Shown here: positions 1 through 64,000 of the stretch, piece by piece | Numbering within the stretch: the first letter of the stretch is position 1 | Layout: every line of letters begins with the position of its first letter | Assembly (NCBI RefSeq): GCF_044704955.1 | Contig: NC_091999.1 | Location: forward strand, 27,714,001 to 27,778,000 | Direction: 5' to 3' | DNA length: 64,000 nucleotides | From: Pristiophorus japonicus | Lineage: Eukaryota | Made by a program: the position numbers and the translations under genes | The notes under the pieces: model-generated | The model's input: only the letters and a program-made list of their open reading frames with translations | What the model was told of the DNA's origin: nothing | Databases searched by the model: none

Positions 1-1640
1 CAAAAATCTGTCTATCTCCCTTTTAAATATATTGACTGACTCAGCCTCCACAGCTCTCTGTGGTAGAGAATTCCAAAGATTCACGACCCTCAGAGAAGAA
101 ATTCCTCCGCATCTCCGTTTTAAATGGGCGACCCCTTATTCTGAAACTAAGCATTCTAGTTCTAGATTCCCCCACGAGGGGAAACATCCTCTCTGCATCT
201 ACCCTGTCAAGCTCCCTCAGAATCTTACACGTTTCAATAAGATCACCACTCATTCTTCGAAACTCCAATGAGTACAGGCCCAACCTGCTCAAGCTTACTT
301 CATAAGACAACCCCTTCATCTCAGGAATCAACCTCGTGAGCCTTCTGTGAACTGCCTCCAATGCAAGTATATCCCTCCTTAAATAAGGAGACCAAAACTG
401 TACGCAGTACTCCAGGTGTGGTCTCACGGACACCCTGTACAATTGTAGCAAGACTTCTCTACTTTTATACTCCATTCCCCTTCAATAAATGCCAACATTC
501 CATTTGCCTTCCTGATTACTTGCTGTACCTGCATGCTAACTTTTTGTGTTTCATGCACAAGGACCCCCAGATCCCTCTGTACCGCAGCATTTGGCAGTCG
601 CTATTTAAATAATAATTTGCTTTTTTATTCTTCCTACCAAAGTGCATAACCTCACATTTTCCCACATTATACTCCATCTGCCAAATTTTTACCCACTCAC
701 TGAGCCTGTCTATAACCCTTTGCAGATTCTTTGTGTCCTCCTCACAACTTGCTTTCCCACCTATCTTTGTATCAGCAGCATATTTGGCTGCAGTGCACTC
801 CGTCCCTTCATCCAAGTCATTAATATAGATTGTAAATAGTTGAGGCCCCAGCACTGATCCCTGTGGCACCCCACTAGTTACAGTTTGCCAACCTGAAAAT
901 GACCCATTTATCCCGACTCTGTGTTTTCTGTTCGTTCGCCAATCCTACATCTATGCTAATATATTACCCCCAACCCTGTGAGCTCTTATATTGTGCAGTA
1001 ACCTTTTATCTGGCACCTTATCGAATGACTTCTGGAAATCCAAATACACAACTGCTACTGGTTCCTCTTCATCCACCCTGCTCGTTACATCCTCAAAGAA
1101 CTCCAGCAAATTTGTCAAACCTGATTTCCCTTTCATAAAACCATGCTGTCTCTGCTTGACTATTATGGTTTTCTAAATGTCCTGCTACTATTTCCTTAAT
1201 AATGAACTCCAGCATTTTCCCAATGATAGATGTTCAGCTAACTGCTCTATAGTTTCCTGCTTTCTCTCTCTCTCCCTCCCTTGTTGAATAGAGGTGTTGC
1301 ATTTGAGGTTTTCCAATTCACTGGGACCTTGCCAGAATCCAGGGAATTCTGGTAGATTACAACCAATCCATCCACTTTCTCTGCAGCCACTTTTAAGACC
1401 CCAGGATGCAGGCCATCAGGTCCAGGGGACGTCCACCTTTAGTCCCAATAGTTTGTCTCGTACTTTTTCTCCAGTGATAGTGATTGTTTTAAGTTCCTCG
1501 CTCCCTGTGAACCCTTGATTATCTATTATTATTGGGATGCTTTTAGTGTCTTCCACCGTGAAGACCACACAAAATATTTGTTTAAAGTCTCTGCCATTTC
1601 CCCGTTTAATTCTCTCAGGGACCAACGTTTATTTTTGCTA
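1..1640 (-). mobile_element. CR1-type LINE, ORF2 RT and 3' region, decayed
   Basis: Minus-strand ORF fragments PQGSVLGP, YAADTK (FADD-like), RPHLEYCVQFWSP and LTNLLEFFE..VYLDFQK, split by frameshifts. Confidence 0.9.
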
Positions 1641-2216
1641 TCTCTTCCTTTTTATATATCTGTAGAAGCTCTGACTGTATTTATGTTCCTTGTCAGTTTA
1701 CCCTCAATATATCTTCTCCCTCTTTATTATTTTTATTAAGTCAATACTTAAAGCCACACAGCAGAAGGAAAGAATGTTCCATAGAAACTAGAATTGTCTC
1801 TTCTGAATTTCGATCCTGTACTTAGTGATGACTTTTGTAAACTCCTTTTGCAGGGTGTTAGAAGTGGAGGATTTGAAGGAGGGAAACTCAAACTAAACAT
1901 CACGTCATGATCAGATAGAGTCACTCGATTCAGCAGGACTTGAATATCATCGGCCTTTGAATGTGGAAGGAGAAATGTTTGTTTATTCTGTCTGTGGGGA
2001 AAGATTACAAACATCAATGTGACTGAAAAAAGCACTGAGACACACACACCCGAGTGAGAGTGTTTCAGTGCACTGATTGTGGAAAGAGCTTTAACCAGTT
2101 ACACAGCCTGAAAAACCCTCGAACCATTCACAGCGGGGGAAAACTGTAAACGTGTTGTCTGTGGAGGAGGCTTCAACTGATCATCCAACCTGGAGAGACA
2201 GAACCACACCCGCACC

Positions 2217-2975
2217 ACGGAGAAACCGTGGAAATGTGGGGACTGTGGGAAGGGATTCAGCTACCCGTCTGCGCTGCAAATTCATCAACACATTCACACT
2301 GGGGAGAGGCCGTTCACCTGCCCCGTGTGTGGGAAGCCATTCACTCAGTCATCCAGCCTGGTGAAACACCAGCTTGTTCACACTGGGGAGAGGCCGTTCA
2401 CCTGCCCTGAATGTGGGAAAGGATTCATTCAGTCATCCGACCTGCTGGCACACCAGCGAGTTCACACTGGGGAGAGGCCGTTTACCTGCTCTGAGTGCGG
2501 GAAGGGATTCACTGTGTCATCCAGCCTGCTGAGTCACCAGCGAGTTCACACTGGAGAGAGGCCGTTCATCTGCTCCGTGTGTGGGAAGGGATTCACTGTT
2601 TCATCCAACCTGCTGGCACACCAGCGAGTTCACACCGGGGAGAGGCCGTTCACCTGCTCGAAGTGTGGGAAAGGATTGACTCTGTCATCCAATCTGCTCA
2701 AACACCAGCGAGTTCACACTGGGGAGAGGCCGTTCACCTGCTCCGTGTGTGGGAAGCGATTCACTCGGTCATCCCACCTGCTGGCACACCAGCGAGTTCA
2801 CACTGGGGAGAGGCCGTTCATCTGCTCCGTGTGTGGGAAGGGATTCACTGTGTCATCCAATCTGCTGGCACACCAGCGAGTTCACACTGGGGAGAGGCCG
2901 TTCATCTGCTCCGTGTGTGGGAAGGGATTCACTGTGTCATCCCGCCTGCTGACACACCAGCGAGTTCACAAGTGA
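2217..2975 (+). CDS. C2H2 zinc-finger protein, 9 tandem fingers with HTGERPF linkers; no in-frame ATG (ACG at 2217)
   Basis: Frame open from 2181 to TGA 2973-2975 with nine CxxC..H...H units; exon acceptor CCTTTTGCAG ends at 1853. Confidence 0.75.
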
Positions 2976-3759
2976 CTGCAGTGGTTGGATTCTGCTATCA
3001 TTGCTGCTGTTAATCACATCCCGACTGAATCGTGTCCATTCCGACAGTTGAAGTTTGTTTCTGATGATAATAACCCCTATAACTGGGCTGGAATATAATA
3101 TTTTGATGTTTCAATAACAGCGTGTGTCGACATTTAATATTCCAAGATAAGAGGAGACTAATTGATGTCCTGTTACTGACTCCACCATTTTGGGGCCTTT
3201 TCTCCTTTCTAACTCTGGATTATTTCAGTTCTCATACCTTTGGTTACTCTCGTGGACAAATGCCAGTTCCCCATACCTTCCAGAGTACCTCTCCTCCCCT
3301 TGGTATTGTGGGAAGGTGTCGGTAACATGCCCCGGATCACTAAACACAAAACCCAGTCTGTGAATCACTTTCAGATACTGGACTTAGCGTGTGCCCCACA
3401 GCATCTCTCTCACCTTCGATGTGTGAATGGAGCTTCACGCCTGCAAACCTGGGTTCAATTTAAATTTGAATTTATTCAGCAAATGTATTTAAGAAAATAC
3501 AGATCACATCAAATAATTGGCAACGGTTTAGAGTCAACAAGATGAACAAGTAAATACATTCCGGCCCAAGATTCCAGCTCTACATTCACAGGAGAAAGCC
3601 TGTTATCAAACTCCTCGATTAGACAGAATAGAGAACAATGCTAACTCGAAGAATATCTAGCATCTGTTGTAAATATCTTTCAAATCCCGACTGATACAAT
3701 CTGGCGTTTTCCTTTCAGTTGAAGTGAATGGAAGATGTGAGGGGTGTTGGCATAGGGAA

Positions 3760-4110
3760 CTCGGTTAATTCAGCTTCTGAAAGGTGTTCATGTTTAGTTC
3801 ATTGCATATCGGGGAAAATGTGGTTGTTATCATTAGAGAGAGATTTCACTGAGCAGCAGTTGGTGTTTGCAAACAACTGGCCGTGGATATTTTCATCATA
3901 GAATGTTTAGATTAGAAATATTATGTTTGAAAAAGAAGAGTTCAGAGACTAGTGGTTTGTGCTTGCCACAGGAAGACCAGTGTTTTACGTACTTCTAACA
4001 TTGTTGATGCATGGTGAAGAAAATGCAGACTTGTGTCTCTGGACTATGCCGTAGCCAAAGACTACCATATTAGACAATGCCAGTTCCAGTTGGATAAGAG
4101 ATTGATGGAA
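3760..4110 (+). mobile_element. LTR-like direct repeat, left copy
   Basis: Colinear, diverged similarity to 8130-8450 (GGTTAATTCAGCTTCTGAAAGG; ACTTGTGTCTCTGGACTATGC; GACTACCATATTAG). Confidence 0.6.
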
Positions 4111-4249
4111 TAGCAAAAGATCCAGCAGTTAAGACAAAATTATCTCCAGTTATCTGCAGCATGCTGACACAGTTGGACTTAAGAATTTAAAGTATTGAGT
4201 TAAATTATTGCGATCGATTGTTATAGAATTGAATTGTTGTGGAATGGAA

Positions 4250-4830
4250 AAGTGGTGAAGTTATGCTAAATTGTATCGAACCTTGGTTAGACTTTGTGTG
4301 TGCAATTCTGGTCACCATATTATAAAAAGGGTATGGTGGCACTGGAGAGGGTGCAGAGAAGATTTACAAGGATGATGCCAGAAAGGCGAGCGTGTACCTA
4401 TCGGGAAAGGATGGACAGGCTGGGTCTCTTTTCTCTTGAAAAAAGAAGGCTGAGGGGTGACCAAATGTTTTTAAAATGATGAAAGGTTTTGATAGAGTAG
4501 ACACAGTGTTTCCACTTGTGGGGACCAGCATAATTAGAGGCCATCAACATAAGATAGTCACCAAGAAATCAAATGGGGCATTCAGAAGAAACCTTTACCC
4601 AGAGAGTGGTGAGAATGTGGAACTCGCTGCCACAGGGAGTGGTTGAAGCGAATAGTATCGATGCATTTAAGGGGAGGCTAGACAAGTATATGAGGGAGAA
4701 GGGAATCGAGGGTTATGTGGATATCGTTAGATGAGGAAAGAAGGGAGGCGGCTCGAGTGGAGCATAAACGCTGGCATGGACTGGTTGGGCCGAATGGCCT
4801 GTTTCTGTGCCGTATATCCGATGTAATCCT
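4250..4830 (+). mobile_element. CR1 LINE 3' fragment
   Basis: CVQFWSPYYKK..LERVQRRFTRM..LFSLEKRRLRGD followed by CR1-like 3' UTR. Confidence 0.85.
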
Positions 4831-4953
4831 ATTGTCCAAGTCACACTGCTCGAAGGGGAAGATAAATGACTTGCATCCAAACGCGATTGTTACTTTTGTC
4901 TTCTTTGTAAAATGACAAAGTCTGGGCATAATTTGTTTGTGAAATTAAAACTG

Positions 4954-4957
<4 letters not shown>

Positions 4958-4992
<35 letters not shown>
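4958..4992. repeat. (TA)n microsatellite
   Basis: Seen directly in the sequence. Confidence 0.95.
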
Positions 4993-4994
<2 letters not shown>

Positions 4995-6649
4995 CTAAGC
5001 ATCACTGGTCAAACCCATGGGAAGGAAAATATAGCTGAAAATTGAGATAATTAAGTTTTATTTTTGAAAAAGTCCTGTCTCTGTGGTTCTGTCCAAACTA
5101 TGTATTCAGAAATAAGTTTTTGGGGGCGACTGTTATGCTAAAGGTAACTAACATCCTTCCTCTTGGATACTGAATTGCTCTCTGGCATATTTTGGAGAAT
5201 AAAAGGTCCAAGAAGAGGTTCGGTTAAATAAAATTAAACAAAGAAACTGGGTCAAAACTTGGACCAAGTGGGAATGTTTGATCGATGTTTAAAGACAGTA
5301 TGATAATATTGTATTCAACAGAAAAGTTCCTCCGTGCTCATGAATGAAATGGTGAACACTGTATAAAATGTAATGAGAGGAAATGAGTGAGGATATAAGA
5401 AGAAAACAGGAAAGTTACATCTCCAAATAGAAATGTTTCTTAACTCATTGTTCCTGGGTGAATTGTCATAAATCACCTGGGTACAATCTGGTGTTAATGT
5501 AAATTCTTGTTAAAGTCAGGGATGTGTAGGAAATTGCTAAGATTTCTCTGAGATGTTTGTGTCATTGCCTACACTGAACAATAAGAAAACTGAATTTGAT
5601 CATCTGGTCACTACCCGAGACATCGGGACCGTGCAGAGGGAGATGAGCAAAGATCTTCAGACACCCCACGATCTTTTGATAAGATCACCTCAAATGGCTT
5701 GGATCAGATGTCACATGTGGCATGATACTAGGATACCGCTGCGTGTGTGTGTGAACGAGTCTCAGGCATGCTCAGTTATCGACAACAGCACAACATGAAA
5801 TGGCTAATGTGGCACAGGAGAGTGAGAGAACTTTTTAAACCATCAAGGTCGTCACACATTCTCCATAGAGAAAGCGACTTTGAAATAATCCGGATAGAGT
5901 TAAACACACTGCTACCTGTCAGAGGCATTAGAATTAACAGGAGCGAGAATGCTGACCAAATTAGGATTTCCTTACAGCTGGAATGGTCATCAGTTTCAAG
6001 GCCTCCACTAAGTACTGAACAAAGAAAGCTTGTAGAGAGGCTAAAAACAAAAAAAGTCAGCCTGTCTCTGTCTGGAAAAGGTGGCCATGGCTGTGTACAG
6101 ATCCGCTACAAGCTGAAGGTGGGAGATAAGGAGGCCAGACCTTACAAGCTCCATAAAAAAAACATGGATCCAAGTGAGAGGCGATCTCCAGTAGGAAACA
6201 GAGGACCTCAAAAGAGTTAGTTTTGGAATCCGTGATAAACCGAGGTATAGACCCTCAAAAGCATACTTTTAGTGGTAATAGAGAAAGAACCCTAAAGCGT
6301 GCTCCTTGGGAAGATTAGGAGACCAGGAAGACTCCCCTGAACCAGGTGGGTTGGAACACATCCTGACCCCAAACACTAAATTAATAGTGTTCACTTAAAG
6401 AGTTAGTATCACTCCAGGACAATAAGTAATTCAAGACCATTATAACATACTTCAATACAAACTTAAAAGGTAATGACGGCAGGTTATTTTAAAGTAAGAA
6501 ATATTGTATGTTGATCAGTAATGTTAACTATTGGTTTGCCAAGTACAAACGCTGATCGTGATCATCATATGTGGGACTTAAATAAAATGACATCCCACCT
6601 CACAAAAAGAACTCGACCTGACCCATCCAGTAAAAGAACCCACATTTAA

Positions 6650-8000
6650 TGGACTAGAAGTAACTGAATCAGGAAATGTATTATATAACAATGTGTGTTT
6701 TTAAATTGTTCATTGAAATCAAAAGTTTTAAACATGAGCTTGAATCTATCAACTAGATTATGTGAAGGGAGATATTCACAATTAATAGACAAAATGGGAA
6801 GAGAATTAGTAAATAATGTGTTCGTAATGAAGAGAAAACAGGAACCAAGGGATGAGGAAGATGGAGAACACAAGGAGAATCAGTTTAAATCACAAGGAAA
6901 GTGAGAGCTGACAGGATAGCTCAGAATAGGAGCCACAGCAAGGTTAGCAGGAGTAAACAGAATAGATATAGAAAGTGAATGGGAACACGATGTGGCTTAC
7001 TGGAGGTATCATGTGTAGCCTCTGTGACATTTATGATGAATGTGATACAGAAGGGACTGGACAAGAGAGAGAGTAATCAAATCCCTTTGTTTATTCATGA
7101 AGAACAACTGAGAAAATGGTTTAGGGCAACCAAGTCATAGGCTTTGATGTGATGCCGACAATAGGATTGGAGATTTTGGCTCGTAGGGAAGAAGAAAGAA
7201 GTGAAGATATTAGACCATTGGGATTGGTCTTGCCTTTGCTAAGGAAAAATGGAAATGAAACGAAATCTTGGCCGGTGTATAGGGTAGAACTGTTTGCAAG
7301 GGTGGAAGACTGAGCTCGGTCCGATCCATAAGCAGTATGAGGAATATCCAAGATATCTGATTAAGAAGGGAGGAACTTGGATAGCACCAGATATGCAGTG
7401 TTGTACTCTGAAAGGGACAACATGGGTTTATAGATGCTCCAGCTTGTGGGTTCAACCTCGACAAAGAATCTCCAGAATGCCAGATTGAAATAAGTAAATG
7501 GGGTGAAGGCCAAACTAATACCGTGTATGAAGGAAAAGGACAGTATTGTGTGACTACTACTGTCACGTATATGACTGTGGGTTAAACCGATGCCCCATAC
7601 TAGAACATCACTTTAGCTTGATTCCACCGAGGAGCACATGTATCGCTGCTAAACATTGGTTCTGGCACATCAGCATGACGCAACTTATCTGCAGACAAGA
7701 CTGCCTCTGGAGGATGAAGCCATTCAAGTCATTCCACATATAGGACACTATATTCTCCTTGTTTCTGGCTTTAAAGCTCATAATTCAGCGAATTAGGACA
7801 TCCCAGAAACACACAGTGCAAATGATATAGACGAATAGAAAGACAGAACAGGCAATCCCGAGACATGAGAATCAGGAATGGAGGAAAGTAGTATCTAATT
7901 AGATTGTTCCAGCTGGGATTGGGGATAGCACGGATAATAGCTGCAGGGAATCTGGGCATTGCATTATGCTGTAAGGAAGTCAATAAGAGACATTGAAAAT
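6650..8000 (+). pseudogene. Degenerate envelope-like glycoprotein remnant inside an LTR element
   Basis: Broken frames give Cys-patterned peptides YLIKKGGTWIAPDMQCC and ACGFNLDKESPECQIEISKWGEGQTNTVYEGKGQYCV, then a hydrophobic LFQLGLGIARIIAAGNLGIALCC just before the right repeat. Confidence 0.5.
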
Positions 8001-8084
8001 ATAAGGAAAGGGAAGGACACTGAGAGGAAACCAGGATTAGTAAAGACAAAGAAGGATATAAAACACTTTGTAAACATGTAATGT

Positions 8085-8645
8085 AACCCATAAAAAAAAA
8101 CCTCTGGGACAGGTTGACACGTGGACCCTGGTTAATTCAGCTTCTGAAAGGGGTTTATGTTTAATTCATTCGATAGTGGGAAAATGTAGTTCATATTATT
8201 AGGGAGAGAGAGACAGATTTCACTGAGCAACAGCTGGTGTTTTGTGACCAACCAGGCTTCGATATTCATAATAGAATGGATTAGAAATATTGTTAGGATA
8301 AGTAAAGTCCAGAACTAGTGGTTTATGATCACCTTGGCCAGGCCGCAATGCTTCTAAATGTGTTGCTGTTGTAAACTTGTGTCTCTGGACTATGCAGTAG
8401 CCAGAGACTACCATATTAGGCAATGCCGGCTCCAGTTTGATAAGAAAACAGTCTATAAATGTAAGCTTTTTCCTTTGTTCGTTAGCATGGAGATACCCGT
8501 GCCTGGTTACACGTGCTCCATCTGTGACTATATTCCACTTGTAAATTGCTTTTCATGCTGATGGTAAAGAATAAATTGATTATAAACAGAAGACTGAATT
8601 CGTTACTACTCAAGTGAACAAACAGAAGTTTGTTTTAAATCAACA
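8085..8645 (+). mobile_element. LTR-like direct repeat, right copy
   Basis: Similar to 3760-4110; contains TATAAA and AATAAA, ends ..ATCAACA. Confidence 0.6.
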
Positions 8646-10632
8646 CTTGGTTATTTTTTTTTAAGTTTGGAACTTCATAACTTCCTTAAGAATTAAAAAT
8701 CCGTTAAAACAGCAAAATCATTAGTAAAGCTATCATTATTATCCTTGAATAAAACATAGCGTAGTTAATTTCAATAGCTCCAATTTAATTCAGACCAATA
8801 TTTTATTAACTAAACAATACAGAACAGATAAAATGAAACAAAATAGCACATGCTTACAGAACACAGTAAATTACATCATTGTTACCTTCAGGTGCTTTTC
8901 CAAATGACTAAAAATACTGACTATGAGTAGACAAATATTGATTTAATTTGTTTAAATGTGAAAAAACAAAGTGCTATGGAAATTTCAAACCATGCATCAG
9001 GCACATGGCAACCGTAACTTCAAGGCTGAAGCTTATCTTTTGTAAAACAAACTCGCCTGACTTTCAGAGTTGCACAGCTTGCCCCAGTCAAAATATATCC
9101 ACAGCAGCGTCTTTAACTTCAAAATGTAAATCACAAAGATCCAATGCTACTAGTTCCACAATCTGAATTGAAATGAACATACTCAACACATCCACACTTC
9201 TGCAAAACTCCCAACATCCAAGACAACAAAGGGTTAAATGGCTTTGAGCTCCATGCAGAGAAAAGTGGGTGAAGCTAAAACAAACATAACAGATGCTTTT
9301 TTCAAAGACAGACTTTCAGACAAAAGGAATACTGTAAATTCTTAAACAGTCATGGTCAGGAAAACTTCCACTCTAATATAATTCACCCAAACTTAAATTC
9401 CAGCATCCTTTCAGGTTCCTTTCACTCAGTAATCTTGTGCTTTATTTTTCTCGGCACAGACACTGACAGCTTCAGTGTTGGTTTCAACTTTAAGTTCCCC
9501 TTTTTCACCTTTTAAATTGTCATCTCAGTAACTTATTCTCTAATTCTGTTTTGTCCTTCCTTTGCTGAGTTCTCGGCTGGGTTAACTTGCACCTTAGATC
9601 TTTTCCCCTCTCTGTCTCGCCTGCTCCTTATGCTTCTCCTCTCTCACCTGTTAATTTCTCAAGTCTGTGCACAGAGGTGGGTTGCGTAAACCAATATACG
9701 CTTCCCTTTGTCAAATTGGAACTTGCCCTCGTCAATTTGACTCTGGACCCAATCGACCGATTTTCAGTACGAGTCACCTTGTGGACTCGCAAGGAATGAT
9801 GTCAAGTGAGTGGTATGGAGCAGCTTCACATGTTCATTGTTCCTGGCACACTCTGTCAGGTTAGCCATGCTTAGCAAACCCATCGCTCAATTACTGGTAG
9901 ATTAGTCCTACATCTCCCAGAAATTCTCCATCCTGGATTGATAGCCTGGCTGAGTAAAACGAGATGGCCAGAGATCTACGGACCCCAGTTCCACTGAACA
10001 AAATATTGATTAATTACTATCTGTCAAGTCAATTTGTTGAGTTTTTGGGTCTGTGCCAATTCGCCCTTTCACACCTAAGTTCAGAAAGCTTTCACTTAAC
10101 TCGTATTGGTGACAGTAATTATATTTTATTCAGTGAAATTGAGACACTACTCTTCACCAAACCCCGCATCCCAACTCCCCTTGCACATCTGTCTCCAACC
10201 ATCTTCATCCCAACTCCTTTCACCCTTATTCTCCACCCTCACTGACCACTCCTCTTAAACCCCTCTCATCTTAGTCATTTCAATTGAAAGGAAACAGAGA
10301 GATTGTACCAGTCAGGATTTGAAAGATATTTACAACAGATTCTACAGGTTCTTGGACTTATGGTCTTTCTATATTCTGTCCACGCGATCAGTTAGATAAC
10401 AGACATTCTCCTGTGAATACAGAGCTGGACTATTGGGCTCTGATGTGTTTATTTGTTCATTTTGGTGAATCTAAAGCTTTGCCAATTAATTTATATGATC
10501 GGTCTACTTGTTCATCTTTTGTCAAATACATTTCCTGAGTGGATTCAAATTTAAATTAAAACCAGGTTTGCAGCCATGATGCTCTATTCACACATCGAAG
10601 GTGAGAGAGATGCTATGGGGCACACGCTAAGT

Positions 10633-11234
10633 TCAGCAGTGGAAAGCCTCTCCCCAGTGTGAACTCGCTGGTGTGTCAGCAAGTGGGATGACCAATTGAA
10701 TCCCCTGCCACACTGGGCGCAGGTGAACGGCCTCTTCCCGGTGTGAACTCCCTGGTGTGTTCGCAGGCTGGATGGCTGAGTGAATCCCTTCCCCCGGTGT
10801 GACTGTGCTGATGAATATCGAGGTTAGACGGTGAACTAAATCCCCTCCCACAGTCTCCACATTTCCACGGTTTGTCCATGGTGTGGGTATCCTTGTGTCT
10901 CTCCAGGTTGGACGCTCAGTTGAAGCCTGGTCCACACACACAACACGTGTACGGTTCTCCCCGATGTGAACGCTGCGATGTTTTTTCAGGCTGTGTAACT
11001 GGTTAAAGCTCTTTTCACAGTCAGTGCACTGGAACACTCACTCGGGTGTGTGTGCCTCGGTGCTTCTCCAGTCACACTGATGTTTGCAATTTTTCCCACA
11101 GGCAGAAGAGACAAACATTTCTCCTTCTATATTGAAAGGCCGATGATATTCAGGTCCTGAGGAATCGAGTGACTCCATCAGATCTTGGTGTGATGTTTGG
11201 TTTGAGTTTTCCATCTTCAAATCCTTTGAATACC
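10633..11234 (-). pseudogene. C2H2 zinc-finger pseudogene, paralog of 2217-2975
   Basis: ESLDSSGPEYHRPFNIEGEMFV leader, [11 protein letters not shown], then frameshifted and truncated fingers. Confidence 0.85.
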
Positions 11235-11434
11235 TTGTAAAAGGAGTTTACAGATCTCATCACCATAAGTACACAAAAAAAATTCAGAACAGTAAATTCT
11301 AGTTATTATGGAACATTTTTTCCTCTCTTCTTCCTCCAAGGCTGTAAATCGCTGCCTCCTCCTTCTGCTGAAATCCAAACACATCGCACGTCTCAAGACA
11401 TTTTATCCTCCATTCCCAGTTTTCCCCACCAACT

Positions 11435-11680
11435 ATGGCTGGTTTCAGTTCTACACTCCCTCTCCTACTCTGATGGTGCTGACTCTGGCTGGGTTCCGTT
11501 CTCCTTCACTGGTTCCTCTCCCTCTCTTCCCCTAATGGTGCAGACTCTGGCTGGGTTCAGTACGACACTCACTGGTTCCACTCCCTCTCCTCCCCTTATG
11601 GTGCTGACACTGACTGGGTTCACTTCTGCACTCACTGGTTCCCCTCCCTCTCCTCCCCTGATGGTGCTGAATCTGGATGA
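11435..11680 (-). repeat. ZNF-associated 54/63-bp minisatellite
   Basis: Reverse complement of GAACCAGTGAGTGTAGAACTGAACCCAGCCAGAGTCAGCACC units. Confidence 0.85.
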
Positions 11681-11879
11681 GGCCCTGAAGTTCCAAGCAC
11701 TCTGTGTTCATTTAAAAGGTGACCACACATGCGCTCTATGGCTCGACGAACAGTGATAGCGGTGCACAGATCTGCATCGTACCTTTACAAAGGCTGCCAA
11801 CCTGGGCCTGTTCCCGTGAAAAAGTCCCAGAGCTGCAAACGTGGGACCTCTAGGTTCTTAGTCAGGGTTTAGCACCAAC

Positions 11880-12087
11880 ACCAGTTACAAATGGATATGG
11901 TCTCATAGCCATTACAGAGACATGGTTGCAAGGTGACCAAGACTGGGAACTTAACATTTCGGGGTACTTGACAATCCAGAAGGAAAGACAGAAAAGAAAA
12001 GGAGGTGGGGTAGCTCTGATGATAAAGGATGGAATCACCGCCATAGTGAGAAACGATATTGGCTCAAATTATCAGGATGCTGAAACA
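11880..12087 (+). mobile_element. CR1 ORF2 endonuclease fragment
   Basis: AITETWLQGDQDWELNISGY..KGGGVAL. Confidence 0.85.
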
Positions 12088-12088
12088 C

Positions 12089-12292
12089 GTTTAGTTACCA
12101 ACGGATGGCTATCTTTTCTCTTACACCCTTTCCTCCTCACTGAAATATATTTTTCTTGAGAGTTGTGAAATATCTCCTGAAATGTACACCAACCATCCTA
12201 CACTTTAATCTATTTTCCCAGTCCACTTTAGCCAACTCAGCCCTCATCCCTTCATAGTCCCCTTTATTTAAGCTTAGTACGCTGGTTAGAGA
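12089..12292 (-). mobile_element. CR1 ORF2 fragment (element C, 3' piece)
   Basis: SVLSLNKGDYEGMR..LAKVDW; continues the piece at 16165-16548. Confidence 0.7.
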
Positions 12293-15200
12293 TCATAGAA
12301 ACATAGAAAATAGGTGCATGATTAGGCCATTTGGCTCTTCGAGCCTGCACCGCAATTCAATGAGGTCATAAGAACATAACATAAGAATTAGGAACAGGAG
12401 TAGGCCATCTAGCCCCTCGAGCCTGCTCCGCCATTCAATAAGATCATGGCTGATCTGGCCGTGGACTCAGCTCCACTTACCCGCCTGCTCCCCATAACCC
12501 TTAATTCCCTTATTAATTAAAAATCTATCTATCTGTGACTTGAATACATTCAATGAGCTAGCCTCAACTGCTTCCTTGGGCAGATAATTCCACAGATTCA
12601 CAACCCTCTGGGAGAAGAAATTCCTTCTCAACTCGGTTTTAAATTGGCTCCCCCGTATTTTGAGGCTGTGCCCCCTAGTTCTAGTCTCCCCGACCAGTGG
12701 AAACAACCTCTCTGCCTCTATCTTGTCTATCTCTTTCATTATTTTAAATGTTTCTATAAGATCACCCCTCATCCTTCTTAAACTCCAACGAGTAAAGACC
12801 CAGTCTACTCAATCTATCATCATAAGGTAAACCTGTCATCTCCGGAATCAACCTAGTGAATCGTTTCTGTACCCCCTCCAAAGCCAGTATATCCTTCCTT
12901 AAGTAAGGCGACCAAAACTGCACGCAGTACTCCAGGTGCGGCCTCACCAATACCCTATACAGTTGCAGAAGGACCTCCCTGCTTTTGTACTTCATCCCTC
13001 TCGCAATGAAGGCCAACATTCCATTCGCCTTCCTGATTACCTGCTGCACCTGCAAACTAACTTATTGGGATTCATGCACAAGGACCCCCAGGTCCCTCTG
13101 CACCGCAGCATGTTGTAATTTCTCCCCATTCAAATAATATTCCCAATTTTTGTTTTTTTTCCCCAAGGTGGATGACCTCACACTTTCCGACATTGTATTC
13201 CATCATGGCTGAACATGCAACTTCAGTACCTCATTCCTACTTTCTCGCCATACCCCTTGATCCCCCTAGCAGTAAGAACTACATCTAACTCCTTTTTGAA
13301 TATATTGAGTGAATTGGCCTCAATAACTTTCTGTGGTGGAGAATTCCATAGTTTCGCCACTCTGAGTGAAGAAGTTTCTCCTCATCTCTGTCGTAAGTGG
13401 CTTACCCCTTATCCTTAGACTGTGATCCCTGGTTCTGGACTTCCCCAACATTTTTGAACATTCTTCCTGCATCTAACCTGTCTAAACCCGTCAGAATTTT
13501 AAACGTTTCTATGAGATCCCCTCTCATTCTTCTGAACTCCAGTGAATAGAAGCCCAGTTGATCCAATCTTTCTTGATATGTCAGTCTCGCCATCCCGGGA
13601 ATCAGTCTGGTGAACCTTCGCTGCACTCCATCAATAGCAAGAATGTCCTTCCTCAAGTTAGGAGACCAAACTGTACACAATACTCCAGTGTGGCCTCACC
13701 AAGGCCCTGTACACTGTAGTAACACATCCCTGCCCAGTACTCAAATCCCCTAGCTATGAAGGCCAACATGCCAGTAGCTTTCTTAACCGCCTGCTGTATC
13801 TGCATGCCAAACTTCAATGACTGATGTACCATGACACTCAGGACTCGTTGCACCTCCCCTTTTCCTAATCTGTCACCATTCAGATAATTGTCTGTCTCTC
13901 TGTTTTTACCACCAAAGTGGATAACCTCACATTTATCCACATTATATTTCATCTGCCATGCATTTGCCCACTCACCTAACCTATCCAAGTCACTCTGCAG
14001 CCTCATAGCATCCTCCTCGCAGCTCACACTGCCACCCAACTTAGTGTCATCCGCAAATGTGGAGATACTACATTTAATCCCCTCGTCTAAATCATTAATG
14101 TACAATGTAAACAGATGGGGCCCCAGCACAGAACCTTGCGGTACCCCACTAGTCACTGCCTGCCATTCTGAAAAATATCCATTTACTCCTACTCTTTGCT
14201 TACTGTCTGCCAACCAGTTCTCAATCCACGTCAGCACACTATCGCCAATCCCATGTGCTTTAACTTTGTACATTAATCTCTTGTGTGGGACCTTGTCGAA
14301 AAGCTTCTGAAAGTTCAAATACACCACATCAACTAGTTCTCCCTTGTCCACTCTACTGGAAACATCCTCAAAGAATTCCAGAAGATTTGTCAAGCATGAT
14401 TTCCCTTTCACAAATCCATGCTGACTTGGACCTATCATGTCACCTCTTTCCAAATGCGCTGCTATGAAATCCTTAATAATTGATTCCATCATTTTACCCA
14501 CTATCGATGTCAGACTGACTGTTCGATAATTCCCTGTTCTCCCTCCCTCATTTTTTAAAAAGTGGGGTTACGTTGGCTACCATCCACTCCATAGGAACTG
14601 ATCCAGAGTCTATGGAATGTTGGAAAATGACTGTCAATGCATCCGCTATTTCCAAGGCAACCTCCTTACATACTCTGGGATGCAATCCATCAGGCACTGG
14701 GGATTTATCGGCCTTCAATCCAATCAATGTGCCCAACCCAATTTCCCAACTAATAAGAATTTCCCTCAGTTCGTCCTTCTTACTAGACCCTCTGACCCCT
14801 TTGATATCCGGAAGGTTGTTTGTGTCCTCCTTAGTGAATACCGAACCAAAGTACTCGTTCAATTGTTCTGCGATTTCTTTGTTTCCCGTTATGACTACCC
14901 CTGATTCTGAGTGCAGGGGACCTACGTTTGTCTTTACTAATCTTTTTCTCATTACATATCGATAGAAGCTTTTGCAGTGCGTTTTAATGTTCCCTGCAAG
15001 CTTCTTCTCGTACTATATTTTCCCTGCCCTAATCAAACCTTTTGTCCTCCTCTGCTGAGTGCTAAATTTAGCCCAGTCCCTGTGTTCGCTGCTATTTCTG
15101 GCCAATTTGCATGCCACTTCCTTGGCTTTAATACTGTCCCTGATTTCCCTTGATAGCCACGGTTGAGCCACCTTCCCTTTTTATTTTTATGCCAGGCAGG

Positions 15201-16167
15201 GATGTACAATTGTTGTAGTTCATCCATGCAGTCTCTAAATGTCTGCCATTGCCCATCCACTGTCAACTCCTTAAGTATCATTCGCCAATCTATCCTAGCC
15301 AATTCACGCCTCATACCTTCAAAGTTACCCTTCGTTAAGTTCTGGACCATGGTCTCTGAATTAACTGTTTCATTCTCCATCCTAACGTCGAATTCCACCA
15401 TATTATGGTCTTCCCCAAGGGGCCTCACATTACACATTCCTCGCTCATTACACAACACCCAGTCTAAGATGGCCTCCCCCCTAGTTGGTTCCTCGACATA
15501 TTGGTCCAGAAAACCATCCCTTATGCACTCCAGGAAATCCTCCTCCACCGTATTGTTTCCAGTTTAGTTAGCCCAATCTATATGCATATTAAAGTCACCC
15601 ATGATAACTGCTGCACCTTAATTGCATGCACCCCTAATTTCCTGTTTGATGCCCTCCCCAACATCACTACTACTGTTTGGAGGTCTGTACACAACTCCCA
15701 CTAACGTTTTTTGCCATTTGGTGTTCTGCAGCTCTACCCATATAGATTCCACATCATCCAAGCTAATGTCCTTCCTAACTATTGCATTAATCGCCTCTTT
15801 AACCAGCAATGCTACCCCACCTCCTTTTCCTTTTATTCTATCCTTCCTGAATGTTGAATACCCGTGGATGTTGAGTTCCCAGCCCTGATCATCCTGGAGC
15901 CACGTCTCTGTAATCCCAATCACACCATATCTGTTAACATCTATTTGCACAGTTAATTCATCCACCTTTTTACGGATACTCCTTGCATTAAGACACAGAG
16001 CCTTCAGCTTTGTCTTTTTAACACACATTGTCCCTTTATAATTTTGCTGTAATGTGGCCCTTGGGATTCTCTGCCCTCCACTTTTACTATTCTCCTTTCT
16101 CTCTTTTGCCTCTGTCTCCCTTTTATTTCCCTCTGCCTCCCTACATAGGTTCCCATCCCCCTGCCAT
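12293..16167 (-). mobile_element. Long CR1 LINE (element A), endonuclease plus RT ORF2, decayed
   Basis: LNARSIRKK..GITETW, VVYRPP, PQGSVLGP, FADDTK; 3' UTR and tail at 12293-12369. Confidence 0.92.
12367..13203 (-). mobile_element. 5'-truncated CR1 (element B) nested in the 3' UTR of element A
   Basis: Own TTCTTATG-type tail and RPHLEYCVQFWSP region; host UTR resumes at CATGGCTGA 13204. Confidence 0.85.
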
Positions 16168-16548
16168 CTGAATTTGAAATTGAATCATGCTACTGATTCC
16201 AAGGGGATCTTTTACTTGGAGATTGTTTATTAATCCTGTCTCATTACACAGGACCAGATCTAAGATAGCTTGCCCCTTGGTTGGTTCCGTTATATACTGT
16301 TCAAGGAACCCATCCCTTATGCACTCGATGAACTCTTCCTCAAGGCTACCTGACCAATTTGATTTGTCCAATCAATATGGAGATTAAAATTACCCATGAT
16401 TACTGCTGTTCCCTTTTTACTAGCCCCACTATTTCCTGGTTTATACTCTGACCAACAGAGTTGCTGCTGTTCGGCGGCCTATAGAATACACCCACCAAGT
16501 GACTTTTTCCCTTTATTATTCCTTATCTCCACCCAAACTGTTTCAGCA
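16165..16548 (-). mobile_element. CR1 ORF2 fragment (element C, 5' piece)
   Basis: TVWVEIRNNKGK; EEEFIECIRDGFLEQYITEPT..AILDLVLCN. Confidence 0.8.
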
Positions 16549-16741
16549 CACAGCCGATGTAATCAACTGGTTCTCCTTAGATAATAAAGACCACATATAT
16601 TTAATTGCAGTTCCAAACCTACAACAATACCAAAGATTTCTTAAAGAAAATAAAGTCACATATCCACCAGCCAATCACTTACCTGCTTGGCTGTGACGTC
16701 ACACTTCGATTTCGATTTTTTTTCACTTTATGTTCCTGCTG

Positions 16742-17185
16742 CAGCTGGCCTCCTCCTGACTGCTGCCCTTTGTACTCCCGCGTTCACTCAGGTCTCGCGA
16801 TGCTGGCCTCCTCCTGACTGCTGCCCTTTGTACTCCCGCGTCCGCTCAGGTCTCGCGATGCTGGCCTCCTCCTGACTGCTGCCCTTTGTACTCCCGCGTC
16901 CGCTCAGGTCTCGCGATGCTGGCCTCCTCCTGACTGCTGCCCTTTGTACTCCCGCGTCCGCTCAGGTCTCGCGATGCTGGCCTCCTCCTGACTGCTGCCC
17001 TTTGTACTCCCGCGTCCGCTCAGGTCTCGCGACGCTGGCCTCCTCCTGACTGCTGCCCTTTGTACTCCCGCATCCAATCAAGTCTCGCGATGCTGGCCTC
17101 CTCCTGACTGCCGCTGCTCCAAGCTGCCACTACCCTTTGTACTCCCACGTCCGCTCAGGTCTCGCGATGCTGGTCTCCTCCCGAC
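16742..17185. repeat. 58-bp CpG-rich minisatellite, about 7 copies
   Basis: GCTGGCCTCCTCCTGACTGCTGCCCTTTGTACTCCCGCGTCCGCTCAGGTCTCGCGAT starting at 16802, 16860, 16918 and onward. Confidence 0.95.
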
Positions 17186-17349
17186 TATTCCACAGAAGCA
17201 CGGGGTTTGTCTGCTTTTATTGATGAATTTAACAAGTCTATATTAAAAGGATGAATTTTAAAAATCTGCATTAAAATGTGAGCCAGTGGGTTGTGAGCCC
17301 CAGGGCATTGTGTCCACGGCAAACGAGCCAAATGTGGGCAGCAGAAATG

Positions 17350-17661
17350 TTACAAGGACACCCTCACAGCTTCCCTGATAAAGTGCGACATCACCACTGA
17401 CACCTGGGAGTCCCTGGCCAAAGACTGCCCTGGATGGAGAAAGTGCATCCAGGAGACATTGAGTACTTTGAGTCTCAATGCCGAGAGCATGAAGAGGTCA
17501 AGTTCAGGCACGGAAGGAGTGTGCAGCAAACCTGTCCTGCCCACCAGTGACACAGTCTGTGGTTCTCGTATTGGACTGTTTAGCCACCAAATAACTCACT
17601 TCAGGAGTGGAAGCAAGTCTTCCTCGATTCCGAAGGACTGCCTATGATGATGATGATGATG
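17350..17661 (+). mobile_element. RTE-clade LINE 3' end
   Basis: KDTLTASLIKCDITTDTWESLAKDCPGWRK motif and (GAT)n tail. Confidence 0.75.
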
Positions 17662-17764
17662 TGTCCAAAAGGGCGCACAATAAAGGCCCATAGCCTCCCC
17701 TGGTCCCAAGCCCTGAACAAGGGACTGCACAAGGTCGCGCCCTGTGGCTCAGACAATCAGTGAC

Positions 17765-17936
17765 ACAAATCCCGCCCCTCGGGCTCCCCAATTGGTTGGA
17801 GGACCTGTCGCTGGCTCGTTCCTCCAACCCCGATCCGCTCGCTCCGCATTGGCGCTGTGCCGGACGCTTTTCCCGGTGTGCATGCGCAGACTCTCGGCTG
17901 TCAATCACCAATCAGGCAGCTCAGCTGCTGGTGAGA
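17765..17936 (+). promoter_or_regulatory. CpG-rich promoter and first exon, probably of the ZNF gene at 19346
   Basis: GC box, CCAAT/ATTGG boxes, TGCATGCGCA (NRF1-like), candidate donor G|GTGAGA at about 17931. Confidence 0.5.
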
Positions 17937-18084
17937 CCTGTGATATCATCGAATCCCTGACATTGACAGCACAGAAGGAGGCCATTCAGCCCACCGTGTC
18001 CCTGCCGGCCGGCACAGAGCTCTGCAGCCTAATCCCACTGTACAGCTCTTGGTCTGTAGCTCTGTAGGTTACGGCACAATAAAG

Positions 18085-18510
18085 AAAGCCGTACATTTAT
18101 ATAGCGCCTTTCACGAACACCGGACGTCTCAAAGCTATTCACAGAGAATGAAGTACTTTTGGAGTGTAGTCACTGTTGTAATGTGGGAAAGGCGGCAGCT
18201 AATTTGTGACCAGCAAACTCCCACAGACAGCAATGTGATAAAGACCAGATAAACTGTTTTTGTTATTTTATTAAAGGACAAATATTGGCCACGACGCCGG
18301 GAGTAGCTTCCCTCCTCTTTTTCGAAATAGTGCCATGAGATCCTTTACGTCCACCAGAGAGAGAGTTGACCAGGCTTCGGTTTAAAGCCTCATCCGAAAG
18401 ATGGCTCCTCCGACAGTGCAGTGACACTGGAGTGTCAGCGTAGATTTTTTGTGCTCAAGTCTCTGGAGTGGGACTTGAACCCACAACCTTCTGACTCACT
18501 GAGCCACAGG
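18085..18510 (-). mobile_element. DeuSINE-like SINE
   Basis: Core GCAGCTAATTTGTG..CAGCAAACTCCCACA..AGCAATG shared with copies at 20640, 43455 and 59730; tRNA-like B-box end. Confidence 0.7.
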
Positions 18511-18519
18511 TGACACCTC

Positions 18520-18987
18520 TGCTAAGACAAATAGGTCCTTCGTATCCACTCTATCTAGGCCCGTCAAGTGCATATCCAAGTACTTTTAAATGTTATGAGG
18601 TTTTCTGCCGCTACCATCCTTTCAGGCAGTCAGTTCCAGACTCCCACCATCCTCTCGGTGAAAAGATTTCTCAAATCCCATCTAAACATTTCACCAATTA
18701 CTTTAAATCTATGCACCCCCAGCGATTGACCCTCTGCTAAGGGAAATAGATCCTTCCTATCTACTCTATCTAGGCCCCTCATAATTTTATACACCTCAAT
18801 GAGGTCTCCCCTCAGCGTCCTCTTTTCCTAAACAAACAACCCCAGTCTATCCAATCTGTATTCATAGCTAAAATTCTCATGTCCAGGCAACATCCTCGTA
18901 AATCTTTGTACCCTGAGTGGTGCAATCACATCTTTCTTGTAATGTGGTGACCAGAACTGCACACAGTACTCTAGCTGTGGCCTAACT
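18520..18987 (-). mobile_element. CR1 3' fragment
   Basis: Reverse strand reads LEYCVQFWSPH..RRLRGDLIE. Confidence 0.75.
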
Positions 18988-19260
18988 AGAACCTAGCCAG
19001 AGTCAGCACCTTCAGGGGAGGGGAACCAGTGAGTGTAGAAATGAAACCAGCCAGAGTCAGCACCTTCAGGGAAGGAGAGGGAGGGGAACCATTGAGTGTA
19101 GAACTGAATCCAACCAGTGTCAGCACCTTCAGGGGACGAGAGGGAGAGGAACCATTGAGTGTAGAACTGAATCCAACCAGTGTCAGCACCTTCAGGGGAG
19201 GAGAGGGAGAGGACCCAGTGAATGTAGAACTGAACCCAGCCAGAGTCAATACCTTCAGCA
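18988..19260 (+). repeat. ZNF-associated 54/63-bp minisatellite
   Basis: Repeated GAACCAGTGAGTGTAGAACTGAACCCAGCCAGAGTCAGCACCTTCAGGGG. Confidence 0.9.
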
Positions 19261-19345
19261 AGAAGGAAAAAATATTGGCAATGATGTAATGGGTTTGGAT
19301 TTCAACATGGGGAGTAGGGATGACTTTTGTAAACTCCTTTTTCAG

Positions 19346-20374
19346 GGGATTAGAAGGGGAAGATTTGCAGATGGGAAACTGGAACCAAACATCACCAAGA
19401 TCTCACAGAGTCACTTGATCCACCGCAACATGAATATCATTGGCCTTTGAATGTGGAAGGAGAAATGTTTGTCTCTTCTGCCTGCAGGCAAATATTCCAA
19501 ACATCAGTGTGACTGCAAAAGCACTGAGACACACACAGCCGAGTGAGAGTGTTCCATGGCACTGCCTTTGGAAAGAGCTTTAACCAGTTACACAGCCTGA
19601 AAAAACATCGCACCATTCACAGCGCAGATAATTTGTAAACGTATTGTGTGTGGGCGAGGCTTCAACTGATCATCCAATCTGGAGAGATACCAGCAGCATG
19701 GAGAAACCGTGGGAATGTGGAGACTGTGGGAAGGGATTCAGTTACCCGTTCTGAGCTGGAAATTCACAAGCGCATTCACACTGGGGAGAGGCTGTTCACC
19801 TGTTCAGAGTGTGGGAAAGGATTCACTCGGCCATCCCACCAGCTGAGACACCAGCGAATACATACCGGGGAGAGGCAGTTCATCTGCTCCATGTGTGGGA
19901 AGGGATTCAGTGATTCATCCAGCCTACTGGCACACCAGCCAGTTCACACTGGGGAGTGGCCATTCACCTGTGTCCGTGTGTGGGAAGGGATTCACTTGTT
20001 CATCCAACCTACTGGCACACCAACTTGTTCACACCAATAAGAAACCGTTTAAATTTTCTGACTGTGAGAAGAGCTTTTAAAGCAGAAATGATCTGAGGAA
20101 ACACCAATGCACTCACACTGGGGAGAGGCCGTTCACTTGCTCCGTCTGTGGGAAGCGATTTACTGCTCCATACAACCTGCTGACACACCAGCGAGTTCAC
20201 ACTGGGGAGAGGCCGTTCACTTGCTCAGAGTGTGGGAAGCGATTCACTCAGAAATCCAACCTGCTGACACACCAGCGGGTTCGCACTGGGGAGAGGCCAT
20301 TCACCTGTTCCATCTGTTGGAAGGGATTCACTGCCCCATACAACCTGCTGAGACACCTGCGAGTTCACAAGTGA
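19346..20374 (+). pseudogene. C2H2 zinc-finger pseudogene, frameshifted
   Basis: Same acceptor and leader as the 1854 exon; MEKPWEC start; fingers split across frames; ends RVHK-stop like copy 1. Confidence 0.85.
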
Positions 20375-20639
20375 CTGCAGGGTTGGATTCTGCTGTGAAT
20401 CACATCAGGACTGAATCGTGTTCATTCTGACAGTCGGGCTGTGTTTCCCCTGTAACTGGGCTGGATTTAATGTTCTGGATGTTCTGACAAATGTTCTTAA
20501 TGTTCTGACAAATAAATCAGCTTTGGTTCCAACACACAGTGTGTCGATTCCTTGAATTCTCCAATATAAGAAGAGACTAATTGTTGTACTGTTACTAACT
20601 GTTCCTTTTTTGGAACTTTTCTCCTTCATTTAACAAAGA

Positions 20640-20885
20640 CCTGTCCTTATGCAGCACCTCACATGACCTCAAAGTGCTTTACAGCCAATGAAGTGCAACA
20701 ACACCAAAGTACATTTGAAGTGCATTCACTGTTGTAGTATAGGAAATGCAGCAGATGATTTGCACACAGCAAGCTGCCATGAACAGCAATGGCCAGAGAA
20801 TCTGTTTGAGTGATATTGGTTGAGAGCTGATGGGGCCTCGGTTGAACGACTCATCTGAAAGATGGCAACACTGACAGTGCAGCAA
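20640..20885 (-). mobile_element. DeuSINE-like fragment
   Basis: GGAAATGCAGCAGATGATTTGCACACAGCAAG core. Confidence 0.65.
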
Positions 20886-20889
20886 TCCT

Positions 20890-21185
20890 GTGCAGTACCT
20901 GTCCTGGGAGTGTTTGATGGGACAGTGTAGAGGGAGCTTTACTCTGTATCTAACCCGTTCTGTACCTGCCCTGGGAGTGTTTGATGGGACAGTGTAGAGG
21001 TAGCTTTACACTGTATCTAACCAGTACTGTACCTGCCCTGGGCGTTTTGATGATACCGTGTAGAGAGAGCTTTACTCTGTATCTAACCCGTGCTGTACCT
21101 GCCCTGGGAGTGTTTGTTGGGAAAGTGTAGAGAGACCTTTACTCTGTATCTAACCCCGTGCTTTACCTGCCCTGGAAGTGCTTTA
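20890..21185 (+). repeat. About 67-bp dispersed minisatellite family
   Basis: CTGTACCTGCCCTGGGAGTGTTTGATGGGACAGTGTAGAGGGAGCTTTACTCTGTATCTAACCCGTG units; also at about 36240, 47820-48235 and 58410-58910. Confidence 0.9.
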
Positions 21186-22454
21186 GGCAGACACAAGGTG
21201 CTCAGAATGACCCATTCCCAAACACTGACATCCATCACATCGATGAGAACATCATTTAACCCAAAGATAAGGAAAACCCATCGGTTCCTCCCCTGGACAC
21301 AGATCCGGAGGGACAGTGAGTCTCCCGAACATTGTTGTACAGTGTGTTCGATAGCTCACCCCTGGGTCTGAGCCTTTTAGTGATGATTTGAATTTGATGC
21401 CCTCGAGTTGCTGACTCACCGACTGGTATAAATAGTTTTTCCTCACTTACCGATCAAACTTTGAACACCTCCCTCAGATCTCCAATGACCCTTTGTTATA
21501 ATGAAAAGAGTTCCAGTTTCTCCAATCTGCCCTGATAACTAAAGCCTCTCTTCCCTGGTATCATCTCAGTGAATCTCTCTGCACCCTCTCCATGGCCTCG
21601 ATATCCTTCCTGGTGTAAGATCCCCAAAACCTGACACAATACTCGAACTGCAGCCTAACCAATGATTTGTGCACGTTTACATGACCTCTGCCCTTTTGTA
21701 CTACACAGCCCTATTTATAAACCATAGGACCCTTTGTGCTTCTTTAACCACGTTATCAACATAAAATGGCTAAAATACATTGACTTTGACTTAAATGTGC
21801 ATCATGGGAAAGATAAGTTTAGTCTGAGTTAGAAACTCAAACAATCGATTCACTGCAGACAGGTCACCATGGCAACACTGATAAGACATTCCATTCACTG
21901 AAACCACAGTTGCAATCTGTAATCAGATCAGGGAAAAGAACAGGGTTTGTCTGTGAGTAACCAGAATGTAAGCTTAAACCAGAGTGAGTAACACAATAGA
22001 TTAGAATATAACGTGTGATGCTTATACCTATAATTGTGAAACTATAAGAACTAACAACTAACAGCAGGCAGGGGAGTTTAGGGATAATGAGAAAATTATT
22101 GAAGAAAAGTAACTGCTGGGAACCAGGGAAAGTGTCCTTGTAAATCACGGATTAGAGTCGTTCTAGCTGTCTTTTCCTCGTATCCTGCCCAAACCCAGCA
22201 GACAAGACAAAGAAGAGTCCAGTGCCAGAGATGGACCAGTGCAGGGCATAAAAGTGAGGGGTGACTGATGTACGAGGGCAGTGGGGACTAGAGACACCGG
22301 AGATCAAGCTCAGGGCACCCGAGGTACCATCCAGCGGACTGACCTGGTGTCAGTTACTGTGGACACGCGGGACTTGCATCTTTACTCTGATGTGGTAGAG
22401 CACAGAGAATCTGCTCAAATTACAGTTCTTAAAATCTTAATGTTTCTAATAATA

Positions 22455-23180
22455 ATCATTGAATATATTTAAGGTGGAGATAGACATATTTTTGAGCGAT
22501 CAGGGAGTGAAGGGTTATGGGCAGCGGGCAAGGAAGTTGATTAGAGGCCAGGATCAGATCAGCCATGATCTTATTGAATGACGGAGCAGACTCGAGGAGC
22601 CAGATGTCCTACTCCTGCTCCTATTTCTTATGTTCTTGTGTTCTAACACTCGTCTCTCGATCCTCAATAAGACATGGAATTAGCTGGAATCCTACAATCC
22701 TAAATCTCTCTGATCCTCTACTCCATTGAAAGTTTTACCATTTAATATACATTTCCTCCCTTTTTTCTTCATCCCGAAATCTATCGCAGCACATTTCTCT
22801 GCATTAACTTTCATTTCACATCTACCTGCCCAATTATTAACCTGTGTATTGACAATGAAGGCACTTAAAGTCCTCTTCACAGTTAGCCATGGACCCTTTT
22901 TGGTGTTCCCTGGAGATTTTGATTGTGTGCCCCATATACCCAAGCCCAGATCATTTCTCTATATTGAGCAGAGCAATGGTTCCAACACTGACTCTGGGCT
23001 CACCACTGTTTACATCCCCCCAGTCTGAAGAACCTCCATTAACCGCCACTCTTTGTTTTCTGCCCTTGACCCAACTTCCTCTCCACGCTGCCCCACTCCC
23101 TTTAATACTGTGAGCATTAATTTGGTCAACAAGCCTCCTGTCCGGCATCTTATCAAACACCTTTTGACAATACATCTACA
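22455..23180. mobile_element. Two CR1 fragments (+ strand 3' tail; - strand RT piece)
   Basis: CCTACTCCTGCTCCTATTTCTTATG tail; QKVFDKMP..RKQRVAVNG. Confidence 0.7.
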
Positions 23181-23429
23181 CAACATTTATTTCCTTTCTC
23201 ACTGCACTGTGTGATTTTCTGAAACCCTGCTGCCTGTCCTGAATGAATCCATTTCACTAACAGATGATGCAATGTTTACTCCACCCCACAGGGTTCCATC
23301 TGTTTAAGCCACAACACAAAATCCCGATTTCTCCTGGAGTTTAAGAGACAACACGCCGCATTATCCGCTGCACCACAACCACCCGCCAGTTTCAGACACA
23401 GACTCTGGGACCAGCAGGAAGTGCTGGGA

Positions 23430-23920
23430 AATCCCCAGCGAGTTAGGGAGTGTCTATAATGGAGGAGAAATGGGGAGTGGTCAGGGAGTGTCTGTAAATG
23501 GAGGAGAAATAGCAACTGGTCAGGGAGCGTCCGTAAATGGAGAAATGGGGACTGGTCAGGGAGCATCTGTAAATGGAGGAGGAATGGGGACTGATCAGGG
23601 AGTGTCTGTAAATGTAGGAGAAATGAGGCCCGGTCAGGGAGTGTCTGTAAATGGAGGAGAAATGAGGACCGGTCAGGGAGTGTCTTTAAATGGAGGAGAA
23701 ATGAGGACCGGTCATGGAGTGTCTGTTAATGGAGAAATGGGGACCTGTTAGGGAGCGTCTGTAAATGGAGGAGAAATGGGGACTGGTCAGGAAGCATCTG
23801 TAAATTTGGGAGAAATGGGGACTGGACAGGGAGTGTACGTAAATGGAGAAATGGGTACCGATCAGGGAGCGTTTGCAAATGGAGGGAAAATGGGAATTGT
23901 TCAGGGAGCGTCTGTAAATT
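23430..23920. repeat. 36-39-bp purine-rich minisatellite
   Basis: GGAGAAATGGGGACTGGTCAGGGAGCGTCTGTAAATGGA units. Confidence 0.9.
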
Positions 23921-24117
23921 AAGTAGAAATTACTATTTTTAGTGAACAAATGTATAATTTCCCGTGTCCCAGCTCCTGTAAATACTGGCCGTAAAGGGAT
24001 CGAATCCTCAGGAGGCTCAACACTGCTGGCTGTTCATGAGTCAGTGATCTAGCATCACATTCATGGGCTTCTGCTGTGTGTATTTAATAAAGTGTCAGGA
24101 GCATTTCACAAACAGTG

Positions 24118-24490
24118 AGGAACCAGTGAGTGTAGAACTGAACCCAGCCAGAGTCAGTACCTTCAGGGGAGGGGAACCAGTGAGTGTAGAACTCAACCCA
24201 GCTAGAGTCAGCACTTCAGTAGAGGGGTACCAGTGAGTGTAGAACTGAACCCAGCCAGAGTCAGTACCTTCAGGGGAAGGGAACTAGTGAGAGTAGAACT
24301 GAACCCAGCCAGAGTCAGTACCTTCAGGGGAAGGGAACCAGTGAGTGTAGAACTGAACCCAGCCAGAGTCAGTACATTCAGGGGAGGGGAGCCAGTGACT
24401 GTAAAACTGAACCCAGCCAGAGTCAGCACCTTCAGGGGAAGGGAACGAGTGAGAGTAGAACTGAACCCAGCCAGAGTCAGTACCTTCAGG
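24118..24490 (+). repeat. ZNF-associated 54-bp minisatellite, about 7 copies
   Basis: Same unit as 18988 and 11435. Confidence 0.9.
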
Positions 24491-25312
24491 TGGGAGGGGG
24501 CGAGCCCGAGTTGGGGTAGGGGGAGAGACGGGGTTGGGGGAGCCGGAGTTGGTGGAGAGGGGAAGGGAGAAAGAACGAGTTGGGGGAGAGGGGTGGAGAG
24601 GGAGAGCCTGAGTTGGGGGAGGGGGGATGGGGAGAGCACAAGTTGGGGGAGAGGGGGAGGGGAAGAGCCCGAGTTGGGGTAGAGGGTGAGAGTCCGATTG
24701 AGGGGGAGGGGGGATCCCGGGTTGCGGGGGAGGGGGAGGAGGAAAGCTCGTGTTGGGGGAGAGAGGGAGGGGGAGCCCGAGTTTGGGGAGAGGGGGAGGG
24801 GGAGCCCGAGTTGAGGGAGAGGTGGAGGGGGAGAGCCCGAGTTGGGGGAGAGAGGGAGGGGGAGAGCCCGTGTTGGGGGAGAGGGTGAGGGAGGGGGAGA
24901 GCCCGAGTTGGGGGAGTGGGGGAGGGGGAATGCCCAAGTTTTTTGGGGAGAGGGGGAAGGGGAGGAGCCTGAGTTGTGGGGAGGAGAGGAGTCCGAGTTG
25001 GGGGGTGGGGAGGAACCCTAGTTGGGGGAGGTGAGAAGCCCCAGTTGTGGGGGAGAGGAGTAGCCTGAGTTGCGGGGGGGGGGTGTGGTGATAGCTCGAG
25101 TCGGGGGGGAGGGGAGGATGTAGGAGCCCGAGTCGGTAGGAGAGGGGAGGGTGGAGGAGCCCGAGTCGGGAGGGGAGGGAGCCCGAGCCAGAGTGTGGTA
25201 GGTGGGAGGGGAGGGAGCCCGAGTTGTGGGGGGAGGGTAGGGAGCCCGAGTTGAGCTGGGAGAGAGCCCGAGTTGGGGAGAGGAGGGGTGGGAGCCCGAG
25301 TTGGGGGAGGGG
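24491..25312 (+). repeat. G-rich degenerate repeat (GGGAGCCCGAGTTGGGGG core)
   Basis: Seen directly; dense G-runs on one strand. Confidence 0.9.
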
Positions 25313-25314
25313 TG

Positions 25315-25528
25315 TGTTCTGTATCTGTAAAGCATGCACTCCCATGTTCTGCCAACAGGTATCACATCCCCTGAAGTCCCAAGGGATCCCAGCATCCCTT
25401 GGGAGCACTGTATATAAGCCGGCCCCGAAGGCCTGTTCCTCATTCTGGAGTGCCTTAATAAAGACTGAGGTCACTGTTACTTTAACCTCCCTGTGAGCAG
25501 TCTCATCTCTGTTAGGAACACAATAACA
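25315..25528 (+). mobile_element. 5' LTR of a Ty3/Gypsy element
   Basis: TG start, TATATAA, AATAAA, followed by (A)GGCGACGA, a tRNA-Ser(GCU)-type PBS. Confidence 0.75.
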
Positions 25529-27812
25529 GGCGACGACTATGCAAATCCAATGGAAAGATGCAGCAAACTGTGGGCGTCCTGGAGAAGGTCTTGGAGGATG
25601 GGGACTAGGAAGCCTATGTCGAACGGCTAAACCAGTACTTTGTAGCCAATGAGCTGGATGGAGAAGGAGGTGCTGCGAAAAGGAGAGCAGTCCTCCTCAC
25701 GGTTTGCGGGGCACCGACCTACAGCCTCATGAAGAATCTTCTGGCTTCAGTGATACTCACAGATAAGTCGTATGAGGAGCTGTGTGCACTGGTTCGGGAG
25801 CATCTTAACCCGAGGGAGAGCGTGCTGATGGCGTGGTATCGGTTCTACATGTGCCAGCGATCTGAAGGTCAGGAAGTGGCGAGCTACATCGCCGAGCTAA
25901 GGCGACTTGCAGGACAATGTGAATATGATGGCTACCTGGAGCAGCTGCTCGGAGACTTTTTTGTACTGGGCATTGGCCACGAGACCATCTGACGAAAACT
26001 TTTGACTGAAGAGACACCGACCCTCAGTAAGTCCATTGAAATAGCATAGGCGTTTATGTCCGTCAGTGATAACACCAAACAAATCTCTCAGCACACAAGT
26101 GCTTGCAATGTTCACAAATTAATTGGAACTGCGTTTGTGAGCAGAAATGTACAGGGCAGAAACCACGAGTTTGCAACAGCCAGAATGCCTCAGGTGACCA
26201 GATGACTCAGAGTCCGCAACAAAGGATGAATGCAAGGTAATTCACACCTTGTTGGCGTTGTGCAGGCTTCCATTCAGCCTATTCATGCCGCTCCAAAGGG
26301 TATGTTTGCAACAGCTGTGGAAAAATGGGGCTCCTCCAACGAGCTTGCAACCTGCTGACCACCACGTGGCAGAGGAAGATCGGTCCATGGTGGATAAAAG
26401 CAATTTCGAGCCTCAGAGAGGAGGCAGATGCTGAAGTAGACGGGCTGTACACATTTTCGACAAAATGTCCACCTATAATGCTAAATGTTAAATTGAATGG
26501 CTTACCCGTAGCCATGGAACTGGACACTAGCGCTTGCCAATCCATCATGGGTAAAAAGATGTTTGAGAGACTGTGGTGCAACAAGACTCTCATACCAGCC
26601 CTGAGCCCCATGCACACGAAACTGAGAACGTACACCAAAGAGCTCATCACTGTCCTGCGCAGCGCCATGGTCAAGGTCACCTACGAGGGCACGGTGCATG
26701 AGCTGCCACTCTGGATTGTCCCGGGCGATGGCCACACACTGCTTGGAAGGAGTTGGCTGGGCAAAATCCGCTGGAACTGGGTTGACATCCGAGCGCTATC
26801 ACATGTCAATGAGGCCTCATGTACCCAGGTTCTTAAAAATATCCTTCCCTTTTTGAGCCAGGCATTAGACATTTTTACCGGGGCGAAGGTGCTCATCCAC
26901 TTGGTCCCAGAGGTACGGCCCATTCACCACAAGGTGCGAGCGGTACCTCACATGATGAGGGAGAGAGTGGAAATCGAGTTGGACAGGTTGCAACGCGAGG
27001 ACATCATCTCCCCAGTGGAATTCAGTAAGTGGGCCAGCCCGATTGTTCCTAAGTGATGGCACAGTCAGGATTTGCGGCGATTATAAAGTAACTATTAATT
27101 ATTTCTCGCTACAGGACCAATACCCACTACCTAAGGCAGACTACCTATTTGCGATGCTGGCAGGAGGCAAGACGTTCACCAAGCTCGACTAAACTTCGGC
27201 CTACATGACGCAGGAGCTGGAGGAGACTTCGAAGGGCCTCACCTGCATCAACACGCACAAGGGACTGTTCATCTCCAACAGATGCCCGTTTGGATTTCGG
27301 TTGGCTGCAGCGATCTTCCAGAGAAACATGGAGAGCCTACTCAAGTCGGTACCATGCACAGTGGTCTTTCAGGACGACATATTGGTCATGGGTCGGGACA
27401 CTGTGGAGCACCTACAAACCTAGAGGGGGTCCTCCAGCGAATGGATCGCGTAGGGCTGCGGCTGAAGAGGTCGAAATACGTTTTCATGGCAATAGAAGTG
27501 GAGTTTTTGGGGAGAAAGATTGCGGCGGACGGCATTCGGCCCACATACGCCAAGACAGAGGCTATCAGGAACGCGCCCAGGCCACAGAACATCATGGAGC
27601 TGCGGTCGTTCCTGGGACTTCTCAACTATTTTGGCAAATTTCTACCGGGGTTAAGCACCCTCTTAGAGCCCTTACATGTGTTATTGCGTAAAGGTGAGAA
27701 CTGGGTATGGGGGAAAAAAACAAGTAATTGCTTTTGAGAAAGCTAGAAACATTTTATGCTCCAACAAGCTGCTTGTATTGTATAACCTGTGTAAAAGACT
27801 TGTGCGAGCATG
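25529..27812 (+). mobile_element. Ty3/Gypsy (Mag-like) gag-pro-RT, decayed, truncated at the start of RNase H
   Basis: Gag YVERLNQYFVAN, two degenerate zinc knuckles, protease ELDTSA, RT WASPIVP, VFQDDIL, ELRSFLGLLNY. Confidence 0.9.
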
Positions 27813-28339
27813 TGTTTTGGATCGATAATAATAGATCCAGATTCGGGATCTGGATGAATGTTAAATAAGAGACAAGACAAATAAAGTAAAGATAAAACAC
27901 CATTTACTGAGAGAAAGGAAACATCATACAGTTTACGAAGAAAAGGGAAGTATGATAAGATGCAACAAAGCTCACAGCCTTCGACCCGTCGGGAACTCCG
28001 CAACGACGGCTGGTCTGGAGCCTTAGGGGTCCTGGCACCACTCGCGAATCACGGTCTAAGGTGAAATTCAAAGAGCTACTGGACAGTTCCGTTCCTTTAT
28101 ACTGTTGAATAAACATAGGTGCATGTGGCGTATGGACAACTCCTAATCTGTAAGGCCCCAGATGTTCTTCCACAAAGCATGAGGCCTCGAGGCGCTGATC
28201 GTCCCACAAACAAAATGGTGTGCGCATCAAGGTCTCTCTCTCTCTGGATCAACAACATTCCACGAGGCATGAAGCAGATACACACTGTAAGTGTCGGAAT
28301 ATCATAATTAACCCTATGTGATTAACCCTATACAATACA
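27813..28339 (-). mobile_element. ERV 3' LTR (527 bp)
   Basis: TG..CA ends; about 92% identical to 33653-34187 by eye (19 mismatches in the first ~250 nt). Confidence 0.92.
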
Positions 28340-28397
28340 ATCCAATCTTGATATTTAGACATTCTAAGTAATATAATCGAGTTGAAAGCGTAATGCA

Positions 28398-28863
28398 TCA
28401 GTTACATATTGTGTATGTGCGAACAACGCCCACAATCTCCATCAAAGAATACATAAATATCAGTAATAACGCGATGAGTAAAACAACGATAGGATGTAGT
28501 AACAGCTTCAAAGCGGCAGATTTCTTTGGGAACCATTCGTAAAAGATGTCCCACCAATGGTTTACAGTAAGGTCATTGACCGTTGTCGCAACTCTGACCA
28601 AGGCGCCTTCACTGTAACTCATAGCAACTTGCAGAGTATGAAGAGTACGCCCTCGTTTGCTCAATTCGTCAGTGACCTTTTGATTATCTTTTAGAAATTG
28701 AGCTTAACGAGTTAGGTCTACAGTGTGGAGGAAGGTTAGTAATTGTCTTGCATACGATCACTGTTAGCTATCCGCCACCCCATGCTGTGTTTGAGGATGG
28801 AAGTAGCACAGTCACAGATAACGAGACACAGAGGCTGGCCAGCACGAGTTGGTAAGTCGCCAT
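28398..28863 (-). pseudogene. env: ERV env, internally deleted (signal peptide plus TM end only)
   Basis: Acceptor CCCACAG at 28878; MATYQLVLASLCVSLSVTVLL signal-like peptide; NHWWDIFYEW..LLLHPIVVLLIALLLIF TM. Confidence 0.65.
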
Positions 28864-28905
28864 TTTGGGCTGAATTCCTGTGGGAGGAATCATAATTATA
28901 TTAAT

Positions 28906-31900
28906 TCAGCCCCGTTTAGTCAATTTACCCTTGTCAACAGAGGGAGGAACATCTTGACCGGTCAGGAGCACCCAATAAGTATTTTGTTCTCCTTTCACTA
29001 ACTTTCCCCCTGCTTGTAAGCGTTTCTGGGGGTACTGCACCCACACTTTTCCTCCTTCACAAACTGTGTCCTGAGTCTGATTTTCTTTTTCAATAGTAGG
29101 GACACTAACTTTGCCTAACATGTGGCTTATGGGAGTTTCCCCCCCCACAATGGTCGGTGATTCAGATTGCGCACTGCTTGTGGGAAAATCTTTAACCACC
29201 CTTGCAATGTGTTAGTGGGAGTTAATATTTTAATCTGTTGTTTAAGTAATCCATTCATGCGTTCCATTAAACCTGCAGCTTGCGGATAGTAAGGTATGTG
29301 AAACATCCAATAGATCTCGTTATCTACCGTCCACTGTTGCACTGTTTGACCTGTGAAGTGCGACCCATTATCGGACTGCACTTCTGCTGGTTCACCGTAG
29401 TATGTGATTAAATTCTCCAGTCCTTTAATCGTACTTGGTTGATTCGCTTTAGTCACTGGATAAGCGATCAAAAGTATAGAATAGGTATCAACAATAGTGA
29501 GCAAATATTGGAACTGTTGTTGCAATGGTAAAGGTCCTAAATCATCAACTTGCCATGTTTCTGCTGGTTGAGTCCCTCTCTTAATTGTCGTTGTAGGGGG
29601 AAATGCTTCACCTTTTGACAAATTTCACAGGTGTTTATGATCTGATTAGCACCGTCCGTAGTCAAATGTAACCCCCCATTTCGTGCCCACTGTATCGTAC
29701 CCTGAATGCCCAAATGTCCAGATTTGTGGTGGGCCCACTTGCCTATGCCATATTCTTCCTCTTCCGCCTCTTTGACAGCCCGTACCCGGGCTATATTATC
29801 AACTGTGTTATTATATTCAGAGGTCTTTGAAGTGTTTTTCATGTGAGTGTCCACATGATATACAGTTATTTTCATCTTCTGGGCTTTGGAACATATTTGT
29901 TCCCATAGGTACTTTCCCCACAAGTCTTTCCCAGTTATTTGCCAGTTATGTTCATGCCAGTTTCGCATTCAGCCCGCCATGCCATTGGCTACTGCCCATG
30001 AGTAAGTATATATGTGTATTTGTTGCTGTTCCTCTTCTAGCGCAGGGACTACAGCTGCTAGTTCTGCTTGCTGGCTGGAGCCTCCCACGCCCTCATCATG
30101 CACAATTGTCTGGTTTTTTGGATTGAAGGCAGCGGCTCGCCATCACCGAAGGCCATTTCGCCAGACCGCTGAGCCACCTGTGAACCAGGCATGGTTACGT
30201 TCTTCGGGTGTTAACTATTCAAAAGACACATCCAAGGAGATCGGTGACTCTTTGGTTAAACTGACAGACCACTGCGTAAGTTCACTCTCAGCTGTTTGTA
30301 GGTATCCAGCCACATGCTCATGTAGTCGGGTGATTCCTTCTTTCCCTTTACTTGCTCTGTCTGCGATATACCATTTCGAGCGCACTATGGAGCTTTGCTG
30401 CACTCGCCCGACCTTGTGTGTCTCATTTTCTGAGAGAACCCAGGATAATATGGGTAGGTCTTGTCTTAAACTGACTTTGTCGTCCCCTGTCTGTCCTTCT
30501 GTTTCTGTTAGGGCCCAATAACATGCTAATAATTGTTTCTCAAATGGAGTGTAACGAGCAGCAGCATCTGTCAATGTTCTAGACCATAACCCTAACGATA
30601 TACGAGTGCCATGTTGAGCCTGCCACAAACTTCATACTGCAGTATCATTGGTAACGGATACCTGGAGCTCAAAAGGCTGTCCAGGCACTCGTGGGGCTAG
30701 GGGTAAAGCTTGAGCTACGGCTTCTTTGGCTGCATCAAAAGCCACCTGTTGTTCCTTTCCCCACTCGAAGTGGGCCTTTTTTCGAGTTGCGGCATACAAC
30801 GATTTTAATAGCAACGTGAGTTGAGGTATGTGTCTCCTCCAGTAACCCAATAGTCCCACGAACCGTTGTGTCTCAGTTTTATTCGTGGAGGTGGCCATTT
30901 CTTTAATTTTATTCCTCACAGGCTCGGGTATGATGCGCTCACCCCGAGACCATTGGATCCCCAGAAACTGGACAAACTGGCTAGGGCCCTGCACCTTCTT
31001 CGGATTTATCTCCAAGCCCAGATCTCGCATGTGTTGGACTAAAGTAGCTAGGGCTTCTGACACCACAGCCTCGGTGGGACCCCTTATTCGTACATCATCG
31101 ATATAGTGTGCCAGTGAGATATTAGGAGCCAACGTGCACATGTCCAGGTCCAGGGCCACCAATCCATGGCATAGGGTAGGGCTATGTAGGTAACCTTGAG
31201 GTAGGCGTTTAAACGTGTATTGCCTCCCTTCCCAAGTGAGTGCAAACTGGTGCTGTGATTCTTCCGCTATTAGAATGGCGAAACTGGCATTGGCCAGGTC
31301 GGTTACCGCATACCACTCCGCACCTTCTTCAGACAGCCGCTCTGTTATAGTTACTACATTGGGACAGCGGTTGCCAGGAGAGGGGCACATTTGTTCAGTT
31401 GTCGGTAATCCACAGTCATCCTCCAACTTTTGTCGGGTTTCTGCACACGCCAAACAGGGCTTTTGTAGGGGACACCACATGTCTAATGATTCCCGCCTCC
31501 AAGAGACCTTGTATGGTTTCCCCTATTTCTTTGTGTCCCCCAGGTATTTGGTACTGTTTCATAGTCACTATACGCAATGGCCGTGGTATTACCACTGGTT
31601 CCCACTTTGCTTCCTCTGCAATCTCAATGATCGCCCATATCCCGAATGAGAATCGCCCGAACGAGATGTTGTGTGTGGTTCCCTTTAAAAGGTCCATCCC
31701 AATAATATGTTCCTTTACTGCCGATATTAAGACCGTTACGCAGCGCGGAGGCCCATTTCCCAACGCCATTCTGATAGTTGTTCGGACAGCGGGCGTTTCT
31801 GCCCCCCACCCCCGAACCCATTAATCATCATACAGGTCCCTGTGTGTTTCCTAGGGTTTCCAAGGATAATAGTAACTTCTGCCCCTGTGTCTAGTAAAGC

Positions 31901-31930
31901 AACATCTCTTTGTATGTTCGCCCCCACCCC
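28906..31930 (-). pseudogene. pol: ERV pro-pol (protease, RT, RNase H, integrase), class III ERV-S/L-like
   Basis: LLDTGAE; LPQGYLHSPTLCHGLV..HYIDD; YTPFEKQLLACYWAL; H..GH..C..C; WQVD, SDNGSHF, PQAAGLMERMNG; several stops and frameshifts. Confidence 0.92.
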
Positions 31931-31959
31931 GCCAATGTATTGTAATCGGAATGTGTGGC

Positions 31960-33623
31960 CTCAGATCCCCGGGAGCTTGGGTTGATGTGGTTCTAACGGG
32001 GAGTACTCCCGGATCCCGGCCACACCCCAGTCGAGGGGATTACTAGCCTTCCACAGCTCTTCTACGCTGGGATATAGGCTAGTGGGAGATGGTTTCTCCG
32101 CATCCGCAGACTTGACGCTATCCGACTTAGTCTCCCTTACCTCCCTCCTTTTACCCTTCCCTGTTCCCGGGACGCAGTGTTCCTTCCACATAGAATACAT
32201 TGCTCCTGTTGGGATTGCATCAATTTTTTTCCTTGGGGACCCCTGCTTTCTATAAAGCCGCGTACATATCCCTCTGCGCAATTCTTTTTTTTTGTCTTTC
32301 CTGACCCTATATCTTTCCTGAGGTCGAACCTTGTCGCTGGTCCCGATCCCCCTCTACATTAGCCGTTCTCGACTCTCGCGCACTATCTTCTACATCGTCT
32401 TACTGTCCTAACAACAGGAGAGCGTCCCCTACCCGCTGCTCTTGGGCTGGTCCCAATAATGCACGTAGCGCACCCCTCATCATAGGAGGGCCACTCTTCA
32501 TCAGCCTGCTCTGCATTCCTGCCGTAAAGAGCTCCTGATCTGGCCCCCCATATTGTTGGTGATATATTCCTCCCTGTGTTTCCATGTTGTGCAATTGTAT
32601 CGCACCCTCCACCACAGTACTCCAAGGTTTTACCTCCCCTTTCCAATCAACGGCAGAGGGATATTTTTGCTGGACCCCTATAGTAACCATGTCCCATAGC
32701 GAACTTGTGCCCTGGACATTTCGTAGCACTGCTGTGATATGGTGGTCCATAATCATAGTCCTCATTTTTATTAACTCTTCAGGGTTAAGTATTACGCCTG
32801 ATGCTCCCTGATCCCAAATCCGGGTTAGCCATTCTGACAATGATTCCTCGCGTTTTTTGCGAAATCGAGACCCTATTTCTTGTAACTCACTAGTGGTGAA
32901 GTCACGCACCCCTCTAGTGGTTACTGGCTGTTCCCCATCTTGCTGTTTCACCTTATTTGTCATAAGGGGTCTAGCTTTCTTGCTCGGAGCGTATGGGGGA
33001 GGGTTTTTAGTTTGCTCCCGTTCCCCCCCTCTCCATCTGACCATTCATATTCTGAGTCAGAGGAGTACCAGATGTCTCCTTCCCAATGAGCCGGATCCCA
33101 AGTGGGTCCAGCTATCAATGCACGTACCTTTGACCGATCTATCTGTAATTTCCGTCGTCTGGATTTTTAATAATTTTGTACTGTCACCAGATGGCATATA
33201 AAAGTTTCTGATTGTTCATTGAGCTTGTCCACCTGTTGTTGTGCAGTGTGGACCGCTTCAGTCAGAGTCGAGTTTTGACTTTCGAAAAACCTTAACAGCT
33301 GTTTTTAACTCTAGGTTTTCTGCCTCACTTTCCTTAAGTTGTTTACACATCGTCTTTAATGCTGTCAACAAAATTCATCCCATTTGTGAGGGATTACTTT
33401 TCTCCTGTGGGAAGCCCGCTTCCTCCAGGAGAGACAGTGCCGCCTGGGCTACGGGTCTATCTTTGCTCTGTTCCAATAACTGCATATCCCAATACTGCGG
33501 GGGTGCAAACTGGGCTAGCACATTGGCAAGAGAGCCAAAACCCTCATCCCTCGTGCTCCACCCTGGTATTCTATACTTCTCTCCCGCAGGAGGAGACTGC
33601 TCCTTGTCTTTTCTCTTAAACAT
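31960..33623 (-). pseudogene. gag: ERV gag, ERV-L/Fv1-like, frameshifted
   Basis: ATG at 33623; PPPY late motif; DFTTSELQEIGSRFRKKREESLSEWLTRIWDQG. Confidence 0.8.
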
Positions 33624-33631
33624 TTTAACAG

Positions 33632-33649
33632 ATCCTGTTCGTGATGCCA
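33632..33649 (-). promoter_or_regulatory. Primer-binding site, tRNA-Ser(CGA)-like
   Basis: TGGCATCACGAACAGGAT, 3 nt after the 5' LTR; one mismatch to the complement of a vertebrate tRNA-Ser 3' end as recalled. Confidence 0.75.
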
Positions 33650-33652
33650 AAA

Positions 33653-34187
33653 TTTTTTGGATCGATAATAATAGACCCAGGTTCGGGATCTGGATGAATG
33701 TTAAATAAGAGACAAGACAAATGAAGTAAAGATAAAACACCGTTTACTGAGGGTAAAGAAACATAATACAGTTTAAGAAGAAAAGAGAAGTATGATAAGA
33801 TGCAACAAAGCTCAAAGCCTTCGGCCCGTCGGGAACTCCGCAACGACAGCTAGTCTGGAGCCTTGGGGGTCCCGGCACCGCTCGCGAATCACGGTCCAAG
33901 GTGAAGTTAAAAGAGCTACTGGACAGTTCCATTCCTTTACACTATTGAACAAACATGGGTGCATATGGCTTATGGCCAACTCCTAATCAGTAAGGCCCCA
34001 GTTGTTCTTTCACAAAGCACGAGACCTCGAGGCGCCGACTGTCCCATAAAAAAGATGGTGTGCGCATCAAGGTCCATCTCTCTCTCTCTCTCTGCATCAA
34101 CAACATTCCACGAGGCATGAAGCAGAAAAACACTGTAAATGTCGAAATATCATAATTAACCCTATGTGATTAACCCTATACAATACA
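33653..34187 (-). mobile_element. ERV 5' LTR (535 bp)
   Basis: Direct repeat of 27813-28339, adjacent to the PBS. Confidence 0.92.
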
Positions 34188-34189
34188 GC

Positions 34190-34420
34190 AAGCCGCACCC
34201 CTTGCACACGCCGATTGGTTGGAAGACTAACCGCCCACCCAGACCACCAGCTCCACAACTGCTCTCCCTATTGGGCGGGAGCTGCCGTCAATCAGCCAGG
34301 CAGTGTGAGCTGAGCATGCGCGGTGGGTGAGACAGGGGGTCAGAGATGGGTGGAGGGAGGGAGCGATTTAATAAAGGATGTGCTTATTTGTACTGCAAAA
34401 ATGGCCGCCATGCTCCAACC
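34190..34420 (+). promoter_or_regulatory. CpG-rich promoter-like module resembling 17765-17936
   Basis: ATTGGTTGGA, ATTGGGCGGG, GTCAATCA..AGGCAG, GCATGCGC, GTGAGAC, AAAATGGCCGCC (YY1-like). Confidence 0.5.
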
Positions 34421-34599
34421 TTTTTGCATGATTGGATCCTTTGGAGGATAAGCCACAGCCTGAGGTTTCACTCGAATGTGTAACTGAAACCACCCATCCC
34501 AACGTCTCACTGACTTTGCAAATTGTAACTTGATCCACTTTGACTTCCTGAAACAACAGAGGCAGAACTCCCAGAAGACAGCGACTGCAAGCCAAAGTG

Positions 34600-35280
34600 C
34601 CTTGCTCCAGTCGCAGTGCATCCCTCCCCAGCCGAAGTGCCTTACTCCAGTCCTAGTATATGCCTCCCCGGCCAAAGTGCCTTAACCCGATCCAGTGCAT
34701 GCATCCAGTGCCAAAGTGCCTTACAACAGACCCAGTGCATGCCTCCCCCAGCAAAAGTGCCTTACCCCAGTCCCAGTATATGCCTCCCGCAGCCAACGTG
34801 CCTTACCCCAGTCCCAGTGGAAGTCTCCTCCAGCCGAAGTGCATTATCCCACTCCGAGTGCATGCCCCCACCAGACGAAGTGTCTTATCCCAGTCCCAGT
34901 GCAGGCTTCCCCCAGCTGGAGTGCTTTATACCAGTCCCAGTGCATGCCTCCCCCAGCCGAAGTGCCTTACCCCAGTCCCAGTGCATGCATCTCCCAGCCG
35001 AAGTGCCTTACCTCATTCCAAGTGCATGCACCCACCCCAGCTAAAGTGCCTTACCCCAGTCCCAGTGCATGCCTCCCCCAGCCCAAGTGCCTTACCCCAG
35101 TCCCAGTGCACGCCTCCCCCAGCTGAAGTGCCCTAGCCAGTCCAAGTGTATGCCTCCCCCAGCCGAAGTGCCTTACCCTAGTTCCAGTGCAAGCCTCCCC
35201 CATCCAAAGTGCATTACTGCAGTCCGAGTGCCTTACCCCAGTCCCAGTGCACGCCTCCCCCAGCCCAAGTGCCTTACCCG
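34600..35280. repeat. 41-bp minisatellite, about 16 copies
   Basis: CCCAGCCGAAGTGCCTTACCCCAGTCCCAGTGCATGCCTCC, period 41. Confidence 0.92.
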
Positions 35281-35319
35281 AGTTTTATTTCTCTGCACCA
35301 CATGCATGGAATGATTCGT

Positions 35320-35670
35320 GCCCGGATGGGGCGGGGCTTGTCGCCTGTCTGTCAAAAAGTGCAGAATCAATCGATTCCTGCGTTAATAAACCCCAGGCGG
35401 GACACGCAGCCCGAGTGCGGGCCCAGGCCCGAGAGGCAACACACCGCACCATCTGCTTTACACACACCCGGGCTCGTCCCCAAGAACCGAATCACAGCCC
35501 GGTTCCAGGCCCAGTCAGTGAGCTTCCCAGGGGAGCGGGCTCAGTGGCCGCCATCTTGGTCAGGGCGAGTATGGCGGTGTTTGCGCGGCCCTTTCGGCAG
35601 GGATAATGGATGGGCGGGGCTTCAGCGTGTCTGACAGTTAGATTGGACACATGTTTGTGCCCAGGTCAGT
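35320..35670. promoter_or_regulatory. CpG island-like segment with GC boxes and a YY1-like site
   Basis: Two GGGCGGGGC boxes, GCCGCCATCTTGG, high CpG density. Confidence 0.45.
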
Positions 35671-35714
35671 GGCCCCTGACAGGGAGTCTAGTTGTGCTGA
35701 CTGTTGTATGGTGA

Positions 35715-36200
35715 CCCTGGGCCAGCCCGGCTCAACCTATTGGGCCAGCCCGGCTCACCCTATTGGGCCAGCCTGAGCTCACCCTATTGGGCCAAAACTG
35801 GCTCATCCTATTGGGCCAGCATGGGCTCACCCTATTGGGCCTGCCTGGGCTCATCCAATTGGGCTAGCACAGGCACACCCTATTGGGCCAGCATGGGCTC
35901 ACCCTATTGGGCCAGCCTGGCTCATCCTATTGAGCCAGCCTGGGCTCACCCGATTGAGCCAGCCTGGGCTCGCCCTATTGGACCAACCCGGCTCACCCTA
36001 TTGGGCCAGCATGGGCTCACCCGATTGGGCCAGCATGGGCTCACGCTATTGGACTAGCCCGGGCTCACCCTATTAGGCCAGCTCGGGCTCACCCTATTGG
36101 GCCAGCATGGGCTCACCCTATTGGGCCAGCCTGGCTCATCCTATTGGGCCAGCATAGGCTCACCCTATTACGCCAGCACAGGCTCACCCTATTGGGGGCC
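35715..36200. repeat. 24-bp minisatellite with ATTGG in most units, about 20 copies
   Basis: GGGCTCACCCTATTGGGCCAGCAT, period 24. Confidence 0.92.
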
Positions 36201-36769
36201 ATTCTCCGGTGTTGTGCTACCTTGGGCGTTTGTGTCAGATTTCTAACCCGTGCTGTACCTGCCCTGGGAGAGTTTGATGGGACAGTGAAAGGGAGACTTA
36301 CTCTGCCGTGTACTGAACTGTGAAAATCTGTGACGGGACAGAGACCTGTTTTTTCCCAGAACCTGCCATGTGACTGTGACAGATCATAATATTAGTGGAG
36401 ACTGCATGGTGCACCTGGTCGTTGTGCCGCAATTCCGCTTCTGGGACCAGATACAACAAGGCTGCGGTAGAGATGTCTTTTCTCCGATGGGACACTGGGT
36501 GGCGCAATGGGTCCTTCACCAATGGAACTTGGGTTCAATCACAACCCAGATAGAACGGGTGAAACATACCTGTCAGGCAAATAAAACACAGTGTGACAGG
36601 GAAAATGGAGCAGTGTACAGGAGCCGTGGAGAAAGGAATACAGCAAAGTCCAAGTTACTTCATTTGTCATTCGAGATTTATTAACAATTTCACAGAAAAC
36701 AATTTACAGGGAAGTGTAAAAAAGTGAACATAAAGTGAATATAACTGAGCAATACTTTGAGAACCGAAT

Positions 36770-37190
36770 ACAGGCGGATTGGGCCTGTACTCTCTGGAGT
36801 TTAGAGGTGATCTGATTGAAACATAACATTCTGAGGGCGCATGACAAGTTAAATGCTGAAGGTTTGTTTTCCCCGGCTGGACACTCTAGAACTAGGGAGC
36901 ACTCTCTCCGGATAAAGGATCGGCCATTTAAGACGGAGATGAGGAGGAATTTCTTCACTCAGAGGGTTGTGAATGTTTGGAATTCCCTGCCCCAGTCGGC
37001 TGTGGATGCTGAGTCTCTAAATAAATTCAAAGGCTCAAATAGTTAGATTTTTGGACTCTAGGTGAAGCAACGGATATGCTATCGGGCGGGGAAGTGGAGT
37101 TGAGGTCGATAATGAGCCCGGATCTTATTGAATGGCGGAGCAGACTCGAGGGTCCGTCGGGCCGACTCCTTCTCCTATTTCTCATGTCAG
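36770..37190 (+). mobile_element. CR1 3' end
   Basis: TEMRRNFFTQRVVNVWNSLP plus 3' UTR. Confidence 0.85.
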
Positions 37191-37539
37191 AGCTGCCGCT
37201 ATCTGTACAGTTGTGACAGACATCAGAGCGAGTGAACAGGGGCTCAGCATAAAGGGAAGGGAACACTTGTGAATAAGAATGAGAAAAGTTATTTATTTAC
37301 ACATGAAATGTACAAGGCACGGTGAAACTCTGAGATGCAGTTACATTACAGCCACAATTATCGCACACATTTCAAACAGAAAGATGGAAATCCCAGTTAT
37401 ATATTTCTCAGATACTGATTCGGATCTAGTAAATGAAGGCATTTTACTCTGAGAATCACCAAGAGGATATATTTTATTTTTAGTGACACAGACATGATAA
37501 ACAGATGAGGAACATCCACGGCGGCCGAAATTCAGATCA

Positions 37540-37548
37540 TCACTTGAG
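37540..37548 (-). CDS. IGHM: IgM TM2 exon (LK-stop)
   Basis: TTTTGCAG|CTC AAG TGA; AATAAA at 37292-37297. Confidence 0.8.
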   Translation of the reverse strand, partial: LK

Positions 37549-37688
37549 CTGCAAAAGTGAGATAAAAGAATTAAGCGGAAGTTTAGTGGTCTGGGGCATT
37601 TATCTCAGGGTTTTTATTAATGAAACATCCAGAGATTTGTCAAACGGCTTCAGTCAGATGGAAGTGTGAGCGGATTGAATTTTCCAAC

Positions 37689-37816
37689 CTTCACCAGAGT
37701 GACGGCAGTGCTGTAGGAAATGCTCAGGAAGAACAGGATGATGAATGTGGAAGCGGTTGTCCAGATGTTGCCGCTCTCGTCCTCATAGTCTTCATTCCAG
37801 ATGTGGTCTGAGGAAT
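37689..37816 (-). CDS. IGHM: IgM TM1 exon
   Basis: [43 protein letters not shown] with CART motif; AG/GT boundaries; 128 nt in phase with the Cmu4 internal donor at 40512. Confidence 0.93.
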
Positions 37817-38499
37817 CTACGGGGATGTACGGAGGAAATATATTCAGATCGTTTATTAATCCCGGGTATCATGCTATTATTTTATATTCTCTTTTTTCCC
37901 TTAAGGTATTAGTTTGTTCTTTAATTGGACTTTCAATGTATATTTTGTGTTAAGTTAATCACTCTCAACAATCTCTCACTGTTCCTCACTCCACAGCCGC
38001 TCTTCCTTTACGATCACCCTGTCGTCCGTTTTGGAAAAAATGATAGTTTTGCTTCCATGTCAGAGGCTAATTGATTTTGGATGACATTGCAACGATCTAT
38101 CATTCGGAAATAAGACGATGAAACATCGAGGAAGGTTTACAGCAGGATATCGATTATTTTTCCGCTAGGTTAACGTAATTACTTAGTTGGAGGCTGCCAA
38201 GGAGGCTAGGTAAGAGATCAGTTGTGAGTTATAAACTTGTTTTTTTATTTGTTACGGCAATGCTCTGAACATAAATAACATGTCAGTTTGCAACAACTAC
38301 ATTGATCCAGTGTATATGTAAGACCAGAATAGTGAATTGTGAGATATTATGGTATCAGGAATTATTTATTCAGGCCAAGCGTTGGATACATTGTCCGTCA
38401 TAAAAATGCATCTTAGTTCTACATTCTTCTAAAGCCTGACGTTTTTGTTTGTGCTCTTTAATGTCTATATCACTGTATGACTATCTCTTGTTCTGGATT

Positions 38500-39660
38500 A
38501 GTCAGTGTTTGTGTTTCCCTGTGAGAGTGTTGATCTGTGAGGTTGTGCGTGTGTGTATTTGTAAGATTGTGTATGTGTGTGTATATCTTTGTTTATGTTT
38601 TGTTTAAGAATGCATGTAAGTGTGTGTTTTTATATTTAGTTGCGAGTGTGCGATTTGGTGTAGGTGAGTGTGTGTACTTTTATGTGTAAGCATGTTCATA
38701 TCTAAGTGTTTGTGTGTGTCTGTGTGTGGGGTGTGTGTGTGTGTGTGCAAGGGTGTTCATGTGTGTGCTTATGTGTATGTGTATCCTTGTGTATATGTAT
38801 GTTCATGTGTGTGTTTCCCTACAAGTGTATGTGTATGGTTATTTATAAGTGTTTATTTTTGTTGAGGTGTAAGTGTGCGTGTGTGAGTTTTCGTGTAACA
38901 TTGTGTATACCTATAAGTTTGTGTGTGTTTGTTTTGTGTTAGTTTGTGTTTGGATTTATATGCGTGTTCATGCTTGTGTAAGTCTGTTCAGTTGTGTGTT
39001 TTTCTGTAAGTGTATGGCTATGTATCAGTGTTGTTCATGTTTAGGTTTAAGCGTGTGTGTGTTTATGTGTAACAATGGGTTTGCAGGTAAATTTGTGTGT
39101 GTGTGTTTTGTGAAAGTGTGTGTTTTGATTGATGTATGTGTCTAAGTGCAATAGTATGTTTGCATGTAAGTGTATGTGTGTTTAGTGTAAATGTGTGTTT
39201 GGATTGATGCGTTTGTTTACGAGTGTGTGTGTGTTTTGTGTAAGTGTGTGTGTGGATTGATGTATGCATTTATGTGTGTATAAGTGGTGTTTTGTAAGTG
39301 TATGTGTATGGATTGGTGCGTATGTCTATGTGTGTGAAAGTGTGTTTTGTGTAAGTGTGTGTGTGGATTGATGTATGTGTTTATGTGTGTGTAGGTGTGC
39401 TTTATGTCAGTGTCTGTGTGGATTGATGTGTGTGTCTGTGTGTGTGTAAGTGTGTGTAAGTATCCGTTGTGTAAGTGTGCATTTAGATTGACGTGTATTA
39501 TTGCTATTGTTAAAATTTTCAGAGAGCATCAAGAACTGGATTTGACAATGATGGTTTTCATTATATTCTAGTTATGTATAATATTATGTGTCAGAGTGTT
39601 AATGTATGTCTTTATATGTAAGTCTATGTGTGTTTGTGTGTAATTGTGCACTTACACAAA
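38500..39660. repeat. TG-rich low-complexity tract in the Cmu4-TM intron
   Basis: Degenerate (TG)n. Confidence 0.9.
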
Positions 39661-40449
39661 AACACACACACTTATAAAAAATCATCAACACACTTACATA
39701 TGAACACAGACAAACTCATTTTCACAAGTATTCTCCCTGCTCTGTGTAAATGTGTCCTGTGTGAGGCGCAATGTGATGTCAGCCGAAGGAATGCAACAAT
39801 TCAACCGATGGGCCTCAGAAACATCAGGGACACAACTGTGAGAAACTAGCAGAGGATTAAATCAGCAGTTTAGATATGGCCCATTAGAATTCAGCATGTT
39901 AGTTTACAATTAACAGGAACTGTTGCACCCCAACCCTATTTAAAAATATTACGTGGAATAAACAGTTATTTCAGAAGATAATACTCATGTGGCAAGTTTA
40001 AAATCTTTAGACCATGGGTTAGAATGTGACATTGTACTGATAACAACTTAGTGCATTTAAAAGAGAGTGGTTCACTTCCCATCTCCCTGCAGGAGGGGCA
40101 GTGGGGGTTACGTGAATTACACATTTCCCATTCCCCTCTCGCTGGTGGCTGTGAGAGGTACAGTGAATTAAAATTAGCCTTTACTCTCTCTCTGCTGAAG
40201 CTACTTTCAGGAATTCTGTAATAAGAGAACTTCACCCAGTCTCCAACCCATGGTGTATCTGAGCTGGGAGCGCTGGCTGTACAAGCATTGGGACCGAGGC
40301 GCGCAAACACCCTACTTCAGATAAACAGCCCTCACATTGGCAAAAATAGGAAACATAGTTAATTGAGCGGCTGTGTGTTTAACTCACGATTGGACAAAAA
40401 AACCCTTTATTGTTTTTAATTTAAGAACGGAAATGCAGTCGAGAGATTC

Positions 40450-40841
40450 TCATTGACAAGAATTGACGGTGTCCATCAGAATAAGGGAAATGTTGACGAA
40501 ACTGGGTTTACCGCTGGATTTATTGACGGTTCTGTTGGTGATCTTCAAGGGGATCGCTTCATGTCCCACCACACAGGAGTAAGAAGCGCCGCTGGCCCAC
40601 TCCTCGGCTGCAATGGATAGCAGGCTGTACATGAAGAAGGATCTGCTGCCGTTCTCCGCCATCACCTCGGTGTTCTTGTAGTTGCCCGAATCCACCGGCT
40701 TGTCATTGACGGTCCATTTGACGAAGATCTCTCGGGGGGAGAAACCTCTCACTAAGCAGGTGAGGCTGACCAACCTCTGAGCGGAGACTTCTTCTGCCGA
40801 GGGCAGGAGGACAGACACGGCTGGTTCCCGTGGATCTTTCG
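40450..40841 (-). CDS. IGHM: IgM Cmu4 plus secretory tailpiece
   Basis: [43 protein letters not shown]-stop; internal donor AGCG|GTAAAC at 40512; AATAAA at 40406-40411. Confidence 0.95.
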
Positions 40842-41740
40842 CTGTAGAACAGTTACAATAAAGACCAATGAACTGGACAGTTCCAGAGACAATGGAGGAA
40901 CTTTAAACGAATACAGCGGGCGGGTTTTGGGCGTGGAGGTAATTAAATTGTCAAAAATCGTAATCCCGACATCAACTAGCCCACTCCCAGTTGTAATATT
41001 ATATTTGAGTAATGTATTTAAATTAGGCTGAATGCTCTTTTTTAGCCACCATTTGGTGTTTAACTGTCGCTGGTCCGGTTGGACACACTGTGTAAATCCC
41101 TGCAGTTACAGCGAGGCGGGGACTTCTGCAACCAGGTGATAATTGCCCTTACACATACTCCCTGGATCCAGGGTCCCTATAAAACCCACCCCCCGTGATA
41201 TGAGACCTCCTCACTCGGCTTCCAATCCTCCCATTCTCCCGGGTGACCTGTGAGACCACCGCCCACAACTCGCCTTCCTCATTAAAATTCAGCCAATTTC
41301 AGGTGGTTAGATGTGAAAGAAATGGAAACTGCGTTGAATTTTAAAGCTTTTCCTTTTCCCCTCTGGGGCCCCTCTGGTTTTCCATCCCGCAGCAGAGGGA
41401 ACACAATCTTTCACTCTGAAATCTTGAAGGATTGGTGTGGAAAATTAAATACAATTTACTGCACATAACAAGGAGATTTGGCCAACTGGTCTATGCCGGT
41501 GTGTATGTTCCACACAAGCCTCCTCCTAGCTAACTTAATCTAACCCTAATACCATACCCTTTCTCGCTCATGGACTTATCCAGTTTCCCCTAACATACAC
41601 AACATCAGGTCCCAGAGTGCTGAGTTCGTGGAATTAGCAAACTGAATGATCAGATTAGCCCATTAAACACTTTAAATAATGAATTGGCCCTTGCACATGC
41701 AGCAGAAATAGTCACTTATTGCAACAATCTCCCCGCTCAC

Positions 41741-42049
41741 CCTTCTCCTTGTGGATGGATTCTCTGATCGGTGTCGGCATATCCTGATGGCTCACCACGC
41801 AGTAGAATTTATCCCCACTCAGCCAGTCTTGTGTCGAGATTTTTAAGTTGCTGATCACGCTGTTGGGATGCTCTCCCGGTTGGACGGCAATTTCTGATTT
41901 CAAAGCCTCCTTTTCTCGAGTCCAGGTCACAGTGAGCCCATAAGGAGCGTCTGACACGACGCAGGTTAAGGTCACCGTCGCCTCCAGTAATATCTGTTCC
42001 AGTGATGGTGAGCGAAGAGTGATTTTTGAATCGCTGCATGGGACATCCA
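41741..42049 (-). CDS. IGHM: IgM Cmu3 exon
   Basis: 309 nt, [40 protein letters not shown]. Confidence 0.95.
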
Positions 42050-42754
42050 CTGCAAAACAGGAATGATAGTCAAGAAAAGCTGCAGCTTCAGAATCAGGAT
42101 ACCAATATTTAGCCTTAACTCTTTAAGGGGAATAAATCACTTTTTAGATATCAACCTCTTGCTGTTGCCTCAACACCAGCGTTATTGGAAGACAATGAAT
42201 TGGCAACGATTCCGGTAGACCTGTAACATTTCCTGTGTATTTTCAGCCAGAGCCACCTGTAATGGGCTGTGAAGCAAATACCCGGCGTAAAATGGGAATA
42301 GATGGGGTGCAATTGTGTTAGGCATTGAATTGCGCTCTTCCTGAAATCCCTTGCTCCTTTACACCCGTCTATAGATCCTTGCACCCAAATGCATCTCCAC
42401 TGGTTATAAAAGCTGAAGCCCGAATAGCCCGAAGTTCAAGAGGTCTACACCAGCATTATACTGGTTCAAAACCAGTGTCAAATTAATTTCAGGATTTATA
42501 GGTCAACAGGAAACAAAGTTAAATTTCTGGTCTCTTGCTGCGTTTTTTGTTGCGGTGAAAATGTGCAGGTACCAGTCACATCCCCCGTCAGAGGAGAAGT
42601 GCAATATCGGGAGAATGGAGTTCCAAGGAATCTTTGTGGTCGGGCGTCATTTGTAATGATGTGAGGTAGTTTGTCAATTTCTGTAATTACTGAACATTTA
42701 TCATGTTTGGTGAGAGAGAGTCAGGGTTAAATATGACCTCAGGGCATTAATAGC

Positions 42755-43270
42755 AACAGAGGAACAGGAGGAGGCCATTCAGCCCATCCATCCTGTCCTG
42801 CCAGCCAGTCAGATCATCAACACCATCTTCACGCCTTGGTTATGTAACCCTTGATAATTTTGACGAACAAAAATCTATCAATCTCAATTTTCAACTTTTC
42901 AATTGAAAGCAACCGTCAGCAGCTTTTGGGGAGGGAAATCCCGACTTGCACTAGTCTTCCTCTGAGAAAATCCTTTCTGACATCACCTCTGCACGGCCTA
43001 GCTCTAATTTTAAGGTTCTGCTACTTTTTCTCGATTCTTTCATCAAACTAAATAATTTTTTCTGTATCTACTCGATCAATTCCATTTATCAACTTAAACA
43101 TGTCAATTGGATCATCTCTTAACGTTCTATATTCGTCTCCTGCTCATTTTATATTATTAGTCGCGGTATAATTCAGGTAAACATGCACTTTACCGCCTCC
43201 ACGACCAGTATATCCTTCCTGAGTTGCGCAACCCAGAATTGGGCTCAGTGCTCTGAATAGGGTAAATGCC
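42755..43270 (-). mobile_element. Old CR1 3' fragment
   Basis: GAACAGGAGGAGGCCATTCAGCCC tail signature and degenerate ORF2 end. Confidence 0.6.
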
Positions 43271-43454
43271 CATTCTAGCAGTGGGTTCCTGGACAGTTAG
43301 CGGTAAAGGGTTCCAGACTCCGACTGCCACTCTGTATATGATCAGCCAACTCAGGATATACCTGAGATTAAGGACACTTCACTCACTGCCTGGAGTTAGA
43401 GCAGGGAGAAATCTTCTTTGGCGAGGTTAATATATCCTGAACAATGAGGAATCA

Positions 43455-43870
43455 TGAACCAGAAGATCGTGTGTTGAAGTCCCACTCCAGATACTTGATC
43501 ACAAAATGTAAGCTGAGTCTCCCAGTGCAGTACTGGGGGCGTGGTGCACTATCGGAGGTTCCGGCTTTCAGATCAGGTGTTAAACCGAGGATCCGTCTGG
43601 CCTCTCAGGTGGACATAAACGTTCCCCTTGAAATATTTCAATGAAAAGCAGAGGAGTTCTCCCTGGTGGCCTGGAAATATTTATCCCTCAAGAAATACTA
43701 CTAAACAAAAAAAATGGTCATTATCATACTGCTGTTTGTGGGAGCTTGCTGTGCACTAAATGACTGCCGCACTTTGTACATTACAACTGTGACCACATTT
43801 CACAACTTAATTCATTGGCTGGCAAGCGCTTTGGGTCAGTCTGTGGTCGCTGAAGGCGCTGTATAAAGGC
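43455..43870 (+). mobile_element. DeuSINE-like SINE
   Basis: GCTGTTTGTGGGAGCTTGCTGTGCAC core; AAGGCGCTGTATAAA tail. Confidence 0.7.
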
Positions 43871-44009
43871 AAGTTTGTATCACAAGAATACACAAACTGC
43901 ATGATTGGAAATTAGGAATAGTTCTGTGCTTTTTACTAATTCCAGTAAAAGTCTTGACTGAGATCAGCGCTCAGAATGGTCTGGAACCTCCCGGGATTGT
44001 GCCTCTTAC

Positions 44010-44327
44010 CCTGAGATCTGCTGAAGTTATGGTTTTGCGTGACCCCTTGATGAGTGACCTGGCAGGTGTAGACCGAGCCGGTGAACCATTCCTCGGCGGG
44101 GACTGTCAGCCGACTGGCCGTCGAGAAGTTCCCGTTCACCTCAAAGACGGGAGAGGTGACGAAGCCCGAATCCATGAGTTGTCCACTCTTCAGCCAATTC
44201 ACAGTCAGTGACTTTGGCCTGAAATCGATGATTGAACACACGGCGCTTGCATATCTGCTGCTGGTGATTTGTTCAGTGGAACTCAGTGTGAGGAGAACAG
44301 TTGGAGGAACGATGTCCCGTTCAGGAT
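44010..44327 (-). CDS. IGHM: IgM Cmu2 exon
   Basis: 318 nt, [32 protein letters not shown]. Confidence 0.95.
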
Positions 44328-44783
44328 CTTCAAGAGAAGACATATTACTGACATTGCTTGCAAAATAAATGATTAAGAAATGCAAAGTGTCCTTATATTT
44401 TAACGGGTTCTTTGCTGTCAGACTAAAACAAACCTGGCAGTTACAGAGAGCAGGACTGTGCACAGAATTCTCAGTGTAATATGCAGCCCGGAACTGTGCA
44501 CAATATTCTAAGTGCGATATGGGGACCAGAACCATGCACAGTACTCTAAGTGTGATATGGAGACCAGCATTATGCATAATATTCTAAGTACGAGATGGAA
44601 ACCAGAACTTTAAACAATATTCTAAATGTGATAAGGAGACTAGAACTGTGCACAGCATTATAACTATGATACAGAGAGCAGAATTGTATACAGTACTCTA
44701 AGTGTTGTCTGATCAAGTTCCGATGCAAGTTAAACATAATTTCTCATCTTATCACAGTTTGCCCTGTATCCCACACCACTAAC

Positions 44784-45083
44784 CTGGTATTGTGATGGCC
44801 CAGACCGACACACCACGTCGAACCTCGCAGTTGATTGTGCTGCTCCCCACCTCTGACTCGGTGATGGTTAACTGGCTGCTCTGGGTGTAGGTTCCCTTCT
44901 TGTTGAGCACTGGCGGGTAGGTCTTCAATCCAGTGGTGATCGGCACTTTATCTTTCTTCCAGGAAAGGCTGGTGATGTCGGGGGAGTAGTCCATTGCCAA
45001 ACAGCCGTACGTGATGGAGCCATCGGCGCTGGGTTGTTCACAGGAGGAGAGCAGGGCGTAGAGGGTGGGGGGAGACGGTGTTA
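44784..45083 (-). CDS. IGHM: IgM Cmu1 exon
   Basis: 300 nt, [39 protein letters not shown]. Confidence 0.95.
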
Positions 45084-46039
45084 CTGGGAAGGAATGGCCC
45101 ATTGAACAAGTTAGACTCTGTAATCCGTGCTTATAAAAGAAATAAACAACTCGAAATTTGACTGCAGAATAAACTAATTCCACCATTTCCCCATCAAAGA
45201 CTACACGGGCATTTGAGCTTCTGTCAGTTCCGTCATAAGCACCTGTCGATGCCCCTGTCAGGAACACACCTCTCTATCCCCGAGCTCTATCACATTACAC
45301 AACAAGAACTTTTACATAACTCGTCAATAAAGAATACTTCATTGGATCATACAATCGAAGAACAGAGACGTGTTCCTGCTTTTTCGGCCATCATTTATTT
45401 CTCAATCAGCACCATTTTTGGTCCTTTATTGCAGTTTGGGGAAATTTACTCTGTGCACATTGCCTGCGGCGTATCCCTACAAAACAACAGTGACTGCACT
45501 TCAAAGTAACAGCGGAATTCCTGCCTCGCACGTCAGCAAAAAACCCTCTAAATTTGCCTGCCACATAATTCAACAGGTAGCATTTCCATAGTCTAGTTTC
45601 TAAGATTCAGTCTGTAGATGAATCGCGATTGAGTTGAATCTCTCCCTTTCTTTCTCAGTATTTGAGGGAGAGCGATGTCCTTCAGCGCACTGTGATCTGG
45701 ACTCTATCCCATCCTATTGAATGCATGTCTCTTGAGTTTCCTCCTCCCTGCCACTCAATTAATAATCCGAATAAAATACCATTCCAAATTCCGGTTAATT
45801 GGAAGTTTCTCCTTAAATGGCCCATTTCAATTCCCATTGTTGTTCTTGTTATGTAACAATGACCTGGACTTGGGTATAGGGAATGCAATTTCGAATTTAG
45901 CAACGTAGCCAATAGTGAACATGATAGCAGCAGACTCCATGAGGAGACAGATGGTCCAGTGAAATGGGCCAGAACATGGCAATTGCAATTTAATGCGAAT
46001 CATTGAGAAGGCGATGCACATTGGATGGAAGATGGAGAG

Positions 46040-46730
46040 GCAGTATAATCTAAATAGTATTATTTTGAGGGGATGCACGAACAGAGATATCTAGATGTAC
46101 ATATTCACAAATCTTTTAAGGGGGCAGGGCAAACTGGTTAGACTATTATGAAAGCGTATGGGATACTTGACTTTGTGAATGGGACATTGACTACAAAAAC
46201 AAGGCGGTTATGCTAAACTTACAGATCACGTGTTAGACCTCAGCTGGAGTATTGTGCACAATTCTGGAACAACAATGTAGGAAGGATGTCAAGCCCTTGG
46301 GGAGTGTAGTGGGGAGGCTTTTACCAGGATGATGCCAGGGATGGGATCTTCAGTTATGTGGAGAGATTGGAGAAGCTGGGATGTTCTCCTTAGAGCAGAG
46401 GTTAAGAGGAGACCTAAGTGAGATATTCAACATTATGACAGGTTTTGATAGAGCAAGTAGGGAGAAACAGCTTTCGATGGAAAGAAGGTGCGTAACCAAA
46501 GGTCACAGATTTAAAATAATTGGTAGAAGATCGAAAGGGGAAATTGGGGAAATTTTTTCACACAGAGGGTTGGTAATTTCAGGAATGCTCCAGCAGTTCA
46601 TCCTTTACGTCAGGATTCATTTGCACGTTTACAAGGAAAACCCTGGGGAGTTGGACTAAATTGGACAGCTCTTTCAGAGCCGGCACAGGCACGATGCCTG
46701 AATGGTCTTTTCAGTGTTGTGAGATGCTAT
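46040..46730 (+). mobile_element. Old CR1 fragment in the J-C intron
   Basis: RPQLEYCAQFW; FSLEQRLRGDL. Confidence 0.75.
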
Positions 46731-47819
46731 CATTCTATACGAGTCAGTGGGAATAGTTCTTCTAGATTTAATGGAAGGAAACGCTTCATATTTTGGACAC
46801 CTCTACCAGATCTACTTTTATTGTTCATTAGAATGAAAGAGGATATTTCAGAAAAGGATCTTATAAATCTGACGCAAATTAGTCAATCGCATGCTGTTAT
46901 AAAGGCTTAAAGTTCATTGTGAATGATGACGTATTGCAGGTTGTCTCTATCTCTTTAAATGTTTCACAGAATTGCAGATCAGTGACTGTGTGCCTTGTCT
47001 TGTGACCCAGGCCAATAGCTGCATCTCGTCATAGTTTGTCCCTGCCTTTAACCTTCTCAGGAAGAATTGAACAACATAATGTTTCTAAACATGAGGTCCT
47101 CATGACGGTCATTTGAAGCGGCAGTCCCGATATTCTCCATTTAAATTGTGAAAATATCTTACAGCCTCCCAACAGATCAGAACAGGCACTGCTTTCTGGA
47201 GCGTTATTCACTTCCTGAAACGGTTTGTTCTGAAAGTGAGCTGAGGATCAGGCCAATCGTGTTCAATAGTAATCTGATGCTCAAAATGTTCAAACATTAA
47301 TAACTCATTAAAAATTGGGCATTTTTTTCAGAAAGAATATAAACATCAATGAATGTGCGTTGTTTAATCTGGGCAATGGGACGATTTATTGTATATATCT
47401 GGCACGAGCAGTTTATCTGCTATCTGTTAGACGCAGATAACGGTGCCTTGAACACTGCCTGACCAAGCACTCTCAGGTCAGATATAGTACGGATAAGAGA
47501 GCAAAGCTCCCGCTATGCTGCCGTGTGGGTCAGGACAGGTATAGCAAGGGTTGCACACAGTCTAATACGTTATCTGTGCTATCCCGTCAAACATTCCCAG
47601 CTGAAGTACTGCAGAGATGTGCTACGAAATGTCTTATCTTAAAATGCGTTATCAAATTGACCGATTAGATTAAGCACAATTATCACAAGTACAAATAAAA
47701 GCTTCCGATACACTGATCCATTAAAGCGCACCAGCTCACCTAGAGCTCTGATTAAATAGAAGATCAATCTATATTGAAGGAACCAATTAAGCTCCACGTC
47801 CTTGTAAATAAAAGTTGAA

Positions 47820-48235
47820 ATACTGATTAAGCTATCTCTGCAATGTCCCATCAAGCACTGCCATTTAAGGTAAAGCACGGGTTAGTTGCAGAATAAAGCT
47901 CCCTCTTCACTGTCCCATCAAACACTCCCAAGACAGGTACAGAGTAAAGCTCCCTCTACAGTGTCCCATTAAACATTCTCAGGGCAGGTACAACATGGGT
48001 CAAGATACAGAGTAAAGCTCCATCTACACTGTCCCATCAACACTCCTAGGGCACATAGAGCATGGGCTAAATACAGAGTAACACTCCCTCTACACTGTCC
48101 CATCAAACACTCCCAGGGCACGTACAGCATGGGCTAGATACAGAGTAAAGCTCCTTCTGCCCTGTCCCATCAAACACTCCCAGGGCAGGTACTACCGGGT
48201 TAGAAACTGATTAAAGCTCCTTCTACTGTCTCCCC
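47820..48235 (-). repeat. About 67-bp minisatellite family
   Basis: CAGAGTAAAGCTCCCTCTACACTGTCCCATCAAACACTCCCAGGGCAGGTAC units. Confidence 0.88.
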
Positions 48236-51200
48236 ATGGTGTTTCGGAACTGCTTCTTCTGACTATCATAATCTGGATTAACGATCTCATTTCTGCGGAG
48301 ACTCCACAACCTCAAAGTCAATCTTTCACGTTTCTCACCTATGCCAGTTTCTTAAATAACTGAGTTAAATGACACTCCCCGCAATACAGGATCACAATCC
48401 AGAAGTTTTACAACCTGTCAGGAGGACTCCTGATTCTCACACAGTGAGCAGGCGCACATAAACAGAACAGACGAAACTGTGCTCCAGGCAGAGAGACCAG
48501 TTCAATCTATTAATTTCAATGAAGTTGTTTGATTTCTAATTTATTTCTTGCCAATTTCCAACCACCGCAACTCTGCAGATTCTTTGAAATTAAACTGATA
48601 TTAATTTGAGAGAAACTTCAACATCCAGCCATTTTTCCATCTCTGTCAACTATCTTGTAAACCGTGTAAAAATTAACTTCCCTGAAAGTAAGTATCTGGA
48701 AATAATTCACATTCCACGGGAATTTGCTGCCCGTCACACTGGACTCGGTGACATATTCAGAATGTCACATTCCAGGGGACATCTACATTGAAACCTAATC
48801 ACCCACTGATTTTATATATTTTCATCAGTAAATATAACCTGTAAAATCATCGAGGCAAAACAAGAAGTTAATTCACTAAAATCTGCAGCGACACCTTATC
48901 AAACTCAGCACAGCCGGGTTATACATGCATTGTTTTGTAAATTAACTTATGAATTAATTAAATATTATCTGCAACCATTGAGATTTTGCAATAATTGTAA
49001 TACTGACCAGTATGCAACACAATTGTAATGGATCGTTTATATTTAATGAATTAGCACTGCTGTTACTGTCTAAGTTAATGTTCATGTTAGCTGATTATTG
49101 AAAATAATCTGAGTGCCTATCTGGCTCTTCCTGCTCAGAAGCACACGTACCTGGAACTTTTGAAATTAAATTAACGTTGTTGAATTTCAGCCTTACTAAT
49201 GCAATTAATTAATAATAATATTAAAACCTTTTTCTGCCTGGTAACTTGTGATATATTAAGATTAACTTAACTTACAATAACAATTCATGAATATTAAAAT
49301 ATTAAGCAGCATATTAATACATAAATTCTCAGAAAAATACCTTATATTTACTTAAATCGAATCAAATTTGAATAATTGACAATAATCACGCAGTTCTACC
49401 ACTGTCCCGCTCTCGACCGACATCTTTTTAAACTCTGCATGTTTCTGATATAGCAAAAACTGCGTCTATTCGCAGAGAACATTTCACATGATGGATTTAG
49501 GGGAGGACTATTTTAAATAGTTCTCTGTCCAGCCGAGGTCACAACTCCGATGGTTGTAAACCGCTTGTTTACTAATACTGGAATCTCGAGCTGAAATATT
49601 CTCCTCAATCTTAAACCCCAAAAATGGTTTTATTAATTAAAACCCACCCGTGCAGCTTAAAGTCAATAGCAGAGCCTCCGCTGTTTAATAACACAGACAA
49701 TCTTTTATAGTTCACTCCCGTTATTCACATAATGCCCGCAAATTAATGATTAAATATATTCTGCTACTTCTTGAAAATAGTTTCCAGAATGGTCAGTGTA
49801 AAACTGGAGGATAACAAATCATTCAGACCATATGCGACACTGAAACTGAATGAGGTGAGACTTTGTTCATCAATTTAACATTCATAAGAATTAAACATAA
49901 CTCTCAGATATTATCTGTGCTTTGTCTACCGTTCTATTCCGCATACAGCAGCGTTTTGGGAGAATAGATTTTGTTTTAAATTCAAAATAAGGAAAACCTT
50001 TTGTAAGTAAATTAATCTGCTTGTATTTCAATGGATTATTTGCCTGTCTCCAGCCATACGCAGTCGGAACCTGCCTTGAACTTAAATATAATTACATGAA
50101 AAATTCTTTGACTGCCAGCGACGCCTGTCTCTCAGCTTTTGGTCTTGCAAAGTGTTCAAGATTAATTTAGTAATAATTCTATCAAACAACACACAATATT
50201 GATTCAATAACAATTTTCGGCTGCACAGTGAGAATGTCATACCCCGGCAGATATATTAAATTGACAAAATGCAATTTGCAACACGGCTTTAAGTTATAAT
50301 TAATTGCACTCAGTCATTCATCTGTGTATACAGGAGGTAGCAAGTAATTGAACTCCCGACTCAAACTGAACACAGCGGTGGAATGAGTATGTTGTTAATG
50401 AAATAATTGCAGGCATAATTAATAACTGTATCCAGCCTCTAAAAGTTTCTGCTTCCTTTAATGGAGCCCAGTGTAGAGCAGGATTTTGGAAGGCGAATAA
50501 TATTAAATAAATTAACATTGGACTTATAGCATATTTTAATAACACTGGGAGATATTATCGCATTATAATCGGTTGGTTAATATTAATTTAATTCAACTAC
50601 ATACTGAACACATTAATTATTCAGATGGCAATTAGTTACATTTCGCACAATAAAATATCAGCATCGTAAACATAAATTAATAGTTGAATATATAATTATC
50701 ACTTGTATAATTGTTATGTTAAAATACCTTTCAATGATTTCTGATTTCTAAACCCGTCCTGTTCTCTGCCTATAAACTGTTTTCAAACAGTTTCAAACAC
50801 ATTTCGTGTTTGCATTCGAGCACAAACCTGCTGCTGCCCACTGCCCGCTGACACCGATACTGAACATTGTAGAAACGCCTAGATTCACAAATTCTAGGTA
50901 TTCTGAGTAACACAGGCACATCTCTCCTCAGCAGATCAACACTAAATCACATCACTGAGGGGCGGAATCCCTCGACAGAACCTTTCATGGAGCAGATCCT
51001 TCATTTCATCAACCCTTTCAACAGAATCAAATGTATCATTGCAAAAAATCTCATTACAAAATCACTGAACCCGCCTAACACTGAAATAACTAAAGATTGA
51101 ATTCAACAGAAATATAAAATAATGAGATCAGAATTGTGATTAGACAGATCATGTTAAATACATTAATGTTGATATTATAGCATATTTAATAAAACGTGAT

Positions 51201-51784
51201 GATATTGCTACATTATAATAATGTTAATAATATTAATTTAATGTGTCCCAGCGTGAAATATGTTAATTGTTCAGTACTTAATTACAGTAACAGCTCACGT
51301 ATTGAATCTGAGAGTTCGGGAACATTCGGTCAGTAGATGACAATCCAATTTTCATTAAAAAACTTAAAATTCCTTAAGATTATTTACTGGTCGCTAAGCT
51401 TTCTGTTTTGTGCCTACAATGTTCTTTTAAACACATTTAAACACAATGTTTGCATTCGATCAGAAAAACTGCAGCAATTAATGGTCACCAAAATTAAACA
51501 TTGCAGAAACATCAAACAGTGTAAAAACCATAATGTATTTAGAGTAACCCAGGCACATGTCTCGTCAGCAAATAAACACCAAATCACATCAACAACATTT
51601 TCTGTGGAGAAACAGTTGAATTCTATAATCACTTTGCAGCAGAATCACATTGAACATTGCAAAAAATCTCAAAACAAAATCCACTGAACCTAAGTTTCAG
51701 TGAACGAAATAATTATTAAAATAAACAGAAATATAAAATAAAGACACAAATACAAGAGTTACTGAATGAGTGAATGTTCCTTAC

Positions 51785-51852
51785 CTGCAGTCACCGTCAC
51801 CATGGTCCCTTGTCCCCAGTAGTCCTTGGCAATGTACCCACTCCCGCAGTCC
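51785..51852 (-). CDS. Pre-joined D(D)J segment, DCGSGYIAKDYWGQGTMVTVTA
   Basis: 68 nt from the heptamer to donor G|GTAAGG; WGQG motif; no RSS inside. Confidence 0.9.
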
Positions 51853-51880
51853 CACAGTGACAGGAACCCGCACACATACT
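51853..51880. other. 12-bp-spacer RSS 5' of the D(D)J block
   Basis: CACAGTG - 12 nt - ACACATACT (6 of 9 nonamer consensus positions). Confidence 0.88.
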
Positions 51881-52287
51881 GCACTCACTCTCTGCTCAGT
51901 ACTGACTCTCAACATTCACGTCAAATAGACATTCACTTCCAATACACATTCGCTTCTGATCAAGTTTAGAATTTAGCCAACAGTTTACATAGCACAATTG
52001 AAAGTGAACACAGTTCTAACCAGCTCCCTGCATGTACCAGGCACAGTGAATCGAGCATCACCTCCAGCTCTGCAATTGCTGACACGGTTAACATTAAACA
52101 GGAGCATAATCAAAACCTCCCCTCAGTACATGGGTTAGTGTGTTATATTTTCACCATTGAATTCTCAGTGTGTTAGTTTTGTAAGAAGCGGTTTATGGTC
52201 TTGTTCTGTACATTGCCGGTAACATTGCATTTGACACAATTAATGACCATCAGGTTATGATGTCAGTTGTTGAATTCCCCCTCGATC

Positions 52288-52326
52288 TGTTCTTGTACAG
52301 GTCCAGCCCTGGTTCCTCTCGCTGTG
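52288..52326 (-). other. 23-bp-spacer RSS 3' of VH
   Basis: CACAGCG - 23 nt - ACAAGAACA. Confidence 0.92.
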
Positions 52327-52631
52327 GTACCTTGCACAGTAATAGATGGCGGTGTCTTCGCTCTTCAGATTCTTCATGTCCAGCGCAAAGATGTTGTTTG
52401 AAGTGTCTTTGGATGCAGTAAATCGGCTCGCAATCCCTGCGGCGTAATACTTGTTCGATGGACTGTAATACTGAACCAGCCACTCCAGCCCCTGTCCGGG
52501 ATTCTGGCGGATCCAGTACATGTAGCTGCCACCAAGATCGAAGCCGCTGGTTTTACAGGTCAGTCTCAGGGAGCTTCCGGGAATCCTGATCTCTGCCTCG
52601 GGCTGAGTCAACACCACATCCGACTGGACAC
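52327..52631 (-). CDS. IGHV: IgM VH exon
   Basis: [33 protein letters not shown]; acceptor TTTTTACAG. Confidence 0.96.
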
Positions 52632-52758
52632 CTGTAAAAATAATCAAAATACCCGAAGATTCAATCCTGGTGAAATGATTCCTGACTCTGTAACATTCCA
52701 GAGAGAGACTAACACTGAGACAGTAACAGTGAGAGATTGGACAATAAAAACTACTCAC

Positions 52759-52804
52759 GGGAAAAGAAAGCCAGTAACAGACTGAGAGAAATCGCCGACC
52801 TCAT
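52759..52804 (-). CDS. VH leader exon [15 protein letters not shown]
   Basis: ATG at 52804; donor C|GTGAGT, phase 1, matching the V exon. Confidence 0.93.
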
Positions 52805-52894
52805 CCTCCTGGCAATGTGTGGTGAATGGTTCCGGCAAGAACTCACTGAACAAACCCACTCCCAGACTGTTGTATTGCGGTCCCAGTGACCGGC

Positions 52895-52950
52895 AGTTAA
52901 ATACCCGGGAGATGGGGGCGAGGTTGCAGGCGCCGCCCATTGATTCACTG
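52895..52950 (-). promoter_or_regulatory. VH promoter: TATA-like TATTTAA and decamer-like AGTGAATCA, no octamer
   Basis: About 95-145 nt upstream of the ATG; shark VH promoters are known to lack the octamer. Confidence 0.5.
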
Positions 52951-54161
52951 ATAGAGGCGGTTTCTGGATTCACATCACACCTTCCACATCACCAACAGAA
53001 TGGACTCACATCTGGACTGTAAATTAAATCCCTTTATTTCCTCACTCCTTCACAGAGGATGTGAATCTCTGAGATTGAATTACATTATCAGGGTCTAAAG
53101 ATACTGCCAGTTTCTGTTTCTCCATCTCCCGCTATCTATCCATGCATCTGTACCAATAAAGTATCCCCTATAATCTGAATTGTTATCACCTATGTAACCG
53201 AGTGCGGGAGATGGGTAATGTGATTCTATTTACGGTGTACTTGGCTAAAGCTACACACTTTTGGTCTGGAGATGAGATCATACTCCTCACATTACACAAT
53301 TGTCTCTCATTGCATTTCACTAACTGCCCCTGAGTCTGTGACCCGACGACAGCCGTTTGTAAATTTAGCTGTAAAATAAGTCCGCTTGACTGATGATTCA
53401 GGAGTGAGTTGACGGAGACACATAAGAAAGTGGGTCCGTCCCGCTTCAGACCTGCGTTTTATGAGAGAAACTTGTGAATCAGAACCGATAATGTGATCAG
53501 CAAACCTCGATATCCAAATCCTTGCAGCTAACTTTAATAGCGACCGACTATGTAACAGACACGGGTAACAGGAACACGGTGTATCCTGTACTGAATAAAG
53601 GGACTGAATGGTCCAGAATGGTCTTTATTTGGAAATAGTTTTCATTAGATACCGTGTTGATCAATTCATTATTTTCCGATCCTATTTTTAATGTGGTGAG
53701 CATGGAATTTACGGAAAATCATTCTAGTGATGTTATACCATGTAAAATGTTTCTTATTTTAAAAGTTCGACTGAATAATTGCATGTTCAAATAGTTAAAT
53801 ACCATCTTTCTCCCATTCTTGTTCACGCTATTCTGACCGACACAATATTTGGCAGTAACCCAACCGACTGCCTTCAGCGAGCCTCGAACACCAGTGTCAT
53901 TTACAGGAAGCATTTGGGATTCTTTGCAGTCCATCAAAGGTCTGTTTTCTCACTGCTGACCGCATGCCTGGAAGCCAACTTCAAAACCGTTACATTGTCA
54001 AAAGACCTATTTATATACACATCTACCCAGTAATAGTACTGGAGTTAAATTTAATTTTTTCGTTGTGTAAATGTGTGTAACTGTTCCCATATCCCAGGAA
54101 AGGAAATATATCCAATGCCTCAGACACCATATCAATAGCAGCAGTCAGCTGGAGTATCAGT

Positions 54162-54380
54162 NNNNNNNNNNNNNNNNNNNNNNNNNNNNNNNNNNNNNNN
54201 NNNNNNNNNNNNNNNNNNNNNNNNNNNNNNNNNNNNNNNNNNNNNNNNNNNNNNNNNNNNNNNNNNNNNNNNNNNNNNNNNNNNNNNNNNNNNNNNNNNN
54301 NNNNNNNNNNNNNNNNNNNNNNNNNNNNNNNNNNNNNNNNNNNNNNNNNNNNNNNNNNNNNNNNNNNNNNNNNNNNNNNN
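54162..54380. other. Assembly gap (219 N)
   Basis: Run of N. Confidence 1.
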
Positions 54381-56600
54381 CAGTGCTGTGTCCACTATTG
54401 TTCACAACTTATATTAACATTTTAGATTTTGGAGTCAAATACACAACTTCTAAATTTTCGAATGCACGTGGGGTGGGCGGGTCGGTGTGTAAATACTGAG
54501 GAACACTGCAACGAATTACAAGAATGCATGAATTGACTAATTAGTTCCAACACAGACAAGCATGAGTTATTACATTTTGGTAAGAAAAATAAGGATGTTA
54601 CTTATCACGTTTAAAATAAGAATCTAAGTGGGATGGAGGAACAAAGGTCTCTGAGAGTGCAAATACACACATCACTAAAAGTAGCGACGCAGGTTAATAA
54701 TGCCATAAAAAGAATAAAAACTGTACTCGGGTTTATTTCTAGAGGGATTGAATTGAAAAGTGCAACAGTTATACGAAACTTGGTTAGACCACACTTGAAG
54801 TACTTTGTATAATTGACCCAATCCCCCGCCCTTTCCCCGAAGCCCTGCATATGTTTTCATTCGGATATGTGGACAGTGCAGGGAAGTGAAATTCAGGTAG
54901 AAGATCAGCCATGATCCCGTTGAATGACGGAACAGGTTCGAGGAACCGTATGGCCTACTCCTGCTCCCAATTCTTATGTTCTTATGTTCTGATTTTCTAG
55001 TAAATATGGACATTAGATACTCAATCTCTTCTCATAGGACAGCATCCCCCCACCCCACCCCGCACACTCCCTCCCCGCCCCTCCACCCCGCCGCCATCGC
55101 AGGAATCAGATCAGTCTGATGAACCTTAGATGCACTACCTCGAAGGCAAGTGTATCCTTCCTTAGGTAAGAGAACAAAACTGTACACAATACACCAGTTG
55201 TAGTCTCAGCAAGGCCCTATATAAGTGCATGAAGACTTCTTTGATCTAATACTCCAATCCCTTTGCAATAAAATGTTGCTTACCATTTGCTTTCCTAATT
55301 GCTCACTTTGGCTCTATTTTAGCTTTCTGTGATTCGTGTACAAGGCCATCCAGGTCTTTCTGAATCACAACATTACCCAGTTTCTCAGCATTCAAAAAAT
55401 AATCTGCGTTTCTATTTGTCCTACCAAAGTGTGTAACTTCACACTTCACCACATTATACTCAAGCTGTCATGTTCTTGCCCACTCACTTAACATTGCAGC
55501 CTTCTTACTTCTTCCTCACTGTTTACTGTCCCACATAACTTTGTATTGTATAGTACGCTCATTTAAATCATCTTTCTATACACGTGTAGAAGCTCTAACA
55601 ATCTGTTTTTATGTTTTTGATAGCTTATTTAATTTTATATTTTCTCCCATATTATCAGTTGCGTGTGCATCTTTTGCAGAATTCTAAAATCTTCCCAATT
55701 GTCGGGCTTACTACACTTTTTGTCAACATTCTAAGCCTGTTCATTTAATCTAATATTGTCTTTAACGTCCCTTGTTAGCCACGGTTGCACCATTTTTCCT
55801 GTGAGGTTTTTATTCATTATGGAAGTTTATCTAATCTGACGGCTCTGTGTGATGAGCTGAAGGTGAATTTGCAACAGTAATTTTGATAATTCCGCCCTTG
55901 ATACTTCCTGATCATCTGCACCTCTTGTTGTTTGTTCTAAAAAAATCCTCTGGGTAAACGTTCAAGCAAGTTATTGTGGTTGGAATTATGAACCATGTTT
56001 AAAGTAAGCTCTGGGGTTTGCAGTAGATGTCGTTTATCAGCAGGTGGCGACAGTGATCATATTGATACATGAGTCATGTGGAGACGAATGTTGCTGAGTA
56101 TTTCAGTCACCGTCTGCATTGTCAAAACAAGTAAAACAATATAATGAATGCTTCTCAGTCTATCAAATTTGAAGGAAGCATGTATCCTTAGAAATAATAT
56201 GAAGGGCCAATAAATTTATTTCAATCCACATTTTAGGAAAGATTTTGGGCTCTTGCCGAGGATGCAGAGGAGATTGCTACAAGGCATGAGGGAGTTAGTT
56301 ATGTGGAGACAAAAGAGGATGGGATTATTCTTATAGCAGGGAATGCTTAGGGGAGAATTAACAGATGTTTTCAAAATTGTGAAGGGGTTTCATAGAGTTG
56401 ATAGGAAGGTAGGGTTTCCATCGGCAGGTCTATCGGTAACCAGAGGACAAAGATTAAGGTGATTGATAAAATAAATCCAGACGATGGAGATAAGGAGATT
56501 TTTTATGCAGAGAGTTTTAATAGCCTGGAATGTAGTGCCTGAAAGGGTGATGGCAGCAGATTCAATTATAACTTTCAAATAGGGAAATCAATATATTTTT
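54381..56600. mobile_element. Patchwork of decayed CR1 fragments on both strands
   Basis: RT and 3' UTR remnants; TTCTTATGTTCTTATG tail near 54975. Confidence 0.7.
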
Positions 56601-56629
56601 GAAAAGGAAAGATGATCTGGTGAAATAAA

Positions 56630-57085
56630 AAGAGAGACAGTGTCGAGGATAATATAAACAGAGACAGTGTCTGGCGTAATATAAACTGAGACAGGATCTA
56701 CTGTAATATAAACAGAGACAGGGCCTAATGTAATATAAACAGGGATAGTGTCCGGAAGAATATAAACAGAGACAGTGTCCAGTGTAATATAAACAGAGGC
56801 AGGGTCTTGTGTAATATAAACAGAGATAGGGTCTGGTTTAATATAAACAAAGACAGGGTCCAGTGTGATATAAACAGAGACAGGGTCTAGTGTAATATAA
56901 ATAGAGACAGGGTCCAGGGTGAAATAGACAGAGACAGGGTCTAGTACAATATAAACAGAGACAGGGTCTAGTCCAATATAAACAGAGGCAGGGCCTAGTG
57001 TAATATAAACAGAGACAGGGCCTGGTGTAATATAAACAGGTACAGGGTCTAGTGTAATATAAACAGAGGCAGGGTCTAGCATAAT
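56630..57085 (-). repeat. 27-bp satellite, reverse orientation
   Basis: TAAACAGAGACAGGGTCTAGTGTAATA units. Confidence 0.92.
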
Positions 57086-57259
57086 ATTAGATAGAAGTAC
57101 AGATAGATGGACAGAAGTCCGAATCGAGGACGGAAGTAACAGACGGACGGACGGATCGACCGAACAACAGACAGACAGACAGATAGACAGTCAGACAGAC
57201 ATGAAGATTTGCATGGCTGGAATGTTGCTTTCAAATTACTCTAGATATTCGATATGTTT

Positions 57260-58140
57260 AAATTACTCTAGACCCTGTATAATTATAACTGCACTGGACC
57301 TTCTCTCTATTCATATTGCACAAGGCCCTTTCTCAATTATTACTGCACTCCTCTCGGGATCTATTTTATTACTGTAAATCCTGTCTCAGTTACACTGCAC
57401 TAGAACCTGTCTCTGTTTATATTATGCTCGGCTCTGTATCAGTTATCACAGTACTCGACCCTCTGTTATAATACATTAGAACCTGTCTCAGTTACTACTG
57501 AACTAGACGCTGTCTCTGTTTATATTACCGTACACCCTGTTTCTGTCAATATTTCCCTAGTCCCTGTCTCTCTTTATATTACACTAGACACTGTCTCAGT
57601 TTATATTGCGCTAGGAAATGTCAATGTTTCTAATACAATAGATCATGTATTAGTTATTATTAGAGCACGATATCCTTTGTTATATTATGTTGGACCCTGT
57701 TTATATTATACTATCCCCTGTGTCTTTATAATAGATTGCTCCTGTCTCTATTTATATTACACTAGACCCTGTCTCTATTTATATTACACTAGATCCTGTC
57801 TCTATTTATGTTACAGTAGACTCTGTCTCTCTTTATATTACACTAGGCCCTGTCTCTATTTATATTACACTAGACCCTGTATTTTCTATATTACACTAGA
57901 CACAGTCTCTGTTTATATTACACTAGACCCTGTATTTTTTATATTACACTCGACACAGTCCCTGTTTATGTAACACTAGACCCTGTATTTTCCATATTAC
58001 ACTAGACACTATCTCTGTTTTTACTACACTAGACCCTGTCTCTGTTTATATGGCACTACACACTGTCTCTTTTTATATTGCACTAGACGCTGTGTCTGTT
58101 TATTTTAAACTAGACCCTGTAAATGTATATATTTAACTAT
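57260..58140 (+). repeat. 27-bp satellite, degenerate
   Basis: TATTACACTAGACCCTGTCTCTGTTTA units. Confidence 0.9.
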
Positions 58141-58409
58141 ATCCTCTCTATCTATGTTACAATTGGACATGTCTCAGCACTGGACCATGGGGTATAGATG
58201 TGTCTATATCGGTCAAATCGAGCAATTTGTGTGGCTGAAGGTCAGAGGTCGCACTGATGTAGCTGTTGCGACCAAGTCATGTTGATGACGCTGCATTGTT
58301 GTGAAAAATGACTTCACCAATTGTTTACATTTTTATGATGTAATGATGTCAAAAAGGTAAAAAGGAAATGCAATATACAGGAAGTTGCACTGATAAATAA
58401 ATTTTTCTG

Positions 58410-58910
58410 GGAAAGAGATGTCACACTGTGCCATCAAACATTCCCAGGGCAGGTACAGCGCGGGTCTATGCAGAGAAAGGCTCCCTCGATGATGTCCCAT
58501 CAAACACTCCCAGCTCAGGTACAGCACTATTCGAGAAACAGTAAAGCTCCCTCTACACCGTCACATCAAACACTCCCAGGGCAGGTACAGCACGGTTTAG
58601 ATAGAGAGTAAAGCTTGCTCTACACCGTCCCATCAAACTCCCCCAGGGCAGGTACAGCACTGGTCTATGCAGACTAAAGCTCCCTCTACACCGTCACATC
58701 AAACACTCCCAGGGCAGGTACAGCACGGGTTAGCTACAGAGTAAAGCCCCCTCTACACCGTCCCATCAAACTCTCCCATGGCAGGTACATTACTGGTCTA
58801 TGCAGAGCAAAGCTCCCTCGAAACCGACCCATCAAACACTCCCAGGGCAGGTACAGCACGGGGTTAGATGCAGAGTAAAGTTCCCTCTACAGAGTCCCAT
58901 CAAACACCCA
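58410..58910 (-). repeat. About 67-bp minisatellite family
   Basis: Same unit as 47820. Confidence 0.9.
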
Positions 58911-59729
58911 AGTTCTTTGAGTTCACACGACATATTTTATTATAAAGCTGCCTCTCCGCAAAACCACCAATTTGGTTTGAGGCCTGGAAATAGACCTGAG
59001 GGAACATTTTTGTTAGACATTGACTTCTTATTGCGAGGTAAAGATAATGAGGCATTCTTTAGAGGCAAGGCAGAAGGTGTGGATAGTACAGAGAGGCAGA
59101 GAGGGAGGGGATACAGGGATTTGCCACTAATACATTGAGCTGTCACTATATACGGTGACTAGAATATTTCCCCATTCTGACCGTGGATATCATGGTGGAT
59201 TTGTTCACCAATAAATGAAAGAAATGTCCAAAACATCAATTGTTGCTGGAATCCGTTGAGACATTAGCATTCCTCTCTCTGTTTATTTCTATTCTGTATT
59301 GATGAAGAAACATTTACTGTGTTTCTGTCGTTCAATATTCTAATCTGGGACTTCTATTTCTGTGTTTATTTACATAAACACCTCACGGGTTTCCATGAAG
59401 TGTTCATGGCAGTAAAAGCAGATCCACAAAGCTTTACTGATTAGTTTTAACTCACAGCAGGGGTTTATTTTATGAATATTGTTAGCTGGTACTAATAAAT
59501 GGAAATATCTCCAGCAGTGACATCGGTTTTTTTTTGTTTAATCAGAAGAGATGTAATTGATATCAAAGGGAAAATATTAAAATGAAAAATTAATTTCTGA
59601 AAATTGCGATACTTAAGTCAGTGGAACATCTCTGAACAGATCTGTGATTCACTGGATGTCCATTTTGAGTAAGATTCCTGCCATTTAAACTAAACAAGTT
59701 AGAACAGCGAGCAGAGGAGTGACCCATTG

Positions 59730-60235
59730 CAACGTATATTTTAAATGTTGACATTTAGGATTAACTTTCACGACTTTCACGTCCTCGGTATGTCTAAAAG
59801 CGCTTTACAATGAAGTACGTTTGAAGTGTAGTCACTTTTGTAATGTAGGAAATGTGGAGTCAAATTGCGCACAGCAAGCTCCCACAAATGAAATGTGATA
59901 ATAACCACAGAATCTGTTCTTTAGTGATGCTGGTTAATGGATAAATATGTATAATGGACACCGGGGCGAAATCCCCTGCTGTTTAAAATAGTGCCATTCA
60001 ATCTCTTACATCCAACTGTGAGGGGAGACTCAGCAGATGTAACGTCTCATCAGAAAGACTGCACCACCGTCAATATAGCCCTCCCCCCCCCGCCCCCAAC
60101 CCTTCCCCTTTGGTACTGGTACCGGGAGTGCCAGCCGAGCTTATGTGCTAGTTCTCTGGAGAGGGGTTTGGACCCACAAACTTCTCATTCAGAGGCGAGA
60201 GTGATCCCATTGTGCCGGGGCTTTAGCACACCACA
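59730..60235 (-). mobile_element. DeuSINE-like SINE
   Basis: AAATTGCGCACAGCAAGCTCCCACAAA core. Confidence 0.65.
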
Positions 60236-60574
60236 GCTTTATTTTTTAGATGTTGTCATTTAGTTTAGAGTGTCCAAAGTTCAGTGCCTGAGACGAGTCT
60301 TACATGTCGCTTTAATTCCCGGGGATAATGCTCTTATCTAGCCTGGGATGATATTCTGACACTGTTGTAAAGTGGGATTTCCATATCAAATCTAGCGACT
60401 CCGCATCTGGATGTTCATCAGGTGCATCAGTAGAGCAGCTGGAAACTACGACGATGCTCCTTAGATTCGAGAATGTTAAGGGCGATTTAATAGAGGCGAT
60501 CAAAATTATGAGATTTTTTAATCGAGTAAATAGTTAGAAATCTTTTCCAATGGTAGGACGTACAGTAACCACTG

Positions 60575-61130
60575 AACTAGACCCTTTCTCTGCTGAGATT
60601 ACACTAGACCCTGTCCCTGCTTACATTATACTAGACCCTGTCTCTGTTTATATTACACTGGACCCTGTCCCTGCTTACATTACACTAGACCCTGTCTCTG
60701 TTTATATTACATGAGACCCTGTCCCTGTTTACATTACACTAGACCCTGTCTCTGTTTATATTACACGAGACCCTGTCTCTCTTTATATTACAATCGACGC
60801 TGTCTCTGTTTATATTACACTAGACCTAGTCACTGTTTACATTACATGCGACACTTCTCTGCACTAGACCCTATCTCTCTTTATTTTACACTAGACATTG
60901 TCTCTGTTTATAGTACAACAGGCCCTGTTTCTGTTTATATTACACTAGAATCTGTCTCTGTTTATATTACGCTAGATAATGTCTCCGTTTATATTACACT
61001 AGACCCTATCTCTGTTTATATTACAATAGACCCTGTCTCAGTTTATAATGCACTAGACCCTGTCTCTGCTTATATTACACTAGAGCCTGTCTCTGTTTAT
61101 CTTGCACTTGACCCAGTCTCTATTTAAATC
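60575..61130 (+). repeat. 27-bp satellite
   Basis: Same unit as 57260. Confidence 0.92.
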
Positions 61131-61189
61131 ACTCTAATCGCTGGCTCAGTTATTAATGTATTGCAACTCATCTCTGCTTATATTAGGCC

Positions 61190-62050
61190 TTAGATCTCAG
61201 ATGGAATATTATGGACATTTTTGGGCACCACATTTCCATAACGATGTACAGACACTAGAAAGGCGACTGAAGAGGTTTAACGGGTTGTTACCAGGAATGA
61301 GCGGCTTCAATTAGAGAGTTCAATAGTTATAACTGTTCTCCTTGTAACAGAGTAGTTTAATTAGCGAGCTAATAGATGTCTCCAACATGCTAGCTTGTTT
61401 TTATAATGTAGAGGAGATATGAGGGGACATGTCTTCACCGAGAGGGTGGTGGGGGTCTGAAATGCAATGCATGAAATATTGATAGAGGCTGGAATTCTCA
61501 CCATATTTAAACTATACTTGGATGTTCAATTAACATGTCGTAACCTACAGGTGACAGAACACGAGCTGGAAAGTGGGATTAGGCAGGATAGCTCTTGGTC
61601 GGCTGACGCAGATACAATGAACTGAAATGGCCTCCTTCAATGTTGTAAATTTCTAAGATTCTGTGATATAGTGTGTTGGCTCTCACTAAGCAGAGGTCAT
61701 AGATTTTAAAGCATTGGCAAAAGATCTAGAGCGGAGAAGAGCAGAATTTGTTTTCACTCAAAATAACTGGCTGCCCATTTAACCTGAGATGAGGAGAAAT
61801 TTCTTCTCTCAGAGGGCTGTAAATCTATGGAATTCTGTGCCACGGAGAGTTGTGGAGGCTAGGTCATTGAATATATTGAAGGCGGAGATAGATCGATCTT
61901 TGAGCGACAAGGGAATAAATGGTATGGGGAGCGGGCAGGGAAGTGGGGCTGAGTCAATGATCAGGTCAGCAATGATCTTATCAAATGGCAGAAAAGGCTC
62001 GAGGGGACAAGCGGCCTACTCCTGTTCCTAGTTCTTATGTTTATATGTGC
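61190..62050 (+). mobile_element. CR1 3' fragments
   Basis: EMRRNFFSQRAVNLWNS plus tail. Confidence 0.75.
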
Positions 62051-62054
62051 TTAT

Positions 62055-63663
62055 ATTTATTACACTATACAGTGTCTTTGTTTATATTACACAAGGTCCT
62101 GTCTCTCTTTAAATTATACTAGACCTTGTCCCTGAATTTATTACGTTAGGCCATCTCTGTTTATAATAAACTCGACCCTCTCTCTGTTTATATTACACTA
62201 GACACTGTCTGTGTTTATATTGCAGTAGGCCCTGTCTCTGTTTACATTACACTAGCCGCTGTCTCTGTTTCTACTACACGAGGACATGTCTCTGTTTATA
62301 TTACGCTAGACTCTGTCGCTGTTTATATTACACGAGGCCCTGTCTCTGTTTATATTAAACTAGGCCCTGTCTCTTTTTATATTGCACTAGACCCTGTCTC
62401 TGATTATATTACACTAGACCCTGTCCATGTTTATATTACATTAGACCACGTCTCTGTTTATATTACACTAGACCCTGTCTCTGATTATATTACAGTAGAC
62501 CCTGTCTCTGTTTATATTACACTAGACCCTGTCTCTGTTTATATTACACTAGACCCTGTCTCTGTTTATATTACACTAGACCCTGTCTCTGATTATATTA
62601 CACTAGACCCTGTCTCTGTTTATATTACACTATACCCTGTCTCTGTTTATATTACACTAGACCCTGTCTCTGTTTATATTACATTAGACCCTGTCTCTGA
62701 TTATATTACACTAGACCCTGTCCATGTTTATATTACATTAGACCACGTCTCTGTTTATATTACACTAGACCCTGTCTCTGATTATATTACACTAGACCCT
62801 GTCTCTGTTTATATTACACTAGACCCTGTCTCTGTTTATATTACACTAGACCCTGTCTCTGTTTATATTACACTAGACCCTGTCTCTGATTATATTACAC
62901 TAGACCCTGTCTCTGTTTACATTACACTATACCCTGTCTCTGTTTATATTACACTAGACCCTGTCTCTGTTTATATTACATTAGACCCTGTCTCTGATTA
63001 TATTACACTAGACCCTGTCCATGTTTATATTACACTAGACCCTGTCTCTGTTTATATTTCACTAGACCCTGTCTCTGTTTATATTACACTAGATTATGTC
63101 CCTGTTTATATTACACTAGATTATGTCCCTGTTTATATTACACTAGACCCTGTCTCTGTTTATATTACACTAGACCCTGTCTCTGTTTATATTACACTAG
63201 ATTATGTCCCTGTTTATATTACACTAGACCCTGTCTCTGTTTATATTACACTAGACCCTGTCTCTGTTTATATTACACTAGACCGTGTCTCTGTTTATAT
63301 TACACTAGACCCTGCCTCAGTTTATAATACAATAGTTCCTGTCTCAGTTTATTTTACAGTGGACCCTGTCTCAGTTTATTTTACACTAGACCCTGTCCCT
63401 GTTTATGTTATGTTAGGCCTGTCTCTCTTTATATTACACTACACCTTGTCTATTTTCGTATTACACTAGACCCTGTCTTTGTTTATATTACACTAGACAC
63501 TGTCTCTGTTTAAACTGCACAAGGCCCTGTCCCTGTTTATATTACACGAGTCCCTGCTGCTGTTTACATTACACTAGGCTCTGTCCCTGCTTATATTATA
63601 CTATACCTTGTGTCTCTTTATATTGCACTAGACCCTGCCTATGTTATATTACACTAGACTCTG
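62055..63663 (+). repeat. 27-bp satellite, most homogeneous array
   Basis: About 59 units, near-perfect in 62400-63300. Confidence 0.95.
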
Positions 63664-64000
63664 TGAGGATGCAATACGTTTTTGGTTTGAAATATATGTT
63701 TGTTTTGTTAACAGCTAGCAAGAGCTATCTGAAATTTCTGCTTGATTTGGTATTGTTTCGTTAATATTTGTGTTGAGAAGATGTGGTGAATTTTGTAACA
63801 ATCTCCAAGAGATTGACTGGGAATGAGGGACAGGAGTGAAGGTGAGGAATAGTACACTGCACTTTGTACTACTTAGTGGCAATCTGTGTGTTAAAGGTTA
63901 CTCATTCTCACGTGTGTTGTCCTGTGCCAATTCCTCCGAGTTCTTTAATGTTAAGGATTGTTTTTGCTGCAGTACTTGCTAGTTCGCTGTCACGTGACCC

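What the first reader, a model, noticed from the sequence alone, without database searches (positions are those of the whole stretch)
51785..52326. IgM cluster with D(D)J already fused but V still split: a one-step, light-chain-like heavy-chain locus
Seen: V has an intact 23-RSS. About 400 nt downstream, a single 12-RSS leads directly into 28 nt of D-like and junctional sequence, GGACTGCGGGAGTGGGTACATTGCCAAG. This runs without any heptamer into a J that starts only at GACTACTGG. No other D or J RSS lies between V and the J donor. Known: shark IgM clusters are normally V(23)-(12)D1(22/23)-(12)D2(12)-(22/23)J, and the germline-joined forms best known to me are VD-J and VDJ. Inference: RAG acted in the germline on the D1-D2-J side only. 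The 12/23 rule forbids direct D1-J joining, so CATTGCCAAG should hold a trimmed D2 plus N/P bases. Leader, V, four C exons, secretory and TM exons are all intact, so this would be a functional receptor needing one recombination step and carrying a semi-invariant CDR3.
Basis: partly seen in the sequence, partly recalled or inferred. Interest (0 to 1): 0.85.

Follow-up and report, generated by a model that had tools for sequence, protein, structure and literature searches.

The report
Shark IgM gene with pre-fused D-J
This is an intact shark antibody heavy-chain (IgM) gene cluster whose D and J pieces are already fused in the assembled, most likely inherited, DNA while V is still separate, so one cut-and-join step completes it; it is a little-documented form of the known shark habit of rearranging antibody genes in the germline, and earlier notes of this scan report several more in the same genome.

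Summary
On the minus strand lie a leader, a V exon with a 23-RSS, and about 407 nt further a single 12-RSS. That RSS abuts a 68-nt coding block with no internal signal, followed by a splice donor, four intact Cmu exons with a mu tailpiece, and TM1.

The first 16-17 nt of the block equal a free D1 that, in paralogous DNA contigs of the same species, still has its own 3' heptamer. The last 40 nt are the J core shared with paralogous J segments that keep their RSS. Eleven nt between them are unassigned.

A cDNA-like contig from a second sample and study carries 59 nt of this junction without a mismatch, fused to a V end. So the D-J fusion is most likely inherited, and V-to-DJ joining does occur. 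That one transcript is out of frame.

Earlier notes of this scan, which I did not verify, report V/D/J clusters with a 12-RSS on J in this genome, so one D1-to-J join would suffice. The scan has also noted this V-D(D)J layout on other DNA of this genome at least five times.

Verdict: real, and a new variant of known germline-joined shark Ig clusters. Function is unproven. Interest is moderate.

The parts
52759..52804 (-). Leader exon (ATG at 52804-52802; GT donor at 52758-52757)
   Evidence: Read from the sequence. A cDNA-like contig of run X6 removes 52758-52632 with GT..AG ends (joint 52628/52756, cut +3).
52327..52631 (-). VH exon, open, ending TGT GCA AGG TAC on a codon boundary
   Evidence: Pfam V-set, E 1.5e-15. 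Best named relative is the Heterodontus francisci Ig heavy-chain V region at 75% identity.
52288..52326 (-). V 23-RSS: CACAGCG, 23-nt spacer, ACAAGAACA
   Evidence: It is the only hit of its class in the window on both strands.
51881..52287 (-). V-D intervening DNA (407 nt) with no credible RSS
   Evidence: DNA contigs of paralogs align to 51853-51971 at about 94% identity. This shows the flank is the usual flank 5' of D1 (records 2 and 10).
51853..51880 (-). 12-RSS: nonamer AGTATGTGT, 12-nt spacer, heptamer CACTGTG
   Evidence: It is the only perfect-heptamer 12-RSS hit in the window.
51836..51852 (-). D1 part of the fused block (17 nt)
   Evidence: loose end at 51837. A paralogous DNA contig has the same heptamer and the same 16 nt, then C and its own 3' heptamer CACGGTA. 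A VD-joined paralog has the near-identical D1 ending ...GGGT, then CACGGTG.
51825..51835 (-). 11 unassigned junction nt (ACATTGCCAAG): P/N bases, a D2 remnant and/or the 5' end of J
   Evidence: Compared by eye with the two paralogous J 5' ends seen (4/8 and 5/12 matches). The first AC could be P bases of D1. Not resolved.
51785..51824 (-). J core (D Y W G Q G T M V T V T A), GT donor at 51784-51783
   Evidence: Paralogous J segments diverge into their own heptamers at 51825 and 51822. cDNA contigs run from 51785 into CH1-like sequence (loose ends at 51785).
44784..45083 (-). CH1 exon (phase 1, AG acceptor, GT donor)
   Evidence: Pfam C1-set.
44010..44327 (-). CH2 exon
   Evidence: Pfam C1-set, E 3e-17.
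41741..42049 (-). CH3 exon
   Evidence: Pfam C1-set.
40453..40841 (-). CH4 exon with secretory mu tailpiece and stop; internal G|GTAAA donor for the membrane form at 40512/40511
   Evidence: It aligns end to end (residues 6-129) with Cmu4 plus tailpiece of solved human IgM chains, E about 1e-47.
37689..37817 (-). TM1 exon (acidic stretch plus membrane helix)
   Evidence: AG acceptor and GT donor are in the right phase. TM2 was not located.

Best explanation
This is an IgM minilocus of a shark in which the D-J side was joined by V(D)J-type recombination in the germ line. The earlier notes of this scan call the genome a sawshark. D1 keeps its 5' 12-RSS and is fused, through 11 junction bases, to the J core. 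All signals that once lay between them are gone. V keeps its 23-RSS.

In a lymphocyte, one RAG cut-and-join between the V 23-RSS and the 12-RSS would complete the V exon. Only the V-D junction would then vary. The rest of CDR3 is fixed, and because J sets the frame, the D reading frame is fixed too (D C G S G Y I A K D Y W).

Shown:
- The anatomy and the intact exons.
- Free D1 and free J paralogs with their own RSS in DNA of the same species.
- One V-to-DJ joined transcript on exactly this junction.

Inferred:
- Germ-line origin by RAG.
- The most likely parent was a one-D cluster (V23/12-D-22/12-J), so a single D1-to-J join sufficed.
- The cluster can yield productive chains.
For: 1. Two RSS only, each unique in the window and placed exactly at a coding end. 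There is no heptamer or nonamer inside 51852-51785.
2. Split paralogs appear in DNA contigs of sample S1. One is a free D1 identical over 16 nt with its own 3' heptamer. Two are J segments that leave the shared core at 51825 and 51822 into CACTGTG heptamers. The 5' flank of the 12-RSS is about 94% identical to paralogous D1 flanks.
3. Run X6 comes from another sample and study. It is cDNA, because it lacks the leader intron. Its record 21 holds 51793-51851 with 0 mismatches in 59 nt, spanning D1, the 11 junction nt and J. That stretch is joined through 3 extra bases to a V end identical over the last 61 nt. A junction made somatically would not recur letter for letter.
4. DNA contigs of X1 and X3 show no V-to-DJ joint.
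5. All coding exons are intact and of mu type.
6. Germ-line joining of shark Ig clusters, ascribed to RAG, is established (PMC2193156; reviews).
7. Earlier notes of this scan list further V-D(D)J and one-D/12-RSS-J clusters in this genome. These are leads only and were not checked here.
Against: - All DNA holders found belong to one sample, which may be the assembly's source. I could not show a DNA contig that bridges the junction. Only the longest contig pieces are listed.
- Sample S3 may be the same animal as S1.
- The V part of the X6 contig differs from this V at 20 of 303 positions, starting 61 nt from the V end. Many of those letters also occur in paralogous DNA contigs. So the transcript may come from a duplicate cluster sharing the same D-J, or the contig may be chimeric within conserved FR3.
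- That transcript is out of frame (49 nt from the Cys codon to the Trp codon).
- No octamer was found in the 596 nt upstream of the leader ATG.
- The 12-RSS nonamer is weak.
- The 11 junction nt cannot be assigned, so the parent and the number of events remain inference.
Confidence: 0.75

Rival explanations
1. A canonical V23/12-D1-22/12-D2-12/23-J cluster underwent two germ-line joins (D2-J and D1-D2, in either order). The 11 junction nt then hold a trimmed D2 plus N/P bases.
For: Canonical four-segment clusters are the norm in sharks (PMC2435157). At least one paralogous J seen has no T-rich nonamer end 12 nt from its heptamer, which fits a 23-RSS J and hence canonical clusters in this genome. 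The 11 nt match neither paralogous J 5' end well (4/8 and 5/12).
Against: No D2 sequence of this species could be obtained, so no base is assigned to D2. Eleven nt is also about the length of a J 5' end (8-10 nt in paralogs) plus 2 possible P bases. Earlier scan notes report fixed one-D clusters with a 12-RSS on J in this genome, which makes a single join sufficient.
Confidence: 0.3
2. The cluster is inherited and looks intact, but it is functionally a relic. It rearranges, yet rarely or never yields a selected heavy chain, as was suspected for joined H-chain genes of the horned shark.
For: The only joined transcript seen is out of frame. The fixed frame places an unpaired Cys in CDR3 (and reading). 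No octamer motif lies in the 596 nt upstream of the leader ATG. Expression of germline-joined horned-shark H genes was not detected (PMC2193156).
Against: All exons, splice sites, both RSS and the TM donor are intact. Two of three random joints are expected to be out of frame, so one example says little. Trimming 5 or more nt removes the Cys codon.
Confidence: 0.3
3. Somatic V-DDJ intermediate or misassembly. The assembly captured a lymphocyte's partial rearrangement, or spliced a D1 contig onto a J contig.
For: V-DDJ is a real somatic intermediate in nurse shark lymphocytes and is prominent for Group 5 genes (PMC2435157). The DNA support found comes from one sample only.
Against: Somatic junctions are polyclonal and cannot dominate a consensus assembly. 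The same 59-nt junction occurs without mismatch in cDNA of another sample and study. The 11 junction nt belong to neither D1 nor J paralogs, so a simple chimera of paralogs does not produce them. Similar clusters are noted elsewhere in the genome (unverified).
Confidence: 0.05
4. No join at all. This is an ancestral D-less cluster whose long J has always carried a 12-RSS.
For: The scan notes mention D-less or 12-RSS-J clusters in this genome.
Against: The first 16-17 nt after the heptamer, and the flank 5' of the RSS, are those of a free D1 that has its own 3' RSS in paralogs. So the 12-RSS here is D1's, not J's.
Confidence: 0.03

Closest known systems
Germline-joined IgM clusters of cartilaginous fishes (VD-J, VD-DJ, VDJ; horned shark, skates, ratfish; nurse shark IgM1gj)
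   Same: A cluster-type minilocus in which coding segments are fused in inherited DNA. The RSS between them are cleanly removed and split paralogs persist in the same genome. The joining is ascribed to RAG activity in germ cells.
   Different: In the listed forms V is always one of the joined partners. Here V is free and only the D-J side is joined. I found no paper in the searchable library that lists a germ-line V-D(D)J IgM cluster. Much of the older literature is not in that library.
Somatic V-DDJ (2R) intermediates of nurse shark IgH (Malecek et al. 2008, PMC2435157)
   Same: The same end product: V with its RSS, then a 12-RSS followed by fused D1-D2-J. This shows that RAG can make this configuration and then complete it by a V-to-DDJ join.
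   Different: Those intermediates are polyclonal products in thymocytes and B cells. This one sits in the assembly, and its junction recurs identically in another sample's cDNA.
IgNAR type III clusters with D1-D2 fused in the germ line (from my own knowledge, not checked here)
   Same: A germ-line join that does not involve V. It reduces the number of recombination steps and limits CDR3 diversity.
   Different: A different isotype. There the fusion is D-D and J remains free. Here J is part of the fusion.
Mammalian DJH intermediate and light-chain V-J loci
   Same: It works alike: one 23/12 join of V to a pre-formed (D)J completes the gene, as in the second step of mouse IgH assembly or in a light chain.
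   Different: The mammalian DJ is somatic and differs in each cell. Here it is one inherited sequence, so most of CDR3 is invariant.

Membership tests
Germline-joined Ig cluster of cartilaginous fish | Minilocus with its own V, (D), J and C exons in one transcriptional orientation | tested here: met
   Leader, V, D-J block, CH1-CH4 and TM1 all lie on the minus strand between 52804 and 37689.
Germline-joined Ig cluster of cartilaginous fish | Coding segments fused, with the RSS between them completely excised | tested here: met
   No heptamer or nonamer lies within 51852-51785. Only two RSS exist in the V-to-J region.
Germline-joined Ig cluster of cartilaginous fish | Split paralogs in the same genome carry RSS at the ends that are fused here | tested here: met
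   DNA contigs of sample S1 show a free D1 with a 3' heptamer and two J segments with 5' heptamers. They diverge at 51837, 51825 and 51822.
Germline-joined Ig cluster of cartilaginous fish | Junction shows V(D)J-type processing (trimming, P or N bases) | tested here: inconclusive
   Eleven nt between D1 and the J core are unassigned. AC after an untrimmed D1 could be P bases. No D2 sequence and no closest J sequence were available.
Germline-joined Ig cluster of cartilaginous fish | Joined form present in non-lymphoid DNA and shared between individuals | tested here: inconclusive
   DNA holders come from one sample only. An identical 59-nt junction occurs in cDNA of a second sample and study. 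Tissue and animal identities are coded, so independence is unknown.
IgM (mu) heavy chain | Four C1-set constant exons, a mu secretory tailpiece, an internal CH4 donor and a TM exon | tested here: met
   Pfam C1-set on each exon. CH4 plus tail aligns end to end with solved IgM mu chains. G|GTAAA donor and TM1 are present.
Canonical shark IgM cluster V23/12-D1-22/12-D2-12/23-J | Two free D segments and a J with a 22/23-RSS (six RSS in all) | tested here: not met
   Only the V 23-RSS and one 12-RSS exist. There is one D1-like and one J element in the window.
Functional rearranging Ig gene | In-frame rearranged transcripts from this cluster | tested here: inconclusive
   One V-to-DJ joined contig was found, and it is out of frame. 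Its V part may belong to a duplicate cluster or be chimeric.

The most novel reading that the evidence does not exclude
In this shark lineage, V-D(D)J clusters with an inherited D-J fusion would be an expanded and expressed subfamily that arose through fixed one-D/12-RSS-J intermediates. They would supply an innate-like IgM subset with a near-invariant CDR3 that needs a single recombination step. This would be a natural heavy-chain counterpart of light-chain assembly, and a record in the genome of the stepwise order of germ-line RAG events.
Probability: 0.3. Interest if true: 0.6.

Novelty: new variant of a known kind. Interest (0 to 1): 0.4.

Why it matters
Germ-line joining of shark antibody genes is the main evidence that RAG acts, rarely, in germ cells and reshapes antigen-receptor loci over evolutionary time.

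A cluster joined only on the D-J side adds the missing permutation to the listed forms (VD-J, VD-DJ, VDJ). It shows that germ-line events need not start at V.

If the one-D/12-RSS-J clusters noted elsewhere in this genome are its parents, the genome preserves successive stages of the process.

Functionally, it would be a heavy chain with light-chain-like one-step assembly and a largely hard-wired CDR3. That bears on innate-like repertoires in early life and on how rearrangement order and allelic exclusion work in cluster-type loci.

It does not reveal a new mechanism.

Tried and rejected
- **Fetching other clusters.** I could therefore fetch no canonical clusters of other sharks, and no paralogs for D2 or J assignment.
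- **V-exon protein search.** It found no protein of this species. The best hit was Heterodontus at 75%. The hit sequences gave no usable D or J information.
- **Earlier findings.** The search of earlier findings by sequence was blank. A look-up with many words found nothing.
- The look-up of sequencing runs and read laying allow one call each and both are used. So I could not ask specifically for a DNA contig bridging 51825-51852, nor lay run X7.
- **Literature.** Searches for a germ-line V-DJ or V-DDJ cluster, or for sawshark immunoglobulins, found nothing relevant.
- **Promoter.** An octamer search upstream of the leader found no match of 7/8 or better.
- **No spliced model.** I searched exons one by one by reference.
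- **Rejected readings.** The somatic or misassembly reading and the 'ancestral long J' reading are rejected for the reasons given under the rivals. The weak RSS-like sites at 52172 and 51442, and the lone heptamer at 52048, are taken as chance.

Full report
**What is there**

The finding lies on the minus strand of the window.

- The leader exon runs 52804-52759. After a 127-nt intron comes a V exon (52631-52327), which is a V-set domain. Its best named relative is a horned-shark heavy-chain V at 75% identity. V ends on a codon boundary with TGT GCA AGG TAC.
- V is followed at once by CACAGCG, an exact 23-nt spacer and ACAAGAACA (52326-52288).
- 407 nt further lie AGTATGTGT, a 12-nt spacer and a perfect CACTGTG (51880-51853).
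- The next 68 nt (51852-51785) are open in the J frame. They end in the J core D-Y-W-G-Q-G-T-M-V-T-V-T-A with a GT donor at 51784-51783.

The consensus scan finds no other credible signal between V and the donor. Across the whole window and both strands, each of the two signals is the only hit of its class. There is one J and one D1-like element in the window.

**The rest of the gene**

- CH1 (45083-44784), CH2 (44327-44010) and CH3 (42049-41741) are open phase-1 exons with AG/GT sites.
- CH4 (40841-40453) starts in the same phase behind an AG acceptor and ends at its stop codon.
- All four are C1-set domains.
- CH4 with its tail aligns end to end with Cmu4 plus tailpiece of solved IgM structures, so the isotype is IgM.
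- The internal G|GTAAA donor for the membrane form (40512/40511) and TM1 (37817-37689) are intact.
- TM2 was not located.
- I searched the exons singly by reference and built no spliced full-length model.

**What the fused block is made of**

I laid contigs of public runs on 51400-53000. DNA contigs of sample S1 (runs X1, X3) include paralogs that leave this sequence at telling places.

- One contig shares the 12-RSS heptamer and the next 16 nt (51852-51837). It then continues with C and CACGGTA plus a 22-nt stretch. That is a free D1 with its own 3' signal.
- A VD-joined paralog shows the near-identical D1 ending ...GGGT before CACGGTG.
- Two other contigs share the J core and leave it at 51825 and 51822. 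Each runs through 7 or 12 further J bases of its own and then into a CACTGTG heptamer. These are free J segments whose coding part extends 8-10 nt 5' of the shared core.
- The flank 5' of the 12-RSS is about 94% identical to paralogous D1 flanks (records 2 and 10).

So 51852-51836 is D1, apparently untrimmed, and 51824-51785 is J. The 11 nt ACATTGCCAAG (51835-51825) are junctional. Their first two bases could be P bases of D1. The rest match the two seen J 5' ends only weakly (4/8 and 5/12). No D2 of this species was available, so they stay unassigned.

**Is it inherited?**

The direct DNA evidence is thin.

- All four DNA holders belong to one sample, possibly the assembly's source.
- The listed contig pieces do not include one that demonstrably bridges the junction.

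The stronger evidence is run X6, from another sample and study.

- X6 is cDNA, since its contigs lack the leader intron and run from J into CH1-like sequence.
- Its record 21 contains 51793-51851 without a single mismatch (59 nt across D1, the junction bases and J). This is joined through three extra bases to a V end that is identical to this V over its last 61 nt.
- Somatic junctions are made anew in each cell. An identical 28-nt D-to-J junction in the assembly and in a rearranged transcript is what an inherited D-J block predicts.
- DNA runs X1 and X3 show no V-to-DJ joint.
- A polyclonal somatic intermediate could not dominate a consensus assembly. The junction bases are in neither paralog class, which argues against a chimeric assembly.

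Earlier notes of this scan also list the same V-D(D)J layout at several other places of this genome. I could not check them and count them only as leads.

**Does it work?**

The X6 contig shows that V-to-DJ joining on this junction occurs, but three points limit the claim.

- That product is out of frame. It has 49 nt from the Cys codon to the Trp codon. An in-frame joint needs added minus trimmed bases equal to 2 modulo 3.
- Beyond 61 nt from the V end, the contig differs from this V at 20 of 303 positions. Many of those letters also occur in paralogous genomic contigs. So it may come from a duplicate cluster with the same D-J block, or it may be an assembly chimera within conserved FR3.
- Other doubts: an unpaired Cys in the fixed D frame, a weak 12-RSS nonamer, and no octamer in the 596 nt upstream of the leader ATG.

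One out-of-frame example is uninformative, since two of three joints are expected to be so. Function is plausible but unproven.

**How it arose**

Germ-line joining of shark Ig clusters by RAG-like activity is established (PMC2193156; reviews). V-DDJ is a known somatic product in nurse shark (PMC2435157).

That holds only for a four-segment parent. Earlier scan notes report several clusters in this genome wired V23/12-D-22/12-J.

**Comparison and verdict**

The cluster meets the tested criteria of a germline-joined cartilaginous-fish Ig cluster and fails those of the canonical four-segment cluster.

It differs from the listed joined forms (VD-J, VD-DJ, VDJ) in that V is not a partner. I found no paper listing a germ-line V-D(D)J IgM cluster, but much of the older literature is outside the searchable library. 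It works like a mammalian DJ intermediate or a light chain, except that the DJ is inherited.

This is a new variant of a known kind. It is moderately interesting on its own, and more so as part of what seems to be a family of simplified IgM clusters in this genome.

Noticed in passing
window 52330-52331 (loose ends of DNA contigs): DNA of the same species holds a paralogous cluster with V already joined to D1 (V end, then the D1-like sequence, then heptamer CACGGTG). It also holds a paralogous V with a normal CACAGCG RSS. So VD-joined clusters, split clusters and this V-DJ form coexist.
   Followed up: partly
window 51825 (loose end in cDNA run X6): A cDNA contig runs from the J core into an intact J heptamer and spacer of a paralog. 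That is a transcript of an unrearranged J (a sterile transcript or unspliced RNA).
   Followed up: no
window 56616-58120, 60576-61185, 62058-63664: A 27-bp satellite (up to about 60 copies per array, 70-84% matches) fills much of the 4-11 kb upstream of the V promoter. An earlier scan note describes a large RSS-like satellite near another IgM constant region. I did not test whether this is the same repeat.
   Followed up: partly
window 47889-48226 and 58423-58909: A 66-67-bp tandem repeat occurs both in the J-C intron side and upstream of V.
   Followed up: no
window 54162-54380: An assembly gap or masked stretch of 219 N lies about 1.4 kb upstream of the leader. It was left untouched.
   Followed up: no
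window 2181-2972 (+), 19639-20371 (+), 10636-11037 (-): Open frames with tandem C2H2 zinc-finger repeats (HTGERPF linkers), seen in the ORF listing.
   Followed up: no
window 44-944 (-), 12470-16184 (-), 25609-33044 (both strands): Open frames that look like retroelements by eye: LINE-type endonuclease and reverse transcriptase, and gag/pol-like frames. Not run against any library.
   Followed up: no
window 52048-52042 and 52172-52133: A lone perfect heptamer without a nonamer, and a weak heptamer/24/nonamer match, lie inside the V-D intervening DNA. I take them as chance, but they could serve as cryptic signals.
   Followed up: partly
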